A stretch of 64,000 bases of DNA from Minisyncoccia bacterium (GTDB lineage: Bacteria; Patescibacteriota; Minisyncoccia; Phycocordibacterales; UBA9973). The position numbers and the translations under genes are program-made. A model generated the notes under the pieces. The model had not been told where the DNA came from and did not search any database. It saw only the letters and a program-made list of their open reading frames with translations. Positions 1-64,000 of the stretch are shown here, in pieces. Positions within the stretch are counted from its first letter, which is position 1; every line of letters starts with the position of its first letter. The stretch lies in the NCBI GenBank assembly GCA_049287045.1, contig JBAQFC010000001.1, positions 3,309-67,308 of the forward strand, in the 5' to 3' direction.

Positions 1-28
1 TTGGGTTTCTAAGGTTAGAAAACAGTTT

Positions 29-364
29 TTGTATTTCAACAGCCAGTTGGGTATAACTGTTTTCACTCCCAATGAATTGAGTGAATTTATTGGATGTATA
101 GTCCAGGACTCCCATAATATGAAAATGATTAAAGTTGCAGTAGCTGCTACTAAACACAAAGCGTATCTTGCAGAAGAGGCAAATTGTGAAGTAACAGTGA
201 TTGAAACCTTTACCGTTGAATTAAGAAAATCTTCAACGGACCCTACCCGAAACGTTTCAATTATTAATACTGTATTTAACGCTTTAGAAGTCAAAGGTAT
301 AACTGCCTCTGACATTCTGGATCTTGGTAATTTTACGCCAAGTAATGTTGTACAGACTTCATAA
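29..364 (+). CDS. hypothetical protein, possibly 5'-truncated by the window edge (the reading frame is open back to position 2)
   Basis: ORF track; no recognisable motif; followed by a hairpin terminator. Confidence 0.3.
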   Translation: MYFNSQLGITVFTPNELSEFIGCIVQDSHNMKMIKVAVAATKHKAYLAEEANCEVTVIETFTVELRKSSTDPTRNVSIINTVFNALEVKGITASDILDLGNFTPSNVVQTS

Positions 365-397
365 GAAACAAAAAAACACTGAGCCCGGACTCAGTAG

Positions 398-430
398 CCA
401 CCCCTTCACAAGATTGGGTGGTTTTTTATT
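398..430 (+). terminator. rho-independent terminator (ccaccc...gggtgg stem followed by a T-run)
   Basis: 6-bp GC stem plus TTTTTTATT, read directly. Confidence 0.5.
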
Positions 431-625
431 TGTCTTTACAGAACTCTTAAATAATGTTAAGATGTTTTAGTTATCTAGTTCTTTGAAAAATAATTTAAGT
501 AAATAGTTTGATTGTGAAAAGCACAGAAAGTATCAAATTTGGTATTCTGTGTGCTTTTCATAATCGGAAGTTATGTACATAGCCTAAACGACTTAGAAAG
601 TCGATAACTTAAAACTTAAATATAT

Positions 626-1264
626 ATGAGCAAGACAAAAACAGTGAATGATTCTACTAATGAAACATCAACAATAGCGGTTATTACATCTTCAGTTGAG
701 AAAGTAGTACTTTTTAATTTTAGCATTGCGGTATTAATTGGTAGATTAAATCTTGATTTATTAATTAATAAAATTAATACTGAAAATAAAAAAATGATTA
801 GATTTGGTCTTGATACTGTAAGACTTCAAGCAATTGTTAATTATTTTAAATTAACAAACAAGTTATCTCTTTCGAAAGAAGAAATAGCTTTATCTAATTA
901 TCACTACTTTATGTATTGTGTAGCAAATGGAATTAATGTGTTGGGATGGTTGGATAAAATATTTCCAGAATGTTTTGGAAATATTTTTAAAAACACCTCG
1001 CAATCATCTGAGATTATAAAACAAATGGAAGCACTTAAACTATTGATTGATGAAACTTTAAAAGACAAATCAATGCATTATAAGGAAATTGAAATTCCTT
1101 TTGATGCAGGAATGAATGCTTGGGCTAATAGATTCAAACAAGAGCATCCGAACACTGCAGAGTTTTTAGACGTAAAGTTCATTACTCTTGCGGAGCTTAG
1201 CGAATTCATTGAACATTTTATTCGTGATTATTCATTAATCACTAAGATGAATAAGATTAAGTAA
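626..1264 (+). CDS. hypothetical protein (212 aa), no recognisable domain
   Basis: ORF with ATG start; AT-rich lineage-specific composition. Confidence 0.4.
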   Translation: MSKTKTVNDSTNETSTIAVITSSVEKVVLFNFSIAVLIGRLNLDLLINKINTENKKMIRFGLDTVRLQAIVNYFKLTNKLSLSKEEIALSNYHYFMYCVANGINVLGWLDKIFPECFGNIFKNTSQSSEIIKQMEALKLLIDETLKDKSMHYKEIEIPFDAGMNAWANRFKQEHPNTAEFLDVKFITLAELSEFIEHFIRDYSLITKMNKIK

Positions 1265-1294
1265 AAATAACAAACGAAGTAGGACTCAGTAAAA

Positions 1295-1319
1295 CACCCA
1301 AACAATTGGGTGTTTTTTT
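1295..1319 (+). terminator. rho-independent terminator (cacccaa-acaa-ttgggtg plus T6) between convergent genes
   Basis: hairpin plus T-run read directly. Confidence 0.55.
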
Positions 1320-2529
1320 ATACTCGAATTTTAGATTCTGGGATTACGATATCCCAAAGTTTACCTGCAATGTTGTTTGGTTTACCAAAAAGGGGATAGT
1401 GATGAAGATCAATGAAAGGTAAACTATTTAATTCGATAATTCCAGAATGTTTTTCCTCAAACCAAGGCTTGGTCACATCTCCAATAATAAAATCAACTCC
1501 AACGAGAGGATTTTCTAAATAAGCACCTATTTTTTCAAGCATTTTAATATTTTCTGGATGTATTACGTCTGTCATTTCTGTTGTGGTCCCTCCACAACCT
1601 CGGCTTGTTTTTTGAGAGAAAGTTACATTTTGTCCTACATCAGGAATACTTTCCATATTTAATCCTTGTCGGTTGAGTTCTATTTCAGCTTCTCGGTCAA
1701 TTGTTATTTCATGAAAAACAGGACCTTGACGTTCAGGTCTTTTATTTTCTTCTTCCCAAAGTACTCGTACAGTACGCACACCATCACCCTTGATTGCTGG
1801 CTGGTCTCTTTTTATTACACCAACAAGTTTTCCACCTATTAAAGTCCCACGGAATAGATCACCCCGTAATTCTTCTTCGACAACAACAAAAGGAGAAAGT
1901 TTCCTCGCTTTTTTAAACCCAGAAACTAAAGCATCTGGTGTCTCAAGGTGAATCATTGTGTGTCTACTTCTTGATCCTAAATTAGGTTTAGTAATTACTG
2001 GCTTTGTAACTCTATTAAAAATATTAAGTGCTTGATTTGTACTCCAAGCGACTCCACCACCTGCAACAGGTATACCAATCTTTAAAAATTTCTTTTTCAT
2101 GATACCTTTATTGTCCATCCAGTTTAGTGATTTCGATTCTGATATTCCAGGTCTTGGTAAACCATCGAAACTAATAGTTTTGCCTTGATATTCAGCGATA
2201 AAAATATCTCTGATTGGTCCCATATGAAATTCTCTTACTTTTATTCCACGACTATTTGCTTCATCCCAAAAACATTTTGTGCGCCAAGTGTCTTTTTTAT
2301 CAAGTTCATCTGAAAAGTGAGCTAGTTTTAAAAATACCATTGATTTTATAAAAGGAATTGAAGCTTTACTGGAAATAGCTTCAGCTGTGCTTTTAAAAAC
2401 ATACTCCATAAAATTAAAAAATGGTTGATTTAACCAACCCAATACGACAGATGTATAGGCTATCCAATGTATTTCTTGTGCAGGTTCACAATCTTTGCAG
2501 TGTTTCATTCGAATAGTATAACAGAACAT
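1318..2529 (-). CDS. cyanophycin-synthetase-like ATP-grasp protein (CphA N-terminal half only, no Mur-ligase half)
   Basis: Blocks ITKPNLGSRSRHTMIHL, GTLIGGKLVGVIKRDQPAIKGDG, TDVIHPEN, GVDFIIGDVTKPW and IIELNSLPF align with the CphA ATP-grasp region; 403 aa; co-directional with and immediately downstream of comF. Confidence 0.7.
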   Translation of the reverse strand: MFCYTIRMKHCKDCEPAQEIHWIAYTSVVLGWLNQPFFNFMEYVFKSTAEAISSKASIPFIKSMVFLKLAHFSDELDKKDTWRTKCFWDEANSRGIKVREFHMGPIRDIFIAEYQGKTISFDGLPRPGISESKSLNWMDNKGIMKKKFLKIGIPVAGGGVAWSTNQALNIFNRVTKPVITKPNLGSRSRHTMIHLETPDALVSGFKKARKLSPFVVVEEELRGDLFRGTLIGGKLVGVIKRDQPAIKGDGVRTVRVLWEEENKRPERQGPVFHEITIDREAEIELNRQGLNMESIPDVGQNVTFSQKTSRGCGGTTTEMTDVIHPENIKMLEKIGAYLENPLVGVDFIIGDVTKPWFEEKHSGIIELNSLPFIDLHHYPLFGKPNNIAGKLWDIVIPESKIRV

Positions 2530-2531
2530 TT

Positions 2532-3191
2532 TTAATGTGCCACAGCGAATGCAATTATTTTCTTTGCTCCATTTTGTTTTAAAATCTTCCTCGCTTCATT
2601 TAATGTTGCACCAGTAGTAGTCACATCGTCTATTAATATTATATTTCTTCCTTTTATTTTTTCTGGATTCTTTATTGAAAAAGAATCAATAATATTTTTC
2701 AAACGTTCATTTCTATTTTCAATCTTGGCTTGGTGTTTTGTATCTTTTAATTTTACTAAAACATTATTCTCTAGTTCAAAATTTTTATCTGTATTATTTT
2801 TATCTATTTTAATTAATTTATTACAAATAAGTTCTGTTTGATTGAAGCCACGTTCACGTTTACGTTTCGGTGCCAGTGGGATAGGAATCAAGATAGGTTT
2901 ACGAAAATTTTCCATCACAAATAAATCCGAAAGTTCCTCGATAATACGCCCATATAAAACTTCTGCAAAAATATTTGCCAGTCTAAATTTACCTTTATAT
3001 TTTAGAAGCCATATTGCTTTCTTGATTGGTGGGTGTCGGTAGTCATAAAGAGGGAATATCCACTTTGTGGTCTCACGTTCCGCTTCCGGGGATTCTTTTA
3101 AGCATTTAAAACATAAATCTTCTCCACTTTTGCCACAAGATATACAATTCACAGGAAAAATAATATTTAGTAATGTGTTAAAAAAAATCAT
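2532..3191 (-). CDS. comF: competence protein ComF (phosphoribosyltransferase-fold, N-terminal Cys4 zinc finger)
   Basis: N-terminal CISCG...CFKC plus C-terminal PRTase motif ILIDDVTTTGATL. Confidence 0.85.
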   Translation of the reverse strand: MIFFNTLLNIIFPVNCISCGKSGEDLCFKCLKESPEAERETTKWIFPLYDYRHPPIKKAIWLLKYKGKFRLANIFAEVLYGRIIEELSDLFVMENFRKPILIPIPLAPKRKRERGFNQTELICNKLIKIDKNNTDKNFELENNVLVKLKDTKHQAKIENRNERLKNIIDSFSIKNPEKIKGRNIILIDDVTTTGATLNEARKILKQNGAKKIIAFAVAH

Positions 3192-3203
3192 ATATGATAT
3201 AAT
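3191..3203 (+). promoter_or_regulatory. extended -10 element TATATGATATAAT upstream of pilM
   Basis: TGn-TATAAT; the same 13-mer recurs at 10796 and 19373. Confidence 0.4.
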
Positions 3204-3223
3204 TATAAGCGTAATTCAAGAAA

Positions 3224-4351
3224 ATGGACAATCCTTTTAAAAAACTTTTCTCAAATATAACCTTGTTCGGAGGTGGTTTAAGTGATACTGCTGTCGGTAT
3301 AGACATCGGTTCTTCGTCGATCAAAGTCGTTGAGATCAGAAGAAAAGGAGGGAAGGCGGTACTTGAGACTTATGGGGCTATCGCATTGGGGCCGTATGCT
3401 GATATAGATATTGGCCGTGTTACCAATCTTCCTGCTGAAAAAATAGTTGAGGCATTGAAAGAAGTCTTGAAAGCTTCAGGTGTTACAACATCTTCAGTCG
3501 CTCTTTCGATTCCAGTACAATCAAGTCTTATTTTTACTGTTGAACTTCCTGCACAGGTCAAACAAAGCGAACTGTCTACTATCATTCCAACTGAAGCAAG
3601 AAAATACATTCCTGTTCCGATTACAGAAGTTTCTCTTGACTGGTTTCTTATTCCTAAGAAAGAAGCCTCTTTTGAAGAAGCAAATAATCCTGATTTACTG
3701 CCTACTGCTGTTGAAAAAACAGAAGTATTAGTCGTAGCAATTCAAAATGATGCAGTTTCTAAATACCGTTCACTCGTTTCTCAGTGTTCACTTGAAGCAG
3801 GTTTCTTTGAAATTGAAATTTTTTCTTCTATTCGTGCCAATTTTGAACATGAGCTTTCACCTGTCCTCTTGATGGACTTTGGTGCTTCACGTACAAAACT
3901 TTCAATCGTCGAGTTTGGCACAGTCAGAGGTTTTCATACGATAAATCGAGGAGCAGCAGACATAACTGACTCTATTTCTAAATCTTTAAGTATTCCTTTT
4001 TCTAAAGCCGAAGAAATGAAAAAAGAGTTTGGACTTTTTGGAAGCCCCATAGAAAAAAACTTGGCTGATATAATAAAAATTCACACTGACTATATCTTTT
4101 CAGAAACTAATAATGTATTATTAGGGTATGAGAAGAAATATAATCGGACGATCAGCAAGGTTATACTCTCGGGTGGCGGTTCTCTCTTAAAAGGTCTCTC
4201 AGAAACAGCATCAGGAAACTTCCGTGCAGAAATAAAAACAGGAAATCCTTTTTCAAAAATTGGCGCACCTGAATTTTTAGGAAAAGTTCTCGAAGCAACA
4301 GGCCCTGAATTCGCGATAGCTTTAGGTTTGGCTTTACGAAAATTACAATAG
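3224..4351 (+). CDS. pilM: type IV pilus assembly protein PilM (actin-like ATPase fold)
   Basis: N-terminal GIDIGSSSIKVVEI motif; position at the head of the pilMNO operon. Confidence 0.9.
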   Translation: MDNPFKKLFSNITLFGGGLSDTAVGIDIGSSSIKVVEIRRKGGKAVLETYGAIALGPYADIDIGRVTNLPAEKIVEALKEVLKASGVTTSSVALSIPVQSSLIFTVELPAQVKQSELSTIIPTEARKYIPVPITEVSLDWFLIPKKEASFEEANNPDLLPTAVEKTEVLVVAIQNDAVSKYRSLVSQCSLEAGFFEIEIFSSIRANFEHELSPVLLMDFGASRTKLSIVEFGTVRGFHTINRGAADITDSISKSLSIPFSKAEEMKKEFGLFGSPIEKNLADIIKIHTDYIFSETNNVLLGYEKKYNRTISKVILSGGGSLLKGLSETASGNFRAEIKTGNPFSKIGAPEFLGKVLEATGPEFAIALGLALRKLQ

Positions 4352-4371
4352 GTGAGATAATATAACTATAT

Positions 4372-4989
4372 ATGGAGCAAGATTTTCAAACATCATTCAT
4401 ACCCAAGAAGCCGATGCTCGAAGAGAGGGCAGCAGCTTCGCGTCCTGTTGGTCTTTTGACTATTCTTTCTATTTTCATTTTTATTTCTGTTGTTTTAGCT
4501 ACAGGTGGTCTTTATTTATACAAAGGAATTCTTTCAAAGAATATTCTTGAAATGAAGAGCAACCTTAACCTAGCCCAAGGACGTCTTGAACGTACTAAAA
4601 TAAGTGAACTTCAATTATTGGATACGCGTTTACGTTCTTCAAGTGAGATCCTTAGAAATCATATTGCTATATCTCCAATTTTCAATGCTTTAACAAAATC
4701 AACTTTAAAAAATGTTAGATATACAAAGTTTAGTTACGATTTAGGTACTGGCAAAACTCCTGTCGTAAATGTAAAAATGACTGGTCAAGCTGTTGGATAC
4801 CGTTCTATTGCACTACAGGCTGATATTTTTTCTAAAACAGCGCCATATTTAATTGATCCTGTTTTTTCCAACCTTTCTTTAGATGATAAGACAAGTAATG
4901 TCCTTTTTGATTTAGCGTTTTCGGTCGATCCTACATTTGTAGATTACAAGGAAATGCTCGCGACACAGAGCAGTAACACACAAAATTAA
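4372..4989 (+). CDS. pilN: PilN-like pilus assembly protein (N-terminal TM helix plus coiled coil)
   Basis: single TM after a short cytoplasmic N-terminus; synteny after pilM. Confidence 0.6.
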   Translation: MEQDFQTSFIPKKPMLEERAAASRPVGLLTILSIFIFISVVLATGGLYLYKGILSKNILEMKSNLNLAQGRLERTKISELQLLDTRLRSSSEILRNHIAISPIFNALTKSTLKNVRYTKFSYDLGTGKTPVVNVKMTGQAVGYRSIALQADIFSKTAPYLIDPVFSNLSLDDKTSNVLFDLAFSVDPTFVDYKEMLATQSSNTQN

Positions 4990-4991
4990 TT

Positions 4992-5600
4992 ATGTTTAGA
5001 TTTATTGCACCAGCCATCTTAATAGGAGTCGCAGCTACAGGTTTTTTTATGTTTACTATTCCGTTTTATGGTGAGATTACATCTTCAAAAGCTGAAGTGT
5101 TGTCTTACAATGAGGCGTTGGATAATTCTAAAATCCTTGAAGCTAAGCGAGATGAGTTGACTGCAAAACTTAACACAATTGATCCAAATAACTTAGTAAG
5201 ATTACAAAAATTACTTCCTGACAGTGTAGATAATATTCGTCTTATTTTGGAAATTGAACAAATTTCCAAACCATATGGAATGGTCTTAAAAGATGTAAAA
5301 TATGATGCAGTCATCAAAGAAGCCGCAGCACAAACATCAGGAGCGGTTCAAGGAGGGGTTGCTAGTACTGAAGTACGAAAAGATTATGGAACTTGGAACT
5401 TAGAATTTTCTACTCAGGGAACCTACTCAAATTTCATTAATTTTGTAAAAGATTTAGAAAGTAATCTAAGAATTGTAGATATATCATCAATTCAATTTTC
5501 TTCTGATACACCTGGTGGAGCCTCTGCTTTGTCTTTATCTAATCCTTCTGATTCTTATAAATATGGATTTAAAATTAAAACTTATTGGCTGAAAAATTAA
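4992..5600 (+). CDS. pilO: PilO-like pilus assembly protein
   Basis: N-terminal TM plus coiled coil; synteny. Confidence 0.55.
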   Translation: MFRFIAPAILIGVAATGFFMFTIPFYGEITSSKAEVLSYNEALDNSKILEAKRDELTAKLNTIDPNNLVRLQKLLPDSVDNIRLILEIEQISKPYGMVLKDVKYDAVIKEAAAQTSGAVQGGVASTEVRKDYGTWNLEFSTQGTYSNFINFVKDLESNLRIVDISSIQFSSDTPGGASALSLSNPSDSYKYGFKIKTYWLKN

Positions 5601-5601
5601 T

Positions 5602-6018
5602 ATGTCATCTACAATAAAAAACATAATAATACTTGTAGTTGTGGCGATAGTCCTTGTTTTAGTTTACATTTTTTTCTTAAAACCTGCCCCAGAACAAGCA
5701 CCTTTAACTACATCATCTGGCGCACCAGTTACTGCCACTGTAACCAGTGACCCTATAACAGGAAGCGAATTCCTTGCAGTTCTTTTGAGTGTAAAAAGCT
5801 TAAGACTTGATGATGCTATTTTTTCTGATCCAGCTTATATTTCTTTGCATGATTCTAGTATTGAACTTATTACTGATACCACAGAGGGGAGACCAAATCC
5901 TTTTGCCCCGATTGGTTCAGATGTTTCTACTGTACCTATTAATACTCTAGCTCCTACTTCTACAACAACCACTATCGTCCCTACAACTACAACCACCACT
6001 ACAAAAATAACACCTTAA
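5602..6018 (+). CDS. small membrane-anchored protein with Thr-rich C-terminal tail (PilP-position protein)
   Basis: N-terminal TM; low-complexity TTTTIVPTTTTTTTK tail; sits between pilO and pilB. Confidence 0.3.
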   Translation: MSSTIKNIIILVVVAIVLVLVYIFFLKPAPEQAPLTTSSGAPVTATVTSDPITGSEFLAVLLSVKSLRLDDAIFSDPAYISLHDSSIELITDTTEGRPNPFAPIGSDVSTVPINTLAPTSTTTTIVPTTTTTTTKITP

Positions 6019-6025
6019 TTATATT

Positions 6026-7777
6026 ATGAGCTTCTTAGAAGAATTAGTTAAAAAAGGCATAATAACTGAAATCCAGATAGGGGAAATTAAAAATCGCGCA
6101 AAAGAAAAGCACGATGGTGATGTTGATGCAGCTTTGATTGAATCAGGAATTCCAGAAGATCAAATTCTAGAAATAAAAGGAGAATATTTTAAAATACCAA
6201 CTAAAAAAGTAAATGCTAGAGCACTTTCTTTTGATGCTCTTAAATACATACCTGAAGATTCTGCAACTCATTACAGTTTCGTTCCTCTAAGCTTGAAAGA
6301 AGAAATATTAGAAGTTGGTGTAACTGACCCAGAAAATATTCAAGCAATGGATGCATTGCAATTCATTTCTGCAAACATTGGTATACCTTTCAAAATTTTT
6401 CTTATTTCAAAAACTGATTATAAGAGTGTAATGGAAAATTACAAAGGTATCTCAAGCCAAGTAGATGAAGCACTTGAAGAATTAAGTGAAGATGAATCCT
6501 TGGATTCAAAAAGTTTAGGTGATGCTTCAAAATTAGGCAAAGACATAAAAAATGCAAAGCCTGGCGAAGAGGCTAAAATTGTGGAAGATGCGCCTGTGAT
6601 AAAAATTGTCGCGGTGATATTACGTAATGCCATAGAGGGTGGTGCGTCTGATATACATATTGAAAACACAGGAGAAAAAGTAAAAATTCGTTATCGTGTG
6701 GATGGATCACTTCATACTACTTTGGTTTTACCTACCAATGTCTATAGTGGAATAGTTGCTCGTGTAAAAATTCTTTCCAAATTACGATTGGACGAAAAAA
6801 GAAAACCTCAAGACGGATCTTTTAGTACTACTTTTGATGGCCGAAAAATTGATTTTCGTGTTTCTACAATGCCCGCTTATTATGGTGAGAAGATTGTTAT
6901 GCGTATTTTGGATTCTGAAAAAGGAGTAAAACCCTTAGATCAATTGGGCTTATCAAAAACAAATCTTAGTATTCTTAGAGAAGCAATAAAAAGACCTTAC
7001 GGACTTATCCTTATCACCGGACCGACCGGTTCTGGAAAATCAACAACTCTTTATTCAATGATGAATGAACTAGATAAAGAGAAAAGTAATATCGTGTCCT
7101 TGGAAGATCCTGTGGAGTATCACATGCCTGATATTAACCAATCACAAATGATGCCAGAGATAGGGTATACCTTTGCATCAGGTCTGCGCTCAATTCTCCG
7201 TCAAGACCCAGATGTGATAATGGTAGGAGAAATCCGAGATAAAGAAACAGCTCAGCTTGCGATTCAGGCGGCTTTGACAGGTCACCTTGTTTTGTCGACG
7301 CTTCACACAAACTCTGCTATTGGTGCTATTCCTCGTCTTGTTGATATGGGAGTTGATCCATACCTTATTGCTCCTACTTTAGTTCTTTCAGTAGCACAAC
7401 GTCTAGCAAGAGCAACTTGTCCTTCTTCTAGAAAACTTGTTCCAATGGATCAAAGTATTCGAATTCAAATAGAAGAACAAATGAAAGATCTTCCAGAAGA
7501 ATTTAAAAAAGATTTTAAAATTAAAGATGAAATGTATGAGACTATACCTTCTCCAGAATGTCCCGCTGGTACACGTGGACGTGTTGCAGTATATGAAATG
7601 TTTAAAGTAGATAAAGAAATGCAAGGTGTTATACTAAAAAGTCCTATTGATTCTGAAATTTACAAAGTTGCTCGAAGAAAAGGGATGTTGATGATGCGTG
7701 AAGATGCAATGCTTAAAGCCATGGAGGGTATTATTCCTTTTCAAGAGGTATACAACTTTAGTAATGAAAATGAGTAA
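6026..7777 (+). CDS. pilB: type IV pilus assembly ATPase PilB (GspE family)
   Basis: Walker A GPTGSGKSTTLYS; GspE N-domain; tetracysteine CPSS...CPAGTRGR. Confidence 0.9.
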   Translation: MSFLEELVKKGIITEIQIGEIKNRAKEKHDGDVDAALIESGIPEDQILEIKGEYFKIPTKKVNARALSFDALKYIPEDSATHYSFVPLSLKEEILEVGVTDPENIQAMDALQFISANIGIPFKIFLISKTDYKSVMENYKGISSQVDEALEELSEDESLDSKSLGDASKLGKDIKNAKPGEEAKIVEDAPVIKIVAVILRNAIEGGASDIHIENTGEKVKIRYRVDGSLHTTLVLPTNVYSGIVARVKILSKLRLDEKRKPQDGSFSTTFDGRKIDFRVSTMPAYYGEKIVMRILDSEKGVKPLDQLGLSKTNLSILREAIKRPYGLILITGPTGSGKSTTLYSMMNELDKEKSNIVSLEDPVEYHMPDINQSQMMPEIGYTFASGLRSILRQDPDVIMVGEIRDKETAQLAIQAALTGHLVLSTLHTNSAIGAIPRLVDMGVDPYLIAPTLVLSVAQRLARATCPSSRKLVPMDQSIRIQIEEQMKDLPEEFKKDFKIKDEMYETIPSPECPAGTRGRVAVYEMFKVDKEMQGVILKSPIDSEIYKVARRKGMLMMREDAMLKAMEGIIPFQEVYNFSNENE

Positions 7778-7851
7778 GTTTCTTTAATGCTATATCATAA
7801 AAAGTGTTTTTAGAATATAATTAATATATTATCATTTATTAAATTTTACAC

Positions 7852-8913
7852 GTGATGGATTATAAAAAAGAACTCGAAGATCTTATCCTAACTATTATCC
7901 GCGAAAGCGGTTCTGATTTGCATTTGGGTGGTGGCCGAGTACCGGTCATTCGTATTACTGGTGAACTAATTTTTTTAGTGAAGCATCCAGTTTTTACAAA
8001 AGAAGATATGATTGGAATTTTGAGTGAAGTTCTTGATCCTGTAAAACTTGCTAAATTTTTAGAAAAGAAAGAAATAGACTTCTCTTATGATTTCAGAGGG
8101 GAAGCTAGACTTCGAGGAAATGCTTTTTTCCAAAAAGGACTGATTAGTATTGCTTTTAGACTTGTTCCAGTAGTCAAACCTTTATCTGATTTACGCTTAC
8201 CTCAAATAATTGCCGATTTAACTAGAAAGAAACAAGGATTTTTCTTGGTAGTCGGACCGGTAGGGCAAGGTAAATCTACTACTTTGTCTGCTATGATTAA
8301 TCTGATTAACAATGAGCAAGCACGTCATATTGTTACAATCGAAGATCCAATCGAGCATGTTTATACTCCAAATAAATCAATCATTGACCAACGTGAAGTT
8401 GGTGTTGATACGGAAGATTTTCATATTGCTTTAAAATCTGTTTTCCGTGAAGATGTGAACGTAATTATGATCGGTGAAATGCGCAATGTTGATACTATTT
8501 CGACAGCAGTCACTGCCGCTGAGACAGGTCACCTTGTTTTATCAACACTTCATACTAATAATGCTTCACAAACCATTGATCGTATTATTGATTCTTTTCC
8601 AGGCAATCAACAGGACCAAATAAGAATCCAACTCGCATCTAGTTTGCTTGGTATTTTCTCTCAAAGACTTATTCCAAGAATTGCCGGTGGTCTTGTTCCT
8701 GCTTATGAGCTTCTTTTAAATAACAACGCTGTTTCGAATTTAATTCGAGAAAAACGCACACATGAAATCGATGTGGTTATCGAAACCGGAATGGAAAGCG
8801 GAATGGTTGATTTAAATCGATCTCTTCTTGAACTTGTTCGAGCCGGTGAGATTTCAATTGAAAATGCTTATCAATATTCACTGAACCCAAAAGCATTAGA
8901 ACGAATGATTTAG
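7852..8913 (+). CDS. pilT: twitching-motility / retraction ATPase PilT
   Basis: GPVGQGKSTTL Walker A; PilT-length protein; AIRESGSDLHL N-terminal motif. Confidence 0.9.
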   Translation: MMDYKKELEDLILTIIRESGSDLHLGGGRVPVIRITGELIFLVKHPVFTKEDMIGILSEVLDPVKLAKFLEKKEIDFSYDFRGEARLRGNAFFQKGLISIAFRLVPVVKPLSDLRLPQIIADLTRKKQGFFLVVGPVGQGKSTTLSAMINLINNEQARHIVTIEDPIEHVYTPNKSIIDQREVGVDTEDFHIALKSVFREDVNVIMIGEMRNVDTISTAVTAAETGHLVLSTLHTNNASQTIDRIIDSFPGNQQDQIRIQLASSLLGIFSQRLIPRIAGGLVPAYELLLNNNAVSNLIREKRTHEIDVVIETGMESGMVDLNRSLLELVRAGEISIENAYQYSLNPKALERMI

Positions 8914-8932
8914 TAATTAATATTGTAATATT

Positions 8933-10141
8933 ATGTTATTTAAATATAAATCAGTAGATGATAAAGGAATAAAAAGAGATGGTTCGATTGATGCCGCGAG
9001 TCGTGATATGGCGATAAGTGGTCTTCAGCGTAGAGGACTCATTATTACTTCCATTGAAGAAGAAAAAGAAAATGGAGGTTCTATTTTGAAACTTTCTTTT
9101 TTAAATAAAATTTCAACAAGAGATGTTGTGGTTCTTTCTCGTCAGATTTCAACTTTGTTTGAATCTCAGGTATCAGCTTTGAAAGCTTTTACAATGCTTG
9201 CTACAAACGCTGAAAATAAATTATTGAGTAGTAAGCTCATAAAAATAAGTGATGATCTTCAAGCAGGTATTTCTATTTCTGGTGCATTAGCAAAACACCC
9301 TGATGTTTTTTCTGATTTTTATGTAAACATGGTCAAGGTTGGTGAAGAGACTGGAAAATTAAATCAAACCTTTTCTCATTTAGCTGATTATTTAGATCGT
9401 CAATATGCTCTTACTTCCAAAACTAAAAATGCTCTTATATACCCGGCCTTTGTTGTCGGTACCTTCTTTGTGGTTATGGGACTTATGTTTGTAGTTGTTA
9501 TCCCAAAATTGTCTGCCATTATTCTTGATTCCGGACAAGATCCTCCCATCTATACCAAGATTGTTATTGCTATGTCTAACTTCTTTGTTCATTATGGTTT
9601 CATTCTTTTGATCTTTATGGTGCTTATGGGTGTTTGGTTTTGGAGACTTTCTTCAACTGATAAAGGTAAGGAATATATTGATAAAATAAGTTTGTCGATT
9701 CCAGCAGTAGGAAACCTTTATCAAAAATTGTACTTATCTCGAATCGCTGACAACTTAGACACAATGCTTACTTCTGGTATTCCAATCGTAAGAGCTATCG
9801 ATATTACTTCTGAAGTTGTTGGTAGTAAGGTTTATAGACAAATCTTAAAGGAAGCAGCTGATGGAGTGAAGTCGGGTTTGGCCCTCTCGGCTGCCTTTGA
9901 AAAACATAAGGAAATACCAGGAATTATGGTTCAGATGGTTAAAGTTGGTGAAGAAACAGGTGCCTTGGGTTCAATTTTAAAAACCCTGTCTGATTTCTAT
10001 AAAAGAGAGGTGGACGATGCTGTTGACACTTTGGTCGGACTGATTGAACCAGTTATGATCGTGGTATTAGGTCTAGGTGTCGGAATGCTTTTAGTTTCTG
10101 TCTTAATGCCGATTTACAATCTAGCTGGTGGTATAGAGTAG
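8933..10141 (+). CDS. pilC: type IV pilus inner-membrane platform protein PilC (GspF family)
   Basis: duplicated GspF domains with VKVGEETG motifs, three TM segments. Confidence 0.9.
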   Translation: MLFKYKSVDDKGIKRDGSIDAASRDMAISGLQRRGLIITSIEEEKENGGSILKLSFLNKISTRDVVVLSRQISTLFESQVSALKAFTMLATNAENKLLSSKLIKISDDLQAGISISGALAKHPDVFSDFYVNMVKVGEETGKLNQTFSHLADYLDRQYALTSKTKNALIYPAFVVGTFFVVMGLMFVVVIPKLSAIILDSGQDPPIYTKIVIAMSNFFVHYGFILLIFMVLMGVWFWRLSSTDKGKEYIDKISLSIPAVGNLYQKLYLSRIADNLDTMLTSGIPIVRAIDITSEVVGSKVYRQILKEAADGVKSGLALSAAFEKHKEIPGIMVQMVKVGEETGALGSILKTLSDFYKREVDDAVDTLVGLIEPVMIVVLGLGVGMLLVSVLMPIYNLAGGIE

Positions 10142-10145
10142 ACTG

Positions 10146-10175
10146 TTGATATCTTTTAAACGTTTGTGATATAAT
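10146..10175 (+). promoter_or_regulatory. sigma70-type promoter upstream of the major pilin (TTGATA, 18-bp spacer, TGTGATATAAT)
   Basis: -35/-10 hexamers read directly. Confidence 0.45.
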
Positions 10176-10235
10176 TAGAAAATTATAAGTCGAATTAACA
10201 AATTCATGGCTAGGCTATGAATAAAAATTAAAAAA

Positions 10236-10733
10236 ATGAAAAAAATGAATTTAAAAAGAGGTTTCACATTGATTGAACTTTTGGTTGTGGTCGCTATTAT
10301 TGGTATTCTTTCATCTGTTGTTTTGGCCTCATTGAACTCTGCTAGAATAAAGGGTTCTGATGCAGCTGTTAAAGCAAACTTAGCAAACCTACGTGGACAA
10401 GCTGCTATTTGTTACGATGGTGGTTGTTCGACTGTTACAGCTGGTAATTATGGTGCTGGTGTTACTTGTACCTTTACTGCTGCCGGTGCTATGACTGGCT
10501 GTGCATCAGATCTTTTTGCTGATGAGACATTTAGAAATGGTATGAAAGCTGCTGCGTCTGCTGGAGGTGCTACTGGTGCTAATCCAGTTACTGGCTATAC
10601 TAATGCTGCGGGAGATGCATGGGCTGTTCATTCTCCAGTTAAAAACACAACTGATTTAACTTTTTGTGTGGATAGTGCTGGTGCCGCAAAGAAAAATTCA
10701 ACTGCGCAAGCTCTTACAGGACTTTGTTCTTAA
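10236..10733 (+). CDS. pilA: major type IV pilin (prepilin; cleavage G|FTLIELLVV, Glu at +5)
   Basis: class III signal peptide MKKMNLKRG|FTLIE; Cys-containing C-terminal region. Confidence 0.85.
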   Translation: MKKMNLKRGFTLIELLVVVAIIGILSSVVLASLNSARIKGSDAAVKANLANLRGQAAICYDGGCSTVTAGNYGAGVTCTFTAAGAMTGCASDLFADETFRNGMKAAASAGGATGANPVTGYTNAAGDAWAVHSPVKNTTDLTFCVDSAGAAKKNSTAQALTGLCS

Positions 10734-10758
10734 TCTGAATAAAGTTTTTAACAAAAAA

Positions 10759-10786
10759 CACTCAAACAAAAGTTTGAGTGTTTTTT
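10759..10786 (+). terminator. rho-independent terminator after the pilin gene
   Basis: cactcaaac-aaaa-gtttgagtg plus T6. Confidence 0.6.
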
Positions 10787-10840
10787 GTTTATCTGTATAT
10801 GATATAATAAAAGAAGCTTTATAAATTTTAATTTTTAAAA

Positions 10841-11632
10841 ATGACATTAATACTCACAATTATTTTCTTTGCTTTTGGTCTTATTATTGGAAGTTTCCTA
10901 AACGTAGTAATTTTAAGATACAACACTCGAAGAACTTTAGGCGGTCGTTCTTCTTGTATGGTTTGTCAAAAAGAACTTGCTTGGCACCATCTCATACCTG
11001 TATTTAGTTTTTTGGCACTGAAGGGGAGATGTGCTCATTGTCAGACTAAAATTTCAACTCAATATCCCTTGGTTGAATTTGTGACCGGATTAATATTTGC
11101 CGGTTTATTTTTAAAGTTTCAAGATATTTTTTATGTAAACATATTGGTATTTTCTATTTCTGTCGCTTATTACGCTATGATGTTTTCTCTGTTGGTTGTG
11201 ATTGCGGCTTACGATTTGAGACATAAAATAATTCCAGATATGCTTAGTTTGTTTTTTGGTATATTAGCATTTATTGGAATGTTCTTTTTTTCTAATTACG
11301 GTTTCAATATACATATCCCTTCTGCTTTAGAGTTTTTATCAGGAGTGTTTATTGCCTTACCTTTTGGTTTGCTTTGGCTTTTGTCCAAAGGTACTTGGAT
11401 GGGGCTTGGAGATGCTAAACTTGCGTTGGGATTGGGTTGGCTTTTAGGTCTCTCTCGTGTATTGAGTGGCGTTGTTCTTGCTTTTTGGTCTGGGGCGATA
11501 GTCGGAGTCTTCTTAATTATTTTTTCTAAAAAACATGGAATGAAAAGTGAAATTCCATTTGCTCCATTTTTAGTTTTAGGTATAATCTTAGCTTTTCTTT
11601 TTGAATTACACCTTTTTCCTATTGGTTTTTAA
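10841..11632 (+). CDS. pilD: prepilin peptidase PilD (A24 family)
   Basis: CMVC...CAHC zinc motif plus polytopic membrane domain with conserved Asp region. Confidence 0.85.
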   Translation: MTLILTIIFFAFGLIIGSFLNVVILRYNTRRTLGGRSSCMVCQKELAWHHLIPVFSFLALKGRCAHCQTKISTQYPLVEFVTGLIFAGLFLKFQDIFYVNILVFSISVAYYAMMFSLLVVIAAYDLRHKIIPDMLSLFFGILAFIGMFFFSNYGFNIHIPSALEFLSGVFIALPFGLLWLLSKGTWMGLGDAKLALGLGWLLGLSRVLSGVVLAFWSGAIVGVFLIIFSKKHGMKSEIPFAPFLVLGIILAFLFELHLFPIGF

Positions 11633-11645
11633 AATTTAAATAAAT

Positions 11646-12287
11646 ATGTTTTTGAAAATAAAAAACAAAAAACAGTGGTTTAAACACAAAAAAGGAGGAA
11701 TGACTTATGTTGAACTCATTGTCGTTTTGAGTATTTTTTCTGTTATGTCTACGATTATTCTTACAAACTATGGCGCTTTTCAGGCAAAGGTAGATATTAA
11801 AAACCTGGCGAATGATATTGCTTTAAAAATAGTTGAAGCACAAAAATCCGCTATGTCAGGAAAATATCAAGTTAATGCTCCTGTTGGTTGGAAACCAGCT
11901 TACGGTCTATATTTCAACGCAAGTACTTCTTATACCGCAAGTGGTTTGAAAACTTTTTATTATTTTACTGACCTTGATCAAAATAATGATTATCAAACCG
12001 CCTCAATTTGTCCGAATGGTGGAGAATGTATAGAAAAAATAGACATAACTAAAGGCAATTTTATTAGTAGAATATTTCCTTGCACTGGTGATCCTTGTGT
12101 CCCTGGTGAGTTTTCTGGTAGTACCTTGGCTATTACTTTTAAGAGGCCAGATTCCAGTGCTGTTTTTTATTCAGGTGGTGGGCTTGTTTCCGGTTACGAT
12201 TATATGCAAATGACTGTTTCTTCACCTCATTCTACTGCTACTGCTAAAATAAAAATATATCCTTCAGGTAGAATTCAAATAAATTAA
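11646..12287 (+). CDS. minor pilin / pseudopilin (prepilin-type N-terminus KKGG|MTYVELIV)
   Basis: class III leader, Glu+5, hydrophobic helix. Confidence 0.7.
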   Translation: MFLKIKNKKQWFKHKKGGMTYVELIVVLSIFSVMSTIILTNYGAFQAKVDIKNLANDIALKIVEAQKSAMSGKYQVNAPVGWKPAYGLYFNASTSYTASGLKTFYYFTDLDQNNDYQTASICPNGGECIEKIDITKGNFISRIFPCTGDPCVPGEFSGSTLAITFKRPDSSAVFYSGGGLVSGYDYMQMTVSSPHSTATAKIKIYPSGRIQIN

Positions 12288-12931
12288 TGAAAAAAAATTT
12301 TAAACAAAACAATAAATTTAAGGAGGCCTGCACCGTGAAGCTTCAGCGAAGTGGTGGATTTACAATAGTAGAAACAATGATTTCTGTCTCTCTTTTTTTG
12401 GTTATTGTTATGGCGGGGATGGGTGCATTGTTAAATGCCAATTTGCTTCACAGTAAATCACAAGATATGCGTTCATTGATGGATAGTTTGAGTTTTGTAA
12501 TGGATGATATCTCTAAAAATATAAGAACAGGTTACAATTATCATTGTATTGATGATTTTAATTTTACTACAATAACTGCCGCTAAAAGTTGTCTAATCAA
12601 TGGTAATGGTGGAGGAATCGCTTTTACTTCTTCTAGTGGTCCGACATTTGTGTACTACATATCTTCTGATTTTAAAATTTTTAGGTCAACCCAAGCACCT
12701 TTTGATGTTCTTCCTCCGTCTGTTGGAAATACCTATGTTCAATTAACTCCTAATGAAATAAAAATTGATTCAATTTCAAGCTTTTCAGTGCTTGGTGCAG
12801 AATCTTCAATAGCAGGAAATTTACAACAACCCCTTGTGACTATTAAATTAGTTGGGGCAATAACATCTAAAGGTGTTGTTTCACCTTTTTCAATACAGAC
12901 GTCAGTTTCTCAAAGATTAGTAGATTTATAG
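12287..12931 (+). CDS. minor pilin / pseudopilin (SGG|FTIVETMISV)
   Basis: class III leader, Glu+5. Confidence 0.7.
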   Translation: MKKNFKQNNKFKEACTVKLQRSGGFTIVETMISVSLFLVIVMAGMGALLNANLLHSKSQDMRSLMDSLSFVMDDISKNIRTGYNYHCIDDFNFTTITAAKSCLINGNGGGIAFTSSSGPTFVYYISSDFKIFRSTQAPFDVLPPSVGNTYVQLTPNEIKIDSISSFSVLGAESSIAGNLQQPLVTIKLVGAITSKGVVSPFSIQTSVSQRLVDL

Positions 12932-12937
12932 AATAAA

Positions 12938-13519
12938 ATGAAAAAATTTTTTAAACAAAAGAATAATATAAGTGGTGGTTTTACATTAATAGAAACTCTT
13001 GTTGCTATTTCTATTTTTACTATGTCTATTGTTTCTGTGATGGTTGTTATTTCGGGTGGTATTTCAGACACTAATTATGCTAAAAAGAAAATAGTTGCAG
13101 GATATCTAGCTCAGGAAGGTATTGAGGAAATGCGTAATATGCGAGACACGTCTGTTCTTTATTTTGGAGCAACTGGTCAGATCGGATGGGATAAATTTGT
13201 TACCAATATTGCCTCGTGTCTTACTGTAAATGGATGTTATTTTGATAATAGTGAGATACTTTATTCTAATGACAATATGCCAATAATGCATGTCTCACTC
13301 CCTCCTTGTAACCAAGTTTGTCCATCAATTATGTTTGATGAGACTAGTGGAAAATATGAATATAACCCAGCGGGTGTGGATTCTGGTTTTAATCGTAAAA
13401 TTACTGCAGTTCACTATACTCCAGATGAAATAAAAATTACTTCAACTGTTTCTTGGGTGCAAGGTTCCGGTGTCGCTTCAGTAACTTTTTCAGAAAATTT
13501 ATTTAATTGGACACAATAA
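12938..13519 (+). CDS. minor pilin / pseudopilin (SGG|FTLIETLVAI)
   Basis: class III leader, Glu+5. Confidence 0.7.
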   Translation: MKKFFKQKNNISGGFTLIETLVAISIFTMSIVSVMVVISGGISDTNYAKKKIVAGYLAQEGIEEMRNMRDTSVLYFGATGQIGWDKFVTNIASCLTVNGCYFDNSEILYSNDNMPIMHVSLPPCNQVCPSIMFDETSGKYEYNPAGVDSGFNRKITAVHYTPDEIKITSTVSWVQGSGVASVTFSENLFNWTQ

Positions 13520-14040
13520 TGATTACACAAAAAATAAAAAAAAATATATCTTCTATTGTGAATTTTGAGAAAAATAAGGGTTTTGTTTTGCTTTTTGCTG
13601 TGATGCTTTCGAGTATTGTTTTGGCTATATCATTGGGAGTTGCCAATATTGCATTAAAAGAAATAAATTTTACCACTTCAACCAAAGATACCAACAATGC
13701 TTTCTATGCGGCTGATATTGGGGCTGAATGCGCACTTTTAGGTGATAAGGTAGGTACAAATAAATTTACTCCTGATAATTACTTCGTAACTTGCTTGGGT
13801 GCTGATATTTATTATGTAGTTGGTGATTGGAATACCGGTCCTTGGGATTTTCCAATTTCAGGATTAGGTAGTTCTGGTATAGCTTGTTCTAAAGTTACTG
13901 TAACAAAAACAGATATGGGTGGTGGTTCTACTTTAACTACTATAACTTCAAAAGGTTACAACAATGGTGGCGGTGTGCCAGATTTGTGTACACCAGATTC
14001 AAAAAGTGTGGAACGTGAACTTCAAGTAACTTATTACTAA
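13507..14040 (+). CDS. PilX-like minor pilin (KG|FVLLFAV, no Glu+5)
   Basis: prepilin-like leader plus hydrophobic helix; Cys pair near C-terminus. Confidence 0.5.
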   Translation: MDTIMITQKIKKNISSIVNFEKNKGFVLLFAVMLSSIVLAISLGVANIALKEINFTTSTKDTNNAFYAADIGAECALLGDKVGTNKFTPDNYFVTCLGADIYYVVGDWNTGPWDFPISGLGSSGIACSKVTVTKTDMGGGSTLTTITSKGYNNGGGVPDLCTPDSKSVERELQVTYY

Positions 14041-14041
14041 T

Positions 14042-16111
14042 TTGGTCATGGATAAGAAAGAAATAGAAAAGAGAATAAAAAAATTACGAAGTGAGATTGC
14101 ACGTCTACGCAACGCATACCATATAGAAAATGCACCAAATGTGACCGATGATGTTTACGATTCTTTAACTCGAGAGCTCAAATCCATTCTTTTAAAATAT
14201 CCAGAATTTGCTGATTTAAATTCTTTAGAAAATAGAGTTGCAGGGCGTCCGCTGGATAAATTTGTTAAAGTTGAGCATAGCATACGTATGCTTTCTTTAA
14301 ATGATGTTTTTAGTTATGAAGAACTTGATGGTTGGGAAAAGAGAATAAAAAAACTTCTACCACCTCAAAGGTCGGACCTTATGTATTTTTGCGAAGTAAA
14401 ATTTGATGGTTTGGCTGTGTCTTTGGTTTACGAAAAAGGTATCCTTGTCAAAGGTGCGACTCGTGGGGACGGTCTTGTTGGTGAAGATATAACCCAAAAT
14501 TTAAAAATGATAAAGAGTATACCTATAACTTTGCATTCTCCTTACCCTGAATATATTGAAGTAAGAGGGGAAGCAATCATGTCAAAAAAGACACTTGTTG
14601 ATTTAAATAAAAAAAATGAAAAAGAAGGCAAACCATTATTTGCAAATACTCGTAATGCTGCAGCCGGTTCACTTCGACAACTTGACCCTAAACTAGCCGC
14701 TGAAAGAAATCTAGATTTTTTTGCGTATGATATTGCAGAGGTGAAGTTTGTGGAGCCAAAAAGGTCGGACCTTAAGAATTTAGAAAGGTCCGATCTTGGG
14801 AATCTATTGGCTCCACAAACTCATTCCGAAAAACATTCTCTTTTAAAAAATCTGGGTTTTAAAGTAGACTCCAATGATGCTCTTTGTAAAAATTTAAAAG
14901 AAGTTGAGACTTTTATTAAAAAATTTGAAAAAATTCGTCCCAATTTTTCTTTTGGTACAGATGGGGTGGTTATCTCTGTTGATGATTTAAAGTTACAGGA
15001 AGTTTTAGGAGTTGTTGGTAAAGCTCCACGTTATATGGCTGCTTTTAAATATCCTGCGGTTCGAGCAACAACAACTGTAAAAGATATAAAAATAAATGTT
15101 GGCCGTACTGGGGCACTGACACCACTTGCTATTTTTGAACCAACCCTGGTTGCTGGTTCGACCGTTTCCAAGGCAACCCTGCACAATATGGATCAAATAG
15201 AGCGTCTTGATTTGCGTATAGGAGATACTGTAGTGATAGAAAAAGCTGGAGATGTTATTCCGAAGGTTGTAGAAGTTCTTCATAATATGCGTACAGGCAA
15301 GGAAAAGAAATTCAAAATGCTAGAAAAATGTCCAGCCTGTGGAGGTGCTGTAGAAAAAAGGGCTGGTGGTACCGGCGAGACAGTAGCATATTATTGCACG
15401 AATCCAGAATGTCCGGCAAAAAATGAAAGATATCTAGATCATTTTGTTACTGCTTTTGAGATTTATGAATTAGGTCCTAAAATATTGAGAAGATTTAAAG
15501 ATGAAGGATTAATTACTGACGCGGGAGATATTTTTTCTCTTACAAAAGAAGACATTGCGCCCCTAGAAAGATTTGGTGAAAAGAGCGCAGAGAATATTGT
15601 AAAAGAAATTGAATTAAAAAAGAAAGTTTCATTTTCTCGCTTTTTGTGGGCACTTGGAATACTACACGTAGGTACTGAAACTGCACGAGATTTGGCTTCA
15701 AACTTTGGCACCTTAGATAAATTAATGAAAGCCAATATAGAAGAAATAAATGAAATAGAAAATATTGGTCCAGCTGTTTCAGAAAGTGTTTATGATTATT
15801 TTCATAACAAAAACAATTTGGCTTTTGTTGAAAAATTACAAAAAAATGGAGTAGTGATAAAAAAAGAAGAAAAGAAAAAAGGTGGTAAATTTACTGGAAT
15901 GACTTTTGTAATTACCGGTACTCTCGCAGATATGTCACGTGAGATAGCGAAAGAAAAAATAATTTCTTTAGGGGGCAAAGTTTCAGGTTCAGTTTCCAAG
16001 AATACTTCTTATGTTTTGGCTGGAACTGATCCTGGGTCAAAGTTTAAAAATGCTGAAAAGCTAGGTGTTAAAATAATAGGGGAAGAAGAGTTTCTGGAGT
16101 TGTTAAAATAA
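14042..16111 (+). CDS. ligA: NAD-dependent DNA ligase LigA
   Basis: KxDG adenylation motif (EVKFDGLAVSL); Zn-finger CPACGG...C; HhH and BRCT C-terminus; contains two copies of the AAGGTCGGACCTT palindrome. Confidence 0.9.
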   Translation: MVMDKKEIEKRIKKLRSEIARLRNAYHIENAPNVTDDVYDSLTRELKSILLKYPEFADLNSLENRVAGRPLDKFVKVEHSIRMLSLNDVFSYEELDGWEKRIKKLLPPQRSDLMYFCEVKFDGLAVSLVYEKGILVKGATRGDGLVGEDITQNLKMIKSIPITLHSPYPEYIEVRGEAIMSKKTLVDLNKKNEKEGKPLFANTRNAAAGSLRQLDPKLAAERNLDFFAYDIAEVKFVEPKRSDLKNLERSDLGNLLAPQTHSEKHSLLKNLGFKVDSNDALCKNLKEVETFIKKFEKIRPNFSFGTDGVVISVDDLKLQEVLGVVGKAPRYMAAFKYPAVRATTTVKDIKINVGRTGALTPLAIFEPTLVAGSTVSKATLHNMDQIERLDLRIGDTVVIEKAGDVIPKVVEVLHNMRTGKEKKFKMLEKCPACGGAVEKRAGGTGETVAYYCTNPECPAKNERYLDHFVTAFEIYELGPKILRRFKDEGLITDAGDIFSLTKEDIAPLERFGEKSAENIVKEIELKKKVSFSRFLWALGILHVGTETARDLASNFGTLDKLMKANIEEINEIENIGPAVSESVYDYFHNKNNLAFVEKLQKNGVVIKKEEKKKGGKFTGMTFVITGTLADMSREIAKEKIISLGGKVSGSVSKNTSYVLAGTDPGSKFKNAEKLGVKIIGEEEFLELLK

Positions 16112-16133
16112 TTTGCGGAGGCGGAGAGATTCG
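16111..16133. repeat. 23-nt direct repeat copy 1 (ATTTGCGGAGGCGGAGAGATTCG), identical to the 3' end of tRNA-Ser (copy 2 at 16259-16281)
   Basis: exact 23/23 match read directly. Confidence 0.8.
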
Positions 16134-16258
16134 CCGATACTGCGGCGGGTACTTTTCGACTTCATTTCATGAAGTAACGAAAAGTCTTTCGAATCTCTCT
16201 CAGACATAAAGCAGTTTATGTCCTCGCCTCACAAAAAGAAAAACCCTTTCGGGTTTTC
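16134..16258. other. about 125-nt highly structured element between the two repeat copies (nested stems plus a bidirectional terminator hairpin at 16232-16255)
   Basis: stems gaggcg/cgcctc, gagagattc/gaatctctc, cttttcg/cgaaaag, acttcat/atgaagt, gacataaa/tttatgtc, aaaaccc/gggtttt. Confidence 0.35.
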
Positions 16259-16263
16259 ATTTG

Positions 16264-16348
16264 CGGAGGCGGAGAGATTCGAACTCTCGGTGGGTTGCCC
16301 CACGCAGACTTTCCAGGTCTGTGCACTAGACCACTATGCGACGCCTCC
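16264..16348 (-). tRNA. tRNA-Ser (anticodon GGA), class II with long variable arm
   Basis: manual cloverleaf: acceptor GGAGGCG/CGCCTCC, D-stem GCAT/GTGC, anticodon loop CTGGAAA, variable arm CGTGGGGCAACCCACCG, T-arm GAGAG-TTCGAAT-CTCTC. Confidence 0.85.
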
Positions 16349-16460
16349 GTATACTTCAATCTACATTATTTTTTGTAAATTTACAATCTTTTTAATAAAG
16401 AAATAGCCCTATTCTTGTTTGTTGTTGTGTTTAAGTTTGAATCTGTAGTATAATTTAGTC

Positions 16461-16625
16461 ATGAACAAACATGATAATTATTTTAAAGATTTCATCTCAG
16501 ATGAGCATCGTAGTTTTAGATTTAAGTTAGGTAAATTGTTGGCTTCTTCTTTGTCTGGATTTATTGCTGGGGTTACTTTCGCTTCTATTTTTTGGTTAGT
16601 CGCAATAGTATTTTTAATTAAATAA
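16461..16625 (+). CDS. small hypothetical membrane protein (54 aa), not in the ORF track
   Basis: ATG ORF with one TM helix; TATAAT 6 nt upstream (possible leaderless transcript). Confidence 0.25.
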   Translation: MNKHDNYFKDFISDEHRSFRFKLGKLLASSLSGFIAGVTFASIFWLVAIVFLIK

Positions 16626-16840
16626 TAAAAATTAGACAAAAGTTTATTTTTTATTAGCTGTTTTTAAGTATCCATGCTATGGTTACTGTCTTATCAGTTT
16701 AATAAAATAAATTTATGGATGAAACAGAAGAAGTAGTTGCCCCTGAAGTAGAGGAAGCACCTGAAAACTTGTCAGATGAAACTATTGCAGAAGAAGAAAC
16801 ACCTGCAACAGAAGAGGAGTCAGCTGAATAAGTAAAATAA

Positions 16841-16876
16841 AAATACCCCTGACTTTGGTCAGGGGTATTTTTATTT
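16841..16876. terminator. bidirectional rho-independent terminator (A-run, acccctgac-tttg-gtcaggggt, T-run)
   Basis: perfect 9-bp stem flanked by A and T runs between convergent genes. Confidence 0.6.
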
Positions 16877-18393
16877 TACAGACCTGCTATTTTTTTAATT
16901 TCTTCGAGGTATGTTCGGTTGTTTGAAAGGCGGGGAACTTTATTCTGTCCACCGAGTTTTCCTCTTTTTTTCATCCAGTTATAAAATGTATCTTTAGATA
17001 CTGAGTTAATAATTAGTGGAGCGAGGGCGATATCTTTATATCTTTTTGCATCATAGTCAGAATTAATTGCGCGTAGATTTGAATCAAGAAGTTCACTAAA
17101 TTCCTTCAGTGAACTAGGAGGATTTTCAAATTCAATAACCCATTCATGTCCACCCCGGTTTGAATTGTTCATAAAAATTGGAGCGACTGTATATTCAGAA
17201 ATAGTAGTACCAGTTTGATCACAGGTTTTTTTAATTGCTAAGTCTGTGTTGTGTACCATTACTTCTTCTCCGAAAACGTTAATAAAATGTTTTGTTCGGC
17301 CAGTTATTTTAATACGATGAGGCAAAAGTGTTGTAAAGGAAACCGTATCACCAATTATATAACGCCAGAGACCACTATTAGTAGAAATAACTAATACATA
17401 ATTTTTATCAATTTCTACATCAGACATCGTGTATACTTTAGGATTTTCTAGTTCAAATTCACTCGTCGGAATAAATTCATAAAAAACACCACAATCTGGC
17501 ATTAATAGCATTTCTCCTTCACGTAATGGATCGTCTTGTACTGCAAAAAATCCTTCTGAAGAATTGTATGCTTCCATATAATTCATTTGGGGTGATGGAA
17601 AGAGTTCTTGAAAACTTTTTTTATAAGGCAAAAAGGAAACTGCGCCATGAAAAAAAACTTCTAAATTGGGCCACACTTCAAAAATATTTTTTGCTTTTGT
17701 TTTTTCTAAAACTTTTTTTACCAGTATGGCTGTCCATGTCGGTACACCTGCAATACTTGTAACATTTTGATTTATCGCTTCATTAGCCAGTTTTTCAATT
17801 TTTTCTTCATAATCTTCAAGTAATGCTGTTTTTAAGCTTGGAGTTCTGAGATATTTTCCAAGTGGTGGCATATTTTTCATCATAACAGCTGAGATATCAC
17901 CACAAAAAATATCTGGGTTTTGTTTTATTTTTGTAAAACTTCCGCCAACACAAAGACTTTTTCCTTTGAAGATTTTGGTATTTGGATTATTTTTAATATA
18001 TAGACATACTTCATTTGTGCCGGCTTTGGTGTGGCAGTCTTTTATTGATTCCTTAGAAACAGGGATAAATTTGCTTCGAGCATTTGTTGTGCCGGAAGAT
18101 TTAGAAAACCAAGTTGTTAATCCGGGCCAAAGAACATTTTTTTCTCCCGTCATCATTCTAGATATGAAAGGTTGGAGATCTTCATATAAGTTAATCGGTA
18201 CATTCTTTTGAAAACGCTCCACCGTTTTGATAGAACTATATTTATGTTTTTTGCCCCATTCAGTATTCTTTGATCTTCTTAAAAGACTAAATAACACTTT
18301 TTCCTGTGCTTTTTTAGGGTCCTTTTCTATTCTTTCTATTTCAGCAAGTCTGTATTTTATAGGTAATTTTAATAGAGTGTGGATAAAGTTCAT
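16876..18393 (-). CDS. GH3-family acyl-acid amido synthetase (adenylate-forming enzyme)
   Basis: GH3 motifs SSGTTNARSKFIP (I), YNSSEG (II), YRYIIGDTV (III); start set at Met30 of the track ORF so the upstream palindrome is non-coding (the ORF is open to 18480). Confidence 0.7.
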   Translation of the reverse strand: MNFIHTLLKLPIKYRLAEIERIEKDPKKAQEKVLFSLLRRSKNTEWGKKHKYSSIKTVERFQKNVPINLYEDLQPFISRMMTGEKNVLWPGLTTWFSKSSGTTNARSKFIPVSKESIKDCHTKAGTNEVCLYIKNNPNTKIFKGKSLCVGGSFTKIKQNPDIFCGDISAVMMKNMPPLGKYLRTPSLKTALLEDYEEKIEKLANEAINQNVTSIAGVPTWTAILVKKVLEKTKAKNIFEVWPNLEVFFHGAVSFLPYKKSFQELFPSPQMNYMEAYNSSEGFFAVQDDPLREGEMLLMPDCGVFYEFIPTSEFELENPKVYTMSDVEIDKNYVLVISTNSGLWRYIIGDTVSFTTLLPHRIKITGRTKHFINVFGEEVMVHNTDLAIKKTCDQTGTTISEYTVAPIFMNNSNRGGHEWVIEFENPPSSLKEFSELLDSNLRAINSDYDAKRYKDIALAPLIINSVSKDTFYNWMKKRGKLGGQNKVPRLSNNRTYLEEIKKIAGL

Positions 18394-18404
18394 ATATTTA
18401 TTTT

Positions 18405-18449
18405 CCCCGATACCTGGTTTAGGGTAATCCCCTAAACCAGGTATCGGGG
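18405..18449. promoter_or_regulatory. perfect 20-bp inverted repeat with 5-nt loop (ccccgatacctggtttaggg-taatc-ccctaaaccaggtatcgggg) in the divergent GH3/truB intergenic region
   Basis: read directly; 20/20 complementarity. Confidence 0.5.
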
Positions 18450-18508
18450 AAACGGTCTTTTGCCATATATAGTATACCAAATTGTGCTACAATAATTTCA
18501 TATTAAAT

Positions 18509-19339
18509 ATGATTAAAGTTACCCAATCTAAAAAAATTAAGAAAAGTATTATCCTAGACAAAAAAGAAGGTGAGACTCCTCTACAATCGTTAGAAAAATT
18601 TCGTAACAAAAACCCAGAATACAAAAATGTATCGATGACTTACGCAGGAAGATTGGACCCAATGGCTTCAGGTTTGCTTTTGATATTGGCAGGAGAGGAA
18701 GTAAAGAAAAAAGAAAAGTATTTAGCACTACCAAAAGAGTATGAATTTGAAATTCTCTTTGGTTTTGCGACGGATACGTATGATATTTTGGGGAAAGTTT
18801 TGTCTTGCGTTAGGCAAGACCTAACGCAAGAGTCTGAAAGTAAAAAATTAAAAAAACTTATCCAACAAAACTTAAAATTTTTTACTGGGAAGTTTATTCA
18901 GAAATACCCACCGTATTCTTCAAAGCCAGTGAATGGGAAGCCGATGTTTGCGCATTCTCGAGCTGGCACTAAAGTAATAATTCCAGAAAGAGAAGTTTCT
19001 GTATCTAAGTTGGAGTTATTAAAAGTAAAAAAAATAAATAAAATAAAACTTTTAGAAAATATAGAAAAAAGAATTAACAAAGTTGATGGTCCTGCCCGCC
19101 CTCACGAAGGTTCGGGAGCAGGCGGGGATTTTCGTCAGAAAGAAATCATAAAAATTTGGCAGAAAGAATTAACGAGAAACAAAAAAAGTATTGAAAAGTT
19201 CTTGGTGGTAAAATTTAAAATTAAGTGTGGTAGTGGAACCTATGTGCGGGGGATAGCGAACTCATTGGGTGATAAGGTAGGTATACCAGCATTGGCTTTC
19301 TCTATAAAAAGGACAAAAATAGGAAAATGGACTAAATAG
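18509..19339 (+). CDS. truB: tRNA pseudouridine(55) synthase TruB-like
   Basis: ILDKKEGETP...GRLDPMASGLLLIL catalytic Asp motif; GTYVRGIA motif; start at second in-frame ATG. Confidence 0.7.
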   Translation: MIKVTQSKKIKKSIILDKKEGETPLQSLEKFRNKNPEYKNVSMTYAGRLDPMASGLLLILAGEEVKKKEKYLALPKEYEFEILFGFATDTYDILGKVLSCVRQDLTQESESKKLKKLIQQNLKFFTGKFIQKYPPYSSKPVNGKPMFAHSRAGTKVIIPEREVSVSKLELLKVKKINKIKLLENIEKRINKVDGPARPHEGSGAGGDFRQKEIIKIWQKELTRNKKSIEKFLVVKFKIKCGSGTYVRGIANSLGDKVGIPALAFSIKRTKIGKWTK

Positions 19340-19376
19340 TTTGTTTTTGACGGAATCTTATTCACATAATTATATA

Positions 19377-19385
19377 TGATATAAT
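19377..19385 (+). promoter_or_regulatory. extended -10 (TGATATAAT) ending 7 nt before the ATG at 19392: candidate leaderless transcript
   Basis: same TATATGATATAAT motif as at 3191 and 10796. Confidence 0.35.
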
Positions 19386-19391
19386 TACCGC

Positions 19392-19946
19392 ATGAATATG
19401 AACGATATTGAGAAAAAACCACCAATGAATGAGAAGGAAATGCTCAGTTTCTTATTACAGAATGGTTATATTAAAGAAATTGAGGAATACAATGATTCTA
19501 AAAAAGTCCTTCAAATTGATAATAAGGATTTTCCAGAAGAAATCTTGTGGAATATTGAAATTCTAAAAAAACTCGTTTCTTTGCCAATAATGTCTGATTC
19601 TATAGAAGAACTTGTCACAAATGAAGCACGAGGTAAGATTCGGAATGATCTTTATAAGAAAAATCCAGCCTTGAGTAATTTCTACAAAGACCACAATAAA
19701 TTACAATCCAGCTCTTTATTAACGATGCTTTTTATGGTTGATGAATATATAAGTAAGCATGTTAATCTTTCTGAAAAAATAAAAAATGAGCTTAAGAGAT
19801 TGAAGTTTGAATTCTCTGGTTTAGATGAAGAGACAATTTCTGCAAGGAGATATAAAAATGAACTCGATAATGCGAGGAAAATCGATTTAGCTAGACGGAT
19901 AACTAGTCTCGCTGAAGACGCTATTTTAGAGTCAGTAAAAAAATAA
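19392..19946 (+). CDS. hypothetical protein (184 aa)
   Basis: ORF only. Confidence 0.4.
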   Translation: MNMNDIEKKPPMNEKEMLSFLLQNGYIKEIEEYNDSKKVLQIDNKDFPEEILWNIEILKKLVSLPIMSDSIEELVTNEARGKIRNDLYKKNPALSNFYKDHNKLQSSSLLTMLFMVDEYISKHVNLSEKIKNELKRLKFEFSGLDEETISARRYKNELDNARKIDLARRITSLAEDAILESVKK

Positions 19947-19973
19947 TTTTACACTATAGTCATATCATAAAAT

Positions 19974-22952
19974 ATGAATAAATTTGAAGACGAATATAAA
20001 AATCTGAATAAAGCTCAAAAAGAAGCAGTGGATACTATTGATGGACCAGTGATGGTTGTGGCGGGTCCAGGTACAGGGAAGACTCAAATCCTAGCGCTTC
20101 GTATTGCAAATATCCTCACAAAAACAGACACTAAAGCTGATGGAATTTTATGTTTAACTTTTACGAATTCAGGAGTTTCTGCGATGAGAGAAAGACTTCG
20201 AAAATATATTGGTTCAACTGGTTCGAAAGTAAATATTTATACTTTTCATTCATTTGGCATGAAAATAATCGAAGAATTTTATTCTGTCCTCGATTTGGAT
20301 TTTGCACCGAAATTATTAGATGATACGGGTGGTATTGCTTTATGTGATGAAATTTTACATAACAATGATTGGGTTTACCTCCGTCCACGTTCGGATGCAT
20401 CTAAATATTTTAGAGATTTAAAATCTCTAATTTCATTATTAAAACGGGAGAGAATGGAGCCAGAAGATTTTTTAATAGAGATAGATCGCGATATTCAAAA
20501 TTTAAGAGAAAGCCCAGAAAGTATTTCTTCTAGAGGGGAGAGTAAAGGTCAGCTTAAAAAAGAAGTCTTGAAAAAAATAGAGAGCCTGGACCGAACTCGT
20601 GAAGTTGTAAAGTTTTTTGAACTTTATGAAGAATACAAAAAAGAAAAAAATGTTTTTGATTACGATGATGTACTAGTAAACTTGGTAAAAATAATTGAAG
20701 GTTCTGACGATGCGCGGGATTCTCTTCGTGAAAGATATTTATATATTTTAATAGACGAACACCAAGATTCAAGTGGTATTCAAAATGAATTTTTACAAAA
20801 AGTTTGGGGAGAGATTGAACAACCCAATATCTTTGTTGTGGGTGATGATCGCCAGCTTATATATGGCTTTGGAGGCGCGTCGTTGGCTTATTTTGAGGGT
20901 TTTAAGCATAGTTTCGGTAAGGCAAGGCTTATTACTCTAGTTGATAATTATCGTTCTACACAAGTGATTCTGGACTCCGCTCATATTCTTCTTCAAAGTT
21001 CTATTGTGGAGGAAAAATTAGTAAGTCATCACAAAGAAAATCACCCATTACATTTGATTGAAACTGATTATCCCAGAGATGAAATAATCGCTTGTGTTTT
21101 GGATATAAAAGAAAAAATTAAAAATGGGGTTGATGTAAATGATTGCGCTATATTGGTTCCTAAAAATTATCAAGTTCGTAGTGCTGTGACTGTTCTACGT
21201 GATATGGGTTTACCTGTATCTTCTTACGGTACACTAAATTTATTTTCTTCTTCAGAGACTATTTCTTTTTTAAGAGTTTTAAAAATAGTTTCTGATCCTT
21301 ACGATAATGTGTCTTTGGCTCAATCTTTTTTTGATCCACTTTCAAATATTTCACCTCTAGATGCTCACAAATTTATAAGAGAAGAAAATATGAAAAAGTT
21401 TTCTCTCATTAGTATCCAACAAGGAAAACAAACCTTAGACCTTTTTTTAGGGGAGTCAATAGTAGAATCTTGGGTTAAGAAACTGGTGTCATGGATAGAC
21501 AATTCAAAAGATTTAGGGGTTTATTCTCTCATTCAAAAAATCGGTGAAGAATTTTTATTAAATCAATCAAAAACACACGAAGAGTTGGTTTCCCGGGTGG
21601 AAATTATTCGTACGATTCTCCATCTTTCACTTTCACAAATAGAGAATAAAAAAAATCTTACTTTAAAGGACTTCTTGGATTTTATTGACCGTCTGGAATC
21701 TTATGACGAACATATCCCATTAGCTGTATTTTCTGCAGATGAAGGTGTTAAAGTTTTGACCCTTCATTCATCCAAGGGACTTGAATTTGATTCTGTTTGG
21801 ATAGCCCATATGAATGAAAATTCTTTTGGTGGTGGTAAACATCAAGGTTTTACATTACCTGAAAGAGTAGAGGCGAAAGTAGAAAAGAAAGATGAAGAAG
21901 TAATGAAACGACAATTATATGTCGCAATTACACGTGCTAAGCGTTTTTGTAGTTTGTCATACTCGCTTCATTCTTATACTGGAGCCACTTTGGAACTTGC
22001 TCATATTGTGGCAGATCTTCCAGAAGATGTCTTTGAAAAACAGACAAGCTCTGAGACAGAAAAATTGATATTAAAAAATGATCCAAAAGCATATATCGAA
22101 AAGAAACCAACAGAAATTAAAACAATAGATCGAATAGAGCTCGCTAGACTTGTTTCAAATGAATATAAAGAAAAAAATGTTTCAGTTTCATTATTAAATA
22201 ATTTCTTTGAGTGTCCTTGGAAATGGTATTTTAGAAATTTGTTGCAACTACCAGAACCCAAAAGTGAAAGTCTTGAATTTGGAAACGCTGTGCATGCATC
22301 CATTGATAAAATTTTAAAAAATAAAAATACTCCTTCTCAAAAAGAGATTGAGGAGATAGTTTTAGAGGTAGTTTTCAAAATAAATTTTGGTGATGAAAAA
22401 AAACAAGAGGCTATGAAAAAAGAAGTTTCAGGTGTTGTTTCTAAGTGGGTTAAAAATAGATTGTCAGAAATAAAAACAAACCGCGAGACCGAAAAAAGTG
22501 TTTCAGTCAAAGATGATAATTTTCCTCATCTAAATATTTATGGAAAGATTGATCTTCTGGAAAGACTCGATGCAGAAAATGTGCGAGTTACAGATTTTAA
22601 AACAGGAACACCAAAGAAAAAATCTGATATAGAAAAGAGAGATGAAGAAAATAGAATGAGTGGGTATTTGCGACAACTAGCGATGTACTCATATCTTCTT
22701 GGGATGAGTTCTAACTGGAAAATAGATGTGCGTGAAAGTCGTCTTGAATTTTTAGAAGCAAAAGATTCAAAGGAAAACTTCTATGATAAGACAATAACTC
22801 GCGATGAAATAAATCTTTTAGTTCAAGATATAAAAGATTATGATGAGCTCCTTAAAAAAGGTGAGTGGTTAGATCGTCCTTGTAACTATAACTCTTATGG
22901 TAAACACACTGAATGTGAATATTGTAAACGAGCAGTAATTTATGGAAAATAA
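19974..22952 (+). CDS. UvrD/PcrA-family helicase fused to a C-terminal PD-(D/E)xK (RecB/Cas4-like) nuclease with 4-Cys Fe-S motif (AddA/AddB-like single polypeptide)
   Basis: Walker A VAGPGTGKTQIL, UvrD motifs; C-terminal C-x...GNAVHA, DFKTG (DxK), QLAMYSYLL, C-x8-C-x2-C. Confidence 0.8.
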   Translation: MNKFEDEYKNLNKAQKEAVDTIDGPVMVVAGPGTGKTQILALRIANILTKTDTKADGILCLTFTNSGVSAMRERLRKYIGSTGSKVNIYTFHSFGMKIIEEFYSVLDLDFAPKLLDDTGGIALCDEILHNNDWVYLRPRSDASKYFRDLKSLISLLKRERMEPEDFLIEIDRDIQNLRESPESISSRGESKGQLKKEVLKKIESLDRTREVVKFFELYEEYKKEKNVFDYDDVLVNLVKIIEGSDDARDSLRERYLYILIDEHQDSSGIQNEFLQKVWGEIEQPNIFVVGDDRQLIYGFGGASLAYFEGFKHSFGKARLITLVDNYRSTQVILDSAHILLQSSIVEEKLVSHHKENHPLHLIETDYPRDEIIACVLDIKEKIKNGVDVNDCAILVPKNYQVRSAVTVLRDMGLPVSSYGTLNLFSSSETISFLRVLKIVSDPYDNVSLAQSFFDPLSNISPLDAHKFIREENMKKFSLISIQQGKQTLDLFLGESIVESWVKKLVSWIDNSKDLGVYSLIQKIGEEFLLNQSKTHEELVSRVEIIRTILHLSLSQIENKKNLTLKDFLDFIDRLESYDEHIPLAVFSADEGVKVLTLHSSKGLEFDSVWIAHMNENSFGGGKHQGFTLPERVEAKVEKKDEEVMKRQLYVAITRAKRFCSLSYSLHSYTGATLELAHIVADLPEDVFEKQTSSETEKLILKNDPKAYIEKKPTEIKTIDRIELARLVSNEYKEKNVSVSLLNNFFECPWKWYFRNLLQLPEPKSESLEFGNAVHASIDKILKNKNTPSQKEIEEIVLEVVFKINFGDEKKQEAMKKEVSGVVSKWVKNRLSEIKTNRETEKSVSVKDDNFPHLNIYGKIDLLERLDAENVRVTDFKTGTPKKKSDIEKRDEENRMSGYLRQLAMYSYLLGMSSNWKIDVRESRLEFLEAKDSKENFYDKTITRDEINLLVQDIKDYDELLKKGEWLDRPCNYNSYGKHTECEYCKRAVIYGK

Positions 22953-23084
22953 ATTTTTTTAAAAACCTGGCCCATTGTCTATCCAAGCTAAATAAAGACC
23001 CAAAAGAGAAAATATGGTTGCTGAAATGATTAAAATCAAGTACGTTCTTTTCATTTTCTAATTGTAGCATTTTTCCAAATAATT

Positions 23085-24155
23085 TTGGAAAGGCTTATTA
23101 TGGTGTATAATAATGAGTATATGCAGACTAAAATCATTGAAAGATACTTTTTTTTCAGCCTTCTTTTCGTTGCGACTGTCTTTGTGCTTTTTATTTTTCT
23201 ACCATTTTTATTTTCACTCGTAGTAGGAGCTTCTTTGGCTGTCGTTCTTTATCCCGTATATGTGTGGTTCAAAAATAGAAAATTTCCTAGTTGGCTCGCT
23301 TCACTTTCTGTTGTCTTTCTTTTTATTGTTGTATTGTGCGGACCTCTTTTGGGTATTGGTGCAATAGTATTTAATCAGTCTCAAGACGCGTATCATTCTA
23401 TTGTTGTTGAAGGAAATGTTGGGCCGTTTATTGATTCGATAAATCGTTCAGTAAATTCAATATTACCTCAGGGGTTTGAATTGGATACCAATAAAAGGGT
23501 ATCAGAATTTGTCTCTTTTTTATCTAATAATATTGCTAATGTATTTAACTCCACTCTTTCTGCTCTTTTTTCTTTTATTCTCACACTTGTTGCTCTTTTC
23601 TACTTTTTAAAAGATGGAGCAAGATGGAGAAAAGCTATAGTTGTCTTATCTCCACTTTCAGATGTTGACGATGAAAAAATAATTAAAAGACTTTCTTCTT
23701 CAGTTAGTGGAATAATAAAAGGTTCTCTTTTTATTGGAGTAATACAAGGACTATTGGTTGGGGTAGGTTTTGCAATATTTGGAGTACCTAATCCTGCTTT
23801 TTGGGGAGTAGTAGCAGCGGTGGCTTCACTTGCTCCAAATTTAGGAACAGCTCTTGTTTCTGCTCCAGCTATTATTTATTTGTTTATATCAGGTGACACT
23901 GCAAACGCAATAGGTCTCTTGGTCTGGTCCTCATTAATTGTCGGAATGATTGATAATTTATTAAGCCCTTTTATTCTTGGAAAAGAGGTTAGCCTCCCTC
24001 CATTTTTAGTTCTGTTTTCTGTTTTGGGAGGTATCTCTCTTTTGGGTCCTGTTGGTCTTCTTATTGGACCTCTTTCAGTGAGTTTACTTTACGCTCTTAT
24101 TTCTATTTATAGAACAGATTTCAAATCAAAAGATATTGGAATAATTACTAAATAA
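23085..24155 (+). CDS. AI-2E family transporter (PerM/UPF0118)
   Basis: eight TM helices; FLPFLFSLVVGASLAV and C-terminal G-rich TM pattern typical of AI-2E. Confidence 0.65.
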   Translation: MERLIMVYNNEYMQTKIIERYFFFSLLFVATVFVLFIFLPFLFSLVVGASLAVVLYPVYVWFKNRKFPSWLASLSVVFLFIVVLCGPLLGIGAIVFNQSQDAYHSIVVEGNVGPFIDSINRSVNSILPQGFELDTNKRVSEFVSFLSNNIANVFNSTLSALFSFILTLVALFYFLKDGARWRKAIVVLSPLSDVDDEKIIKRLSSSVSGIIKGSLFIGVIQGLLVGVGFAIFGVPNPAFWGVVAAVASLAPNLGTALVSAPAIIYLFISGDTANAIGLLVWSSLIVGMIDNLLSPFILGKEVSLPPFLVLFSVLGGISLLGPVGLLIGPLSVSLLYALISIYRTDFKSKDIGIITK

Positions 24156-24188
24156 ATATTGAAGAAAGAAAAATATTAAAATACACTT

Positions 24189-24818
24189 ATGCATATTTAT
24201 GATTTTTTAATTAACAATATTCTTCCTAAATTTGAAAGCTTTGGATATTGGGGTTATGCAATATCATTTACGATAGCATTTTTGGAATCAATTGCATTTA
24301 TTGGTGCAATTTTACCAGGTTCAACAGTAATTGTAATAATAGGTTTTCTTTCTTCTCAGGGCATATTAAATATTTGGAATCTTTTGTGGATAGCTGCTCT
24401 GGGGGCTATGACAGGAGATTGTGTTAGTTATTATCTTGGGACTAAGGGTAAAAGATTTTTTCCAGGAGAAGGTAGGTTATTAAAAAGAGATCATCTTGAA
24501 AGAGCAGAATATTTTTTTAAGAAACATGGTGGAAAGAGTATTTTTCTTGCACGTTTTATTGGACCTCTTCGACCAATAGTTCCTTTTGTTGCAGGATTTT
24601 CAAAAATGAACCTTAAAACTTTTTTATTTTGGAATTTATCCAGTGCTGTTTTATGGGCAGTTTCACATCTTGTTTTAGGATATTTCCTTGGAAGTGCTAT
24701 AGGTAAAATAGCATTTTGGTCAAAATGGGTTAGTATAATAGGTGGAATAATATTTATATCTATTATTACCTGGTTTATTTCTCGTTCAACTAAAGCTTCT
24801 GTTCTAAAAGAATATTAA
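24189..24818 (+). CDS. DedA/VTT-family membrane protein
   Basis: WGYAISFTIAFLESIAFIGAILPG motif. Confidence 0.75.
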   Translation: MHIYDFLINNILPKFESFGYWGYAISFTIAFLESIAFIGAILPGSTVIVIIGFLSSQGILNIWNLLWIAALGAMTGDCVSYYLGTKGKRFFPGEGRLLKRDHLERAEYFFKKHGGKSIFLARFIGPLRPIVPFVAGFSKMNLKTFLFWNLSSAVLWAVSHLVLGYFLGSAIGKIAFWSKWVSIIGGIIFISIITWFISRSTKASVLKEY

Positions 24819-24941
24819 GGGGGATTTTTTTTATATTCACTGAATGTGGATTTGATTTTCTTAGTATAATAAAAAGAAGATTAGCCCAATTGAGGCAAAT
24901 TTGTTAAAATAACTTTATTAAAAGTTTTAATTTATTAAAAT

Positions 24942-25202
24942 ATGGCAAATGTAGATATTCACGGTTTTAAGGTAAATTATGATGATAATAGCCATACTTT
25001 AAGGACTGCAGTGCATTACTTGGGAGATAAACTTGATAAATCTGAGGCAGAGGTTTTTTTTGATGTAGCACGTAGGGATAGAATAAACCACAAAAGTCAT
25101 CTTCAAGTTCGCGACCCCGAGACTGGTGTAAATCACGATTTAACACTGACTTACGACGAGAGTGAAGGGTGTTATTTTTTAAAAAAGAGATTAATTCATT
25201 AA
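24942..25202 (+). CDS. small hypothetical protein (86 aa)
   Basis: ORF only. Confidence 0.3.
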   Translation: MANVDIHGFKVNYDDNSHTLRTAVHYLGDKLDKSEAEVFFDVARRDRINHKSHLQVRDPETGVNHDLTLTYDESEGCYFLKKRLIH

Positions 25203-25221
25203 TAATAAATATAATATTAAT

Positions 25222-26425
25222 TATGACTAGTTTAGAAAAAGCAAAATTAGAAGTTCCAAAAGAAAACCCAAATTTACCAATGCAACTTAAATTTGAGGTA
25301 TCTTCTTCTGAAGTAATAGAAAAACTTTTATCTGTAAAAGATTTAACTTTGTCTACAGAAGATGGTGAGTACAGAAATATAATAGGAAAGGTTTACGATC
25401 AAGTTATAAAAAAGTTAGATGAGCATAATTTTCCTGATGTCCATGTTGTAAGAGGTAGTCCTATTGTTCTAGCAGTAGATAATTTTGACAGTCTTTTATT
25501 TTCTCCTGGGAATCCAGGCAGATCTTCTACTTATACTAGATACACAGACGAAGATCATGTACTTAGAACTCACACATCTGCATTAATTCCATCAACTTTT
25601 AAAAATTTTGAAAAAAGCAATATTGATCGCTCAACATTCGTGCTTCCTGGTTTGGTGTACAGACGAGATGTTATTGACCCTAGGCATTTAGATGTTTTTC
25701 ATCAGATAGATATTTGGACTTTACAAGACAATAAAAAATATGGAAAAGTTGGTAGAGAAAATTTACTGGAATTAGCTAGGACTGTTTTTGAGGCTGCCTG
25801 CCCAGATGCTGAGATGATTGTATATGAAGCTAAACATCCTTATACAGTTGACGGTATAGAAGTTTATGCGAAGGTTGATGATAAAGAGATAGAAGTTTTT
25901 GAGGCAGGACTTGCTCATCCAGATGTATTAATAAATTGCGGAATAAACCCAGAGCAATATTCAGGGTTGGCCTTAGGTATGGGGGTAGAGAGATTGATTA
26001 TGGCAAGAAAAAATTTGCCAGACATTAGGCTTATAAGATCTGTTGATTCACGAATTATTAAACAAATGACCAACATGGAGAAGTTTAAAAATGTTTCTGA
26101 TCAACCTGCGATATCTCGTGATATGTCTTATATTGTTAATAAAGATGATACAGAAGAAGATCTTTGTGAAGACATAAGGAATGTCTTTGGTGACCAGAGT
26201 GATTTATTGGAAGAAGTTAAGATTTTGGAAAGAACTTCATACGAAAACTTACATCCTGTTGCAAGAGAAAAACTTGGAGCAAAAGAAGGTCAAGATAATG
26301 TATTAGTACGAATTATATTGAGACATCCTGATAAAACCTTAACCAAGAAAGAGGCTGCAGAATTGTACGAAATCGCATATCCCAAGCTCCACAAAGGTGC
26401 TACAAAAGGGTATGAAGTTAAGTAG
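25222..26425 (+). CDS. pheS: monomeric mitochondrial-type phenylalanine--tRNA ligase (PheS-like class II core fused to a C-terminal FDX-ACB anticodon-binding domain)
   Basis: NFDSLLFSPGNPGR, LRTHTSA, GLVYRRDVIDPRHLDVFHQID, GLALGMGVERLIMARKNLPDIRL; C-terminal ISRDMSY...RTSYENLHPV...KTLTKKEA (FDX-ACB pattern); no pheT nearby. Confidence 0.8.
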
Positions 26426-26450
26426 TTTTCTGCTATAATATCGATACTTT

Positions 26451-28505
26451 ATGGCAAAAGAAAAAGAAGAAAAAAAGCAGAAATACGGTGCGGAACAGAT
26501 TTCCATTTTGGAAGGTCTAGAACCTGTACGTAAGCGTCCTGGAATGTACATCGGTACTACTGGTCCTGAAGGACTTCACCATCTTGTATGGGAAATTTTT
26601 GATAACTCACGCGATGAAGCGATGGGAGGGTTTTGTGATGATATTGAAGTAGTTTTGCTTCCTGGTAATCGTATTCGTGTTGCCGACAATGGCCGCGGAA
26701 TCCCGACCGACATCCACCCAAAATCAAAAGTATCAGCTCTTGAGACTGTTATGACAACTCTTCATGCTGGAGGAAAATTCGGTGGAGAAGATTCTGGTTA
26801 CAAAGTTTCTGGAGGTCTGCACGGAGTGGGTGCTTCTGTTGTGAATGCTTTATCTGTTTATACGAAAGCAGAAGTTCACCATGATGGAGGAAAGTTTATG
26901 CAGGAATACAGTCAGGGAAAGAAAAAAGCTCCTGTTAAAAAAGTGGGCACTTCAAAGAAAAGTGGAACCATTATTACTTTCGAACCAGACATAGAAATCT
27001 TTAAAGAGGGTATCAAGTTTAGTTGGGACACTGTTGTAAACCACATTCGTCAGCAAGCGTATCTAGTTAAAGGTTTAAAAATATTAATTGTTGATGCACG
27101 TGGTTATGAAGGAAAAATAGATGATTCAGATATTTTCTATTTTAGAGAATTAGAACTCGAGCTTCCTTCTGTCGCTTTTTATTTCGAAGGCGGACTTACT
27201 TCACTTATTAAATATTATAATAAATTTCAAAAGCCGATTCACACTAATATTTTTTATATTGAAAAAGAATTGGATAGTGTCGGTGTAGAAATAGCTCTTC
27301 AGTATGTAGATGATATCTCTGATAGAATAATTCCTTTCGCGAACAATATTCACACACCTGAAGGCGGTACTCATATTACTGGTTTTAAAACAGCACTCAC
27401 TCGTACCCTCAATACTTACTGTAAGAAAAATGAAATGATGAAAGAGGCTGAAGGAGGATTTACTGGAGATGATGTCTTGGAAGGTCTTACAGTTGTCGTT
27501 TCAGTTAAGCTTCGTGAAATTCAATTTGAAGGACAGACGAAGGCCAAACTGGGCTCTATGGAGGCTCAAGGTGCCGTAGCGACCGTCTTTGGTGAAGCTT
27601 TTGCTTCATTTCTAGAAGAAAACCCTGATGATTCTAAATCTATAATCAACAAGTCAATTCTAGCCCTCAAGGCCCGCAAGGCTGCCAAGGCAGCCAAGGA
27701 TTCTGTTTTGCGTAAAGGTGCCCTAGAAGGTATGACTTTGCCTGGAAAATTGGCAGACTGTCAGAGTAAGAGCGCGGAAGAATCAGAACTCTTCCTTGTA
27801 GAGGGAGATTCTGCGGGAGGTTCAGCCAAACAAGGACGAGACAGACGTACTCAAGCGATCCTCCCTTTGAAGGGAAAAATCTTGAATGTCGAAAGAGCTC
27901 GTATCGACAAGATGCTTGCTTCAAAAGAAATAAAATCTTTGGTTATTGCGATGGGTGCTTCAATCGGTGATACTTTTGATCTTTCCAAAATGCGTTATCA
28001 TAAGATAATTATCGCGACAGATGCCGACGTGGACGGAGCCCACATTCGTACGCTTCTTCTGACACTTTTCTATCGTTACTTCCGACAGGTGATAGATGCA
28101 GGGTATATATATATTGCCCAACCTCCACTTTATAAGATTAAAAAAGGAAAACAGATCAATTACGCTTACTCGGATGAAGAAAGAATTAAATTTGCAGGTG
28201 AAGCTGATGTTGAGATAGAAAATTTAGAAGATGAAGTTGTTGCTCCAGAAGGAGAAGAGACAGAAGAAGAAATAAAAAAGAAATCTACTAAAGTACATAT
28301 CCAGCGTTACAAGGGTCTCGGAGAAATGAATCCTGAAGAGCTTTGGGAGACAACCATGGACCCAGCTCATCGTATCGTTAAAAAGGTGAATATTGAAGAT
28401 GCAGAAGAAGCCAATAAAATATTTGATATTCTTATGGGTTCCGAAGTCCCTCCACGTAAGTCATTCATTCAGTCGAATGCTAAGCTTGCAGAGATTGATC
28501 TATAA
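26451..28505 (+). CDS. gyrB: DNA gyrase subunit B (short form, no large insert)
   Basis: GHKL ATPase motifs, Toprim LFLVEGDSAGGSAKQGRDR, C-terminal tail QRYKGLGEM. Confidence 0.85.
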   Translation: MAKEKEEKKQKYGAEQISILEGLEPVRKRPGMYIGTTGPEGLHHLVWEIFDNSRDEAMGGFCDDIEVVLLPGNRIRVADNGRGIPTDIHPKSKVSALETVMTTLHAGGKFGGEDSGYKVSGGLHGVGASVVNALSVYTKAEVHHDGGKFMQEYSQGKKKAPVKKVGTSKKSGTIITFEPDIEIFKEGIKFSWDTVVNHIRQQAYLVKGLKILIVDARGYEGKIDDSDIFYFRELELELPSVAFYFEGGLTSLIKYYNKFQKPIHTNIFYIEKELDSVGVEIALQYVDDISDRIIPFANNIHTPEGGTHITGFKTALTRTLNTYCKKNEMMKEAEGGFTGDDVLEGLTVVVSVKLREIQFEGQTKAKLGSMEAQGAVATVFGEAFASFLEENPDDSKSIINKSILALKARKAAKAAKDSVLRKGALEGMTLPGKLADCQSKSAEESELFLVEGDSAGGSAKQGRDRRTQAILPLKGKILNVERARIDKMLASKEIKSLVIAMGASIGDTFDLSKMRYHKIIIATDADVDGAHIRTLLLTLFYRYFRQVIDAGYIYIAQPPLYKIKKGKQINYAYSDEERIKFAGEADVEIENLEDEVVAPEGEETEEEIKKKSTKVHIQRYKGLGEMNPEELWETTMDPAHRIVKKVNIEDAEEANKIFDILMGSEVPPRKSFIQSNAKLAEIDL

Positions 28506-28517
28506 TAAAATATAAAA

Positions 28518-28551
28518 CAAAAAGCCCGCGACCAAGGTCGCGGGCTTTTTG
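28518..28551. terminator. bidirectional terminator (agcccgcgacc-aa-ggtcgcgggct plus T5) between gyrB and thrS
   Basis: 11-bp GC-rich stem flanked by A and T runs. Confidence 0.7.
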
Positions 28552-28563
28552 TTTATATTTGTT

Positions 28564-30318
28564 TTATAACTCTAAAGATTTATTTGAAATTTTTTCTAAG
28601 GTTTGTGTTAGGAAATCTTGAGCAGAGATACCTTCTATTTTTGTACCATCTCTTTTTTCAACAGTTAATACTCCCGCTTCTTTTTCCTTGTCACCAAGGA
28701 CGATGACGTAAGGGACTTTGCCGGCTTTGGCATGGTTGATGCGTTTACCAAGAGAATCATTTTCATCTAAGACTTGAACTCTGATATCTTTCTCTTGTAA
28801 AATTTTTGCAATTTCTTTTGCTGCTTCTGTGTGATTTTCTCGTACAGGAACGATGGCAACTTGGATAGGGGAAAGCCAAACTGGGAAATTACCCGCAGTA
28901 TGTTCAATCATAGTAGACATAAATCTTTCGATAGATCCCATAATAGCAGCGTGGATCATCACAATTTGTTCTTTTTCACCTTTTTCATTTATGCAAACAA
29001 GACCGAAATTTTTTGGTTGGTTGAAGTCGAGCTGAATAGTCGCTACTTGCAGTACTCTTCCAATAGAGTCTTTACTGATGAAATCTATCTTTGGGCCGTA
29101 AAAAGCAGCTTCACCGAGACCATCAATCCATGTCACACCTTTTTTTGTCATTAAATCTTTCAGGGCATCTTCTGATTTTTTCCAAACTTCATCACTACCC
29201 ATATATTTTTCTCTTTGAGCTGGATCATGTCTGGAAAAACGCACCTGTAGTTCGAAGCCAAAAGTTTTATAGAAGGTTTCGATGATATCCCAAATAGTCA
29301 TTACTTCTTCTTCTATTTGATTTTCACGGCAGAAAACATGGGCATCATCCTGAGTAATAGAAAGAACACGAGATAAACCAGAAAGCTCACCGGATTGTTC
29401 GTCTCGGTAAACCATTGTTGTTTCTGAATAGCGTTGGGGCATGTCACGGTAACTTTTTGGTGAAGAATCAAAGATCTGCGCATGGTGCGGGCAGTTCATT
29501 GGTTTCATTGCGTAGACATGGTCTTCTCGTGTATGAATTTTAAATAAATCTTCAGCATATTTTGCCCAGTGGCCTGAAGTCTCATAGAGTTCCTTTTTAG
29601 TAATATGAGGAATACAAACTTTTTGGTATCCTTTTGTTTTTCTTAGACTCCAAACATAATCATTTAAAAGTTCACGCATAATTGTGCCTTTAGGTGTCCA
29701 AAGTGGAAGTCCTGCACCGACTAGTTCTGAGAAGACGAAAAGACCCATTTCTTTACCAATTTTTTTATGGTCTCTTTTTTTAGCTTCTTCTCTTTGGAAA
29801 ATATAGGCTTCTAGTTCTGCGGCTGTTTCGAAAGCTAAACCGTAAATACGGGTTAGCATTTTATTCTTACTATCTCCACGCCAGTAGGCTCCAGCAACAC
29901 GGTCTAGTTTGAAAGCATTGACATCTATTTCTTGAGATGGATTTTCCAAGTGTCCGCCTCGGCATAGGTCAGTAAACTTTCCACAAGTATAAAAAGTTAT
30001 TTGTTCACCCTTGTCAGAAATTTCTTTTATGAGTTCTAGTTTGTATTCGTTACCACTAAAATATTTTTCTGCTTCTTCTTTGGTTTTATCTTCATGAGTG
30101 AATTCTTTCCAGGTCTTTAATATCTCTCGCATTTTCTTTTCTATCTTTGGTAGGTCTTTGTCGGAGACAGGGGAGGTAAAATCAAGGTCATAATAAAATC
30201 CATCATCGATAGATGGTCCGATAGTGTTCTTTGTATCGGGGTATATTTCTAAAACAGCGGCTGCTAATAAGTGTGCGAGGGTATGCCTCATATTGTGTAA
30301 TTTTTCTGTATTTGTCAT
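28564..30318 (-). CDS. thrS: threonine--tRNA ligase (no N-terminal TGS domain)
   Basis: HRDHKKIGKEMGLF; class II motifs; zinc-binding Cys/His; C-terminal anticodon-binding domain. Confidence 0.9.
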   Translation of the reverse strand: MTNTEKLHNMRHTLAHLLAAAVLEIYPDTKNTIGPSIDDGFYYDLDFTSPVSDKDLPKIEKKMREILKTWKEFTHEDKTKEEAEKYFSGNEYKLELIKEISDKGEQITFYTCGKFTDLCRGGHLENPSQEIDVNAFKLDRVAGAYWRGDSKNKMLTRIYGLAFETAAELEAYIFQREEAKKRDHKKIGKEMGLFVFSELVGAGLPLWTPKGTIMRELLNDYVWSLRKTKGYQKVCIPHITKKELYETSGHWAKYAEDLFKIHTREDHVYAMKPMNCPHHAQIFDSSPKSYRDMPQRYSETTMVYRDEQSGELSGLSRVLSITQDDAHVFCRENQIEEEVMTIWDIIETFYKTFGFELQVRFSRHDPAQREKYMGSDEVWKKSEDALKDLMTKKGVTWIDGLGEAAFYGPKIDFISKDSIGRVLQVATIQLDFNQPKNFGLVCINEKGEKEQIVMIHAAIMGSIERFMSTMIEHTAGNFPVWLSPIQVAIVPVRENHTEAAKEIAKILQEKDIRVQVLDENDSLGKRINHAKAGKVPYVIVLGDKEKEAGVLTVEKRDGTKIEGISAQDFLTQTLEKISNKSLEL

Positions 30319-30411
30319 AGATTCTATAATATCACATCTTTATTCTTTCCAAAAACCTACAGCTAGTGGGAGCTGGTTGCTTTTCAAATTTAATATGCTA
30401 CAATGGATTCC

Positions 30412-30642
30412 ATGGTAGTACGAATGAGACATACAAAATCGCATACAGCAAACAGACGTTCCCACCACGCTCTTAAAAAGACTGATTTTGCCAAGTGTAC
30501 GAATTGCACAGAACTAAAAAGAAGACACACAGTTTGTTCTGCTTGTGGTTTTTACCGCGGAATGAAAGTTTTAGACTTGGTTAAAAAGACTGAAAAAAAG
30601 CAGGCAAAAGCGAAAGCAAAGAAGGCTGTTGCAGCAAAGTAA
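30412..30642 (+). CDS. rpmF: 50S ribosomal protein L32 (bL32) with Lys/Ala-rich C-terminal extension
   Basis: MVVRMRHTKSHTANRRSHHAL plus CTNCxxxxxxHxVCxxCGxYRGxKV zinc ribbon. Confidence 0.75.
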   Translation: MVVRMRHTKSHTANRRSHHALKKTDFAKCTNCTELKRRHTVCSACGFYRGMKVLDLVKKTEKKQAKAKAKKAVAAK

Positions 30643-30711
30643 TTATTTTCACACTGTGGAATAGTTTTGGTATTAAACTCACTAATTAATAGTTCATTAA
30701 TTTTTTAGAAT

Positions 30712-31611
30712 ATGGCAAATAGGCACCTTTCCAGATCAATAGTACTCCAAACCCTTTTTGAATGGGATTTTAACGGTGCTAAGGATATGCCTCTAAAAGA
30801 AGCTGCTGAACGTAATTTAAAAGAATTCGCCCCGGGACTCGAGGACGATATTTTCGTGTTGGCTCTTTTAGATTTAGTAATAAAAAAGCGTTCTGTTATT
30901 GATGAAATTATTGAGAAAGCAGCTCCAGATTGGCCAATAGATAAAATTTCAGTTGTTGATAGAAATATTTTAAGAATCGGTTTAACTGAACTTCTTTTTG
31001 GTGACCGTACACAAGTACCACCAAAGGTGGCTATCAACGAAGCTATTGAATTAGCTAAATCTTTTGGTGGTGAAAACTCTGGTAAATTTATTAATGGAGT
31101 TCTTGGAGCAGTCTATAAAGAAATCGGTGAACCAGGAAAAGATGAAATAAGTAAAAAGAAAAAGAATAATGAACCAGTAGATATAACCAAACTCCCAATC
31201 GAAAAATTTGGTGGAGCATTAATTTATTCCCAAAAAGGTGGTAATCTTTACCTTGCATTAGTACATGACGTTTTCGGTTATTGGACTCTATCCAAAGGTC
31301 ACATTGACGAAGGAGAAAGTGAAGAAGATGGTACAGTCAAAAGAATTAAAGAAGAAATCGGTCTTGATATTACGATAAAAGAAAAAATTGGTGATAACCA
31401 ATATGTTGCCAGTCATCCTGAAAAAGGTAAAACTTTGAAAAAAGTTTCATATTTCCTGGCTGAGAGTGAATATCACGATCTCTTGCTTGAAAGTTCTGGT
31501 GGTCTCGACGGAGCAAGATGGTTCCAGCTTTCTGAGATTCCAGAATTACATATCTATAATGATATTATTCCACTTATTACCAAAGCTATTGAAATTATTA
31601 GTAAAAAATAG
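30712..31611 (+). CDS. nusB: NusB antitermination factor fused to a C-terminal Nudix hydrolase domain
   Basis: NusB fold residues 1-150 (RSIVLQTLFEWDF...); Nudix box GHIDEGESEEDGTVKRIKEEIGL with correct Gx5Ex7 spacing, residues ~190-212. Confidence 0.8.
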   Translation: MANRHLSRSIVLQTLFEWDFNGAKDMPLKEAAERNLKEFAPGLEDDIFVLALLDLVIKKRSVIDEIIEKAAPDWPIDKISVVDRNILRIGLTELLFGDRTQVPPKVAINEAIELAKSFGGENSGKFINGVLGAVYKEIGEPGKDEISKKKKNNEPVDITKLPIEKFGGALIYSQKGGNLYLALVHDVFGYWTLSKGHIDEGESEEDGTVKRIKEEIGLDITIKEKIGDNQYVASHPEKGKTLKKVSYFLAESEYHDLLLESSGGLDGARWFQLSEIPELHIYNDIIPLITKAIEIISKK

Positions 31612-31634
31612 CACAAGATTAATTTCCAAATTAA

Positions 31635-32330
31635 ATGATACAATTTTCAGATTTCGAAGAAAAAACAGGAATAGTCTTCAAAGATAAATCTTTATTAAAG
31701 CAAGCTTTCATACATCGTTCCTATATCAATGAAAATCCTGCTGCAGGACTTTCACACAATGAACGTCTAGAATTTTTAGGTGATGCTGTTTTAGAATTAG
31801 TCGTCACAGATTTTCTTTATAAAAAATACCCAACATATACCGAAGGGGAACTCACTTCTTTGCGTTCTGCATTAGTGAATGCAGTGATTATTTCTGAAGT
31901 TGCATCAGAAACTAATATGAATGACTTCTTGCTTTTGTCTAAGGGAGAAGCCAAAGACATGGGTAAAGCTCGTCAATACATTTTAGCCAATACTTTCGAA
32001 GCTTATGTCGGTGCATTATTTTTGGATCAAGGTTATATCCCAGCTGAAAAATTTATTGCGAAGGTTTTGTTACCTCATACTGAAGAAATTGTTTCCAAAA
32101 AACTTTGGCGTGATGCTAAGAGTTTAGTTCAAGAAAAAGCTCAAGAATTTTTAAATGTTACTCCTTCCTATAAAGTATTACACGAATCAGGTCCCGACCA
32201 TGATAAGCATTTTACTGTTGGTATTTTTCTAGGCCCAGATGTGACAGCAGAAGGTAAAGGTAAAAGTAAACAAGAAGCAGAACAAAAGGCCGCAGAAGCA
32301 GCTTTGAAAATTAAGAATTGGCTAGATTAA
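31635..32330 (+). CDS. rnc: ribonuclease III
   Basis: ERLEFLGDAVLELVVTDFLY signature plus C-terminal dsRBD. Confidence 0.9.
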   Translation: MIQFSDFEEKTGIVFKDKSLLKQAFIHRSYINENPAAGLSHNERLEFLGDAVLELVVTDFLYKKYPTYTEGELTSLRSALVNAVIISEVASETNMNDFLLLSKGEAKDMGKARQYILANTFEAYVGALFLDQGYIPAEKFIAKVLLPHTEEIVSKKLWRDAKSLVQEKAQEFLNVTPSYKVLHESGPDHDKHFTVGIFLGPDVTAEGKGKSKQEAEQKAAEAALKIKNWLD

Positions 32331-32331
32331 T

Positions 32332-34584
32332 ATGAGATTAAAATCGCTTGAAATAAACGGTTTTAAGTCATTTGCTAAAAAAACTCCTTTAGAATTTTTG
32401 AGTCCCGTAGTTTCAGTGGTAGGCCCAAACGGTTCTGGAAAATCGAACGTTGTTGAAGCTTTTCGTTTTGTCTTGGGTGAACAATCCATGAAATCGATGA
32501 GAGGTAAAACAGGTACTGATTTGATTTTTAAAGGTTCCAAGAATTTATCTAAAGGCACTCGAGCTGTGGTTTCTATTTTTTTTGATAATAAAGATAAAGT
32601 TTTTAAACTAGAAAATGAAGTAGGGGAGAATATTAATTTGAACTATGACACTATCAGTATCTCACGAGAAGTTTATGCTGATGGCTTAAATAAGTATATT
32701 TTAAACGGTTCAGAGGTCAGACTAAAAGATATCAATAATCTTTTGGCTTCAGTTAATATTGGTTCTTCTGGACATCATATTATTTCACAAGGAGAAGCAG
32801 ATAGAATATTGAATGCATCACCTCGTGATAGACGAGAAATGATTGAGGACGCATTGGGTCTTAAGATATATCAATATAAAATAAAAGATTCAGAAAGAAA
32901 GCTCGAGCGCACTACCAATAATATGAAAGAAGTTTCCTTGATAAGAAAGGAAATCACTCCACATTTAAATTTTTTAAAACGTCAGGTAGAAAAATTTGAA
33001 AAAGCCAAAGAAATGAAAGTAGATCTTTCAAATCTTTACCGTGAGTATTTAAAGAAGGAAAGTTTTTATTTAGATACTCAAAAGTCTGAGTTGCACTCAG
33101 AAAAAAATAAAATCCAAACAGAGATGGCAGAGCTTGCCAGTAAAATTTCTAGTATTGAAGATACTGGTATGGTGCAAGAAAACCCTAAAAATGAAGAACT
33201 TCGAAATTTTGATAGAAAAATCTATGAAATTAGAAGTTTGAAAGGGGAACTGGATCGTAAACTTGGACGTATTGAAGGTATGATTGAGATGGAAGAGCGC
33301 AGGGTAAAAAAGGCACCACAACAAGTGCATGTTGTTTCTCACGAAGAAGTAATAAAGATTGTTGGTGAAGTTAATAATTATATTGATGAAGCTCTTGATA
33401 AAGATAGTTTGGCTGAAGTATCGGCTATTTTGAGTAGAATTAAGATTATTTTAAATAAATTTAATCAAACCCCTGAGCCCTTAGAAAATATATCTAATTC
33501 TGAAGAAATGGATAATTTGAAAAATACTCAAGCGGGTGTCTTTGCTGAAATACAAAATATTCAAAATGAAGAGAATAAAATAAATCAACAAGCAGCAAAT
33601 TTAAGAAGAGAAATTGATTCTGAAAACGAAGATACTCGAATTAAAGAAAGAGAAAAATTTAATTACAAAGTAAAACAACAAGAGCTTTCTGCTTCCCTTA
33701 ATATTATATTGGTAAAAGAGGACAGTCTGTCTCGAAGGTCAGAAGCTTTTGAAAATGAAATAAAAGAAGGAGCTGCACTGATAGGTGTTGATGTTTTGTC
33801 TTATAAGAATTTTGAAATTTCTGGGTCTGTAGATGAATATGCTCAAGATGAACAAAAGAGAAAAATAGAAAGAATAAAAATAAAGTTAGAAGATGCAGGT
33901 CTTGGTGGGGGAAGTGAAATTTTAAAAGAATACAATGAAGTCTCAGACCGAGATAAATTTTTGGCAAAAGAGATGGAAGATCTGGCTGTTAGTATTGATT
34001 CATTACGAAAATTAATGTTAGATCTGAAAGAAAAAATTGATATTACCTTTAAAGAAGGAGTTAAAAAGATAAATACTGAGTTTCAGGAATTCTTCTCCCT
34101 TATGTTTGGTGGAGGTTCAGCTTTTTTGGCAGTAGTTGCTGAACAAAAAAGAAAGAAAAATAATAAAGGTGAACCCAATGAAGTGGAGGATGATTTTGAT
34201 GAAGAAAATGAAAATGGAATTATTTTCGAGCATGGTATTGAGATTAATGTTTCTCTACCACATAAAAAAGTAAAAGAGCTTCAGGCACTCTCTGGAGGGG
34301 AACGATCTCTGACTTCTATCGCTTTGCTTTTTTCAATGTCTCAAGTCAATCCGCCGCCTTTCTTGGTCTTAGATGAGACCGATGCCGCTCTCGATGAATC
34401 AAATTCTCGTAAATACGGTGATATGCTAGAAAAGCTTTCTAAACATTCCCAACTTGTTGTTATTACTCACAATAGAGAGACGATGTCTCGTGCTGGAGTG
34501 CTCTATGGCGTCACTATTGGTGCTGACGGTGCTTCTAAACTCCTTTCTATTAAGTTTGACGAAGCTCAAGCTATTGCGAAATAA
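32332..34584 (+). CDS. smc: SMC-family chromosome segregation ATPase, short form (750 aa, no obvious hinge domain)
   Basis: N-terminal MRLKSLEINGFKSFA...GPNGSGKSN; C-terminal LSGGERSLTSIALLF...LVLDETDAALD. Confidence 0.75.
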   Translation: MRLKSLEINGFKSFAKKTPLEFLSPVVSVVGPNGSGKSNVVEAFRFVLGEQSMKSMRGKTGTDLIFKGSKNLSKGTRAVVSIFFDNKDKVFKLENEVGENINLNYDTISISREVYADGLNKYILNGSEVRLKDINNLLASVNIGSSGHHIISQGEADRILNASPRDRREMIEDALGLKIYQYKIKDSERKLERTTNNMKEVSLIRKEITPHLNFLKRQVEKFEKAKEMKVDLSNLYREYLKKESFYLDTQKSELHSEKNKIQTEMAELASKISSIEDTGMVQENPKNEELRNFDRKIYEIRSLKGELDRKLGRIEGMIEMEERRVKKAPQQVHVVSHEEVIKIVGEVNNYIDEALDKDSLAEVSAILSRIKIILNKFNQTPEPLENISNSEEMDNLKNTQAGVFAEIQNIQNEENKINQQAANLRREIDSENEDTRIKEREKFNYKVKQQELSASLNIILVKEDSLSRRSEAFENEIKEGAALIGVDVLSYKNFEISGSVDEYAQDEQKRKIERIKIKLEDAGLGGGSEILKEYNEVSDRDKFLAKEMEDLAVSIDSLRKLMLDLKEKIDITFKEGVKKINTEFQEFFSLMFGGGSAFLAVVAEQKRKKNNKGEPNEVEDDFDEENENGIIFEHGIEINVSLPHKKVKELQALSGGERSLTSIALLFSMSQVNPPPFLVLDETDAALDESNSRKYGDMLEKLSKHSQLVVITHNRETMSRAGVLYGVTIGADGASKLLSIKFDEAQAIAK

Positions 34585-34607
34585 AAAACTAAATTCCCTT
34601 TAAAATA

Positions 34608-34638
34608 TTGACAATACAGCATATTGTATGCTAATATA
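34608..34638 (+). promoter_or_regulatory. sigma70-type promoter (TTGACA, 19 bp, TGcTAATAT) with internal palindrome agcata-ttgt-atgct
   Basis: read directly; about 85-nt leader before the ORF at 34724. Confidence 0.4.
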
Positions 34639-34723
34639 GTGTCAGATTCGTTTGACCTTGTTCGGTTAAAAGATCCAGGTAACTAACAGATTATTTAAAC
34701 CCTTAAAAAACAAATAAAAAAAG

Positions 34724-35305
34724 ATGGCAAAAACAAACACAAACCCAGAGAATGGTAAAGTACTGTTTGAAATTGAGATTAGTAAAATAATGCCTAAAAA
34801 AATAAGATACAGCTTATTGCCCAGGTATCTTAATAAAAGTGGTGCAGATGATAGTTTAAAAAATGATTTATTGAAGCGCGGTGCAGATTTTCAAAAACTA
34901 AAAGTTAAGTCAAAAATTAAATTTTGCTTGGTTAAGAGAAACCACCCCAATTCTGAAATTGAGTTTGAAGGTTTTTTTGACAGGATCAACAAAGGAGAAG
35001 TTGAATTCATATCAAAAGACAAAAACTTGGTTTGGAAAATAAAAATGGGAGAAGTAAAATTGGTACCTGCCAATGATTTAGAACTAGCTTTTTTTACCCC
35101 GCCAGTAAGTAAATATTTGAAATACTTTTTTACCGGCATGAGGATTGTTGTATTGAAAAACACTACATTTGTAAATGGGATTATTGCCTATTTAGTAGGT
35201 GAAAGTAAAGCATTTTCCAATAATCTTAAAGAAATTCCAGAAGACCTGGTTATTTCCAAAAGTTCTTCGCTTTATATATTGGCTAAAGTGGTTGATGTTA
35301 AATAA
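34724..35305 (+). CDS. hypothetical protein (193 aa)
   Basis: ORF; followed by a terminator at 35332-35363. Confidence 0.35.
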   Translation: MAKTNTNPENGKVLFEIEISKIMPKKIRYSLLPRYLNKSGADDSLKNDLLKRGADFQKLKVKSKIKFCLVKRNHPNSEIEFEGFFDRINKGEVEFISKDKNLVWKIKMGEVKLVPANDLELAFFTPPVSKYLKYFFTGMRIVVLKNTTFVNGIIAYLVGESKAFSNNLKEIPEDLVISKSSSLYILAKVVDVK

Positions 35306-35331
35306 ACTCTTTTTTTATTCTAATTTATCTG

Positions 35332-35363
35332 AAATCCTCCGAAAATTTTTGGAGGATTTTTTA
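35332..35363 (+). terminator. rho-independent terminator (aaatcctcc...ggaggattt plus T-run)
   Basis: read directly. Confidence 0.55.
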
Positions 35364-35449
35364 TTTGACTTTTTGTGATAAAGTGTGCTTTAATAAGCAA
35401 ATAAAGTTCCTCAAATAAATCTTCTAACCTGTCACTAAAACCCAAGCAA

Positions 35450-36013
35450 ATGAAAATCATTACCGTTATTGCCGTGGCTATCGTCTTTTGCATAAAGACT
35501 GGATATTGCCAATCATCTAAAGATTTAGATTCTTTAGTTGTAAAATTTGTTAATGATTTCCAGCTAAAAGCTGAATATCGAATAAAAAAAACTTTTAGTA
35601 TTCCGGTTGATTCTTGTGAATCAATTCATGGAAATAAAGTTATGACCTTTTATCATCCAGCTGTATATCATGCTGAAGGGTATCAGCCAGATAAATATTT
35701 TATTGATGTTACACGTTGGCCAGACAACTCATCCTGCGCTGTTATTTTATTTTATGACAAAATTGGTTTTAAATTTATCCAATTAAACTGTCTCTATAAA
35801 AATAATAAAGTAAGATCTGTAAGTATCTGGGAAATACCAGAAGGTAGCACTTTTGAGTATCGATATTATTTTGGTAGAGTTGGTCCTTTTAACAGGATGA
35901 AGGTTTGGTCTGAAAAGCACACAGTAGAGAATAATTATTCTAAAGAGTCTGAAGAGCATCTTAGATTGTCAGATTTCATGGATAGGTTTAAAGATTTTGA
36001 TAATTATAATTAG
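35450..36013 (+). CDS. hypothetical secreted protein (signal peptide, Cys-containing)
   Basis: N-terminal hydrophobic signal MKIITVIAVAIVFC. Confidence 0.35.
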   Translation: MKIITVIAVAIVFCIKTGYCQSSKDLDSLVVKFVNDFQLKAEYRIKKTFSIPVDSCESIHGNKVMTFYHPAVYHAEGYQPDKYFIDVTRWPDNSSCAVILFYDKIGFKFIQLNCLYKNNKVRSVSIWEIPEGSTFEYRYYFGRVGPFNRMKVWSEKHTVENNYSKESEEHLRLSDFMDRFKDFDNYN

Positions 36014-36025
36014 TATACATTTATA

Positions 36026-36057
36026 AAACACCCGGCAAATTGTCAGGTGTTTTTTTA
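36026..36057. terminator. bidirectional terminator (aacacc...ggtgtt plus T7)
   Basis: read directly between convergent genes. Confidence 0.5.
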
Positions 36058-37221
36058 TTGTGTTTTTATTTCTCCAGAAGGACCTAATACAATACCTTGT
36101 TTACCAAAGTCATTTTTTGATAAATCATTTATGATTGTAATACTTGTGTTGTTTAAATCAGGATGTGGAATTCCATTTGTATCTATTTCAAATGGAACGA
36201 TTGCTCCTGAAACAAAAGATCCTTCTTTGTTAAAAGTTGTTTCTATCATTGCGGATGTTTTCAATAAACCAGAAGTCAAAAGTGAATTTGCTGAAGCAAA
36301 ATTACCTAATGAGTAGGCAATCAGCTTGCCTTTATACCATTCAATTCCTCTAAGTACATGTGGTCCTGAGCCAAGTACAATATCTGCTCCAGCATCGATA
36401 GAGCTTTGACTGAAGGTTCGTAAATTACCTCTATTTTCTTCTAAATATATTTCAGTTTCACTTGGTGTGTGTGTATATTTTATACCTTCTCCGCCTCCAT
36501 GAAAGACTACTACAACAACATCTGAATTTTGGTCTGCGATACTAATAATTTTTTTTAGAGTTTCTTCATTATTCATGTTGGTTGTCCATGAGTAAGTTGA
36601 GAACCCGATTATTCCGATAGTAAAGTTATTTTTTGTAACATAAGTTATTTCATTTTTTATTCCACTCGTGATGATTCCTGCCTTCCGTATTTCTTTGATA
36701 GTTTCTTCTTGCCCTATTTCTCCATAATCATTGAAATGATTGTTTGCTACGTTTAAAACATCAAACGAAGATTTAGATAGTAACCCTAGAAATACATCAT
36801 CACCATTAAAAGAAAAACAGTTGAGGGAATCCGGTTTGCACTTAAAATAAATATTATTGGTTACGACACCTTCAAAATTACCAATCATAATATCTGGTTT
36901 TTCGGTATATAAAGTTATGTCTGAAAAAATATTTTCAGAAGCATTGATGCCTGGAACAATGTCACCGACAAATCCAATACTGATGGTATTGTTAATTTTA
37001 GGAGTGTTATTAGATATTTCTTTTAATACTACTGAGCTGTTGTCTTCTTGAGAAGAGACTGCATTGCCTATTAAGATATTACTATTTACTTGTGTTTTTT
37101 CATAGATAGCACCATACGCGCGCGTACTGCCTTTGATTATTATATAGCTTATACCTACTCCAATTAAAACAGCGAAAAGAATCCAAATAAATAAAGTAAC
37201 TAATTTTTTGTTAACAGGCAT
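36055..37221 (-). CDS. capA: CapA/PGA_cap-family metallophosphatase-like protein (poly-gamma-glutamate capsule-associated family), membrane-anchored
   Basis: IGFVGDIVPG, VANNHFNDYG, VVVFHGGGEG, GSGPHVLRGIE, YSLGNFAS motifs; N-terminal TM. Confidence 0.7.
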   Translation of the reverse strand: MPVNKKLVTLFIWILFAVLIGVGISYIIIKGSTRAYGAIYEKTQVNSNILIGNAVSSQEDNSSVVLKEISNNTPKINNTISIGFVGDIVPGINASENIFSDITLYTEKPDIMIGNFEGVVTNNIYFKCKPDSLNCFSFNGDDVFLGLLSKSSFDVLNVANNHFNDYGEIGQEETIKEIRKAGIITSGIKNEITYVTKNNFTIGIIGFSTYSWTTNMNNEETLKKIISIADQNSDVVVVVFHGGGEGIKYTHTPSETEIYLEENRGNLRTFSQSSIDAGADIVLGSGPHVLRGIEWYKGKLIAYSLGNFASANSLLTSGLLKTSAMIETTFNKEGSFVSGAIVPFEIDTNGIPHPDLNNTSITIINDLSKNDFGKQGIVLGPSGEIKTQ

Positions 37222-39113
37222 TATATTTTTGTTTCAGCTTCTTGTAATTTAATTTTTTCTTCTTTACCTATTACTACTGTTTCTGGTTGAAAGGCATGAT
37301 TTAATTTAACAATGTTTTTAACTATTGTCATGTTGCCACTTTTGTTTAATTTAATTTCAAGTAGCATTCCTTGCATTGTATTTTCTGAAAAATATTGATC
37401 AAAAATTAAGTTACCTAAAGAGTAAGCGATAAATCCATCTTTGTAATTTTCTGTATCTTGTACTACATGAGGATGAGTTCCGATAATAATTTTAGCTCCA
37501 TCATCTATCGCTTTATGTGCCAAGTATTCTTGTCTGTCATTATGGACAGTTTGATACTCATCACCGAAATGGAAGGAAACGACCAGATAATCAACTTGTT
37601 TTGAAGCGTTGGATATTATTTCATCAAAACGTGGATTGTTTGTTAACAGTAAACCTGCTAAGTTTTCTTTGGCTCCCATCCAGTTTGGTCCAACATCTGA
37701 AAATCCTAAATAGCCAATTTTCATCCCATATTTTTCAATAATTGTTGGTTGTTCAGCTTCTTGTGAATTTATTCCTCCACCAGTGTAAAGAATTTCGTTT
37801 TCTTTGAGAAGATCAAGGGTATCACCATAAGCTACACGCCCCCAATCACCAACATGGTTATTTGCTACTGACACAATAGAGAACCCTGCACCTTTTAGAG
37901 CTGGTATGACGGATGGGTCCATTCTAAATGAATAAAGATTATGTTTATCTTCACCCTCGTCGGATGCCGGACCTTCTAAGTTTCCGAAAACAATATCAGC
38001 TTTTTTAAATATACCTAAATTATTAAATAGTGCAGAATAATATCCATCAAAATTTTTCATAACTGAATTTTTTACCCCACGGTCAAGCATAATATCTCCT
38101 GTGAACATAAGAGTTGCAAAATTCTGTACTTCGTCCGGAACTCCTTCTTTTTGTTTAACCCAGTCAGCATCGGCATCAATCTCTTTTCCGTAATAAACAT
38201 TTTTATTTATATATTTTAAAATACTTTCTACGTCTTTATATCTATCTGTACTACGGAGTAGAACGATCGCAATATTGCGTGATTCATCTTTGGAAACAGA
38301 TAGATTAAAAGTAGAAATGACAGTTTGTTTTGCTTCACCAATAAATCCACTTTTTCCACCCATGTATCCATCTTTATGTAAAAATTGATTTATGCTAAAC
38401 CAAACATGTTTTGAATTTTTGAAACTAGGATTGGTACTTATTTTAAATAAAATGGGTTCTTTGTCTTTTATATACTTTGCAAGTTTAAATAAATCTAAAG
38501 TTGTTGATTTATTGTTTTCAGAAAGTCCGCTAGGATCTTCAAATGAAGTAGAGGTCATTCCCAGGGTTATTGCTTTCTCGTTCATTTTTTGAAGAAAAGT
38601 TTCACGTCCAGAACCACGAGCAATAGCTTCAGCAGCATCATTGCTTGATTCTAGAAGTAGGGGATACAAAAGATCACCCATTTTTATTTTTTCACCCAAA
38701 TAGAAATTACCATTTTTACCGTAGGTTGCTAAAGTTTGGGCTGATATTTGTGTAATACTGTCTTGGTCTAAATTCTCAAGAGATATTGTTGCCGTCATTA
38801 ATTTTGAAACTGAAGCAATTGGGAATTTTTGGTTTTTATTTTTTTCTAAAATTATCTCACCATTATCTAAATCACCAATAAAGAATGCTTCAGCTGTTAC
38901 CTTGGGTAATTCTGTAGGATCCTTAATAAAATAAAAAGTTCCAGGAATCGTATCTTTTAGAACTTGGTTTTCGTTTAAATTGTTTTTGTCTTCTTGTTTA
39001 ATTTTTTCATACCCAGCAGTTTTTAACGCCACGGAAGCCAGAAAAATACCGATAGTTATCGCAACTATTATCCAGAAAATATGTTTGATTTTAAAACTAG
39101 GGTTTTGGTTCAT
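37221..39113 (-). CDS. fusion protein: N-terminal S11 D-Ala-D-Ala carboxypeptidase (PBP5-like) plus C-terminal CapA/PGA_cap domain
   Basis: SxxK active site ASVSKLMTA in the N-terminal half; C-terminal half has TGDIMLDRG, ANNHVGDWG, VVSFHFGDEY, GTHPHVVQD, YSLGNLIFDQ; 1-nt overlap with the downstream capA. Confidence 0.7.
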   Translation of the reverse strand: MNQNPSFKIKHIFWIIVAITIGIFLASVALKTAGYEKIKQEDKNNLNENQVLKDTIPGTFYFIKDPTELPKVTAEAFFIGDLDNGEIILEKNKNQKFPIASVSKLMTATISLENLDQDSITQISAQTLATYGKNGNFYLGEKIKMGDLLYPLLLESSNDAAEAIARGSGRETFLQKMNEKAITLGMTSTSFEDPSGLSENNKSTTLDLFKLAKYIKDKEPILFKISTNPSFKNSKHVWFSINQFLHKDGYMGGKSGFIGEAKQTVISTFNLSVSKDESRNIAIVLLRSTDRYKDVESILKYINKNVYYGKEIDADADWVKQKEGVPDEVQNFATLMFTGDIMLDRGVKNSVMKNFDGYYSALFNNLGIFKKADIVFGNLEGPASDEGEDKHNLYSFRMDPSVIPALKGAGFSIVSVANNHVGDWGRVAYGDTLDLLKENEILYTGGGINSQEAEQPTIIEKYGMKIGYLGFSDVGPNWMGAKENLAGLLLTNNPRFDEIISNASKQVDYLVVSFHFGDEYQTVHNDRQEYLAHKAIDDGAKIIIGTHPHVVQDTENYKDGFIAYSLGNLIFDQYFSENTMQGMLLEIKLNKSGNMTIVKNIVKLNHAFQPETVVIGKEEKIKLQEAETKI

Positions 39114-41076
39114 CTAGTTCATAATCTATTGTTTTTCTTTCTAAGTCAACTTGTTTTACTTTGATTTTTATGCGATCACCCAGGCGATATACTTTTTTCT
39201 TTTTCTGTCCGACAAGTTCGAGTTTCTTTTCATTAAAAACATAAAAATCACCACTCATATCTCGTACACGTATTAGCCCTTCACATTTTGTTTCTATTTC
39301 TTCGATATAGATGCCCCATTCACTGACTCCACTGATGACTCCTTCGAAACTTTGTCCAATACGTAAGGACATATATTCTACTTGTTTGTACTTTATGGAC
39401 GCGCGTTCTGCGTCGGATGCGCGCTTTTCTTGTTCGGAAGCTTTTCTTGCGATCTCAGCATATTCTTTTAATTTTTCCGCGTGGATTTTATTTCCAGTAA
39501 GGAAGTCAGCTAATAGTCTGTGTACTACGACGTCTGGGTATCTTCTGATAGGGGAGGTAAAGTGAGTGTAGTATTCAAAAGCTAAACCGTAGTGACCGAT
39601 ATTTTTGGTTGAGTAAACTGCCTTTGCCATCGATCGAATGACAGCACGGTTTACAGTGTCTCTTTCTCCTTTGCCTATTAAATCTTTCAATAGTTTGTTT
39701 ATTTGATCAGAAGGGATAACACCATCAACTAAATTAACTTTATAACCCAAGCCTTTTAGGAAGTAAGCCAGGTCTTCTGTCTTTTCTTTACTGGGAACAT
39801 CGTGCACTCGATAAACAAAGACATCTTTGATTCCTTCTTTTTTAGCACTCTTTGAAATAATCTCTGCGACTTTCTTGTTTGCCAAAAGCATGAATTCCTC
39901 GATCAATTTATTTGAATCTCCACGCTCTTTTTTAATTACTTTTATTGGTATCGAATTTTCATCTAGTACGAATTTTACTTCTGCTTGTTCGAGAGAGATT
40001 GCACCTTTTGCAAATCTTTCTTTGGTGAATTTTTTTGCTAGTTCATTTAGAATAAAAAGTTCGGTATGAAGTGGGGCAGTGGTATCCTTGATTGATACTT
40101 CAGCTTCTTCATATGTAAATCTTTTTTGTGAATGAATTACTGTGCGGCCGAACCACTGGTCTTTTACCTGAGCATCTTTATCAATTATAAAAACAGCACT
40201 CATAGTGAGACGGTCTTTGTTTGGTACTAGAGAACAGAGGTCATTGGAAAGAGACTCTGGAAGCATGGGTATTGTACGGTCGACAAGGTAAACTGATGTG
40301 CCTCGTTCTCGAGCTTGTTCATCAAGCTCACTTCCAGGTTTCACATAATGAGAAACGTCTGCGATGTGGATACCGATTTCATATTCATCCGGGGCTGTTA
40401 CTTTGAAAGACAAAGCATCATCAAAATCCTTCGCATCGTATGGGTCAATAGTAAAAGTCAAAATGTTTCGGAAGTCTCGACGACCTGCATAATCCTTTTC
40501 AGAAATACCATTGGATTTTATTTGCTCAGCTTCTTTTTCTGATTTATCTGTTAGATTAAAATCAAATCCTTTTTCTATGGCAATTGCGCGCATTTCTGTG
40601 TTGTTGTTACCAGGAGTACCTAAAATTTCCATCACTTCTCCTTGAGGAGCTTTTTGAGGGTCTACCCAAGAAACTATTTTTACATATACCTTTTGTCCTA
40701 CTTTGGCATCACCATGCACTTTTTGGGGAATCAAAATATCTGTGTACATCTTAGTATCATCTGGTTTCAAGAAAAAAACGCCGTTCTCTTCTTCGAGGAC
40801 TCCAGCGAAACCCATTTTTAGTCTAGAGATTATTTTTGTTACTTCAGCTGTTTGGCGTCCAGATCCTTTTGGATGCAGTAAAATCTCTACCATGTCGCCA
40901 TGCATAGCTGTATTTAAATCCTTGAAATAAATTTCCGGGTCTTCTTTGAGACCTTCGACTTTGACATATCCGGTACCTTTGGAATTAACAGAAATGATTC
41001 CTTCTTGTTTGTTAGCTATTTCTTTGGTTTTTATTATTCCATTTATCTTATTGTATTTTTTAGGTTGTTTTTTCAT
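39097..41076 (-). CDS. rnr: ribonuclease R (RNase II family; CSD - RNB - S1)
   Basis: RNB motif FTIDPYDAKDFDDALS; C-terminal S1 domain; N-terminal cold-shock-like domain. Confidence 0.9.
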   Translation of the reverse strand: MKKQPKKYNKINGIIKTKEIANKQEGIISVNSKGTGYVKVEGLKEDPEIYFKDLNTAMHGDMVEILLHPKGSGRQTAEVTKIISRLKMGFAGVLEEENGVFFLKPDDTKMYTDILIPQKVHGDAKVGQKVYVKIVSWVDPQKAPQGEVMEILGTPGNNNTEMRAIAIEKGFDFNLTDKSEKEAEQIKSNGISEKDYAGRRDFRNILTFTIDPYDAKDFDDALSFKVTAPDEYEIGIHIADVSHYVKPGSELDEQARERGTSVYLVDRTIPMLPESLSNDLCSLVPNKDRLTMSAVFIIDKDAQVKDQWFGRTVIHSQKRFTYEEAEVSIKDTTAPLHTELFILNELAKKFTKERFAKGAISLEQAEVKFVLDENSIPIKVIKKERGDSNKLIEEFMLLANKKVAEIISKSAKKEGIKDVFVYRVHDVPSKEKTEDLAYFLKGLGYKVNLVDGVIPSDQINKLLKDLIGKGERDTVNRAVIRSMAKAVYSTKNIGHYGLAFEYYTHFTSPIRRYPDVVVHRLLADFLTGNKIHAEKLKEYAEIARKASEQEKRASDAERASIKYKQVEYMSLRIGQSFEGVISGVSEWGIYIEEIETKCEGLIRVRDMSGDFYVFNEKKLELVGQKKKKVYRLGDRIKIKVKQVDLERKTIDYELDEPKP

Positions 41077-41166
41077 ATAATTTGGTGTTTTCCCGTTTAT
41101 TGGGGGTTTATTCCTTTAATATAGCACATTATTTGCTTTTTTTATAAATCATGATAGACTATTGCT

Positions 41167-41475
41167 ATGTTAAAAATAAGATTACAGCGAATAGGCAGAA
41201 AGAACGACCCCGCTTTTCGGGCAGTTTTGACTGACTCTAAGAACAGTACCAAGAGTGGAAGATTCTTGGAAATTGTCGGTACTTATAATCCTAAGGCCGG
41301 AGAGACCAATTTTAAGTCTGATAGAATAAAATATTGGATTTCTAAAGGCGCACAGCTTTCTGATACAATGCACAATTTTTTGGTGCACCAGAAAGTTATT
41401 GAAGGTAAGAAAGTAAACGTATTGCCTAAGAAAACTCCTACTCTGAAAAAGAAAGAGTTGAAGGGAAAGAAATAA
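41167..41475 (+). CDS. rpsP: 30S ribosomal protein S16
   Basis: MLKIRLQRIGRKNDPAFRAVLTDSKN...RFLEIVGTYNP. Confidence 0.9.
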   Translation: MLKIRLQRIGRKNDPAFRAVLTDSKNSTKSGRFLEIVGTYNPKAGETNFKSDRIKYWISKGAQLSDTMHNFLVHQKVIEGKKVNVLPKKTPTLKKKELKGKK

Positions 41476-41551
41476 TAATATATACTTACTCCTAGCAGTT
41501 TCTTTTAGTCGGGACACTGCAATTTATTAAAAATATTTGATATCTGAATAT

Positions 41552-41878
41552 ATGCAAGACGCTGACAAAACATTTTTAGAATACGTAGTAAAAGCTTTGG
41601 TTGATAATCCTAACGATGTAAAACTTGATCGTACTGTGGATGAAATGGGCGTGCTTATCAGTCTTACTGTAAATCCTGCTGACATGGGCAAGATTATCGG
41701 AAGAATGGGTAACACTGCAAAAGCTATTCGCACTCTTCTAAGAGTTATCGGAATGAAAAACAATGCTCGTGTGAACCTAAAGATCAACGAACCAGAAGGA
41801 AGTACTAGACCAGCTCCATCCGCAAGTCCAACACTTAAAACTGTTGACCAAGCAATGGAAGACTTGAAAGGAATATAA
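41552..41878 (+). CDS. KH-domain RNA-binding protein (YlqC/UPF0109 family), in the conserved rpsP-KH-trmD neighbourhood
   Basis: GKIIGRMGNTAKAIRTLL KH motif; start set at the ATG at 41552 (the track ORF begins at a TTG). Confidence 0.75.
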   Translation: MQDADKTFLEYVVKALVDNPNDVKLDRTVDEMGVLISLTVNPADMGKIIGRMGNTAKAIRTLLRVIGMKNNARVNLKINEPEGSTRPAPSASPTLKTVDQAMEDLKGI

Positions 41879-41892
41879 ATATTTAAATTAAA

Positions 41893-41927
41893 ATAAAGCC
41901 CCCGACCTTAGGTCGGGGGCTTTATTG
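41893..41927 (+). terminator. rho-independent terminator (agcccccgacc-tta-ggtcgggggct plus T-run)
   Basis: read directly. Confidence 0.7.
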
Positions 41928-42072
41928 TTTATTGACATTTTGACATATTAATGATAATGTATTGTTAGTTGATATGTTCTTTAATGTCTGGTTTTTATTT
42001 GTTTGGTGAATTTTCTAAGCTTCTTTATGGTGGCTGAGATAATTCACTAAAAACTCACCTAAAATAAAACCC

Positions 42073-42396
42073 ATGAAAAATATAATATTTTTTATTGCTT
42101 TCTTTTTATTATTTTTTATTTCTTGTTCTCCTAAAAAGGAAAATAATCAAGAATATGGTTTTCGTCGACCGTATATTATCATTAGATATGATTCTAATGG
42201 AATTATTACTGATATTTGGAAATTAGAAGATACTCGTAATATTCAAAAGACTCAGCTTAATAATCGTATTAATTTTGTAGATTATAAAAATAATACAATT
42301 TCCTTAAGCGGAAAAAGTATAAAGATAATAGAGATAAAAAATAAAAAAGAAAAAAATTACCTATTTAAATTATATGTTGAGTGTCATGAAAATTAA
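42073..42396 (+). CDS. small putative lipoprotein (lipobox FISC)
   Basis: signal peptide with ISC lipobox. Confidence 0.4.
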   Translation: MKNIIFFIAFFLLFFISCSPKKENNQEYGFRRPYIIIRYDSNGIITDIWKLEDTRNIQKTQLNNRINFVDYKNNTISLSGKSIKIIEIKNKKEKNYLFKLYVECHEN

Positions 42397-42417
42397 AACA
42401 GGTTTTTTATTCAATTA

Positions 42418-42449
42418 TTACCTCCATAAGACTTGGAGGTAATTTTTTT
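42418..42449 (+). terminator. rho-independent terminator (ttacctcc...ggaggtaa plus T7)
   Basis: read directly. Confidence 0.6.
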
Positions 42450-42509
42450 GTCTCTAAAATATTGAAAAAGTCTTTTTCAGTTGTAGTTGAGTTATGTTAT
42501 TATAATCTT

Positions 42510-43172
42510 ATGCGTTTTCATATAATTACAATTTTCCCTGATATTTTTGATTCATATTTAAATGAGTCTATTATTGGGCGGGCTATTAAGAATAAGCTTA
42601 TTAGCGTTAGTTTTTACAATCCTCGTGATTTTGTGAAGTCTCAGAATGTGAATGATTATCGTCCAGTGGATGGACGACCTTATGGTGGTGGACCTGGGAT
42701 GGTTATGCAGGCTGAACCGATATTGAAAGCTATTGAAAAAGCTAAATCAAAAATTAAGAGCAAGAATGCTAAGGTTAAAATAATAAATTTTTGTCCGTCA
42801 GGAAAAAAGTTTGATACTAGTTACGCAAAAAATTCAGTCAAAAAATATACAGATATTATTTTAATCTCCGGACGTTATGAAGGAATAGATGCTCGAGTGA
42901 AGAAAATTTTTAAAGCTGAAGATATTTCTATAGGGGATTATGTTTTGACTGGTGGGGAACTGCCTGCAATGATTTTAATTGATTGTATTTCTCGTCAGAC
43001 ACCGGGCGTCTTGGGTAAGATCGAATCACTAGAAGAAAACCGTGTTTCATCAAGTGAATTTTACACTCGTCCAGAAGTTTTGAAATTTAAAGGAAAAAAT
43101 TATAAAGTTCCTAAAGTTTTACTTTCTGGAGATCATAAAAAAATAGAAGAGTGGAAACAGAGAAATAAATAA
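42510..43172 (+). CDS. trmD: tRNA (guanine37-N1)-methyltransferase TrmD
   Basis: MRFHIITIFPD, RPYGGGPGMVM, SGRYEGIDARV, GDYVLTGGELPAMILIDCISR; start at the ATG at 42510 (the track ORF starts at a TTG). Confidence 0.9.
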   Translation: MRFHIITIFPDIFDSYLNESIIGRAIKNKLISVSFYNPRDFVKSQNVNDYRPVDGRPYGGGPGMVMQAEPILKAIEKAKSKIKSKNAKVKIINFCPSGKKFDTSYAKNSVKKYTDIILISGRYEGIDARVKKIFKAEDISIGDYVLTGGELPAMILIDCISRQTPGVLGKIESLEENRVSSSEFYTRPEVLKFKGKNYKVPKVLLSGDHKKIEEWKQRNK

Positions 43173-43182
43173 AAGTAATAAC

Positions 43183-43446
43183 ATGGTGACTGTAACTAAA
43201 AAAATTGATACAGAATGGTTTGAGTTAGTTCTCTCTGGAAAGAAGAAATTTGAACTTCGTCTTGCTGATTTTGATATAAAAGAAGGGGATATTTTAAGAC
43301 TTGAAGAATATACAGAAGAAAAGAAACCAACAGGAAGATTTATCGAAAAAGTTGTAACTTATGTTCGCAAACCTGATTTGTCTGAATGGATAAAACAACA
43401 GCCAGAATTATTAGAAAAATCTTTTTTTGTTATTCAGTTTGATTAA
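43183..43446 (+). CDS. ASCH/DUF3850-like small PUA-fold protein
   Basis: EWFELVLSGKKKFELRL...GDILRLEEY pattern. Confidence 0.45.
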   Translation: MVTVTKKIDTEWFELVLSGKKKFELRLADFDIKEGDILRLEEYTEEKKPTGRFIEKVVTYVRKPDLSEWIKQQPELLEKSFFVIQFD

Positions 43447-43447
43447 T

Positions 43448-43475
43448 TGTGTATAAATGTCGAAGGTCGGACCTT
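43448..43475. repeat. 28-bp direct repeat copy A (TGTGTATAAATGTCGAAGGTCGGACCTT); core is the 13-bp perfect palindrome AAGGTCGGACCTT
   Basis: 27/28 identity with 44388-44415; contains a TGnTATAAAT extended -10-like element. Confidence 0.8.
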
Positions 43476-43503
43476 TAATATTTTACGTGATACAATATAT
43501 TTT

Positions 43504-43818
43504 ATGTCATACAAAATTGTTGTTTATGTGCCCCTAGAAAACGCTGATACTGTTCGAGATGCAATAGCTAATGCTGGGGGAGGAAAATTAGGCAAATACA
43601 CACATTGTACTTTTTCTGTTAGAGGAACAGGTCGTTTTAAGCCTGAAGATGGTGCCAATCCACATATTGGAAAAGTTGGTGAATTAGAATTAGTTGATGA
43701 AGAAAGAATTGAAGTAACTTGCCAAAATAATGTTATGAGTAATGTTGTTGCAGCTATCAAGAAAGTACATCCATACGAAGAAGTTGCAATGGATATTTAT
43801 GAGTTAACTGATTTGTAA
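43504..43818 (+). CDS. Nif3-family C-terminal (YqfO-C-like, PII-like fold) domain protein, standalone
   Basis: KIVVYVPLENADTVRDAIANAGGGKLGKYTHCTFSVRGTGRFKPEDGANPHIGK...VHPYEEVAMDIYEL matches the YqfO C-terminal domain. Confidence 0.55.
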   Translation: MSYKIVVYVPLENADTVRDAIANAGGGKLGKYTHCTFSVRGTGRFKPEDGANPHIGKVGELELVDEERIEVTCQNNVMSNVVAAIKKVHPYEEVAMDIYELTDL

Positions 43819-43867
43819 TTTAATTTCATTTAAAAACATGTAGGTCCCACTATAAGAAATAAATAAT

Positions 43868-44341
43868 ATGAGAAACACAAAAGAAGCATTAATATGGATC
43901 ACTGATATTCTAAAGAAATTGGAAGTACCTTTTGAAATTGACGGGGGTATGGCAGCTAATCTTTATGGGGCTGAAAGAGAACTTGCTGATATAGATATCA
44001 ATGTGCCATTAGAGCATTTTCATAAAATTACTCCTTTAGTAAAAGAATATATCATTTACGGACCTTTAAAATACAAAGATGATAATTGGGATGACCTTAT
44101 GATGACATTAAAATACCTTGAGCAAGATATTGATATTTGTGCTTTGGGTGATATGAAATATTTTGATTCAAAAAATATGAAATGGGTAGATATGCCGTCG
44201 GATCTTTCTACTGTTAAAATGATGAAATATGAGGATATTGAAGTTCCTGTGATTGATAGACAAACTTTAATTGATTACAAAAAAGTGTTAGATAGGGAAG
44301 TTGATAGAATAGATGTTGAATTTATGTTAAAAAATAAATAA
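43868..44341 (+). CDS. Lnu(A)/ANT-like small nucleotidyltransferase (pol-beta NTase fold)
   Basis: FEIDGGMAANLYGAERELADIDINV (hG[GS]...D[IV]D motif); size (157 aa) and pattern resemble lincosamide/aminoglycoside nucleotidyltransferases. Confidence 0.55.
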   Translation: MRNTKEALIWITDILKKLEVPFEIDGGMAANLYGAERELADIDINVPLEHFHKITPLVKEYIIYGPLKYKDDNWDDLMMTLKYLEQDIDICALGDMKYFDSKNMKWVDMPSDLSTVKMMKYEDIEVPVIDRQTLIDYKKVLDREVDRIDVEFMLKNK

Positions 44342-44345
44342 TCCC

Positions 44346-44380
44346 AATACATAGGAAACTCCTGTGTATTCTATGTATTG
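44346..44380. other. 10-bp-stem hairpin (caatacatag - 15-nt loop - ctatgtattg) just after the NTase stop
   Basis: read directly. Confidence 0.45.
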
Positions 44381-44387
44381 GAATAAC

Positions 44388-44415
44388 TGTGAATAAATGT
44401 CGAAGGTCGGACCTT
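44388..44415. repeat. 28-bp direct repeat copy B (TGTGAATAAATGTCGAAGGTCGGACCTT)
   Basis: 27/28 identity with copy A. Confidence 0.8.
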
Positions 44416-45635
44416 CGATAGAAGGCTTATGTTATAATAAAAGTGTGAAAACAAAAATAATTTCAAAAAGTAAATACAAAATTACATACGGAGGATGGTA
44501 TCAGCGAACAACACTCCATCTTAGTGAAATATATATGTTGTTTATGCATGGCACCTCCAATTTGAATTTATCAAAAGAAGAACTCAAAAAGTTTCAAGAA
44601 GGGCTTCAGCTTGCCAGTATTTCCCGCGAATCCGGTTATTTTGAATATATCAAAGCAGTAACAACATCAGGCATAGAAGTCCGATATTATGAAGACGGTC
44701 TTTATACTTTAGATATTTATTCTGATGATATTTCGACTGCACAAGATATGCTTGAAAAATATTTTCAAGAAAAACTTAGTCCGGCGATCTCTTTTATTTT
44801 TTCTCTTGGCGCACCGACTCCAAAAATATTAGCAAATATAAAGACAGACCACCCAGTCGCAGTGAGTATTTTAAACGATAAAAATGATAATTTTATTTTA
44901 GATGAATCTTTGTTCGGTGAAGTTTATACTAAAATTTCAAGTGGAGGTATTACAGTATATAAAACTCCGAAGTATATTTTTATTTCTGCCCCAAGAGAAG
45001 CAGGGAAATACATGAATGATGTTATTGAGATGCAAATTTTCTTCCGAGAATTCAAGGACCAGCTTGAAAAATATTTGCATATTCACAGGACTATTTGGGA
45101 AGAGATTTCTAATATCAAGGAAGCAAAGATAATTAAAGGCAAGGATGTTGAAGAAATAAGAGGTAGACTCGATGGTTATCAAAAAACAATCAGTCTCATC
45201 AGTAATCGAATTAATCAGATGAATTCTTATATCAATACTCGTTCTTCTATTGCAAAAAATCTTGAAATTGAAAAGGAACTGGTGGCTCTTTTTGAATATA
45301 AATTTGAAACACTAACTGATACATTGTCTTATATCAAAGAAATATGGAAAATGACCGGTGATTATCTCGCGTCAGCTATCGGTAATCTTGTGGAAATAAA
45401 AAATCAAAGTACGAGTAATAATTTAAAATCTCTTCAGACTATTACAAGTATTGGAGTGATTTCGGGAGTAATAGGCTATTTATCGGCAAGCAAACTACCA
45501 AGCATTAGTAAAGAAGGGGCCGTATATTTTATTATTCTTTTTTGTTTGACTTGGCTTATGAATTTTATAATCTCAAAGAGATATAAGAATAAGAAATATA
45601 GTTTAAAATTTGGTGACCGCGCATCCAACATATAA
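44397..45635 (+). CDS. hypothetical protein with C-terminal TM helix; true start uncertain (the track start lies inside repeat B; Met residues at about residue 47 and about 50 are alternatives)
   Basis: ORF; predicted coiled-coil middle; C-terminal hydrophobic segment. Confidence 0.35.
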   Translation: MSKVGPSIEGLCYNKSVKTKIISKSKYKITYGGWYQRTTLHLSEIYMLFMHGTSNLNLSKEELKKFQEGLQLASISRESGYFEYIKAVTTSGIEVRYYEDGLYTLDIYSDDISTAQDMLEKYFQEKLSPAISFIFSLGAPTPKILANIKTDHPVAVSILNDKNDNFILDESLFGEVYTKISSGGITVYKTPKYIFISAPREAGKYMNDVIEMQIFFREFKDQLEKYLHIHRTIWEEISNIKEAKIIKGKDVEEIRGRLDGYQKTISLISNRINQMNSYINTRSSIAKNLEIEKELVALFEYKFETLTDTLSYIKEIWKMTGDYLASAIGNLVEIKNQSTSNNLKSLQTITSIGVISGVIGYLSASKLPSISKEGAVYFIILFCLTWLMNFIISKRYKNKKYSLKFGDRASNI

Positions 45636-45651
45636 TATAAATTTAATTTTT

Positions 45652-46851
45652 ATGGAAACTCCAACAAAAAAGAATTTTTTAAATGTTCATCCGGATGTAT
45701 TGAAACTAGGCATTGTTAGTTTTTTTACTGATGTTAGTTCGGAAGCTATTTTTTCTGTCTTTTCAATATTTTTCACAATAGTTTTGGGTGCCTCTTCTGC
45801 GTTGCTCGGCTTAGTAGAAGGCTTCTCAGATTTTTTTGCGTCGTCATTAGATTATTTTTCTGGTTGGCTATCAGATAGATCAGGAAAAAGAAAACCTTTA
45901 ACTATTTTTGGTTATGGCTTTTCAACTTTAGCAAAAATATTATTACTCTTTGTTACTTCTGTTTCCGCTTTGGCTTCATTCAGAATTATTGAACGTCTGG
46001 GAAAAAGTTTTCGTGGTCCACCCAGAGATGCTTGGCTTTCTTCTGTCGCAGATGAGTCCAATAGAGGTTATGCTTTTGGTATACATAAAGCCTTAGATAA
46101 AGCTGGAGCTGTTTTAGGACCAATCCTTGCATATGTTTTATTGAGCTGGCTTGGTACAAATGTACACACTTTCCGTATCATTTTCATTGGGGCAGCAGTT
46201 TCAGCGGTCATAGCGGTTATTATTCTTTCCTTTATGAAGGATCGTCCAGGTGCTCCACATGAAAGAGAAAATATTTTTAAGGCTTGGGGAACATTGAGTC
46301 CTGAATTTAAGCTCTATCTTATTCCAGCTGGTATTTTTTCTTTAGCGTATTTTAGTTTTGGTTTTATTCTCCTTCGTGCTTATACTTTGGGTTTTGAGAT
46401 AAAGGATGTTGTTTTACTTTATGCTCTTTTTAATATTACTTTTGTTATAGTTTCAGCACCGATTGGTAAACTTGGAGATATTATAGGAAGAAAATATATA
46501 ATTATTTTAGGTTACATAATATATGCGTTAATGTCTCTAGGCTTTGTTTTTGCTACCCATAAATGGGAGGTGATTGTCTTATTTATAATGTTTGGTGTTT
46601 TTTATAGTATTGATGAAGCTCAAAACAAAGCGTTTGTTACTGATTTGGAAAAAGACCGACGAGCGACTGCTATTGGTATGCTTAATTTTGTAAATGGTTT
46701 AATTTATCTTCCAGCATCATTGATAGCTGGAGCATTATGGTTACTTCACCCTACATACGCTTTTGGTCTTGCAGTTTTTATAACATTGGTTGCGTTAGGT
46801 GTTTTCATTTTTATATTGCCTAGGATTATTAAAAAAAATGAAAATATTTAA
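45652..46851 (+). CDS. MFS transporter
   Basis: 12 TM pattern with RxGRR-like loop (SDRSGKRKP). Confidence 0.7.
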   Translation: METPTKKNFLNVHPDVLKLGIVSFFTDVSSEAIFSVFSIFFTIVLGASSALLGLVEGFSDFFASSLDYFSGWLSDRSGKRKPLTIFGYGFSTLAKILLLFVTSVSALASFRIIERLGKSFRGPPRDAWLSSVADESNRGYAFGIHKALDKAGAVLGPILAYVLLSWLGTNVHTFRIIFIGAAVSAVIAVIILSFMKDRPGAPHERENIFKAWGTLSPEFKLYLIPAGIFSLAYFSFGFILLRAYTLGFEIKDVVLLYALFNITFVIVSAPIGKLGDIIGRKYIIILGYIIYALMSLGFVFATHKWEVIVLFIMFGVFYSIDEAQNKAFVTDLEKDRRATAIGMLNFVNGLIYLPASLIAGALWLLHPTYAFGLAVFITLVALGVFIFILPRIIKKNENI

Positions 46852-47311
46852 TAGAATAAAAGAACAGCACCTTTTGGCTAGGAGACATTTAGATAAAAAA
46901 CTAATTTTCAGGTTAGTTATCTTTATCTGTATTTTTTTGATAATGATTGTTCTTATTTCTTACAATATTTTTGAAAATGAAATTGGTTTCTTTTTGGCTA
47001 TAATAGGATTTATTTTGGGTGTTGGTATCGGTCTTGCTTCAGGCAGAGTGTTCTCTGTTCGGTGGCACCAAGAAGATTTAAAAGTAGTTTCTCGTATGGA
47101 TAAAATAGGAATAATGTTTTTAATACCGTATCTCATTTTTACTTTCTACCGAGAAAGAATTCTAACTTTTTGGTTTCATGGCCCATTACTTTCCGCTTTT
47201 ACTTTTAGTCTTATTGCTGGAATAATGTTGGGGAGAATTATGTATCTTTTTTTTCATATAAAAAAGACTTTAGCAGTAGAGGGAATTTCTTTTTCTGAAA
47301 AAAATTTGTAG
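46838..47311 (+). CDS. hypothetical polytopic membrane protein
   Basis: four hydrophobic segments. Confidence 0.35.
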   Translation: MKIFNRIKEQHLLARRHLDKKLIFRLVIFICIFLIMIVLISYNIFENEIGFFLAIIGFILGVGIGLASGRVFSVRWHQEDLKVVSRMDKIGIMFLIPYLIFTFYRERILTFWFHGPLLSAFTFSLIAGIMLGRIMYLFFHIKKTLAVEGISFSEKNL

Positions 47312-47323
47312 TATACTAAATAA

Positions 47324-47944
47324 GTGAAGAAATTTCTGTTATCATTTTTTGTTATAGGTAGTTTTGCACTATACGTCGCCTATTATGGTAGTAGTGGTTC
47401 TTTGAGTTATATTTCTAGCCCTGTTACTGAAGTAAAAAATAACACTATAACTGATACTCAAAACACAACTGCTAGTCAACCCACTCAGATTTTCAAGGTT
47501 CCCAGAAATATTTTTGGTGAAGATGATGATAACGAAGAAGATGATGATGATGGTCGTTCTGTACCAGGAACTACTCCAACTCCAATCTTGAGTTCTGTTC
47601 CTGTGACCACAACAAAGCCAACGATCAATATGGGTTCTCAAATGATGCCTGTACATATGGGTTTATATAAAGATGGAACATACGTAGGAAGTAACGAATA
47701 TGCATACAGTGATTATATAAAAGTAACCGCTGTAATTTCTGGTGGTAAGATTACTGATATACAATTTCCTACCAATTCTATTGGTCCAAACCGAACACAA
47801 CAAATTTACAGTTATTCAATGCCTATCTTAAAATCAGAAGCAATCTCTGCCCAATCCGCAAGTATCAATGGAGTTTCTGGTGCAACCTATACTAGTGCTG
47901 CGTTCAAACAATCATTAGCCTACGCATTAACACAAGCAAAATAA
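47324..47944 (+). CDS. membrane-anchored FMN-binding-domain protein (putative flavinylation substrate, SGATYTS motif)
   Basis: N-terminal TM; acidic linker EDDDNEEDDDDG; C-terminal FMN_bind-like region ...INGVSGATYTSAAFKQSL; GTG start. Confidence 0.7.
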   Translation: MKKFLLSFFVIGSFALYVAYYGSSGSLSYISSPVTEVKNNTITDTQNTTASQPTQIFKVPRNIFGEDDDNEEDDDDGRSVPGTTPTPILSSVPVTTTKPTINMGSQMMPVHMGLYKDGTYVGSNEYAYSDYIKVTAVISGGKITDIQFPTNSIGPNRTQQIYSYSMPILKSEAISAQSASINGVSGATYTSAAFKQSLAYALTQAK

Positions 47945-47948
47945 TAAT

Positions 47949-48719
47949 ATGAAAGAAACAAGAATTATTATGGGCATGCCTGTAATAATAGAAATCCCTG
48001 ATGATTCTGTAGTTAAAGAAATATTTAATCTTATTTTTGATTATTTTTCTTATATTGATGAAAAATTTTCTCTTTATAAAGAAACAAGTGAAATAACAAA
48101 AATAAATAAAGGAGAAATTAAAGAAGATGAGTACAGTGAAGATATGAAGGAGGTTTTAAAGTTGTCTGAAGAAACAAAAAAAGAAACAGGTGGTTTTTTT
48201 GATATTATGAATAATGGATTATGTGATCCGTCTGGAATAGTAAAGGGTTGGGCTATTCATAATGCATCAGAAATTCTTCGCAGAAACAAAATTAAAAATT
48301 TTTATGTTGAAGCTGGAGGTGATATTGAGGTAGAAGGTAAAAATAATGATGGTAAACTTTGGGCTATAGGCATCGCTAATCCTTTTGATTTAAAACAAGT
48401 AGTAAAAGTTGTATACTTAGAAAATAAGGGGATTGCAACAAGTGGTACATATATACGCGGACAGCATATATATAACCCGAAAAAGTTTGCGGAAGTCGTT
48501 GCGGAAGTCGGACTTCCGCAGGACATAGTGAGTTTGACTGTTATTGGTCCGAATGCTTATGAAGCTGATCGTTTTGCTACAGCTGCCTTTGCGATGGGGA
48601 GAGAAGGAATTATTTTTATTGAGAATCTTCCCGGTTTTGAAGGATATATGATTGACAAAGACGGAATAGCGATAATGACAAACGGTTTTGAAAAATATTT
48701 GATACAAAAAAATGCTTAA
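47949..48719 (+). CDS. apbE: FAD:protein FMN transferase ApbE (no signal peptide)
   Basis: MGMPVIIEI, SEITKIN, GGFFDIMNNG, KGWAIHNASEIL, GGDIEVEG, WAIGIANP, ATSGTYIRGQHIYNP, EADRFATAAF motifs. Confidence 0.85.
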   Translation: MKETRIIMGMPVIIEIPDDSVVKEIFNLIFDYFSYIDEKFSLYKETSEITKINKGEIKEDEYSEDMKEVLKLSEETKKETGGFFDIMNNGLCDPSGIVKGWAIHNASEILRRNKIKNFYVEAGGDIEVEGKNNDGKLWAIGIANPFDLKQVVKVVYLENKGIATSGTYIRGQHIYNPKKFAEVVAEVGLPQDIVSLTVIGPNAYEADRFATAAFAMGREGIIFIENLPGFEGYMIDKDGIAIMTNGFEKYLIQKNA

Positions 48720-50244
48720 ATTTATAGATAATCTTTTAAATAGAATAACAATGTATCGTTTAGTTCTTTATTCGTTACTTTTTATATTTGCGGGAGCATT
48801 GGTGTTTTCTATCTTTGGAGTTTTACCTTTTAGTCCGGTCATGTTTCTGTTCGGTTCTCTTTTTATAATTTTTATTTGTTTAATTACAAATATTATATTT
48901 GCTTCAGTTTTTGATGTTCCGACAAATGTTGAGTCTGTATATATTACTGCTCTGATTTTAATCTTAGTTATTACTCCACCTCAAAATTTTCTTGATATAA
49001 CTTATTGGGGTTTTTTGTTTTGGGCTTCTGTTTGGAGTATGGCTTCTAAATATATTTTTGCAATTGGTAAAAAACATATTTTTAATCCCGTCGCTTTTGC
49101 CATTGTTTTGACTACGATCACCATTGGTCAATCAGCAAGCTGGTGGGTTGGTACATTAGTAATGACTCCTTTTGTTATTACCGGAGGTCTTCTTATTGCT
49201 AGAAAAGTAAGAAGGTTTGATATGGTATTTAGTTTTTTTGTTGTTGCATTGGCTATTACCATAGGAGTCCAAGCATTTGATTTTAATAGTGGATTAAATA
49301 TTGCATACAGGTTTATTTTAAACTCACCATTCTTATTCTTTGGTTTTATTATGCTGACCGAACCTCTGACTACTCCACCGACAAGATTTTTAAGGATGTG
49401 TTACGGTGCAATCTGTGGATTTTTGTTTCCTCCATTTATGCATATTGGAACGATATTTTCTACACCAGAAATATCACTCCTAATTGGAAATATATTTTCT
49501 TATGTCGTTAGTCCAAAGCAAAAACTTATTTTGGTTTTAAAGGAAAAAATAAAAATAGCACAGAATACTTATGAATTTGTTTTCTCTACTGATTATCCTT
49601 TTTATTTTAAACCCGGACAATATTTAGAATGGACTTTGGGTCATAAGTGGCCAGACTCAAGAGGGAATCGTAGATATTTTACTATTGCTTCTTCTCCTAC
49701 TGAAAAAGAGATAAGACTGGGAGTAAAATTTTATCCAGAAGGTAGTAGTTTTAAGAACAAACTTCTTAATATGAAAGAAGGCAAGGATACAATTATTGCT
49801 GCTCAATTAGCAGGAGAATTTATCTTGCCAAAAGATCCAAGTAAAAAACTTGTATTTATGGCAGGAGGAATTGGTGTTACACCGTTTCGAAGTATGATTA
49901 AGTATCTTATAGATATGAAACAGGAGAGAGATATTGTTATGTTCTATTCAAATAGAACTTCATCTGATATTGCTTATAAAGATATTCTTGATCAGGCGTT
50001 TGCAGAAATCGGAGTAAAAACTATTTATGCTATAACTGACCCAGTACTACCGGGTGAAGTTTGGAATGGCAAGGTTGGTTTCGTTGATGCAAAGATGGTA
50101 ATGCAAGAAGTTCCTGATTATTTAGATAGATATTTTTACCTTTCTGGTACGCATGGTATGGTAGAATCTTTTGAAAAGATGCTTTTGGGTATGGGTGTAA
50201 AATCAAGCCATATAAATAAAGATTTCTTTCCAGGATTCGCTTAA
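48712..50244 (+). CDS. polytopic membrane domain (RnfD/NqrB-like HxFNP motif) fused to a C-terminal FAD-binding / NAD(P)H-binding oxidoreductase module (ferric-reductase/NOX-type GIGVTPF)
   Basis: about 8 TM N-domain with KHIFNPVAFA; C-terminal RRYFTIASSP (FAD) and GGIGVTPFRSM (NAD) motifs. Confidence 0.6.
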   Translation: MLKFIDNLLNRITMYRLVLYSLLFIFAGALVFSIFGVLPFSPVMFLFGSLFIIFICLITNIIFASVFDVPTNVESVYITALILILVITPPQNFLDITYWGFLFWASVWSMASKYIFAIGKKHIFNPVAFAIVLTTITIGQSASWWVGTLVMTPFVITGGLLIARKVRRFDMVFSFFVVALAITIGVQAFDFNSGLNIAYRFILNSPFLFFGFIMLTEPLTTPPTRFLRMCYGAICGFLFPPFMHIGTIFSTPEISLLIGNIFSYVVSPKQKLILVLKEKIKIAQNTYEFVFSTDYPFYFKPGQYLEWTLGHKWPDSRGNRRYFTIASSPTEKEIRLGVKFYPEGSSFKNKLLNMKEGKDTIIAAQLAGEFILPKDPSKKLVFMAGGIGVTPFRSMIKYLIDMKQERDIVMFYSNRTSSDIAYKDILDQAFAEIGVKTIYAITDPVLPGEVWNGKVGFVDAKMVMQEVPDYLDRYFYLSGTHGMVESFEKMLLGMGVKSSHINKDFFPGFA

Positions 50245-50252
50245 GATATAAA

Positions 50253-50804
50253 ATGGAAAATAAAGATACAGAATTAATAGATTCATACCTCTCTGGTGAT
50301 GACAATGCTCTAAAAGAACTTATCGGTAAATATACTCCCCAAATTTATAACTTTGTCAGGCGTTTTGTTGGAGTAAATGAAGCTGATGATATTACTCAAG
50401 AAGTTTTTATAAAAGTTTGGAAAAACTTAAAAAAATTTAATGTGGATAAATCAAGTTTCAAAACTTGGATATTTACTATAGCTAGAAATACAGTCATTGA
50501 TTTCATGCGCAAAAGGAAAATTGTTTTATTTTCAAGTTTAGACAATGAAGAAAATTTTTCAGAATCTATAGAGGATGAAGCAATCTTACCAGACGAAGTA
50601 ATACAAAAATTACAAGATGTGGATTTATTGAATTCATTATTAGAAAAATTACCAGAACAATATAGAACAGTTTTAGTTTTACATTATCAAGAAGATATGA
50701 CTTTTGATGAAATATCACAAGTCCTCAATAAACCATCAAATACAGTAAAAAGCCACCATCTTCGGGCAATTTCACAATTAAGAAGGATGATTGCACCCAA
50801 ATAG
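50253..50804 (+). CDS. ECF-family RNA polymerase sigma factor
   Basis: sigma70 region 2 (YNFVRRFVG...DDITQEVFIKVW) and region 4 (MTFDEISQVLNKPSNTVKS). Confidence 0.8.
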   Translation: MENKDTELIDSYLSGDDNALKELIGKYTPQIYNFVRRFVGVNEADDITQEVFIKVWKNLKKFNVDKSSFKTWIFTIARNTVIDFMRKRKIVLFSSLDNEENFSESIEDEAILPDEVIQKLQDVDLLNSLLEKLPEQYRTVLVLHYQEDMTFDEISQVLNKPSNTVKSHHLRAISQLRRMIAPK

Positions 50805-50827
50805 ACTTAGCTTACGTATATAAAGGT

Positions 50828-51229
50828 ATGGATAGTAATATTACAAAAGCCTTTAAAAGAGCCTCATATTTACCTGAAAATAACCTTTCGAAGTCTATTT
50901 TTCTTACTCTTTCTCTTAGGGAAAAAAGGAACAATCAAATAAAACTTTGGATTTATTCAATAACTGGAATTTTTTCTATTTCTGGTTTTTCCTTAATGAT
51001 TAAACAGTTAGTCTCTGATTTTTCTAACTCTGGTTTTTATGATTATTTAGCTTTGTTATTTTCAAATAGCAAAGCCTTGTTTTATTGGAAAGAAATCGTT
51101 TTATCTTTAACTGAATCTTTGCCAGTAACTAATATAGCTATAACTCTAGTTTTGGTTTTTATTTTTATATTGTCCTTACGTTTTATGTCACACAATATTC
51201 GTATACGTAATAAATTATTAATAGCATAG
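50828..51229 (+). CDS. putative anti-sigma factor / small two-TM membrane protein
   Basis: position immediately after the ECF sigma; two hydrophobic helices. Confidence 0.35.
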   Translation: MDSNITKAFKRASYLPENNLSKSIFLTLSLREKRNNQIKLWIYSITGIFSISGFSLMIKQLVSDFSNSGFYDYLALLFSNSKALFYWKEIVLSLTESLPVTNIAITLVLVFIFILSLRFMSHNIRIRNKLLIA

Positions 51230-51239
51230 TTTTATTTTT

Positions 51240-51764
51240 ATGAAAGAAATTAAAGAAAAAATTAAAAAAGTTTTTGAGTCAAAAATGGTCCTTAAGATTT
51301 TATTAATTTTAGGTATTTTAGTTGTTGCTGCATTTATTTTTCAGGCAGGTTTTTTTGTTGGTTTTCGCAAAGCTTCATTTGGTCGTGATTGGGGTGAAAA
51401 TTACGGACGTAATTTTGGGATGATGAATGGACGTGGTGGTTTTGGTGGAATGATGGGGAATTTCCCTAATGCTCATGGTGCTATTGGTAAAATTATAAAA
51501 ATTGAATTACCAATTCTTATTGTCCAAGATAAAGATAATATTGAAAAGATTGTAATTGTAACTAATGATACAAAAATTATAAATATAAGAAATGAAGACA
51601 ATATACAAGATCTAAAAATAGATGAAAATATTGTTGTTATCGGGACTCCAAATTCACAAGGACAGATTGAGGCTAAATTAATAAGAATTATGCCTTTTCC
51701 AGCAATAGTTCCTCTTAACAATATAAATATACCAATCCAAGTTAACAGTCAAATTAAACAATAA
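51240..51764 (+). CDS. Gly-rich secreted/membrane-anchored protein (paralog of 55582-56034)
   Basis: N-terminal TM; GRGGFGGMMG stretch; C-terminal beta-rich domain shared with the 55582 protein. Confidence 0.35.
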   Translation: MKEIKEKIKKVFESKMVLKILLILGILVVAAFIFQAGFFVGFRKASFGRDWGENYGRNFGMMNGRGGFGGMMGNFPNAHGAIGKIIKIELPILIVQDKDNIEKIVIVTNDTKIINIRNEDNIQDLKIDENIVVIGTPNSQGQIEAKLIRIMPFPAIVPLNNINIPIQVNSQIKQ

Positions 51765-51766
51765 TT

Positions 51767-53464
51767 ATGGAAACAACAAAACCAAGTACATTCGTTAAAA
51801 AAAATAAGAATTATATTATGAATCATAAAATAATGAGCTTCATTGTTATTTTGGTAGTTGTTTGGATTGGATATTGGGGATATGGGAAATATAATAGTAC
51901 TACAGGTGACAATCGCTATGTTTCTTCTGCTGTTACTAAGGGAACTATTATTACTTCTATTACCGGAAGTGGACAAATTTCCGCTTCAAACCAAATTGAT
52001 TTGAAACCAAGAGCATCCGGTAATACGAATGTTTCTGGAAATATTACAAACATTGCTGTGAGTATTAATGATAAGGTTAAACAAGGTCAGCTTCTTTTTT
52101 CTTTAGACGATCGGGATGCTCAAAAGGCAGTTCGAAATGCTGAAACTAGTTTAGAAACTGCTAAACTTGAATTAGAAAAATTTCAACAGGCTCCTAATAC
52201 AGTAGATGTGTTAACAATCAAGAAAGCTATAACTGATGCAGAAAATTTAAAGCTTGACGCAGAAAAAGCAGTTAAAGATAAATACAGAGATTTGCTTAAT
52301 ACTTCTATCGTTGCATTATCAATGAATCCATCTGACACTCAAGCTTCACCTATAATTAGTGGAACATACATCAAAGGTCAGGAAGTAACTATTTTTATTA
52401 ATATTTATCAAACAGGGAATGGGGCATATTATAATGCAAATAGTACACCAAGTGGAATCGTAAATGGATCAGGCGATGCGACTTCTTTGTTCCCTCAACC
52501 TATTGGTGATTCAGGACTTTATATTAAATTTGCATCCAATTCTTCTAGCCAACTTGGTTGGACAATTACTCTTCCCAATAAATCTGTAGCTGCTTATAAT
52601 ACAAATTTGATTGCCTATCAAGATGCAGTCGATAATCAAAAAAAGGTAAATGATACTGCAGATCTTACTATCGCCCAAAATAATAAAAAACTTGATGATC
52701 TTTATAATCCAAATGCTCTTGATTTACGTTCTAAGCAGTTGGTTGTTGAACAAGCACAAAATACTCTTGATGACGCCAAACAATCATTGAAGGATTATTC
52801 TGTGACCGCACCATTTTCAGGAGTTATTTCATCTTTACCTGTACAGCAAGGGGAGTTAGTTACTTCTAGTACTGTTTTAGCTACATTGATTACTGAAAAG
52901 AAATTTGCTGAAATTTCTCTTAACGAGGTAGATATGGTTGGAATAAAATTAAGAGAAAAAACTACTCTAACTTTTGATGCAATCCCAGACTTTTCAATTG
53001 TTGGAGAGGTGGCAGAAATCGACACAATTGGTACAGTATCACAAGGAGTAGTTACATATAATGTCAAAATTAGTTTTGATACAAAGGATGCAAGAATTAA
53101 ACCCGGAATGAGTGTTTCAGCTTCTATCGTTACAAATATTAAACAAGATGTTTTAGTTGTACCAAATAGTGCTGTAAAAACTCAAGGAAGTTCAAAATAT
53201 GTTGAAATGTTTGATATACCATTAGTTCCACCAATAGACGGATTACCTGGTTCTATTTCATTAATTCCTCCCAATAAAATTACAGTAGTAGTCGGAGTTT
53301 CAAATGATTCAGAAACTGAAATAATTTCAGGACTAAAAGAAGGAGATGAAGTTGTGACAAGAACCATTTTACCGACAGCTGTAAAAACAACAACTGCCCC
53401 TAGTATATTAAGTGGTGCCGGAAGTGGAAATAGAGGTGGAACTGTAAGAATTCCAGGACAATAA
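51767..53464 (+). CDS. efflux membrane-fusion (HlyD/MacA-like periplasmic adaptor) protein
   Basis: N-terminal TM; biotinyl/lipoyl-like hairpin (VKQGQLLFSLD); coiled coil; beta-barrel domain. Confidence 0.7.
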   Translation: METTKPSTFVKKNKNYIMNHKIMSFIVILVVVWIGYWGYGKYNSTTGDNRYVSSAVTKGTIITSITGSGQISASNQIDLKPRASGNTNVSGNITNIAVSINDKVKQGQLLFSLDDRDAQKAVRNAETSLETAKLELEKFQQAPNTVDVLTIKKAITDAENLKLDAEKAVKDKYRDLLNTSIVALSMNPSDTQASPIISGTYIKGQEVTIFINIYQTGNGAYYNANSTPSGIVNGSGDATSLFPQPIGDSGLYIKFASNSSSQLGWTITLPNKSVAAYNTNLIAYQDAVDNQKKVNDTADLTIAQNNKKLDDLYNPNALDLRSKQLVVEQAQNTLDDAKQSLKDYSVTAPFSGVISSLPVQQGELVTSSTVLATLITEKKFAEISLNEVDMVGIKLREKTTLTFDAIPDFSIVGEVAEIDTIGTVSQGVVTYNVKISFDTKDARIKPGMSVSASIVTNIKQDVLVVPNSAVKTQGSSKYVEMFDIPLVPPIDGLPGSISLIPPNKITVVVGVSNDSETEIISGLKEGDEVVTRTILPTAVKTTTAPSILSGAGSGNRGGTVRIPGQ

Positions 53465-53538
53465 AAATTACTTGTCCCGTTAAAATTCAGGGGATTTAGA
53501 ATTAACAAAATATTTACTAATTAAAAATTTTTAATGGG

Positions 53539-54255
53539 ATGATTGAGATAAAAGATATTACAAAAACATACAAGTCAGGGGATATGGAATTTCAGGCCTT
53601 GAAAGGTGTAAGTTTTACCATTCAGGACGGTGAATTTGTTGCAATTATGGGACCTTCTGGGTCTGGTAAATCAACATTGATGCATATTTTAGGGGCTCTC
53701 GATAATCCAACCAGCGGAAGTTATTTTTTGGATGGTCAGGATGTTTCAACTCTTACTGATGATGAACTCGCAGATATTCGTAAAGATAAAATTGGTTTCG
53801 TTTTTCAATCTTTTAATTTATTGCCTCGTACAACAGTACTTCGAAATGTAATGCTACCTCTTATTTATGAGGGTGTAGAAGTTGAAGAAAGAGAAAAGCG
53901 TGCCAAGGAAGCACTTTTTTCTGCAGGTCTTAATGAGTCACATTTTTACCATTTATCCAATCAACTTTCTGGTGGTCAAATTCAACGTGTTGCTATTGCG
54001 CGAGCTCTGGTAAATAATCCGTCCTTAATTTTAGCAGATGAGCCGACGGGAAATCTTGATTCTAAAACTGGAGAAATAGTTTTAGGAACTTTTCAAAGAT
54101 TAAACAAAGAATACGGTAGAACAATTATATTAATAACTCACGAGCAATATATTGCTGAACATGCTGATAGAATTTTATTTATTCATGATGGTGTGCTCAC
54201 CGAAAATGAGAATGGTCATTCCAAAAGAGTTATAAAAGAAGTTACTACGTTTTAA
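53539..54255 (+). CDS. ABC transporter ATP-binding protein (MacB/LolD type)
   Basis: Walker [10 protein letters not shown], signature [15 protein letters not shown], Walker [12 protein letters not shown]. Confidence 0.9.
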
Positions 54256-54286
54256 TTGTCATTAGAATAATAATTTTTTAAATAAT

Positions 54287-55510
54287 ATGAACTTATCAGA
54301 CATAATACATGAAACATCTAGCGCTTTATTTGCGAACAAAATCCGTACAGGACTTACAATGCTCGGAATTGTAATTGGTATTGCTTCGGTTATTGCAATG
54401 ACTGCAATTGGTCAAGGTGCGCAGAATTCAATATCAGCAAGTATTGAATCAATTGGTGCAAATTTGGTGATGGTTATGCCCGGAGCAGCACGTACTTTTG
54501 GTGGACCAAGTGCTGGACGTGGAGGAGCTCAGTCGTTAACAGTAGGGGATGCTGACGCTATTGTGTCAGGAGTTTCTGGTGTGATGGGTGTAGCTCGTCA
54601 GGTGACTTCTCGTAAACAAGTTGTTGGTGTTGGTTCTAATACTAATACAAATATTATAGGCACAGAGCCGTCATATTCTACGATTAGAAATGTCTCTATT
54701 GATGAAGGTGTATTTTTGTCAGAACAAAATATTTCAAGTGGTTCAAAAGTTGCTGTATTAGGTCCAACCACTCGAGATGACCTTTTTGGTGTAGGAACTA
54801 CAGATGTAGTGGGTAAAAAAATTCGTATTTCTGGTAGTGAATATTTGGTTATTGGTATAACTAAATTAAAAGGAGGCTCCGGTTTTAGTAATAGTGACGA
54901 TGTAATATACATTCCGTATACTACGGCTCAAAGATACCTTACTGGAAATGACTATTTAAGTGAAATAGATGTTTCAGCTACTAGTTCTGGTGTATCAGCT
55001 CAGGTACAATCTGATGTTACTTCTTTATTAATGAACCGTCATAATATTTCTGATCCAACTAAGGCTGATTTTAATACTATGAATCAGGCCGATATTATTG
55101 CGACTGCTTCTTCGGTAACTGGGACATTTACTATGTTTCTTGCTGCAGTTGCCGGTATTTCTCTTTTAGTTGGTGGAATCGGAATTATGAATATGATGTT
55201 AACAACAGTGACGGAACGCACAAGAGAAATTGGTTTACGTAAAGCAATCGGTGCAAAAAGAAAGGACATCAATACTCAGTTTTTATTGGAAGCAGTTATG
55301 CTTACTTTTATAAGTGGAGTGATAGGCGTGATTTTGGGGTGGATAATATCTATGGCTGTAACATACTCCGGAATTGTTCAAACTCAGGTATCCCTTTCGA
55401 CTGTTCTTTTAGCTTTCGGTGTTTCGGCCGCAATTGGAATTGTCTTTGGATATTATCCTGCGCGTCGAGCAGCAAGTTTAAATCCGATTGATGCATTGAG
55501 GTATGAATAA
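54287..55510 (+). CDS. ABC transporter permease (MacB/FtsX-family, 4 TM plus large periplasmic domain)
   Basis: N-terminal TM, MacB_PCD-like domain, C-terminal FtsX 3-TM domain. Confidence 0.85.
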   Translation: MNLSDIIHETSSALFANKIRTGLTMLGIVIGIASVIAMTAIGQGAQNSISASIESIGANLVMVMPGAARTFGGPSAGRGGAQSLTVGDADAIVSGVSGVMGVARQVTSRKQVVGVGSNTNTNIIGTEPSYSTIRNVSIDEGVFLSEQNISSGSKVAVLGPTTRDDLFGVGTTDVVGKKIRISGSEYLVIGITKLKGGSGFSNSDDVIYIPYTTAQRYLTGNDYLSEIDVSATSSGVSAQVQSDVTSLLMNRHNISDPTKADFNTMNQADIIATASSVTGTFTMFLAAVAGISLLVGGIGIMNMMLTTVTERTREIGLRKAIGAKRKDINTQFLLEAVMLTFISGVIGVILGWIISMAVTYSGIVQTQVSLSTVLLAFGVSAAIGIVFGYYPARRAASLNPIDALRYE

Positions 55511-55581
55511 AATTTCCGTCTCGTCGACGGATTCGCCGTGGAGGCTAAATTATAAGATTAGTATTTAAAAATTAAAAAAAT

Positions 55582-56034
55582 ATGAATAAAATAGAAAATA
55601 AAAAAAATGTAATGATCGTAGTAGGAATTATAGTTTTAGTCGGAGTATTTTATGTAGGAATGTCTTACGGTAAAAGTAAAATACCTTCTAGAGGTCAGGG
55701 AGGACAAGGTGCTCAAATTTTTGGCCAGAATGGTAGAAGTGCTGCTGGTGGTGTAAGGGGTGGAGGTTCTTTTGGTAGTATGACTGCTGGTGAAATCCTT
55801 TCCAAGGACGCACAAAGTATGACCGTAAAACTCAGAGATGGTAGCTCTAAGATAGTTTTTTATACAGATAAAATATCTGTTGAAAAAAATGTTAGTGGAA
55901 CTTCTTCTGATTTAGTTGTTGGTAAACAAATAAGTGTAACTGGTACAACAAACTCAGATGGTAGTATAACTGCTCAATCTGTTCAAATCAGACCAGCAAT
56001 GTCTGTTATTACTGCTCCTGCTGTAACACAGTAA
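55582..56034 (+). CDS. Gly-rich secreted/membrane-anchored protein (paralog of 51240-51764)
   Basis: N-terminal TM, GGVRGGGSFGSM stretch, similar C-terminal domain. Confidence 0.35.
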   Translation: MNKIENKKNVMIVVGIIVLVGVFYVGMSYGKSKIPSRGQGGQGAQIFGQNGRSAAGGVRGGGSFGSMTAGEILSKDAQSMTVKLRDGSSKIVFYTDKISVEKNVSGTSSDLVVGKQISVTGTTNSDGSITAQSVQIRPAMSVITAPAVTQ

Positions 56035-56100
56035 TTATTGAAAATACGAAAGAAATGTAGTAACATACGTGGGTACTTTTTAGTATCCACAATTTTTTAT

Positions 56101-56173
56101 GCCGTTGTAGCTCAGTTGGTAGAGCACGATATTGGTAATATCGAGGTCATCGGTTCAATCCCGATCAACGGCT
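56101..56173 (+). tRNA. tRNA-Thr (anticodon GGT)
   Basis: manual cloverleaf: GCCGTTG/CAACGGC acceptor, GCTC/GAGC D-stem, CGATA-TTGGTAA-TATCG, ATCGG-TTCAATC-CCGAT. Confidence 0.85.
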
Positions 56174-56193
56174 CATTTTTAAGTAAAACATAA

Positions 56194-56454
56194 ATGAATA
56201 AATATCTTCAAGTTCCAGATTCAATAATAGACTTGCATGGATACACGACAGCTGAAGCACGGGATATTTTGGACGATGTTTTAGGAGGGGATGACAAACA
56301 TATACGTATTATTACTGGAAAGGGTAAACATAGTGAAAATGGCCCAGTTCTTAGAGATTTCGTAAAAAATTATTTAGATTCTAGAAGGGTTAGATTTAAC
56401 CAATCAAAAATTCAAGATGGTGGTGAAGGTTCTCTTGAGGTTTTTTTGAATTAA
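56194..56454 (+). CDS. Smr-domain protein
   Basis: IDLHGYTTAEA...IRIITGKGKHSENGPVL motif. Confidence 0.7.
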   Translation: MNKYLQVPDSIIDLHGYTTAEARDILDDVLGGDDKHIRIITGKGKHSENGPVLRDFVKNYLDSRRVRFNQSKIQDGGEGSLEVFLN

Positions 56455-56538
56455 AAAAATATTGTTTTATTATTTGACTATTAAATTTTATAGTATGCTA
56501 TAATTAATGCATTCAAAGATGATACATGTCGTTCTTTT

Positions 56539-57987
56539 TTGTTTTTAATTATTAATAAATCGTCATCTTTTAAAAATATGAAAATATTAAACAAGGTTTC
56601 TATTGCGTCCGTCTTGGTTTTTGCTTTCGTTTTAGGTTTTACTGGATCATCTACTGCAAATGCAGCTGGTCCTTCGGTAGTCAATCTTGGATCAGCAGGT
56701 GATTTTGTCCTTCTTGGAAAAACAGGAATCTCAACTACTGGGACAACTGCAATCACAGGAGATATTGGAGTCAGCCCTGCCGCAGCGACTTATATCACTG
56801 GATTTGGATTAATAATGGACACCTCAAATACATTCTCAACATCTTCTCTTGTTACAGGTAAAGTTTATGCAGCTGATTATACTGCTCCAACTCCAACTAA
56901 GATGACTACAGCTATCAGTAATATGGAAACTGCTTACACTGATGCTGCAGGAAGAACAAATCCAACTGCAACTGAATTGGGCTCCGGAAATATTGGTGGA
57001 TTAACAATTGCACCTGGACTCTACAAATGGGGTACTTCTGTGATAGTGCCGACTGATGTTACTTTATCAGGAAGCACAAACGATGTTTGGATTTTCCAGA
57101 TAGCACAAGATCTTTCTTTAAGTTCTGGTGTTCATATCAATTTGGCTGGTGGTGCAAAAGCTGAAAATATTTTCTGGCAGGTGGCTGGTCAAACAACCTT
57201 AGGAACAACTTCTGTTTTTAACGGAAATATTTTAGACCAAACAGCTGTTGTATTTAATACTGGCGCAACATTAAATGGTAGAGCTCTTGCACAAACTGCT
57301 GTTACATTGGATTCAAATTCTGTAATTATTCCCGCAGTTGTTTCTGTAACTCCAACCCCAGAAGTAACACCAACACCTGTAGTTACACCAACTACTACAG
57401 TAAATACGACCGTAACACCTACATCAACAACTATAACTCCAGTCACAACTGTTACAGCTGCCACAGGTTGTCTACAAGGAAATGCTTTTAATACAGCCAC
57501 TGGTGCTTCTTGTACTCCTCCTATTTCTGCAAGTGAAGGTTGTCTGCAAGGTAATATGTTTAACACAGTTACAGGTACTGCTTGTACTTCCGTTGTTGTC
57601 TCTGTTGACACAGGTTGTTTACAAGGAAATAAATTTAGTATAACTACAGGAAATACTTGTACTTCTTTCGTTCCTAATGTTTCTACTAATACTACTACTT
57701 CAACTGTATCAACTACCACTACTCCAGCCAATTTTGGCCAACTAATAAAATCAATTGCTGTTAATCTTAATATGGGTAGCAAAGGAGATTTAGTAAGAAG
57801 TCTTCAAGAGTTTCTAATTTCACAAGACAAAGGTCCTAAAGCAAAAGCTCTAGATGCCCACGGTACAACTTTAAACTTTGGATCTTTAACTAAAGCAGCT
57901 TTGGCTGAGTGGCAAGAAGCTGTTGGTATTTCTCCAGCGCTAGGAAACTTTGGACCAATAACTCGAACTTTTATAAGTGCAAATTAA
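56539..57987 (+). CDS. secreted DUF3494 (ice-binding-like beta-solenoid) protein with three tandem 20-aa Cys repeats (GCLQGNxFNTxTGxxCT) and a C-terminal peptidoglycan-binding (PGBD-like) domain
   Basis: signal peptide; NLGSAGDFVLLGKTGISTTGTTAITGDIGVSPAAATYITGF; three 60-bp DNA repeats at 57467-57650; C-terminal LVRSLQEFL...AALAEWQ. Confidence 0.55.
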   Translation: MFLIINKSSSFKNMKILNKVSIASVLVFAFVLGFTGSSTANAAGPSVVNLGSAGDFVLLGKTGISTTGTTAITGDIGVSPAAATYITGFGLIMDTSNTFSTSSLVTGKVYAADYTAPTPTKMTTAISNMETAYTDAAGRTNPTATELGSGNIGGLTIAPGLYKWGTSVIVPTDVTLSGSTNDVWIFQIAQDLSLSSGVHINLAGGAKAENIFWQVAGQTTLGTTSVFNGNILDQTAVVFNTGATLNGRALAQTAVTLDSNSVIIPAVVSVTPTPEVTPTPVVTPTTTVNTTVTPTSTTITPVTTVTAATGCLQGNAFNTATGASCTPPISASEGCLQGNMFNTVTGTACTSVVVSVDTGCLQGNKFSITTGNTCTSFVPNVSTNTTTSTVSTTTTPANFGQLIKSIAVNLNMGSKGDLVRSLQEFLISQDKGPKAKALDAHGTTLNFGSLTKAALAEWQEAVGISPALGNFGPITRTFISAN

Positions 57988-58013
57988 TTATAATTATTAG
58001 CGTCGCGTTTTGA

Positions 58014-59684
58014 TTGACATTACGCGACATGATTTTGCAAAATCAAAAATATATGAAAAAGTTTAATAAAATTTCAATACTCGTGTTAGTTATTGTGTTT
58101 GCTCTTGGAACGGCTGGACTAATAAAAGCCAGAGCTGCTTCAACAGTAAGTCTCGGCACAGCAGATAACTTTGCAGTTTTAGCTGGATCAGGAATTACAG
58201 ATACAACACCTTCTGTTGTTAGTGGAGATGTTGGTTTGAGTCCAACTACTGGTGCAGCTATTGGTATAACCGTTGGTGAAGTAACAGGTACGGTATATGC
58301 TGTTGATGTGGCTGGGCCAGTTGGTTCAGTAAATAATCCAGGTTTATTAACTTTAGCTAAAGATGCTTTAACAACTGCTTACGGTGTAGCTGCTGGCCAA
58401 GCACAAACATCTGCAATTGTTGCTGATCTTGGTGGACAAACATTAACACCAGGTGTTTATAATTCTGGTTCTTCTATTGGACTTACCGGTACGGTCACTC
58501 TTGATGGTGGTGGTGATGCAAATGCAGTTTTTATTTTTCAAGCTGGTTCCACTCTTACTACCGCATCAGCCAGTCATGTTAATCTAATTAATAGCGCTCA
58601 AGCTTGTAATGTTTTTTGGCAAGTTGGCAGTTCGGCTACTCTTGGAACAACTTCTGATTTCAAAGGAAATATTCTTGCTTTTTCTTCTATTACAGATAAC
58701 GGAGGTTCGACTGTAGACGGAAGACTCTTAGCAAGAAATGCTGCAGTTACATTAAACAATACTCATGTTACTAAATCAACATGTTCAACTCCTGTTCCTA
58801 CACCTACACCAACGCCTACTCCAACTCCAGTAGCACCTTTAATTAGTATTGAGAAAGTTCCATCTTTATTGTCCTTGTCTGTTGGAGGTGGATTAATTTC
58901 ATTTGATTATACAGTTTTAAATGTTGGAACAGTTGCTATGAGCAATGTCACAGTTACTGACAATAAATGTTCTCCAGTAGCTTTTATTTCAGGTGACACC
59001 AACAGTGATTCAAAACTTGATTTAACTGAAACTTGGAAATATAATTGTACCTCAACAGTTACACAAACAACCACAAATACAGCCACTGCGACTGGTCAAG
59101 CAAATGGTTTTACTGCAACTGATACTGCAGATGCAACTGTTGTTGTTGGTGCAGCACTTCCATCACCGTTGATCCATCTTATTAAAAAGCCAAGTGTAGA
59201 TACTCTTCCATCTTCTGGTGGAGCAGTTACCTATACATACACTGTGACCAACCCTGGTACAGTTGCTTTGAGTAATGTAAGTGTTGTTGATGATAAATGT
59301 AGTTCAGTTTCTAGTCACTCGGGTGATACAAATAACAATAATTTGCTTGATATTTCAGAAACATGGACTTATACATGTCAGTCCAATCTTACACAAACAA
59401 CTACAAATAAAGGTACAGCTGAGGGAAGTGGTAATGGTTTGACTGCTATTGATTATTCTCTTGCTACAGTTACTGTAGCTGGTTCAGTCGTAGCTCCTGT
59501 AGTAGTCTCTACTCCTGTTGTAAAAGCTTCTACCACAACAACTTCTGTAGTAACAACTCCTAAGTTGCCAAATACAGGATTTGCTCCCGAAGAAAAAAGT
59601 AATGTCTGGAATATTATTATCCCTGCTGGAATTTTTATTACTCTATTTTCATTCTATTTAGCTAAAAAGAAACAGATAATCTAA
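58014..59684 (+). CDS. LPNTG-anchored surface protein: DUF3494 (ice-binding-like) domain, Pro/Thr linker, two DUF11-like repeat domains
   Basis: signal peptide; SLGTADNFAVLAGSGITDTTPSVVSGDVGLSP; PTPTPTPTPTP linker; two ~100-aa repeats with conserved Cys pairs; C-terminal LPNTG, hydrophobic helix, KKKQ. Confidence 0.65.
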   Translation: MTLRDMILQNQKYMKKFNKISILVLVIVFALGTAGLIKARAASTVSLGTADNFAVLAGSGITDTTPSVVSGDVGLSPTTGAAIGITVGEVTGTVYAVDVAGPVGSVNNPGLLTLAKDALTTAYGVAAGQAQTSAIVADLGGQTLTPGVYNSGSSIGLTGTVTLDGGGDANAVFIFQAGSTLTTASASHVNLINSAQACNVFWQVGSSATLGTTSDFKGNILAFSSITDNGGSTVDGRLLARNAAVTLNNTHVTKSTCSTPVPTPTPTPTPTPVAPLISIEKVPSLLSLSVGGGLISFDYTVLNVGTVAMSNVTVTDNKCSPVAFISGDTNSDSKLDLTETWKYNCTSTVTQTTTNTATATGQANGFTATDTADATVVVGAALPSPLIHLIKKPSVDTLPSSGGAVTYTYTVTNPGTVALSNVSVVDDKCSSVSSHSGDTNNNNLLDISETWTYTCQSNLTQTTTNKGTAEGSGNGLTAIDYSLATVTVAGSVVAPVVVSTPVVKASTTTTSVVTTPKLPNTGFAPEEKSNVWNIIIPAGIFITLFSFYLAKKKQII

Positions 59685-59731
59685 ATCTTAAAAAGATTTA
59701 ATTAATTTGTTTACTTGTCTGTAGGTTAAAT

Positions 59732-59765
59732 AAAAAGAGTCAGACTAGTAATAGTCTGACTCTTT
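59732..59765 (+). terminator. hairpin terminator (agagtcagact-agtaat-agtctgactct)
   Basis: 11-bp perfect stem; weak T-run. Confidence 0.45.
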
Positions 59766-59774
59766 CAGTTATAT

Positions 59775-60362
59775 ATGAATATACCTAAAAAAATATTAAA
59801 ACTAATACCTTATATAATTATTCCTTTAGGATTTATTTTTTCTATTGGTATTGTTTTTCATTTTTTTACCAAAAATTCTACAAATACTTCCCTCATTTAT
59901 GAAAATTCAGAATATTATTATGAATTACCCGTTCGTCTTAAAATCCCTAGCATTAAAATAAATGCTGCTGTCAATTATGTTGGTCTTACTCCTGACGGAG
60001 CAATGGATTCACCCAAAAATCCTCCTGATGTTGCCTGGTTTAATCTCGGGCCACGTCCTGGGGAAAATGGCAGTGCTGTTATCGATGGTCATTCCGGTTG
60101 GAAAAATGGTAAATCAGCAGTGTTCGATAATTTACATAAGTTAAAAAGGGGAGACAAATTATATATCGAAAATGAAAAAGGTGTGACTATTACTTTTATT
60201 GTTCGTGAGTTGAAAACGTATAATCCCAATACAGTTGCCTTTGAGGTTTTTAATTCAAGTGATGGAAAAGCTCATCTTAATCTTATTACTTGTTCTGGTT
60301 TTTGGGATGAAACACATCAAAGCCATTCGGATAGACTTGTCGTATTTGCTGATAAAGAATAG
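59775..60362 (+). CDS. sortase (transpeptidase)
   Basis: N-terminal TM; catalytic His (IDGHSG), Cys (LITCSG), Arg (SDRLVV). Confidence 0.85.
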   Translation: MNIPKKILKLIPYIIIPLGFIFSIGIVFHFFTKNSTNTSLIYENSEYYYELPVRLKIPSIKINAAVNYVGLTPDGAMDSPKNPPDVAWFNLGPRPGENGSAVIDGHSGWKNGKSAVFDNLHKLKRGDKLYIENEKGVTITFIVRELKTYNPNTVAFEVFNSSDGKAHLNLITCSGFWDETHQSHSDRLVVFADKE

Positions 60363-60437
60363 ATATTTTGTTGTTTATGGAAAAAAATAAAAGCTTTATG
60401 CTATAGTAGATATAGTTATTAATTAAAAAGGAACACT

Positions 60438-61625
60438 ATGCTTAAATTTTTAAATTTAAAAACCAAAATAAAAAACACAAACCCGAAACATATTTTTACT
60501 GTAAAAGGAGTTTGTTTAGGATTTTTATTTTTTTTGTTTATATATTTTGTTAGCTCTTCGAGTCTATTTTCAACGAAGTATGATTCAGCAATTGCTGAGG
60601 TTCCTGTAAAAGAGGCTGTTAAACAGCCAGCTTTTGTCCCTATTGTTTTAGATAGTGTAGCTTATAATAAAAAGCTAAATGAAATAGCAAATAACGTTAT
60701 TCCTGTCATCGTAGCACCTACTGTTCTAAAATCATCTACAAAGGTAGATCAAAAAGGATTAAAACCTACGACTCAAGTAGTTCCAGTCCCTCCTTCAAAG
60801 AAGTATCTTTGGCCTGTTAAAACTGTCGAGCCGAATGCTGGGGCTCTTTTACCGTTTAATCGTATCATTGCTTATTATGGTAATTTTTATTCCACAAAAA
60901 TGGGAGTACTTGGAGAATACTCTACTGATATAATGTTAAAAAAATTAAATTCTGAAGTAGAAAGTTGGGAATTAGCAGATCCTTCTACTCCTGTTATTCC
61001 AGCGATTCATTATATTGCTGTTACTGCGCAGGGGAGTCCTGGTTCGGACGGTAAATATAGATTCCGAATGCCCGACAGTCAGATTGATCATGCTGTTGAA
61101 TTAGCAAAAAAAATAAATGGAATAGTATTCCTTGATATTCAAGTAGGTTTAAGTGATGTTCAGACAGAGATTCCTATATTTGAAAAATATTTGAAAATGC
61201 CAGAAGTTCATCTCGGTTTAGATCCAGAATTTTCAATGAAGACCGGAGTAAAACCTGGAAAAGTTATTGGTACAATGGATGCGACAGATATAAATTTTGC
61301 CGCCAATTATTTAGCGAAACTTGTAAAGGATAACAATTTGCCTCCAAAAGTTTTAATTATTCATCGTTTTACAAATAAAATGCTTACAAATTATAAACAG
61401 ATCACACCATTACCGGAAGTTCAGATTGTTGTAGATATGGATGGTTGGGGTTTTGGTGCCAAAAAGATAAATACTTACAAACAAGTTGTACATAATGAAC
61501 CTATTCAGTTTGCTGGGTTTAAATTATTTTACAAAAATGATTTACGTGCACCAAGTACTCGTATGCTTACACCTAAAGACTTACTTGAGCTAACTCCACA
61601 ACCTATGTATATTCAGTATCAGTAA
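60438..61625 (+). CDS. hypothetical membrane-anchored extracellular protein
   Basis: N-terminal TM; no recognised motif. Confidence 0.35.
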   Translation: MLKFLNLKTKIKNTNPKHIFTVKGVCLGFLFFLFIYFVSSSSLFSTKYDSAIAEVPVKEAVKQPAFVPIVLDSVAYNKKLNEIANNVIPVIVAPTVLKSSTKVDQKGLKPTTQVVPVPPSKKYLWPVKTVEPNAGALLPFNRIIAYYGNFYSTKMGVLGEYSTDIMLKKLNSEVESWELADPSTPVIPAIHYIAVTAQGSPGSDGKYRFRMPDSQIDHAVELAKKINGIVFLDIQVGLSDVQTEIPIFEKYLKMPEVHLGLDPEFSMKTGVKPGKVIGTMDATDINFAANYLAKLVKDNNLPPKVLIIHRFTNKMLTNYKQITPLPEVQIVVDMDGWGFGAKKINTYKQVVHNEPIQFAGFKLFYKNDLRAPSTRMLTPKDLLELTPQPMYIQYQ

Positions 61626-61635
61626 AAATATACAA

Positions 61636-61709
61636 GCCGGATTAGTTCAGTGGTAGAACATTGCTTTCGTAAAGCAAAAACGTGAGTTCGATTCTCACCT
61701 TCGGCTCCA
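61636..61709 (+). tRNA. tRNA-Thr (anticodon CGT), CCA encoded
   Basis: manual cloverleaf: GTTC/GAAC D-stem, TTGCT-TTCGTAA-AGCAA, GTGAG-TTCGATT-CTCAC, 3' CCA; one mismatch at acceptor pair 7. Confidence 0.8.
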
Positions 61710-61730
61710 ATTTTTTGTTATAATATTTCA

Positions 61731-62624
61731 ATGCCCGAAGATACAAGTGCAAATTTAATAGACGAAAAAATAAAGGAAATGGAAGAGCTTATTGCTAGTC
61801 CAGATTTTTGGAGTGATAAAATTAAAGCACAAGCGACATTGAAAGAACTCGCAGACTTGAAAGATAAAAAAGAAGGTATGGGTAAGTATGATAAAGGCAA
61901 TGCGATAGTTACTATTATTTCCGGCGCGGGAGGGGACGATGCAGAAGACTTTTCTAGAATACTTTTAGACATGTACATGAAATATGCAGACAGAAAAGGT
62001 TGGGGTCTTTCTTTTATTCATGAACACAAAAATGACCAAGGTGGATACCGCAATGTTTCTTTTGAAATGATTGGAAAGGGAGCTTATGGAAATTTAAAAA
62101 ATGAATCCGGGGTTCATCGTTTAGTGCGCATTTCACCATTTAATGCGAAGAAAATGCGTCACACTTCTTTTTCACTTGTGGAGGTGTTACCAAAATTTTC
62201 AAAATTGGATGAAAAAGATTTTGTGATACCGGAGAGAGATTTAAAAATAGAATTCGCAAAGTCCGGTGGTCCTGGAGGACAGAATGTAAACAAAAGAGAG
62301 ACCGCTGTCAGGATTGTTCACATACCGACAGGTATTTCGACTCACGCTTCAGGTGAGCGTTCCCAAGAACAAAATCGTGAAAGAGCATTGTCTATGTTGT
62401 GGGCTAAAATTTTTAAGAAAGCGGAAGAGGAAAAGAAGACTGTCGAAGAAAGTATGAAGCTTTCCAAGGGGACAGATATCGAATGGGGCAGTCAAATACG
62501 CTCATATGTTATACATCCATACAAAATGGTCAAAGACCACCGCACTGGAGTGGAAACTTCCAATGTTGATGCAGTTCTAGATGGTGATTTGGATATGTTC
62601 GTTGAAGCCGAGAGGGGTTTGTGA
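61731..62624 (+). CDS. prfB: peptide chain release factor 2, N-terminally short, no programmed frameshift; the gene ends in TGA
   Basis: SPF tripeptide (RISPFNAKKMRHTSFS), GGQ motif (SGGPGGQNVNK); only about 40 aa precede the conserved ISGAGGDDAEDFS block. Confidence 0.85.
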   Translation: MPEDTSANLIDEKIKEMEELIASPDFWSDKIKAQATLKELADLKDKKEGMGKYDKGNAIVTIISGAGGDDAEDFSRILLDMYMKYADRKGWGLSFIHEHKNDQGGYRNVSFEMIGKGAYGNLKNESGVHRLVRISPFNAKKMRHTSFSLVEVLPKFSKLDEKDFVIPERDLKIEFAKSGGPGGQNVNKRETAVRIVHIPTGISTHASGERSQEQNRERALSMLWAKIFKKAEEEKKTVEESMKLSKGTDIEWGSQIRSYVIHPYKMVKDHRTGVETSNVDAVLDGDLDMFVEAERGL

Positions 62625-62636
62625 TATTATTAAATA

Positions 62637-63317
62637 GTGATTTACTTCAATAATGTTTCAAAGGTTTATAACAAGGATTCAATTGCACTAGAAGACGTCA
62701 GTTTGACTGTCACTGCCGGAGAATTCGTCTCTATTGTTGGACATTCTGGTGCTGGAAAGACAACCCTTATAAAAATGATTCTTGCTGACGATAAACCGAC
62801 CGATGGTACGGTATTTTTTGAATCTGTTGATGTACACAAGCTCGGAAGTGGTGATTTAACTAAACTAAGAAGAAGAATCGGTGCGGTTTTTCAGGACTTC
62901 AGATTGTTACCAAATAAAACTGCTTATGAAAATATCGCTTTTGCAATGGAAGCAGCCGGAAAGTCTGATGAAGAGATTGCGAGTGACGTTCCACATGTTT
63001 TGGAACTTGTTGATTTAGGTAGTCGTATTTTTCATTTTCCACACCAGATGTCTGGAGGAGAACAACAAAGACTTGCTATCGCTCGAGCAATCATCAACCA
63101 ACCAGAATTAATTATTGCCGATGAGCCGACTGGAAATCTAGATCCAATTAACACTTATGAAGTTATACAGATACTGAAAAAGATAAATGATCTAGGTACG
63201 ACTGTTATCCTGACCACACACAATCGTGGAGTTATTGATTCGATAGGTAAGAGAGTTATAACTATGGAAAAAGGTAAAATCACAAGAGATGATAAAGATG
63301 GCAAGTATATTATTTAG
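62637..63317 (+). CDS. ftsE: cell-division ABC ATPase FtsE
   Basis: Walker [10 protein letters not shown], signature [15 protein letters not shown], followed by ftsX. Confidence 0.8.
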
Positions 63318-63331
63318 TTAATTATTTTTTT

Positions 63332-64000
63332 ATGGAATTAAAAAGAATCATAAAAGCTGGAATATTGAATTTTACTAGAAATGGGATTATTTCTTGGGCC
63401 GCTGTTTTGGTTGTGACTATCACACTTTCTGTTATTGCGTCACTTTTGTTTTTGCAAGCTGTATTACATTTTTCTCTAGATCAGATAAAAGATAAAGTTG
63501 ATGTCACTATTTATTTCAATGTAGGTGCTTCAGAGGACAAGATTACAGCTTTAAAAAATTCACTCGAAAAACTTCCTGAAGTAGCTAGTGTTAGTTATAC
63601 AAGTGATAACGAAGCATTAAAACTCTTCCGAGACAGACACTCCAGTGATTATCCTACAATTCAAGCTCTTGATGAAATAAAAGACAATCCACTTGGAGCG
63701 TATTTAAATGTGAAAGCAAAAGAAGTTTCTCAGTATGAAAGTATTGCTAATTTCTTAAAATCTGATAATGCTTTAGTTCTTGGGTCAGCGTCCATCATAG
63801 ATAAAGTAAATTATCACCAGAATAAGCTTGTTATTGAAAGATTGAATTCAATAATCGATGGTGCTCAGAAGTTGGGATTTTTGATAACACTATTGATGAT
63901 TTTTATTTCTATAATCATTACTTTTAATACTATTCGTCTAACTATTTTTATTTCCAAAGAAGAAATCGGTGTGATGCGTTTAGTGGGAGCAAGTAAAATG
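63332..64000 (+). CDS. ftsX: cell-division permease FtsX (3'-partial, runs off the window)
   Basis: N-terminal TM, periplasmic domain, downstream of ftsE. Confidence 0.75.
   Translation, partial: MELKRIIKAGILNFTRNGIISWAAVLVVTITLSVIASLLFLQAVLHFSLDQIKDKVDVTIYFNVGASEDKITALKNSLEKLPEVASVSYTSDNEALKLFRDRHSSDYPTIQALDEIKDNPLGAYLNVKAKEVSQYESIANFLKSDNALVLGSASIIDKVNYHQNKLVIERLNSIIDGAQKLGFLITLLMIFISIIITFNTIRLTIFISKEEIGVMRLVGASKM

Follow-up and report, generated by a model that had tools for sequence, protein, structure and literature searches.

The closest described counterparts of the element dealt with here are the REP/REPIN-RAYT systems (Nunvar 2010; Bertels and Rainey 2011, PMC3116915; Di Nocera 2013, PMC3733652), in which a short GC-rich palindrome is repeated, inverted doublets of it fold as hairpins, single Y1/HUH transposase genes are flanked by the repeats, and occasional copies reside in frame within genes. 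Described REPs are mostly extragenic, and most of their families are marked by a GTAG or CGTC tag. Intragenic REPs are known from several phyla, many of them in replication/repair genes including those for DNA ligase, TruB and tRNA synthetases (PMC3733652), and similar gene classes carry unrelated REP or RPE families in Opitutus, Stenotrophomonas and Rickettsia. The element described below has in common with REP/REPIN-RAYT systems the repeated palindrome, the hairpin doublets, RayT-like Y1 genes flanked by the repeats and copies in frame within genes, down to the kinds of genes entered (DNA ligase, TruB, tRNA synthetases, repair). It departs from them in several respects. GTAG and CGTC tags are missing from the copies in our window, the core measures only 13 nt, and about 60% of the exact doublets listed lie inside ORFs. 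As a rule, a doublet is enclosed by a longer stem specific to that copy. The host bacteria belong to the CPR/Patescibacteria, and their transposases, with scores under the NCBIfam cut-off, are only remotely related to curated RAYTs. In one relative (L021), the stem of a variant is followed by CTAC, so that the opposite strand reads GTAG.

A second point of comparison is the Rickettsia palindromic elements (RPEs; Ogata et al. 2000, 2002; PMC10969869), in-frame palindromes of ~150 bp (PMC10969869) that a small AT-rich genome carries in many housekeeping genes unrelated to one another. Our elements resemble them in this residence, in the TruB target and in an added peptide judged compatible with the fold, in our case from an AF2 model of LigA; they are set apart by their size of 37-77 nt and by a link to RayT-like transposases. 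RPE sizes range from about 100 to 150 bp, and we know of no transposase tied to RPE-1. Finally, mitochondrial genes of Nematomorpha contain long perfect inverted repeats of which both arms are translated (PMC6649704); these are organellar, have arms of up to 284 bp and are not known to come with a dispersed conserved core or a transposase. Our literature searches for palindromic in-frame repeats in CPR bacteria, or for the literal sequence, returned nothing relevant, so the phenomenon appears to be undescribed for CPR bacteria, intragenic REPs being already known in other phyla.

A repeated palindrome and its hairpin in ligA

The 13-base palindrome AAGGTCGGACCTT occurs in four exact copies on the + strand of the window, i.e. 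the whole 64-kb stretch of DNA analysed here (14368-14380, 14761-14773, 43463-43475 and 44403-44415), and 100 dinucleotide-preserving shuffles of the window yielded no copy at all. An earlier sequence-only reading of this DNA had claimed four perfect copies, in a number beyond chance, and the counts bear it out on both points. With a one-mismatch unit at 14785 included, the density is 5 REP-like units per 64 kb in two clusters, and ligA holds three of the five, in frame. Across 80 related loci plus the window (1.49 Mb), the core AAGG-N5-CCTT was observed 60 times versus ~17 expected from base composition; 46 of the 60 units of the related loci lie within long ORFs. The short palindromic unit is repeated far above chance, as in REP/REPIN families.

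A short over-represented motif that also occurs in coding DNA could be a DNA uptake signal sequence: CPR bacteria have competence pili, a type IV pilus cluster adjoins ligA, and pilin-like ORFs lie directly upstream of it. Known uptake sequences recur about once per kb and are evenly spread. The palindrome recurs about once per 13-16 kb and is clustered, and because of this low, clustered density we reject the uptake reading as exceedingly improbable; the inverted-doublet architecture and the RayT-like association described below also point elsewhere.

The features of the ligA locus are as follows:

14042-16111, + strand: ligA, NAD-dependent DNA ligase, ORF of 689 aa from TTG 14042
14368-14380, + strand: solo palindrome AAGGTCGGACCTT at LigA hot spot 1, in frame, read RSDL (aa 110-113)
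14745-14821, + strand: 77-nt in-frame hairpin insertion at LigA hot spot 3, encoding KFVEPKRSDLKNLERSDLGNLLAPQT
14761-14773, + strand: REP arm 1 of the inverted doublet, exact copy of AAGGTCGGACCTT
14774-14784, + strand: spacer/loop of 11 nt, AAGAATTTAGA; family consensus AAGAATTCAAA (alignment A1; nine doublets, eight genomes)
14785-14797, + strand: REP arm 2, AAGGTCCGATCTT, arm 1 inverted, in which a single C-to-T change leaves a G-T pair

The encoded ligase matches E. coli LigA (2owo) over its full length (E 4e-155), has all LigA Pfam domains and is 100% identical to the NCBI model P0001 of 687 aa, which, judging from its length and sequence, would start two codons later, at ATG 14048. The second ligA copy of the palindrome had been placed at 14751-14763 by the sequence-only reading, which is wrong (14761-14773). 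The degenerate third copy that it mentioned does exist, at 14785-14797, following an 11-nt spacer and starting 24 nt past the start of the second. As the translation had indicated, all three copies share one frame and each is read R-S-D-L. They had all been assigned to one insertion between the adenylation domain and the OB fold. This insertion instead lies inside the adenylation domain (Pfam PF01653, aa 73-339) and contains only two of the units, 14761 and 14785. The unit at 14368 stands alone at a separate site, just upstream of the KxDG adenylation motif (CEVKFDG), where hot spot 1 of the window LigA is just one codon longer than in L002. The suggested surplus of about 20 aa was close to the mark: the segment is 18 aa longer than in E. 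coli LigA and 17 aa longer than in L002, the closest insert-free relative, with 30 versus 13 residues between the YD and HS.KH motifs. That first reading did not include the 77-nt hairpin, the REPIN-like pairing of inverted units, the association with transposases or the wide distribution of the family.

The arms at 14761 and 14785, with central bases G and C, respectively, form a 37-nt inverted doublet and provide the 13-bp inner stem of the 77-nt hairpin, the outer stem being a perfect 15-bp helix (AGTTTGTGGAGCCAA/TTGGCTCCACAAACT, 14745-14759 with 14807-14821). The hairpin folds with -26.3 kcal/mol as DNA (z -8.9) and with -44.2 kcal/mol as RNA (z -7.5). In the AF2 model of LigA, pLDDT values are 57 and 69 over residues 241-260 compared with 80-95 in the flanks, and drop below 50 solely at 252-254 and 442-445, which correspond to hot spots 3 and 4. 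The model suggests that the hairpin adds a loop of ~17-18 aa that is probably flexible and compatible with the fold. A target-site duplication was not found when the window was compared with the empty site in L002, which is strongly diverged.

Hairpins at LigA hot spots, in other genes and in metagenomes

Comparison of 80 related Nomurabacteria/Paceibacterota LigA genes revealed four common insertion hot spots with 116 inserts, nearly all of them hairpins. Each hot spot is filled in 25-40% of the genes (hot spot 1 in 21 of 80) by inserts from unrelated sequence families, one of which, the KNSSAFLHP type, occurs in both orientations relative to the host gene. There is about one perfect-stem hairpin per LigA gene across the 80 species, and the hairpin density of ligA is ~15 times that of other coding DNA. 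The segment at hot spot 3 had been suspected to be a lineage-specific insertion, and the ortholog alignment confirms this: the window, L001 (93% LigA identity) and L002 (84%) differ in state at the same sites, L001 having a different hairpin and L002 none. At hot spot 1, L001 carries the full inverted doublet, 24 nt (8 codons) longer than the window. In related genomes, where a count had been suggested, the palindrome recurs: depending on the genome, members of its doublet family occupy each of the four LigA hot spots, and others lie in pheT (L066) or between genes (L007, L079).

Two further in-frame palindromes of the window resemble these inserts:

18803-18831, + strand: related in-frame hairpin TCTTGCGTTAGGCAAGACCTAACGCAAGA in truB, encoding SCVRQDLTQE, core AGG-CAA-GAC-CT
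48500-48520, + strand: in-frame 21-nt palindrome TGCGGAAGTCGGACTTCCGCA in an ApbE-like gene, encoding AEVGLPQ, GTCGGAC core in common

The truB-type hairpin recurs in the TruB genes of L001, L005 and L038, many loci have it in LigA, and TruB overall shows 7 hairpins in 30 genes. The direct repeat GCGGAAGTCGTT lies ahead of the palindrome at 48500, a possible member of the 13-mer family.

The doublet architecture extends well beyond the relatives. In nine doublets from eight genomes, 97.4% of positions are paired and 8 of the 13 pairs have changed on both sides, a value reached by none of 500 shuffles; the units are paired in inverted orientation and fold as a hairpin, as in REPINs. The exact doublet was found in at least 120 metagenome contigs, in coding and non-coding DNA. 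Among the matches listed, contig GC ranges from 0.29 to 0.62, 121 of 127 doublets have opposite central bases, as predicted for inverted copies, and 76 of the 127 (~60%) lie in ORFs of at least 200 aa. Host genes by Pfam are those for PurL, Tgt, IF-2, TopA, ArgRS and GlmS; LigA and PheT were assigned from flanking peptide motifs instead.

One could argue that selection acts on the protein, an R-S-D-L (K-R-x-D-L-K-N-S) motif being useful to LigA and the palindrome incidental. All LigA copies of the doublet family are indeed in the RSDL frame, and this frame accounts for 46 of the 76 in-ORF doublets (46/15/15) among the matches listed. Yet all three frames are used elsewhere, giving KVGP or QGPTL peptides in other hosts, the same sequence occurs in non-coding DNA, and the arms co-vary at the DNA level, changing the peptide on both sides; for these three reasons a peptide-level repeat is largely refuted. 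The codons AGG TCG GAC CTT also look, in our judgement, atypical at 33-34% GC. Overall, we regard selection for the peptide as very improbable.

The hairpins could also have originated without any transposase, arising and growing in place by replication errors, namely intrastrand template switching at quasi-palindromes or slippage of a 24-nt unit, with the same conversion keeping the arms identical. Four observations favor such a process: outer stems are copy-specific and made of local coding sequence, the orthologous pheT inserts of L004 and L029 have different outer stems that are both perfect, the hot spot 1 difference between L001 and the window amounts to exactly one 24-nt unit, and the ancestral LigA residues at hot spot 3 were already x-(R/E)-(Q/S)-(D/N)-L. 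Left unexplained, however, are the presence of the same 13-mer doublet in unrelated genes and intergenic DNA, in metagenome contigs of the number and GC range given above, and the palindromes that flank RayT-like genes. Growth in place thus seems to us an unlikely origin of the family, and template switching may rather be a secondary process acting on inserted elements. The concerted change of arms seen here may have a parallel in the Nematomorpha palindromes.

Intergenic copies

The two copies outside ligA are embedded in longer repeat units:

43438-43480, + strand: intergenic 43-nt repeat unit (direct repeat D14) containing the REP at 43463-43475
44378-44420, + strand: second intergenic repeat unit containing the REP at 44403-44415, following a terminator-like hairpin (44344-44381)

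The two units are 86% identical, and the REP at 44403 is extended to a 19-nt palindrome, TCGAAGGTCGGACCTTCGA (44400-44418). The first unit ends 7 nt before the TG of TGaTACAAT (43488-43496), which from its sequence would be the extended -10 element of a promoter, with ATG 43504 located 7 nt past the -10. Searches with the 104- and 123-aa products of the gene that follows found no matching records. The second unit ends 9 nt before TGtTATAAT (44430-44438), and the next gene starts at GTG 44445, as set by P0241 (396 aa) and its homologs; one public gene call starts at ATG 44397, inside the repeat unit. The public Logan contig L081 (2.2 kb) independently carries the 44403 unit, and its short length might reflect an assembly break at the repeat. 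An assembly artefact is ruled out, given this contig and the recurrence of the architecture across many independent assemblies.

The position of these copies invites a regulatory interpretation, with the palindrome as the operator of a dimeric transcription factor at two promoters and the ligA sites as roadblocks, or with an mRNA hairpin tuning ligA translation or stability. Both intergenic copies would occupy the -35 position upstream of a predicted extended -10, with start codons 6-7 nt after it, the arms co-vary as a selected structure would, and ligA shows the hairpin enrichment mentioned above. Against this, the L202 promoter orthologous to that of the 44403 copy keeps the predicted -10 element TGTTATAAT and the start codon and has no palindrome, no AAGG-N5-CCTT being found in 6.2 kb, and it is for this reason that we reject an operator as the main reading. 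The partial occupancy of each LigA hot spot by unrelated families and the occurrence of KNSSAFLHP-type hairpins in both orientations argue in the same direction, and a simple consensus promoter scan called neither site. Rfam searches did not support a known RNA structure either: at gathering thresholds the window matched only tRNAs, and at E<=1 L004, L005 and L010 gave, apart from tRNAs, just two weak hits that fell well short of the gathering score (24 bits): sX4, which overlaps a tRNA, and the microRNA precursor model MIR2646, which overlaps the L005 ligA hairpin. We consider a functional regulatory site quite improbable. The notion of the sequence-only reading that a small palindromic element resides both in intergenic DNA and in frame in a tolerant protein loop is supported by the lineage-specific LigA segment, by the copies in relatives and metagenomes and by the palindrome-free L202 promoter.

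RayT-like transposases and the spread of hairpins in CPR genes

In relatives, RayT-like transposase genes are flanked by the palindrome or its variants, as RAYT genes are by REPs. The gene at 164-847 of L077 matches Pfam Y1_Tnp (28.3 bits; cut-off 23) as well as NCBIfam REP_Tyr_transpos and is flanked by ATCAAGGATACTCCTTGAT-type palindromes; its homolog in L021 is preceded by four copies of TAGCAAG(A/G)ACCGT(T/C)CTTGCTA and followed by one more. In L125, 36 nt separate an exact AAGGTCSGACCTT doublet from the RayT-like ORF downstream of it, an exact doublet sits in frame within the RayT-like transposase gene of L145 (Ca. Moraniibacteriota), and the RayT-like genes of L162 and L098 have palindromes of their own on their flanks. 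The H-hydrophobic-H motif reads NHFHLL in L077, L021 and L162, NHYHMI/NHYHLI in L145 and L125 and NHLHLV in L098; the sequences also show Y(I/V)H(L/V)NP-type motifs. REP_Tyr_transpos is the sole NCBIfam match of these proteins (18-50 bits, below the curated cut-off of 80), and a phmmer search gave no meaningful PDB match. The family comprises 2768 relatives, of which the named ones are from CPR bacteria (Moranbacteria, Parcubacteria) and for which JGI uses the label 'REP element-mobilizing transposase RayT'. A recognition site for a DNA-binding protein had been offered as an alternative to a mobile element; such a site fits, given the Y1 transposase genes flanked by the palindrome, and is no competitor.

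Taken together, the 13-mer with its core AAGG-N5-CCTT is probably the repeat unit of a family of mobile hairpins that resembles REP/REPIN elements and can reside in frame. Two inverted units ~9-13 nt apart make up a REPIN-like hairpin doublet. With its variants, this doublet recurs both inside single Patescibacteria (CPR) genomes and from one genome to another; it occupies intergenic DNA and, with unusual frequency, housekeeping genes, which it enters in frame. From the analogy to REP/REPIN-RAYT and IS200/IS605 systems, we infer mobility driven by the RayT-like protein, in which the transposase would recognize the folded hairpin on single-stranded DNA and copy or move it. By the same analogy, insertions into genes would persist only if they keep the frame, are free of stop codons and fall into tolerant surface loops, leaving the protein with a small additional loop, probably a flexible one, like the 17-18 aa of LigA. 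The solo units (14368, 43463, 44403) could be primary insertions or remnants after loss of one arm, which could occur via recombination or slippage between the two 13-mers, and the copy-specific outer stems may stem from insertion into existing hairpin loops or from later palindrome extension by template switching. Several findings count against a REP/REPIN-like mobile family: tblastn detected no RayT-like gene in the window, the density of 5 units per 64 kb is low, the RayT-like proteins stay below the NCBIfam cut-off and have no PDB sequence match, the GTAG/CGTC tag is absent at the window copies, perfect copy-specific outer stems are not among the features described for REPINs, and one frame is favored, contrary to what random insertion with selection against stops alone would predict.

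That the hairpin repeats are more than randomly retained passengers is a rather doubtful proposition that combines several elements. Insertion may be directed to single-stranded hairpin loops, and a first hairpin would therefore create a self-perpetuating hot spot, as at the four LigA sites and for the L143 doublet, which sits in a terminator loop. The recurrent hosts act on nucleic acids (LigA, TruB, tRNA synthetases, TopA, IF-2, Tgt), and this recurrence, shared with the unrelated REP and RPE families that hit similar gene classes, may reflect a mechanistic or functional coupling, for example hairpins that modulate how replication and repair enzymes are expressed or how active they are. The in-frame copy of its own repeat in the L145 transposase gene could serve autoregulation. 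If true, the identical 13-mer across GC contents of 0.29-0.62 would be the mark of a single transposase-repeat system that has been transferred widely.

CPR/Patescibacteria are commonly portrayed as having streamlined genomes, and our results mean that selfish-looking hairpin repeats have colonized essential genes of these bacteria. The inserts inflate and vary protein lengths, and the repeats can break assemblies or lead gene callers to take upstream repeats for coding sequence. We know of no settled mechanism for the Rickettsia RPEs; for in-frame coding palindromes, a RayT-like Y1 transposase is now a likely one. The known preference of intragenic REPs for ligase, TruB and tRNA synthetase genes is extended to a distant superphylum, and why those genes are favored becomes testable with thousands of natural pairs of insertions and empty sites.

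The 13-mer in the window and its ligA hairpin

As the sequence-only reading had it, the window holds four perfect copies of the 13-nt palindrome AAGGTCGGACCTT, all on the + strand; an exact search recovered these four, and each of 100 dinucleotide-preserving shuffles of the window contained none. One extra unit appears once mismatches are permitted.

14042-16111: ligA, ORF
14368, + strand: exact copy in ligA, solo unit
14761, + strand: exact copy in ligA
14785-14797: degenerate copy in ligA, AAGGTCCGATCTT
43463, + strand: exact intergenic copy
43488-43496: extended -10 TGaTACAAT, downstream of the 43463 copy
44403, + strand: exact intergenic copy
44430-44438: extended -10 TGtTATAAT, downstream of the 44403 copy

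The second ligA copy starts at 14761, 10 nt away from where it had first been placed, and the degenerate third unit does exist, but behind a spacer of 11 rather than 10 nt. All three ligA units lie in the same frame and read R-S-D-L, as proposed. The 14785 unit is an inverted copy of the one at 14761; their central bases are C and G, respectively, one further C-to-T change results in a G-T pair, and this doublet is enclosed by a perfect 15-bp outer stem, AGTTTGTGGAGCCAA (14745-14759) with TTGGCTCCACAAACT (14807-14821). For the whole 77-nt element, the folding energy is -26.3 kcal/mol (z -8.9) in the DNA form and -44.2 kcal/mol (z -7.5) in the RNA form.

The window LigA aligned over its full length with E. 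coli LigA (2owo, E 4e-155), has the complete set of LigA domains (Pfam) and shares 100% identity with a protein listed by NCBI under 'Minisyncoccia bacterium'. The source organism is a Patescibacteria (CPR) bacterium, and its relatives belong to Nomurabacteria/Paceibacterota. The claim that the protein is longer than its E. coli counterpart was borne out (18 extra residues around positions 236-253), but the extra segment lies within the adenylation domain (Pfam 73-339) and not between this domain and the OB fold. In an AlphaFold2 model for which 66 homologs were used (mean pLDDT 81), pLDDT falls to 57 and 69 at residues 241-260 and is below 50 in only two segments, 252-254 and 442-445.

Between close relatives, the palindrome is present or absent. 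The solo unit at 14368 occupies a different LigA site, just upstream of the CEVKFDG motif; at the equivalent site, L001, a sister genome with 93% LigA identity, carries the full doublet and is longer by exactly 24 nt, and the relative L002 (84% LigA identity) has unrelated sequence of normal length. Each intergenic copy forms part of a 43-nt unit (86% identity between the sites), and start codons follow the extended -10 elements at 7 nt (ATG 43504) and 6 nt (GTG 44445), the latter start being set by a 396-aa NCBI model and homologs of 385-400 aa. No Shine-Dalgarno sequence is visible at 43488-43506 or 44430-44447, and the -10-to-start spacing suggests that both genes give rise to leaderless mRNAs. 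This arrangement, an extended -10 (TGnTAYAAT) 6-7 nt before the start in both window regions, is kept in the related locus L202 (2485-2503). As the palindrome is absent from the syntenic L202 region while -10 and start codon are conserved, the repeat is a lineage-specific addition, and its reading as a conserved operator was rejected. A public call of the second gene, on L081, begins at ATG 44397, within the repeat unit (ATGTCGAAGGTCGGACC = MSKVGP); ATGTCGAAGGTCGGACCTT recurs at 43457, where it opens merely a 26-codon ORF.

Insertion hot spots in LigA

Among 120 aligned LigA homologs, both window positions vary in length and show recurring peptide motifs. We retrieved 80 related loci (each ligA +/- 10 kb), in which insertions recur at four sites; the doublet family conserved as AAGG-N5-CCTT, an 11-nt spacer (consensus AAGAATTCAAA) and the inverted unit is present at all four, in different genomes.

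LigA hot spots: window residue; LigA genes with inserts; carriers of the doublet family
Hot spot 1: ~113; 21/80; window (solo unit), L001
Hot spot 2: ~173; about 28/80 (30 inserts listed); L075
Hot spot 3: ~244; 32/80; window, L075
Hot spot 4: ~448; 33/80; L073, L021, L066, L019, L020, L041

Nearly all inserts at the four hot spots are hairpins, with a median fold z-score of -5.5 (n=116) and z < -3 in 78%. They belong to several sequence families without mutual relation, have a higher GC content than their genomes and, at least in the KNSSAFLHP type, another of the hairpin families, occur in both orientations. Hot spots 3 and 4 match the two lowest-confidence segments of the AlphaFold2 model. 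Perfect-stem hairpins (at least 11 bp) amount to 0.48 per kb in ligA, 0.03 in other coding DNA and 0.39 in non-coding DNA, there mostly terminator-like; by gene family, we counted 81 in 81 LigA, 7 in 30 TruB and 5 in 17 PheT genes, and 0 in the 124 genes of the largest neighbouring family (putative pilus ATPases).

Further hairpins and repeats were seen alongside. An in-frame truB hairpin (window 18803-18831, product VRQDL) has the core AGGCAAGACCT, found in many relatives also in LigA, at about aa 580 and at hot spot 3, and in PheT. Between a GH3-like gene and truB, the window carries a perfect 23-bp-stem hairpin (18402-18452, TTTCCCCGATACCTGGTTTAGGG-TAATC-CCCTAAACCAGGTATCGGGGAAA), replaced by a different perfect stem of 24 bp in L001 (13446-13495). 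Hairpins at L066 4621, L044 1652 and L072 4535 seem to belong to the same family, centred on GGGGAAWTCCCC; these structures may represent bidirectional terminators or a further family of hairpin repeats. Within the ApbE-like gene (47949-48719), the stretch 48489-48520 contains the direct repeat GCGGAAGTCGTT followed by an in-frame 21-nt palindrome, TGCGGAAGTCGGACTTCCGCA, with the shared GTCGGAC core; it may be another small insertion. A repeat with 14-bp inverted ends, ATCCCGTTAGAAAT, occurs at L004 848/9923, L018 3038/12105, L022 3560, L068 583, L035 178, L003 10332 and L079 8951; its intergenic form has an AT-rich interior containing TATAAT, and its in-frame form has a GC-rich interior and encodes NPVRNREGSQRPSISNG, both at hot spot 1 of LigA and within a membrane protein. 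Near the window end, diverged 72-75-nt tandem repeats and a 330-nt-spaced repeat (57450-57666, 59016-59419) appear to lie in coding sequence. Strong bidirectional terminator-like hairpins at 28515-28554 and 41892-41926 have apices GACC-WW(W)-GGTC, in which the GGTC-G-GACC core is arranged inversely, probably by coincidence.

The doublet family and RayT-like transposase genes

The palindrome is repeated and forms inverted doublets with co-varying arms: for nine aligned doublets, paired cells amounted to 97.4% and both sides had changed in 8 of 13 pairs, which none of 500 shuffles matched. It is at home in coding and non-coding DNA. AAGG-N5-CCTT was observed 60 times in the related loci and the window, versus about 17 expected from composition, with 46 of the 60 units in long ORFs; outside LigA, members of the doublet family are found in pheT (L066) and between genes (L007, L079).

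When public metagenomes were searched for the exact doublet, AAGGTCSGACCTT-N9-13-AAGGTCSGACCTT, at least 120 contigs matched. Of the 127 doublets among the matches listed, 76 are located well within ORFs that encode 200 aa or more, in all three frames with the RSDL frame preferred (46/15/15), and 121 have opposite central bases. The GC content of these contigs spans 0.29-0.62. A longer copy-specific stem surrounds 45 of the 76 coding doublets and 32 of 50 in non-coding DNA. Host genes among these matches comprise PurL, Tgt, IF-2, TopA, ArgRS (two) and GlmS, identified by Pfam, as well as LigA and PheT, judged from flanking peptide motifs. In contig L143, the longer stem resembles a terminator hairpin (GC-rich stem, then T run). 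Copy-specific outer stems could stem from older hairpins whose loops received the doublet, or from palindrome extension through template switching. Five contigs of GC 0.51-0.59 (L085, L193, L197, L153, L100) carry the exact 13-mer doublet of the AT-rich genome in frame in PurL or GlmS, which hints at spread beyond Paceibacterota.

The palindrome is associated with Y1 transposase genes. Inspection of intergenic AAGG-N5-CCTT copies showed that L077 (164-847) encodes a 227-aa protein with the motifs YHIYNRG, NHFHLL (HUH) and YIHLNP, scoring 28.3 bits against Pfam Y1_Tnp (cut-off 23) and 39 bits, under the cut-off of 80, against the NCBIfam REP-associated tyrosine transposase. The 3' end of this ORF is overlapped by AAATATCAAGGATACTCCTTGATATTT, whose core, CAAGGATACTCCTTG, is also present about 30 nt upstream; the ORF itself holds a related copy (324-336). 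A homolog in L021 (48% identity) has TAGCAAG(A/G)ACCGT(T/C)CTTGCTA four times upstream and once downstream; in L125, the exact window 13-mer doublet precedes the RayT-like ORF at 36 nt; in L145 (Candidatus Moraniibacteriota), the ORF contains the exact doublet in frame; and in L162 and L098, homologs lie between their own palindromes, with an internal copy in each. The family comprises 2768 relatives at E<=1e-10, of which those named are CPR (Moranbacteria, Parcubacteria) and labelled 'REP element-mobilizing transposase RayT' by JGI; no RayT-like gene was found within the 64-kb window.

Each RayT-like gene examined (L077, L125, L145, L098, L162) contains, in frame, a copy of the palindrome by which it is flanked, located in the variable region from the N-terminal YH..NRG motif to the HUH motif; this could serve autoregulation or self-targeting. 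A second subfamily (L037, L039; L077 1-30), flanked by a different palindrome, CAGAGCTTTAGACTCTG, resides within the type IV pilus cluster upstream of ligA, and in L056 and L048 CAGAGCTTTAGACTCTG alone remains at this position.

Known systems and a possible mechanism

Hairpin inserts favour ligA, truB and tRNA synthetases. Intragenic REPs are already known, many in replication/repair genes, with hosts including Opitutus terrae DNA ligase, TruB (several species) and tRNA synthetases (PMC3733652), and in-frame RPEs (Rickettsia palindromic elements) are a classic case (PMC10969869). Our literature search found no published description of the AAGG-N5-CCTT hairpin family. Unlike these known elements, it is without a GTAG/CGTC tag, has a core of just 13 nt, is mostly intragenic among the matches listed, is nested within longer stems and is hosted by CPR bacteria. 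By analogy with REP/REPIN-RAYT and IS200/IS605 systems, the transposase would recognise hairpins folded in single-stranded DNA and then copy or move them, and coding insertions would persist only if in frame, stop-free and in tolerant loops.

Follow-up and report, generated by a model that had tools for sequence, protein, structure and literature searches.

We identified, in a 64-kb window (the whole stretch of DNA analysed here, i.e., 64,000 nucleotides of contig JBAQFC010000001.1 from a Minisyncoccia bacterium), a gene, designated srmL-B, that by its sequence is a member of the B branch of the SrmL family, a family that is catalogued yet uncharacterised. Its product may be a catalytically competent, editing-free, single-chain class IIc synthetase directed at tRNA-Phe, a reading to which we assign a probability of about 0.5 and which is based on fold, domain architecture, catalytic residues, family, purifying selection, and the linkage between SrmL and tRNA-Phe.

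Gene Model and Domain Organization

srmL-B, 25223..26425, + strand: coding sequence, 400 aa plus stop; class IIc synthetase-like ligase, SrmL family, CPR-specific B branch
N-terminal region, 25223..25381, + strand: aa 1–53; helix MTSLEKAKxEVxKENPxLPMxLKFEVS, specific to B, then the DLT motif shared by the whole family (aa 40–42)
Class II catalytic core, 25382..26077, + strand: aa 54–285 (Pfam PF01409 over aa 52–282); THTS aa 116–119, motif 2 aa 142–165 (R147, R148, H160, Q161, D163, W165), HPYTVDG aa 205–211, motif 3 GLALGMGVER aa 248–257
HPYTVDG substrate-wall motif, 25835..25855, + strand: stands where PheRS have the FPFTEPS Phe-ring wall
FDX-ACB (ferredoxin-fold anticodon-binding) domain, 26096..26398, + strand: aa 292–392 (Pfam over aa 292–387)

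The sequence-only reading had placed the start of this gene at 25222 and counted 401 residues, which is one base off; the frame begins at 25223 and encodes 400 aa, and the frame starting at 25222 contains 47 stops. The ATG at 25223 was favoured over an upstream GTG at 25169 because homologues conserve the N-terminus MTSLEKAK. The three motifs quoted in that reading were all recovered (VLRTHTSA, aa 113–120; LVYRRDVID, within aa 142–165; GLALGMGVERL, aa 248–258). This ORF is a genuine gene and far from a chance ORF, given that a protein search found >1000 homologues (74–93% identity; the best 120 matches were listed) and that dN/dS is ~0.06 in comparison to a 92%-identical orthologue.

The predicted fusion of a class II core to a C-terminal FDX-ACB domain was confirmed; a ferredoxin fold is seen in the AF2 model (pLDDT 91.1, pTM 0.88) and by Foldseek, and the Pfam matches were tRNA-synt_2d (E 2.8e-34) and FDX-ACB at 30.6 bits, slightly below its gathering score of 31.1. 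The likeness to monomeric FARS2 also held for architecture and fold according to Pfam, AF2, and Foldseek, as the best Foldseek matches were human mtPheRS structures (3CMQ/5MGH; TM 0.67–0.72 over ~400 columns) and human mtPheRS was likewise the best PDB sequence match (E 4e-23). In the model, the N-terminal region forms helices at residues 3–14 and 29–36, followed by D40, L41, and T42, which are invariant in the alignments. The FDX-ACB domain comprises strands at 297–306, 329–339, and 357–366 and helices at 311–328, 345–351, and 375–389, including an SrmL-specific helix insertion (AxExLG, aa ~345–352).

Assignment to the SrmL Family

The claim that the protein is a mitochondrial-type PheRS was not borne out. 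SrmL-B matched the NCBIfam model NF051887 ("PheS-related mystery ligase SrmL") over model positions 14–349 with 371.2 bits (cutoff 300, E 4.9e-111), and scored only 144 bits against the mitochondrial model TIGR00469 (pheS_mito, cutoff 258.35) and 98.6 bits against TIGR00468 (pheS, cutoff 237.45), with no match to Phe_tRNA-synt_N. As in SrmL, a PheS-type core and an FDX-ACB-like domain are joined in one chain of ~370–410 aa, and an SrmL signature derived here (HPYTxxG, HQxDxW, and GLA[LM]GxGL[DE]R, found in 342–355 of 357 family sequences) is present at aa 205–211, 160–165, and 248–257, in place of the PheRS residues. NCBI curators chose the name "mystery ligase" deliberately for this curated equivalog of unknown function, and neither SrmL nor a monomeric PheRS of CPR bacteria came up in a full-text literature search. 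PHROG matches were limited to phrog_19793 and phrog_21682 (both "unknown function"; profile lengths 339 and 798), which profile length and matched regions suggest to be PheS- and PheT-like; the PADLOC defence-system library gave no match.

A neighbour-joining tree (182 core columns) was built with PheS, FARS2-type, and "type M" sequences, the latter representing a separate, canonical-looking monomeric PheRS encoded by a different gene in related Giovannonibacteria (L135:17554-18693, P0533; representatives P0183 and P0203). The SrmL clade was recovered with a support of 60/60, split from PheS, and the window sequence was nested in its B subclade; the type M sequences clustered separately (57/60), with 31% identity between type M and the window protein. 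Against pheS_mito (cutoff 258), type M sequences scored 264 and 241 bits, and they carry FPYTDPS, FHQIDG, and GWAFGPG as well as anticodon-binding residues D/Y/S and a terminal R.

The family has thousands of members, found in Patescibacteria, in ordinary large-genome bacteria, and on huge-phage-like contigs. Large-genome carriers include Azotobacter, Cystobacter, Saccharospirillum, and Actinoplanes, which we take to carry PheST; one copy is located on a 307-kb Azotobacter replicon, and the range of SrmL includes a replicon in which mobile elements abound. As these large-genome bacteria would be expected to have PheST, belonging to the family is no evidence that PheST has been replaced.

CPR genomes bear two SrmL paralogues, often side by side, which would be odd for a plain PheRS. 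The B branch is CPR-specific and ~40% identical to typical SrmL members ("type A"); B proteins present an extra conserved N-terminal helix (the A proteins do without the first ~30 residues) and FHQ rather than PHQ in motif 2, and type A presents a weak match to the PheT CLM domain. No common neighbours of type A were found in Azotobacter, Saccharospirillum, and Cystobacter. The idea that B branches basally and links type M to type A was considered and rejected, as the tree nests B inside SrmL.

Genomic Context and Conservation

orf86, 24942..25202, + strand: 86 aa; stop 21 bp upstream of srmL-B; conserved only in close relatives
gyrB, 26451..28505, + strand: 25 bp 3′ of srmL-B
Bidirectional hairpin terminator, 28515..28554, both strands: strong; 18-bp stem with 9 GC pairs, T tracts on both strands
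Near-identical tract, 25000..26500, no strand assigned: shared with contig JAVHNX010000007.1; flanks differ by 5–12%

The adjacency of srmL-B and gyrB is seen again in many relatives, and the two genes are probably co-transcribed since no terminator lies between them; the hairpin at 28515..28554 closes the unit made up of orf86, srmL-B, and gyrB on one side and thrS, which runs convergently, on the other. The product of orf86, which presented no match in Pfam, NCBIfam, or PHROG, is 97% identical in L004–L008 and 68% identical in L009; type A and type M genes of CPR bacteria likewise have small ORFs 5′ of them, which are unrelated to orf86. No T-box or other regulatory RNA was found 5′ of SrmL genes in the window or at 10 loci from other bacteria.

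SrmL-B is at least as conserved as GyrB and far more conserved than ThrS (92/92/68, 86/83/65, and 86/78/53% identity to relatives for SrmL-B/GyrB/ThrS), and a dN/dS of ~0.056 relative to the 92%-identical orthologue indicates strong purifying selection; srmL-B behaves as a core gene in this organism and is probably important for these uncultured CPR bacteria. Compared to JAVHNX010000007.1, srmL-B presented a single nucleotide difference in 1203 (dS 0.004), as opposed to a dS of 0.34 for gyrB and 0.55 for thrS. The confinement of this near-identity to 25000..26500 suggests that a recombination, transfer, or sweep took place recently and spanned srmL-B almost exactly.

Linkage to tRNA-Phe

In the CPR loci L064, L066/L067, and L068, a tRNA-Phe(GAA) gene is located 35–62 bp from srmL-B, and in L064 it is placed between srmL-B and srmL-A. 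On huge-phage-like contigs, srmL-A ends arrays of 25–29 tRNAs, with tRNA-Phe on both sides of the gene in L132 and just upstream of it in L134. This adjacency represents two independent lineages only, namely a subclade of B and a group of phages. The tRNAs of the window are limited to Ser(GGA), Thr(GGT), and Thr(CGT), with no tRNA-Phe among them and none adjoining srmL-B. Given the linkage at other SrmL loci, an activity directed at tRNA-Phe is plausible, and SrmL probably acts on this tRNA.

Catalytic and Anticodon-Binding Residues and Proposed Function

Across 64 A and B sequences, R147, R148, D149, H160, D163, R257, and H205-P-Y-T208 are invariant, as are the motif 3 columns G248/A250/G252/G254, and the THTS residues T116, T118, and S119 are at least 90% conserved. 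H205, Y207, and T208 occupy the positions of E. coli PheS F248, F250, and T251. The floor of the PheRS pocket is kept (equivalents of E. coli T251 and A294); the wall around the Phe ring is changed from FPFTEPS to HPYTxxG, with both wall residues swapped for other invariant ones, and FHQxEG and G[FW]AFG of bona fide PheRS are replaced by HQxDxW and GLA[LM]G. The Glu-to-Asp exchange in FHQxEG was rejected as a diagnostic, since Asp also occurs in FARS2-type and type M sequences. Recognition of G34 by mitochondrial PheRS involves Asp364, Phe366, Ser375, and Arg414 (PMC7540514); the first three correspond to E336, T338, and N359 in SrmL-B, replacements that are themselves invariant, with a carboxylate retained at the first position, and SrmL-B has no C-terminal Arg as counterpart of Arg414. 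The rebuilt wall and G34 residues, shared with bacteria expected to have PheST, fit a changed specificity just as well as an alternative PheRS.

In the mechanism that we propose, the arginines of motifs 2 and 3 would let the class II core bind ATP, and the core would form the adenylate of phenylalanine or of an aromatic amino acid of similar size, in a pocket with the PheRS floor kept (T208 and A250) and walls rebuilt with H205, Y207, W165, and L249/L251. The FDX-ACB domain, carried on an mtPheRS-like hinge, would hold tRNA-Phe(GAA) by its anticodon arm, using a surface remodelled at E336, T338, N359, and the C-terminal LHxG...GY, and the aminoacyl group would then move to the 3′ end of the tRNA, with neither an editing domain nor a beta subunit taking part; in this organism, srmL-B would be expressed together with gyrB. 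We infer which amino acid is activated, which tRNA accepts it, and that the enzyme acts as a monomer.

The signature could also mean that SrmL-B, and SrmL-A with it, is a neofunctionalised paralogue that uses another substrate (e.g., a hydroxylated or polar aromatic one), another acceptor, or both, or that serves a non-translational pathway, with the real PheRS encoded elsewhere; we regard this as clearly less probable than a tRNA-Phe-directed synthetase. It would account for the contrast between the invariant SrmL signature and the FPFTEPS, FHQxEG, and G[FW]AFG motifs of all PheS and FARS2-type sequences, for the replacement of the G34 contacts by E/T/N, and for the score of the FDX-ACB part against pheT_bact, which is only 22 bits for SrmL-B as compared to 75.6 bits for type M; the "mystery ligase" name and the occurrence of SrmL in large-genome bacteria and on the mobile-element-rich replicon also favour it, as does the general presence of PheRS beta in CPR bacteria (PMC5370408; PMC6744442). 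However, the pocket floor is unchanged, His and Tyr remain aromatic, and type M already has Tyr at the second wall position. In addition, tRNA-Phe genes flank SrmL in CPR and phage contigs, a non-Phe residue on tRNA-Phe would mean mistranslation, and type A genes in ordinary bacteria lack conserved biosynthetic or partner genes.

Search for Other PheRS Genes

E. coli PheS, PheT, and RplT (from NC_000913.3) were used as queries in tblastn and phmmer searches. The statement that no pheT is adjacent stood, as none was found in the 64-kb window, and annotation of its large ORFs revealed no PheT; no RplT homologue was found in the window, and phmmer with SrmL-B against all window ORFs found only SrmL-B itself, i.e., no second PheS-like ORF. 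Neither the window nor the ~1.1 Mb around >100 SrmL loci contained a canonical pheS/pheT, and the RplT query gave no match in this flanking DNA either. A scan of IMG/VR with a degenerate FPFTEPSxE pattern yielded PheS of ordinary bacteria and FARS2-type genes of giant viruses alone, and no CPR PheS. The type M gene adjoins gyrB and shares a contig with an SrmL-A gene; srmL-B sits in roughly the slot that type M has in Giovannonibacteria (the ligA-gatCA-tRNA-Met pair...gyrB neighbourhood), and the two genes were never found together among the sampled SrmL loci.

These results bear on a special case of the tRNA-Phe-directed reading, in which SrmL-B would be the only PheRS of the organism and would have replaced PheST in a streamlined genome. 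The lack of canonical pheS/pheT around SrmL loci argues for this case, although the flanks sampled amount to ~20 kb per genome and absence there therefore says little; the lack of sampled loci with both srmL-B and type M, which have a similar syntenic slot, the core-gene-level conservation, and the apparent operon shared with gyrB also favour it, and three PheRS systems in a ~0.7 Mb genome would be surprising. On the other hand, ordinary bacteria carry this family alongside PheST, no known PheRS has its residue signature, and the same genomes carry a second SrmL paralogue, so that we consider a role as sole PheRS unlikely. An inactive pseudo-synthetase or regulatory subunit, of the kind represented by HisZ or by PheT's catalytic-like module, is very improbable, as the ATP- and aminoacyl-binding motifs are all invariant in A and B, even though loss of catalysis is common among aaRS paralogues, adjacent A and B genes recall an alpha/beta pair, and type A weakly matches the PheT CLM domain.

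Significance

To our knowledge, PheRS is the textbook exception among synthetases, being a large (alpha-beta)2 enzyme everywhere but in organelles. SrmL combines the organellar one-chain design and intact catalytic residues with a systematically rebuilt substrate and anticodon surface in thousands of bacterial and phage sequences. If it is an alternative PheRS, it would represent a compact, editing-free, horizontally mobile enzyme, with bearing on the origin of mitochondrial PheRS, on resistance to PheRS-targeting compounds, and on the engineering of orthogonal pairs; if it has a new specificity, it would represent a new aminoacylation activity. We tentatively suggest that SrmL may be a fourth functional lineage in class IIc, in which either (a) SrmL-B displaced both PheST and type M as the only PheRS in Paceibacteria like the one studied here, or (b) tRNA-Phe is loaded with a non-canonical aromatic amino acid. 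Possibility (a) would provide a bacterial counterpart of the mitochondrial solution, mobile via plasmids and huge phages together with tRNA-Phe, and possibility (b) would provide a natural device for recoding or for tRNA-dependent biosynthesis. The tRNA-Phe linkage and the presence of type M in a sister lineage make the "mystery" of SrmL directly testable.

Comparison with Known Systems

SepRS and PylRS show that, within class IIc, a core derived from PheRS can acquire a remodelled pocket (PMC8762117) and a new amino-acid specificity. Their anticodon-binding domains and oligomeric states differ from those of SrmL-B, which presented no sequence-level membership in either group. One faint PylS match was observed, on a neighbouring LysRS-like gene.

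The core of SrmL-B is homologous to E. coli PheS (34% identity over ~200 aa), with the THTS motif and the motif 2 and motif 3 arginines conserved. Unlike bacterial PheS, from which SrmL is split with a support of 60/60, SrmL-B has no N-terminal coiled coil and carries its own anticodon-binding domain in the role of PheT. Type M, which is bacterial and in part from CPR, has a two-domain layout like that of SrmL-B but keeps the canonical PheRS residues.

Human FARS2 (3CMQ/3TUP) presents the same order of elements as SrmL-B in one chain (N-terminal segment, class IIc core, hinge, and FDX-ACB domain), and the two proteins have in common motif 2 (VYRRDxID..H...HQ) and the hinge (DIRLxxSxDxR..Q). 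However, they are only 23–24% identical, the FPFT and GWAFG motifs of FARS2 are HPYT and GLALG in SrmL-B, such that the Phe wall and motif 3 are not those of FARS2, and the anticodon-binding domain of SrmL-B contains an inserted helix of 12 residues. The SrmL members of NF051887 are alike to the window protein in both the two-domain layout and the HPYTxxG, HQxDxW, and GLAxGxGL[DE]R signature; the window protein differs from typical SrmL in belonging to the CPR-only B branch, with an extra N-terminal helix and FHQ in place of PHQ.

Gene Structure, Domains, and Predicted Fold

The sequence-only reading had placed a 401-aa open reading frame at 25222-26425. This ORF is real, with a start wrong by one base: the frame beginning at 25222 contains 47 stops, and the ATG at 25223 agrees with the N-terminus conserved among homologues. 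The corrected feature is:

25223-26425, forward strand: srmL-B, encoding a single-chain PheRS-like ligase of 400 aa (SrmL-B)

All PheS class II motifs cited in that reading were found in the protein, which presented Pfam matches to the PheS class II core (PF01409, E = 2.8e-34, aa 52-282) and to the FDX-ACB domain (aa 292-387; 30.6 bits, slightly below the gathering score of 31.1). An AlphaFold2 model built from a 64-sequence alignment (pLDDT 91.1, pTM 0.88) bore out the claimed C-terminal FDX-ACB domain, showing a ferredoxin-like fold there. The top Foldseek matches were human mitochondrial monomeric PheRS (FARS2; 3CMQ and 5MGH) with TM 0.67-0.72 over ~400 columns and 23-24% identity, and FARS2 was also the top PDB match by sequence; matches to bacterial PheS chains were confined to the core. 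As that reading also stated, no pheT is adjacent; neither a PheT nor an RplT homologue, nor a second PheS-like ORF, was found anywhere in the 64-kb window.

Family Membership and Distribution of SrmL

SrmL-B passes the NCBIfam model NF051887, "PheS-related mystery ligase SrmL" (371 bits; cutoff 300). It was rejected as a FARS2-type PheRS (pheS_mito, 144 vs. a cutoff of 258) and as a PheS (99 vs. 237), and it fails the archaeal pheS model. The earlier observation is confirmed and its interpretation as a mitochondrial-type PheRS partly supported: the one-chain core plus FDX-ACB layout stands (Pfam, AlphaFold2, and Foldseek), and membership in the FARS2-type family does not. srmL-B is a new B-branch member of a catalogued, uncharacterised family, on which a full-text literature search found no publication.

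When 1.84 billion cluster representatives were scanned with HMMER, 726 matched at E ≤ 1e-10; among the best 150 of these, every one was a single-chain core plus FDX-ACB protein, of two kinds, SrmL-like and FARS2-like. SrmL extends far outside the Patescibacteria (CPR), to carriers including Saccharospirillum mangrovi, Actinoplanes, Cystobacter fuscus, Anaeromyxobacter, Longimicrobium, Kaarinaea, and Azotobacter chroococcum. The A. chroococcum gene (type A; CP066311.1) lies on a 307,780-bp replicon amid transposases, an HNH gene, and a PIN/PhdYeFM toxin-antitoxin pair; in this species it is accessory, and the region around it is mobile. No neighbours are shared across the Azotobacter, Saccharospirillum, and Cystobacter contexts, the gene standing alone in all three. 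SrmL was also found on three IMG/VR contigs (415-578 kb), at least one of which has phage-like gene content: ThyX and a large ORF the size of a DNA polymerase, as assessed by visual inspection of N-terminal sequence.

The family has two forms that share about 40-43% identity, each scoring above the SrmL cutoff. Type A (~370 aa) gives the best fit to the NCBIfam model and is present wherever the family occurs, while type B, the form in the window (~400 aa, with an additional conserved N-terminal helix), occurs in Nomurabacteria, Jorgensenbacteria, and other Parcubacteria. The two are neighbouring and convergent in L036, L040, L052/L053, and L064 (homologous loci compared here), and lie 5 kb apart on 704-801-kb Nomurabacteria contigs; contigs of equal size (129,720; 76,909; 14,084) in both match lists are consistent with this co-occurrence. 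In one further locus (L077:10001-12308), a far more divergent SrmL paralogue comes directly after a B-like gene (49% identity), on the same strand and with its start overlapping the end of the B-like gene.

In a simple neighbour-joining tree (182 core columns, no outgroup), canonical PheS and SrmL (A + B) were each supported in 60/60 replicates, type M (a separate, canonical-looking monomeric PheRS-like protein) in 57/60, and eukaryote/giant-virus FARS2 in 40/60. The tree leaves the branching order of SrmL, type M, and FARS2 unsettled; a basal position of B within SrmL was rejected, as B is nested inside the family.

Catalytic and Specificity Residues

Across 64 A and B sequences, R147/R148, H160, and D163 of motif 2 and G248, A250, G252, G254, and R257 of motif 3 are invariant, and the THTS residues T116, T118, and S119 are ≥90% conserved. 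Because this catalytic machinery is conserved, the enzyme should be active.

Systematic changes affect the residues on which PheRS specificity depends. FPFTEPS (E. coli F248/F250) is replaced by HPYTxxG in 355 of 357 sequences, FHQxEG-L by HQxDxW in 342 of 357, and GFAFG by GLA[LM]G. The pocket floor is kept (T208 and A250, the equivalents of T251 and A294 in E. coli; in the engineering literature, these two residues limit substrate size at the para position). Both a 12-residue helix insertion and a C-terminal LHxG...GY are conserved in the anticodon-binding domain. Where human mitochondrial PheRS contacts G34 through D364, F366, S375, and R414 (PMC7540514), the alignment places E336, T338, and N359 in SrmL-B, with the terminal Arg absent.

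Linkage to tRNA-Phe

In one B subclade (L064, L066/L067, and L068; 57-58% identical to the window protein), srmL-B has a tRNA-Phe(GAA) gene 35-62 bp downstream. The L064 copy sits between srmL-B and srmL-A, in the orientation of the latter. In the huge-phage-like contigs, srmL-A terminates arrays of 25-29 tRNAs with two tRNA-Phe genes per array, which flank srmL-A on both sides in L132, where the two GAA copies are clearly unlike in sequence; in L134, tRNA-Phe is immediately upstream. The features are:

L064:11262-11335: tRNA-Phe(GAA) beside srmL-B
L066:2013-2088: tRNA-Phe(GAA) beside srmL-B
L068:5298-5371: tRNA-Phe(GAA) beside srmL-B
L132:9711-11311 (IMG/VR, 415 kb): srmL-A at the end of a tRNA array
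L134:8136-11080 (IMG/VR, 578 kb): srmL-A at the end of a tRNA array
L133: srmL-A

These represent two independent associations, each with a chance probability of roughly 1e-3 or less by informal position counting. The adjacent tRNAs resemble ordinary tRNA-Phe with A73; the CPR genes near srmL-B have G37, which is archaeal/eukaryotic-like, versus the bacterial A37. No tRNA-Phe gene was found inside the window.

Genomic Context and Selection

The window is a Patescibacteria fragment (Paceibacteria/Minisyncoccia, Nomurabacteria-like; GC ~33%). Its nearest public relative, JAVHNX010000007.1 (GCA_036169735.1; 91-97% DNA identity), represents a different strain, since dedA is missing and a GH3 gene is broken there. 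dedA (24189-24818) is absent from that elsewhere collinear contig, and the GH3/OlsH-like gene (16876-18480, 533 aa; 399 bits vs. a lyso-ornithine lipid synthetase cutoff of 620) is intact in the window and reduced to 51-65-aa fragments in L004. Other window genes include:

6026-10141: type IV pilus/type II secretion-like cluster (PilB-type ATPase, 353-aa ORF, T2SSF/PilC-type platform protein)
30712-31611: 299-aa ORF, an apparent fusion of a NusB domain (aa 4-137) and a C-terminal MutT/Nudix-like region (aa 168-256)
32332-34584: SMC homologue with an apparently shortened coiled coil (750 aa vs. ~1180 in the model; mainly the head halves matched)
56539-57987 and 58014-59684: tandem ice-binding-like (PF11999) protein genes, the second with DUF7507 repeats

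srmL-B is separated by 21 bp from the upstream gene and 25 bp from the downstream one; no terminator was found between srmL-B and gyrB, and a strong bidirectional terminator lies 3′ of gyrB. Orthologue identities for SrmL-B/GyrB/ThrS were 92/92/68, 86/83/65, and 86/78/53%, and dN/dS for srmL-B was 0.042/0.744 against L009. Against JAVHNX010000007.1, 1 of 1203 nt is changed (dS 0.004) within a near-identical tract of roughly 1.5 kb (~25,000-26,500) centred on srmL-B, and the flanks have diverged normally (dS 0.34 for gyrB and 0.55 for thrS). A near-identical gene between normally diverged gyrB and thrS suggests recent recombination, transfer, or a sweep acting on srmL-B specifically.

Gene orders at the loci compared (orf86, small ORF upstream of srmL-B) were:

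Window: uvrD-like, AI-2E transporter, dedA, orf86, srmL-B, gyrB, convergent thrS
Window, synteny: ligA...orf86, B, gyrB
L020 (type B): ligA, gatC, gatA, x, tRNA-Met, tRNA-Met, tRNA-Asp, x, x, B
L135: ligA..gatC, gatA, x, tRNA-Asp, x, A, lysS-like..., tRNA-Met, tRNA-Met, M, x, gyrB

B therefore roughly occupies the place that M has in Giovannonibacteria. A census of 20-kb views per locus gave B alone in 91, A + B in 12, A + M in 2, and B + M in none; synteny and non-co-occurrence within these views hint that B and M are functionally equivalent.

The CPR type A neighbourhood is conserved (L135/L145/L146/L147): a small ORF (89-109 aa) overlaps the srmL-A start, and next, in convergent orientation, come a LysRS-like gene that scores below threshold (264 vs. 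468 bits), two dCTP-deaminase-like genes, and methyltransferase, DAP/Orn-decarboxylase-like, and LD-carboxypeptidase genes. L146 additionally has deoxyhypusine-synthase-like and AdoMet decarboxylase genes close by.

Possible Functions of SrmL-B

The evidence supports SrmL-B as a putative active, single-chain, editing-free synthetase, most likely with tRNA-Phe as acceptor; with that acceptor, Phe or a very close analogue is the most economical amino acid. We give a probability of about 0.5 to SrmL-B making Phe-tRNA-Phe or a near equivalent. His and Tyr could still wall an aromatic ring, and Tyr already occupies the second wall position in type M. A different substrate or role seems less likely, even though pocket walls and anticodon surface are both rebuilt and invariant family-wide, A and B paralogues are paired, and SrmL is present in bacteria already having the heterotetrameric PheST; among the large-genome carriers, Azotobacter, Cystobacter, Saccharospirillum, and Actinoplanes have PheST. 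These same features argue against a plain housekeeping PheRS, and if SrmL-B does make Phe-tRNA-Phe, that it is the only PheRS of its organism is less likely than not. CPR bacteria in general possess PheRS beta (PMC5370408), and a CPR-rich data set has about as many PheRS alpha as beta annotations (PMC6744442); both sources speak of CPR at large. The interest of SrmL lies in a large, mobile, catalytically intact family with a link to tRNA-Phe and gyrase-level constraint in CPR.

Comparison with Monomeric PheRS

Type M (P0533; 380 aa, single chain) is encoded on Giovannonibacteria contigs, adjoining gyrB and 6.4 kb from the SrmL-A gene:

L135:17554-18693, reverse strand: type M
L136:14252-15394, reverse strand: type M

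Type M, not the window gene, fits the earlier description residue by residue (FPYTDPS, FHQIDG, and GWAFGPG, with anticodon residues D/Y/S/terminal R). P0533 narrowly missed the pheS_mito cutoff (240.8 vs. 258), which its relative P0183 passes (264); relatives outside CPR include an Oligoflexia MAG and a contig carrying succinate dehydrogenase genes. If a true monomeric PheRS exists in bacteria, type M is a stronger candidate for it than SrmL. The FDX-ACB part of type M reached 75.6 bits against pheT_bact and that of SrmL-B 22; giant-virus and eukaryotic FARS2-type genes, unlike SrmL, retain FPFTEPS and FHQMEG.

Follow-up and report, generated by a model that had tools for sequence, protein, structure and literature searches.

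Rickettsia palindromic elements (RPE) are ~100–150 bp long and are found between genes as well as in frame within housekeeping genes. In fungal mitochondria, mobile GC clusters, or double-hairpin elements, are GC-rich palindromes of AT-rich genomes that lie in spacers, occasionally in frame, and can be nested. REP elements and the BIMEs are short (20–40 bp), GC-rich, imperfect palindromes that are dispersed in hundreds, often at gene ends and in spacers. A conserved GTAG or CGTC terminal tag is present in REP elements (PMC3733652).

Here we analysed a 64-kb stretch of DNA (hereafter the window) of a Minisyncoccia (Patescibacteria) metagenome-assembled genome, in which two direct repeats, copies A and B, bracket two small genes between trmD and an MFS transporter gene. 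The features of this region are as follows.

43173..45650, + strand: block of ~2.5 kb missing from the sister genome, where the MFS gene starts 4 nt after the trmD stop
43183..43446, + strand: gene for a DUF3850/ASCH protein of 87 aa, in the variable block and absent from both relatives
43438..43480, + strand: repeat copy A, 43-nt unit, with the 28-mer at 43448–43475 and the palindromic core AAGGTCGGACCTT at 43463–43475
43488..43506, + strand: extended -10 TGATACAAT, 7 nt, ATG 43504; predicted promoter (leaderless type) for the NIF3-domain gene, with palindrome A 12 nt upstream
43504..43818, + strand: stand-alone NIF3 insertion-domain protein, 104 aa, P-II-like fold
43868..44341, + strand: pol-beta-type nucleotidyltransferase (NTase), 157 aa, of the TM1012 / LnuA / MenT1 / ANT(2'') group, with a conserved DGG...DIDI motif
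44344..44381, + strand: hairpin 3' of the NTase gene, AATACATAGG-AAACT-CCTGTGTATT (44346–44370), or an alternative 11-bp stem CCAATACATAG/CTATGTATTGG
44378..44420, + strand: repeat copy B, 43-nt unit, with the 28-mer at 44388–44415 and a 23-bp near-perfect palindrome TGTCGAAGGTCGGACCTTCGATA at 44398–44420
44430..44447, + strand: extended -10 TGTTATAAT, 6 nt, GTG 44445; predicted promoter and true start of a conserved 396-aa gene

Genes for type IV pili are clustered in the window, which also has a ComFC-like gene. Neither by eye nor in a Pfam scan of 20 unassigned ORFs did it show a recombinase, a transposase or an HTH regulator.

An earlier note on this DNA had described 28-bp direct repeats at 43448 and 44388, and these proved real. 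The 28-mer TGTG[T/A]ATAAATGTCGAAGGTCGGACCTT occurred only at these two sites of the window, both on the + strand, and the count stayed at two with up to 3 mismatches allowed (0 expected, 100 shuffles). The two 28-mers were equal at 27 of 28 bases, including an identical 23-nt core (43453–43475 = 44393–44415), and their ungapped similarity reached further than described, over 43 nt with 86% identity (repeat family D14). At its left end, copy A overlaps the DUF3850/ASCH stop codon. Copy B, whose near-perfect palindrome reads TGTCGAAGGTC-G-GACCTTCGAtA, is wholly intergenic, because the downstream ORF truly starts at GTG 44445. Since two independent Logan assemblies matched the junctions at 100% identity (junction A, L048; junction B, L001), the arrangement is not an assembly artefact. 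The 23-bp identity of A and B makes the 940-bp segment deletable through slippage or recombination. Rfam and tRNA scans gave no match at the locus, and a search for phage and plasmid DNA similarity found none.

The repeats can mislead gene callers by creating spurious N-terminal extensions: the gene caller of one assembly gave 412 aa for the downstream ORF, whose product is 396 aa according to the NCBI calls and the orthologues. An ORF starting within the repeat (MSKVGP...) was rejected, as the NCBI and orthologue starts lie 16 codons later, and the ATG in copy A opens an ORF of only 26 codons.

The earlier note had also pointed to a 13-bp palindrome in each repeat. It is present in both, but it is not unique to them: at up to 2 mismatches, the core AAGGTCGGACCTT was found at 5 sites in the 64 kb (10 strand matches against 0.8 expected), and three of these copies, two exact (14368, 14761) and one variant (14785), lie in frame inside ligA. 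Together with a related palindrome, the copies outside the repeat pair are the following.

14368..14380, + strand: core AAGGTCGGACCTT, in frame (RSDL), at ligA variable site 1, where the sister genome has two copies
14745..14821, + strand: nested in-frame palindrome at ligA variable site 2, with outer arms TTTGTGGAGCCAA/TTGGCTCCACAAA and inner arms AAGGTCGGACCTT and AAGGTCCGATCTT spaced by 11 nt
48487..48520, + strand: related palindrome, in frame in an ApbE-like gene, sharing the GTCGGAC centre, with covarying arms TGCGGAAGTC-G-GACTTCCGCA and a 12-nt duplication of the left arm

In an alignment of 20 homologues, both variable sites of ligA proved to be hotspots of in-frame insertion, hypervariable across Paceibacteria, and at site 2 the sister genome carries an unrelated perfect palindrome with 23-bp arms. 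The palindrome of the ApbE-like gene is also present in the sister genome and has mirrored changes in its arms, and comparison with a second relative (L029) gave the same insertion picture as at the ligA sites. The palindrome units measure 13–29 bp, and the nested ligA structure ~77 bp. A role as a DNA uptake sequence was considered and rejected, the motif being ~10x less dense than in known uptake systems and absent from close relatives.

Copies were observed in other genomes as well. In a distant Minisyncoccia genome (D2.bin.5), an 18-mer of the motif occurred three times, in both orientations relative to transcription: two copies occupy spacers, and the third is in frame within a prmC-like gene and has arm duplications. 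A groundwater contig has a tsaE-like gene that carries a 21-nt match in frame. When 185,579 species representatives were searched, only one other genome had the 18-mer in a CPR context. The remaining 18-mer matches in scans of genomes, metagenomes and viral contigs were dismissed as mostly chance or coding matches in high-GC genomes; viral contigs had no matches. The motif was absent from ~93 kb of DNA of other relatives, including the syntenic region of L029, and the literature on palindromic, leaderless or uptake-sequence reports in CPR yielded nothing relevant.

Because essential genes of this genome and of other Patescibacteria contain the same palindromic repeat, A and B are probably neither a dedicated operator pair nor the ends of a mobile resistance cassette. 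The reading that we favour, at somewhat better than an even chance, is that they are paralogues, both of them copies of a dispersed hairpin mini-element, and that they mark a recombination or duplication junction within a gene-flux hotspot. The element is a short GC-rich hairpin-forming palindrome with the approximate consensus (A)ATGTCGAAGGTC-G-GACCTTCGACAT(T) around the core AAGGTCGGACCTT, present at low copy in some Minisyncoccia genomes, in spacers and in in-frame permissive loops of housekeeping genes, and may spread as a hairpin by single-strand or template-switch copying. A and B occupy adjacent spacers of the hotspot that runs from trmD to the MFS transporter gene. Among the family members, only these two share ~20 nt of left flank, which argues for one duplicated junction rather than two independent insertions; the junction, flank and element together, may have been copied as the NIF3-domain/NTase segment was placed or rearranged, either through recombination at the element or through template switching there. 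The element probably has no dedicated regulatory role here. Against the mini-element count its low copy number (in 64 kb, two full copies and three of the core), the fact that neither a mobilising enzyme nor an empty site with target duplication was found, and the near-equal distance of A and B from the promoter -10s, which would have to be fortuitous if the promoter context was neither duplicated nor selected.

This last point leads to the paired promoter-operators proposed in the earlier note. On such a reading, a dimeric transcription factor would repress or activate both leaderless promoters by occupying the -35 region. Credible promoters lie 12–14 nt downstream of the respective palindromes, with 6–7 nt between -10 and start codon. 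The palindrome is a perfect dyad common to two adjacent transcription units (the NIF3-domain/NTase genes and the 396-aa gene), and its centre stands 22 nt before the -10 hexamer at 43491 and 24 nt before that at 44433, which makes the palindrome overlap the would-be -35. However, the L029 orthologue of the 396-aa gene keeps TGTTATAAT-N6-ATG without the palindrome, arguing against a conserved operator, and it is also missing at three further promoters of this type elsewhere in the window. In addition, no regulator gene is nearby, the spacing from palindrome to -10 differs by 2 bp between A and B, and an operator does not account for the copies in frame in ligA or within the prmC-like and tsaE-like genes elsewhere. 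Paired operators are therefore unlikely. The extended -10 that the earlier note had read within the repeats (TGTGWATAAAT) is a poor one: in copy A no base separates the TG from TATAAA, copy B has AATAAA as its hexamer, both spacing and hexamer quality are against it, no usable -10 lies 6–7 nt before the internal ATG at 43457 or 44397, and better -10s are found downstream at 43488 and 44430. An ECF-sigma promoter was rejected for its unsuitable spacing.

The same note had offered a second possibility, that the repeats are the ends of a small acquired cassette. The acquisition itself is borne out: the 940-bp segment is missing from both of the nearest relatives, and homologues of the NTase (94%, 85% and 77% identity) float between three unrelated neighbourhoods with three different neighbours. 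The breakpoints, though, do not fall at both repeats. In the sister genome they lie at 43172 and 45651, and L029 has other genes and no palindrome in the slot between trmD and the MFS gene; its homology resumes at 44418, the right edge of copy B, which is the sole repeat edge that coincides with a boundary. In a MAFFT alignment we also considered whether the remnant of a SET-domain gene had given rise, through its 3' end, to copy B, but the evidence was too weak for such a claim. If A and B were attL/attR-like or dif-like sites, the 940-bp cassette would have been moved by a site-specific recombinase encoded elsewhere, and several features recall this. The direct repeats are identical over a 23-bp core and their flanks are alike in part, the enclosed genes are accessory, L029 has its breakpoint at the right edge of copy B, and distant NTase homologues (34% identity) are true integron cassettes in a Vibrio attC array (L050). 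On the other hand, the 64 kb yielded neither an integrase nor an Xer-type gene, the sequence has neither attC R''/R' boxes nor a dif 11-6-11 layout, the near-symmetric core would give little directionality, and neither the repeat nor a NIF3-domain gene was found beside the NTase homologues of 77–94% identity. The core is not specific to the segment, and its presence within essential genes is hard to square with an att site. Overall, recombination sites are decidedly improbable.

Folding was considered as well, since the stem-loops might act on RNA as processing sites, stabilisers or weak terminators of a transcript reading through from trmD, in the manner of REPs. Copy B folds into an 8–9 bp stem with a CGG loop (z = −5.8 against shuffles, together with the upstream hairpin), a T-rich run TTTAATATTTT follows copy A, and arm changes are mirrored across the palindrome family. 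By contrast, the fold of copy A is weak (z = −0.7), no U-tract is present at copy B, classical terminators occur elsewhere in the window (42417, 28515, 41892), the coding copies could not share such a role, and the copies in D2.bin.5 lie in both orientations relative to transcription. The sole terminator call at copy B was discarded as a minus-strand pseudo-terminator, there being no minus-strand genes there. We therefore consider a function at the RNA level to be a poor candidate, more doubtful than the two preceding readings. The hairpin that the earlier note had placed between the NTase stop and copy B was confirmed at 44346–44370, and within its core 24 of 25 nt are the same in L029 despite different upstream genes.

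The identities of the bracketed genes held up as well, and the NCBI gene calls for this genome agree on both (WAV23_00245, WAV23_00250), which lie 49 nt apart. The 104-aa ORF aligns to residues 163–261 (of 397) of 2gx8, the NIF3 insertion domain (E 5e-29); the metal-binding core domains of full-length NIF3 (DUF34) are absent from this protein, which is the insertion domain alone, and it has no Pfam NIF3 match. The NTase scored marginally for ANT(2'') (Pfam PF10706, 22.7 bits, cut-off 21) and matched LnuA weakly; its DGG...DIDI aligns to LnuA, and it has the G[GS]...DxD motif and a pol-beta fold. The AF2 model (pLDDT 96.7) gave TM-scores of 0.80, 0.66 and 0.62 with TM1012, LnuA and ANT(2''), respectively, and is also similar to the MenT1 toxin. 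Since the NCBIfam models Lnu(A) (21.7 bits, cut-off 350) and Lnu(E) (20.5 bits, cut-off 300) fall far short, the NTase is, as judged from its sequence, not a recognisable Lnu allele. That the NTase, paired with the NIF3-domain protein, makes up a minimal toxin-antitoxin of the MenT/MNT kind or a two-gene resistance cassette with the repeats as borders is highly improbable: the modelled resemblance to TM1012, LnuA, MenT1 and ANT(2'')-Ia and the conserved catalytic motif speak for it, but the conserved adjacent partner of MenT/MNT systems is lacking, as the three close homologues have neither the repeat nor a NIF3-domain neighbour, the pair was not seen together elsewhere, and PADLOC matched nothing.

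A resistance cassette or an operator would be ordinary, and the evidence favours neither. More tentatively than the local reading, we suggest that some Patescibacteria may carry an undescribed class of GC-rich perfect-palindrome elements of ~20–30 bp that are copied between unrelated loci and between genomes, insert in frame in essential genes (ligA, truB, apbE, prmC, tsaE) and upstream of promoters, nest, duplicate their arms and show concerted arm evolution, in which the arms remain perfectly complementary while their sequence diverges. If this is true, either a hairpin-specific mobilising activity of a new kind or a template-switch or hairpin-repair process peculiar to the lineage would have to be at work, with A and B as one of its local outcomes, marking a site of accessory-gene swapping. 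The pattern, in which essential genes of a minimal uncultured bacterium tolerate perfect palindromes that are shared across genomes and bear mirrored substitutions, bears on the gain and loss of accessory genes at fixed hotspots in CPR bacteria, on a possible lack of hairpin-cleaving repair in these organisms, and on the possible existence of a small mobile hairpin element in the phylum.

Compared with known systems, the locus resembles dif/pdif modules and IMEX, which exploit host Xer, in having 28-bp direct repeats around a small accessory or resistance module. However, it lacks their 11-6-11 XerC/XerD layout: when the sequence was divided as TGTGTATAAAT / GTCGAA / GGTCGGACCTT, the outer arms were not mutual inverted repeats. 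No GC-skew switch is present here, and copies of the sequence are also found within coding genes. With integron cassettes the locus shares small accessory genes bounded by repeated imperfect palindromes, and distant NTase homologues are held in the Vibrio array; however, neither intI nor attI is present, the repeats are 28–43 bp against ~57–141 bp for attC, and the flanked and downstream genes have extended -10s of their own, whereas cassettes are promoterless. By sequence reading, the attC boxes R''/L''-L'/R' (RYYYAAC ... GTTRRRY) are absent at A and B, in contrast to the true attC array in L050.

The likeness to REP/BIME includes the short, GC-rich hairpin palindrome (23 bp with an 8–9 bp stem in copy B), dispersal and arm covariation, but the element is low-copy (5 core sites per 64 kb) rather than numbered in hundreds, and it is also found in frame within genes (the ligA, prmC-like and tsaE-like copies) instead of being extragenic. 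Neither ATGTCGAAGGTCGGACCTTCGACAT nor its complement contains a GTAG or CGTC tag, and no gene for RAYT (TnpA-REP), the Y1 HUH transposase of REP systems, was seen within the 64-kb window. Fungal mitochondrial GC clusters have no sequence relationship to the element and belong to a eukaryotic organelle, and target duplications were not seen here, whereas GC-rich palindromes in an AT-rich genome (33% GC), placement both in spacers and in frame, and nesting are common to both. RPE differ in phylum and in sequence, with no homology to an RPE family, and in length, the units here being 13–29 bp, or at most ~77 bp when nested; A and B themselves are intergenic, and at the ligA and ApbE sites the element shares with RPE the in-frame insertion of palindromes into variable, permissive loops of housekeeping proteins in a reduced-genome bacterium and the additional intergenic copies.

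The 28-mer TGTG[T/A]ATAAATGTCGAAGGTCGGACCTT described in the earlier note was recovered at both of its positions, 43448 and 44388 on the plus strand, and no third site was found in the window with up to three mismatches allowed (0 in shuffles). The two copies, A and B, share 27 of 28 bases with an identical core of 23 nt, and their ungapped similarity extends over 43 nt (43438–43480 versus 44378–44420, 86%). Copy B is a 23-bp near-perfect palindrome. Junction A (contig L048) and junction B (contig L001) were found at 100% identity in two independent Logan assemblies, and therefore the A/B arrangement is real. The source MAG (Minisyncoccia, Patescibacteria/CPR) is low in GC, about 33%, and the NCBI annotation agrees on the genes at this locus.

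Genes at the locus (NCBI annotation agrees for each)
TrmD
DUF3850/ASCH protein, 87 aa
WAV23_00245, 104 aa, NIF3-domain protein
WAV23_00250, 157 aa, nucleotidyltransferase (NTase)
WAV23_00255, 396 aa
MFS transporter

The two bracketed genes were then characterized. The 104-aa protein consists of the NIF3 insertion domain as a stand-alone copy (match to 2gx8, residues 163–261, E 5e-29). The 157-aa product is a small NTase of the pol-beta type, whose AF2 model (pLDDT 96.7) was nearest to TM1012 (TM-score 0.80), followed by MenT1 (up to 0.70), LnuA (0.66) and ANT(2'')-Ia (0.62). The alignment with LnuA (4fo1) spans the whole NTase with DGG...DIDI conserved. In HMM classification, Pfam PF10706 (ANT(2'')) marginally passed its cut-off of 21 with 22.7 bits, and Lnu(A) and Lnu(E) scored far under theirs. 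A PADLOC search gave no hit. The protein is not a recognisable resistance allele. Three homologues, at 94%, 85% and 77% identity, have three different and unrelated neighbourhoods, where neither the repeat nor the NIF3-domain gene was found beside any of them, and more distant ones (34% identity) are genuine cassettes of an integron-type array in Vibrio. The NTase is thus a floating accessory gene, but not one travelling with the A/B repeats here. In Vibrio parahaemolyticus NZ_CP010886.1 (2420–10875), the 34%-identical homologue, labelled 'MazG-related protein', is one cassette of an array with 13 attC-like repeats.

The proposed −10 element TGTGWATAAAT within the repeats was not upheld, as the TG of copy A abuts the hexamer, copy B has AATAAA, and no ORF is served. 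The extended −10 elements lie further downstream, 12 nt (A) and 14 nt (B) from the ends of the palindromes. The NIF3-domain gene starts at TGATACAAT-N7-ATG, and in the relative GCA_023267435.1 (contig L029) the ATG of the 396-aa orthologue aligns with GTG 44445, immediately 3' of TGTTATAAT-N6. A 412-aa ORF starting within copy B was rejected as an artefact; orthologues are 385–401 aa and the NCBI call is 396 aa. In total, five gene starts in the window have TGnTAnAAT followed by a start codon after 6–7 nt, a layout suggesting that mRNAs of genes heading transcription units here are leaderless.

Extended −10 elements TGnTAnAAT, 6–7 nt before a start codon, no Shine-Dalgarno spacer
window 19377
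window 30396
window 43488
window 44430
window 61716

L029 has about 84% amino-acid identity with the window and is syntenic from rpsP to past apbE. The stretch from trmD to the 396-aa gene is occupied there by genes for two small membrane proteins, an Asp/Glu racemase and a SET-domain protein, and shares with the window only a 25-nt hairpin, AATACATAGGAAACTCCTRTGTATT (24/25 identical), and the 396-aa promoter; nucleotide homology ends at 43172 and restarts at 44418, where copy B has its right-hand end. The palindrome was not found in the 21 kb of L029. In the sister genome (GCA_036169735.1; LigA 93% identical), the trmD stop is followed after 4 nt by the MFS start, and therefore an entire block, about 2.5 kb in length (43173–45650), is missing. 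Thus, both relatives lack the 940-bp segment, but the breakpoints are not at the repeat pair. The trmD slot is a general hotspot. The slot 5' of trmD is variable too, holding in the window (42073–42396) a lipoprotein-like gene for 107 aa whose GC content is only 20.7%, and in the sister genome (L046 8819–9287) a gene for 69 aa together with one for a HigB/ParE-like toxin.

The repeat is not confined to this locus, since its core also occurs in ligA, in D2.bin.5, a distant Minisyncoccia MAG, and in a groundwater tsaE-like gene. With up to two mismatches, the 13-mer core gave 10 strand matches in place of 0.8 expected. It is exact at 14368 and 14761 and variant at 14785, all in frame inside ligA and coding RSDL. 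An ApbE-like gene contains in frame TGCGGAAGTC-G-GACTTCCGCA (48487–48520), with the centre GTCGGAC as in the A/B core; each change in one arm is mirrored in the other, and the left arm has a 12-nt tandem duplication adding 4 aa. This palindrome is also present in the sister genome (L046 12834–12854) and absent from L029. An 18-mer scan of 185,579 species-representative genomes gave mostly chance matches in high-GC DNA, plus three in D2.bin.5 (41–49% GC). In a metagenome scan, a groundwater contig carried 21 nt identical to copy B, in frame in the tsaE-like gene. The 19-mer ATGTCGAAGGTCGGACCTT is common to five sites across these genomes, and identity past it is confined to the A/B pair.

18-mer sites in D2.bin.5
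site 1, within a prmC-like methyltransferase gene and in frame, both arms duplicated
site 2, tandem array within a spacer
site 3, in a different spacer

Alignment of 20 LigA homologues from Paceibacteria showed both ligA sites to be hypervariable hotspots for in-frame insertions, and LigA lengths in a list of 120 homologues span 661–758 aa. Site 1 of the sister genome contains two mutually pairing motif copies 11 nt apart, and its site 2 contains a perfect palindrome of unrelated sequence, with arms of 23 bp. Site 2 of the window contains a nested hairpin whose inner arms are the two motif copies (DNA fold −26.3 kcal/mol, z = −8.2). Immediately 5' of ligA lies a complete type IV pilus cluster (pilM/N/O-like genes, two secretion ATPases, pilC, pilins and prepilin peptidase), itself preceded by a ComFC-like gene on the minus strand (2532–14040).

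ligA insertion sites and orthologous palindrome pairs
ligA sites: window 14368–14380 and 14745–14821; sister L043 10321–10357 and 10716–10763
window 18402–18452 versus L043 13440–13489, between divergent GH3-like gene and truB
window 18803–18831 versus L043 13830–13866, inside truB ORF
window 41892–41926 versus L029 7158–7194

GC-rich perfect palindromes occur at 7 distinct sites in the window, far above shuffle expectation (17 arm/loop variants versus 1.0). Between the window and its relatives, orthologous palindromes differ at several positions, every one still perfect. At 18402–18452 the arms are 23 bp (24 bp in the sister), with about 7 differences per arm, all mirrored; the truB palindrome, TCTTGCGTTAGG-caaga-CCTAACGCAAGA, is perfect, and its longer sister counterpart has 16-bp arms with a mirrored T/C change. 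The GH3-family (acyl-acid amido synthetase-like) gene (16876–18480, minus strand) is intact in the window and reduced to small broken fragments in the sister (L043 12812–13414). The terminator-like perfect palindromes at 41892–41926 and 28515–28554 have arms of 17–19 bp, and the former holds GACCT-T-AGGTC, the A/B core half-sites in swapped order, a likeness that may be coincidental. Another mini-palindrome, TTGCGGAAGcaagGCT(T)CCGCAA, recurs at unrelated loci (L029 8863–8885; L038, from another genome, 475–497), and its arms are similar to those of the ApbE element. Elsewhere in the window, two large surface-protein-like ORFs contain 72–75-nt tandem repeats and a 330-nt-spaced repeat (57450–57666, 59016–59419).

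The simplest account of A and B is that they would be members of a dispersed hairpin mini-element family located in spacers of a gene-flux hotspot. The roughly 20 nt of left flank that only A and B share suggest that one junction is a copy of the other, made during placement or rearrangement of the segment with the NIF3-domain and NTase genes, possibly by recombination or template switching at the element; we infer both this copying and the element's mode of spread. The readings offered in the earlier note, operator or cassette, were mostly not supported, and together with a role in RNA they are given lower weight. An operator bound by a dimeric regulator is disfavoured by the orthologous L029 promoter, which has no palindrome, and by the copies within coding sequence. 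An att or cassette site is likewise disfavoured, because no recombinase was found in the 64 kb, the relatives' breakpoints fall elsewhere than at the repeat pair, and the NTase homologues are repeat-free. A role as an RNA stem-loop is also disfavoured, because copy A folds weakly and copy B has no U-tract.

No description of such mini-elements in Patescibacteria was found in the searchable literature. In-frame, concertedly evolving perfect palindromes that occur in more than one CPR genome represent a broader phenomenon deserving whole-genome attention. Compared with REP elements, the element here also lies within genes, breaking the extragenic rule, and has no GTAG or CGTC tag, and compared with Rickettsia palindromic elements it is much shorter; although it departs from the defining features of these two and of mitochondrial GC clusters, it is these three that it most resembles in the way it works.
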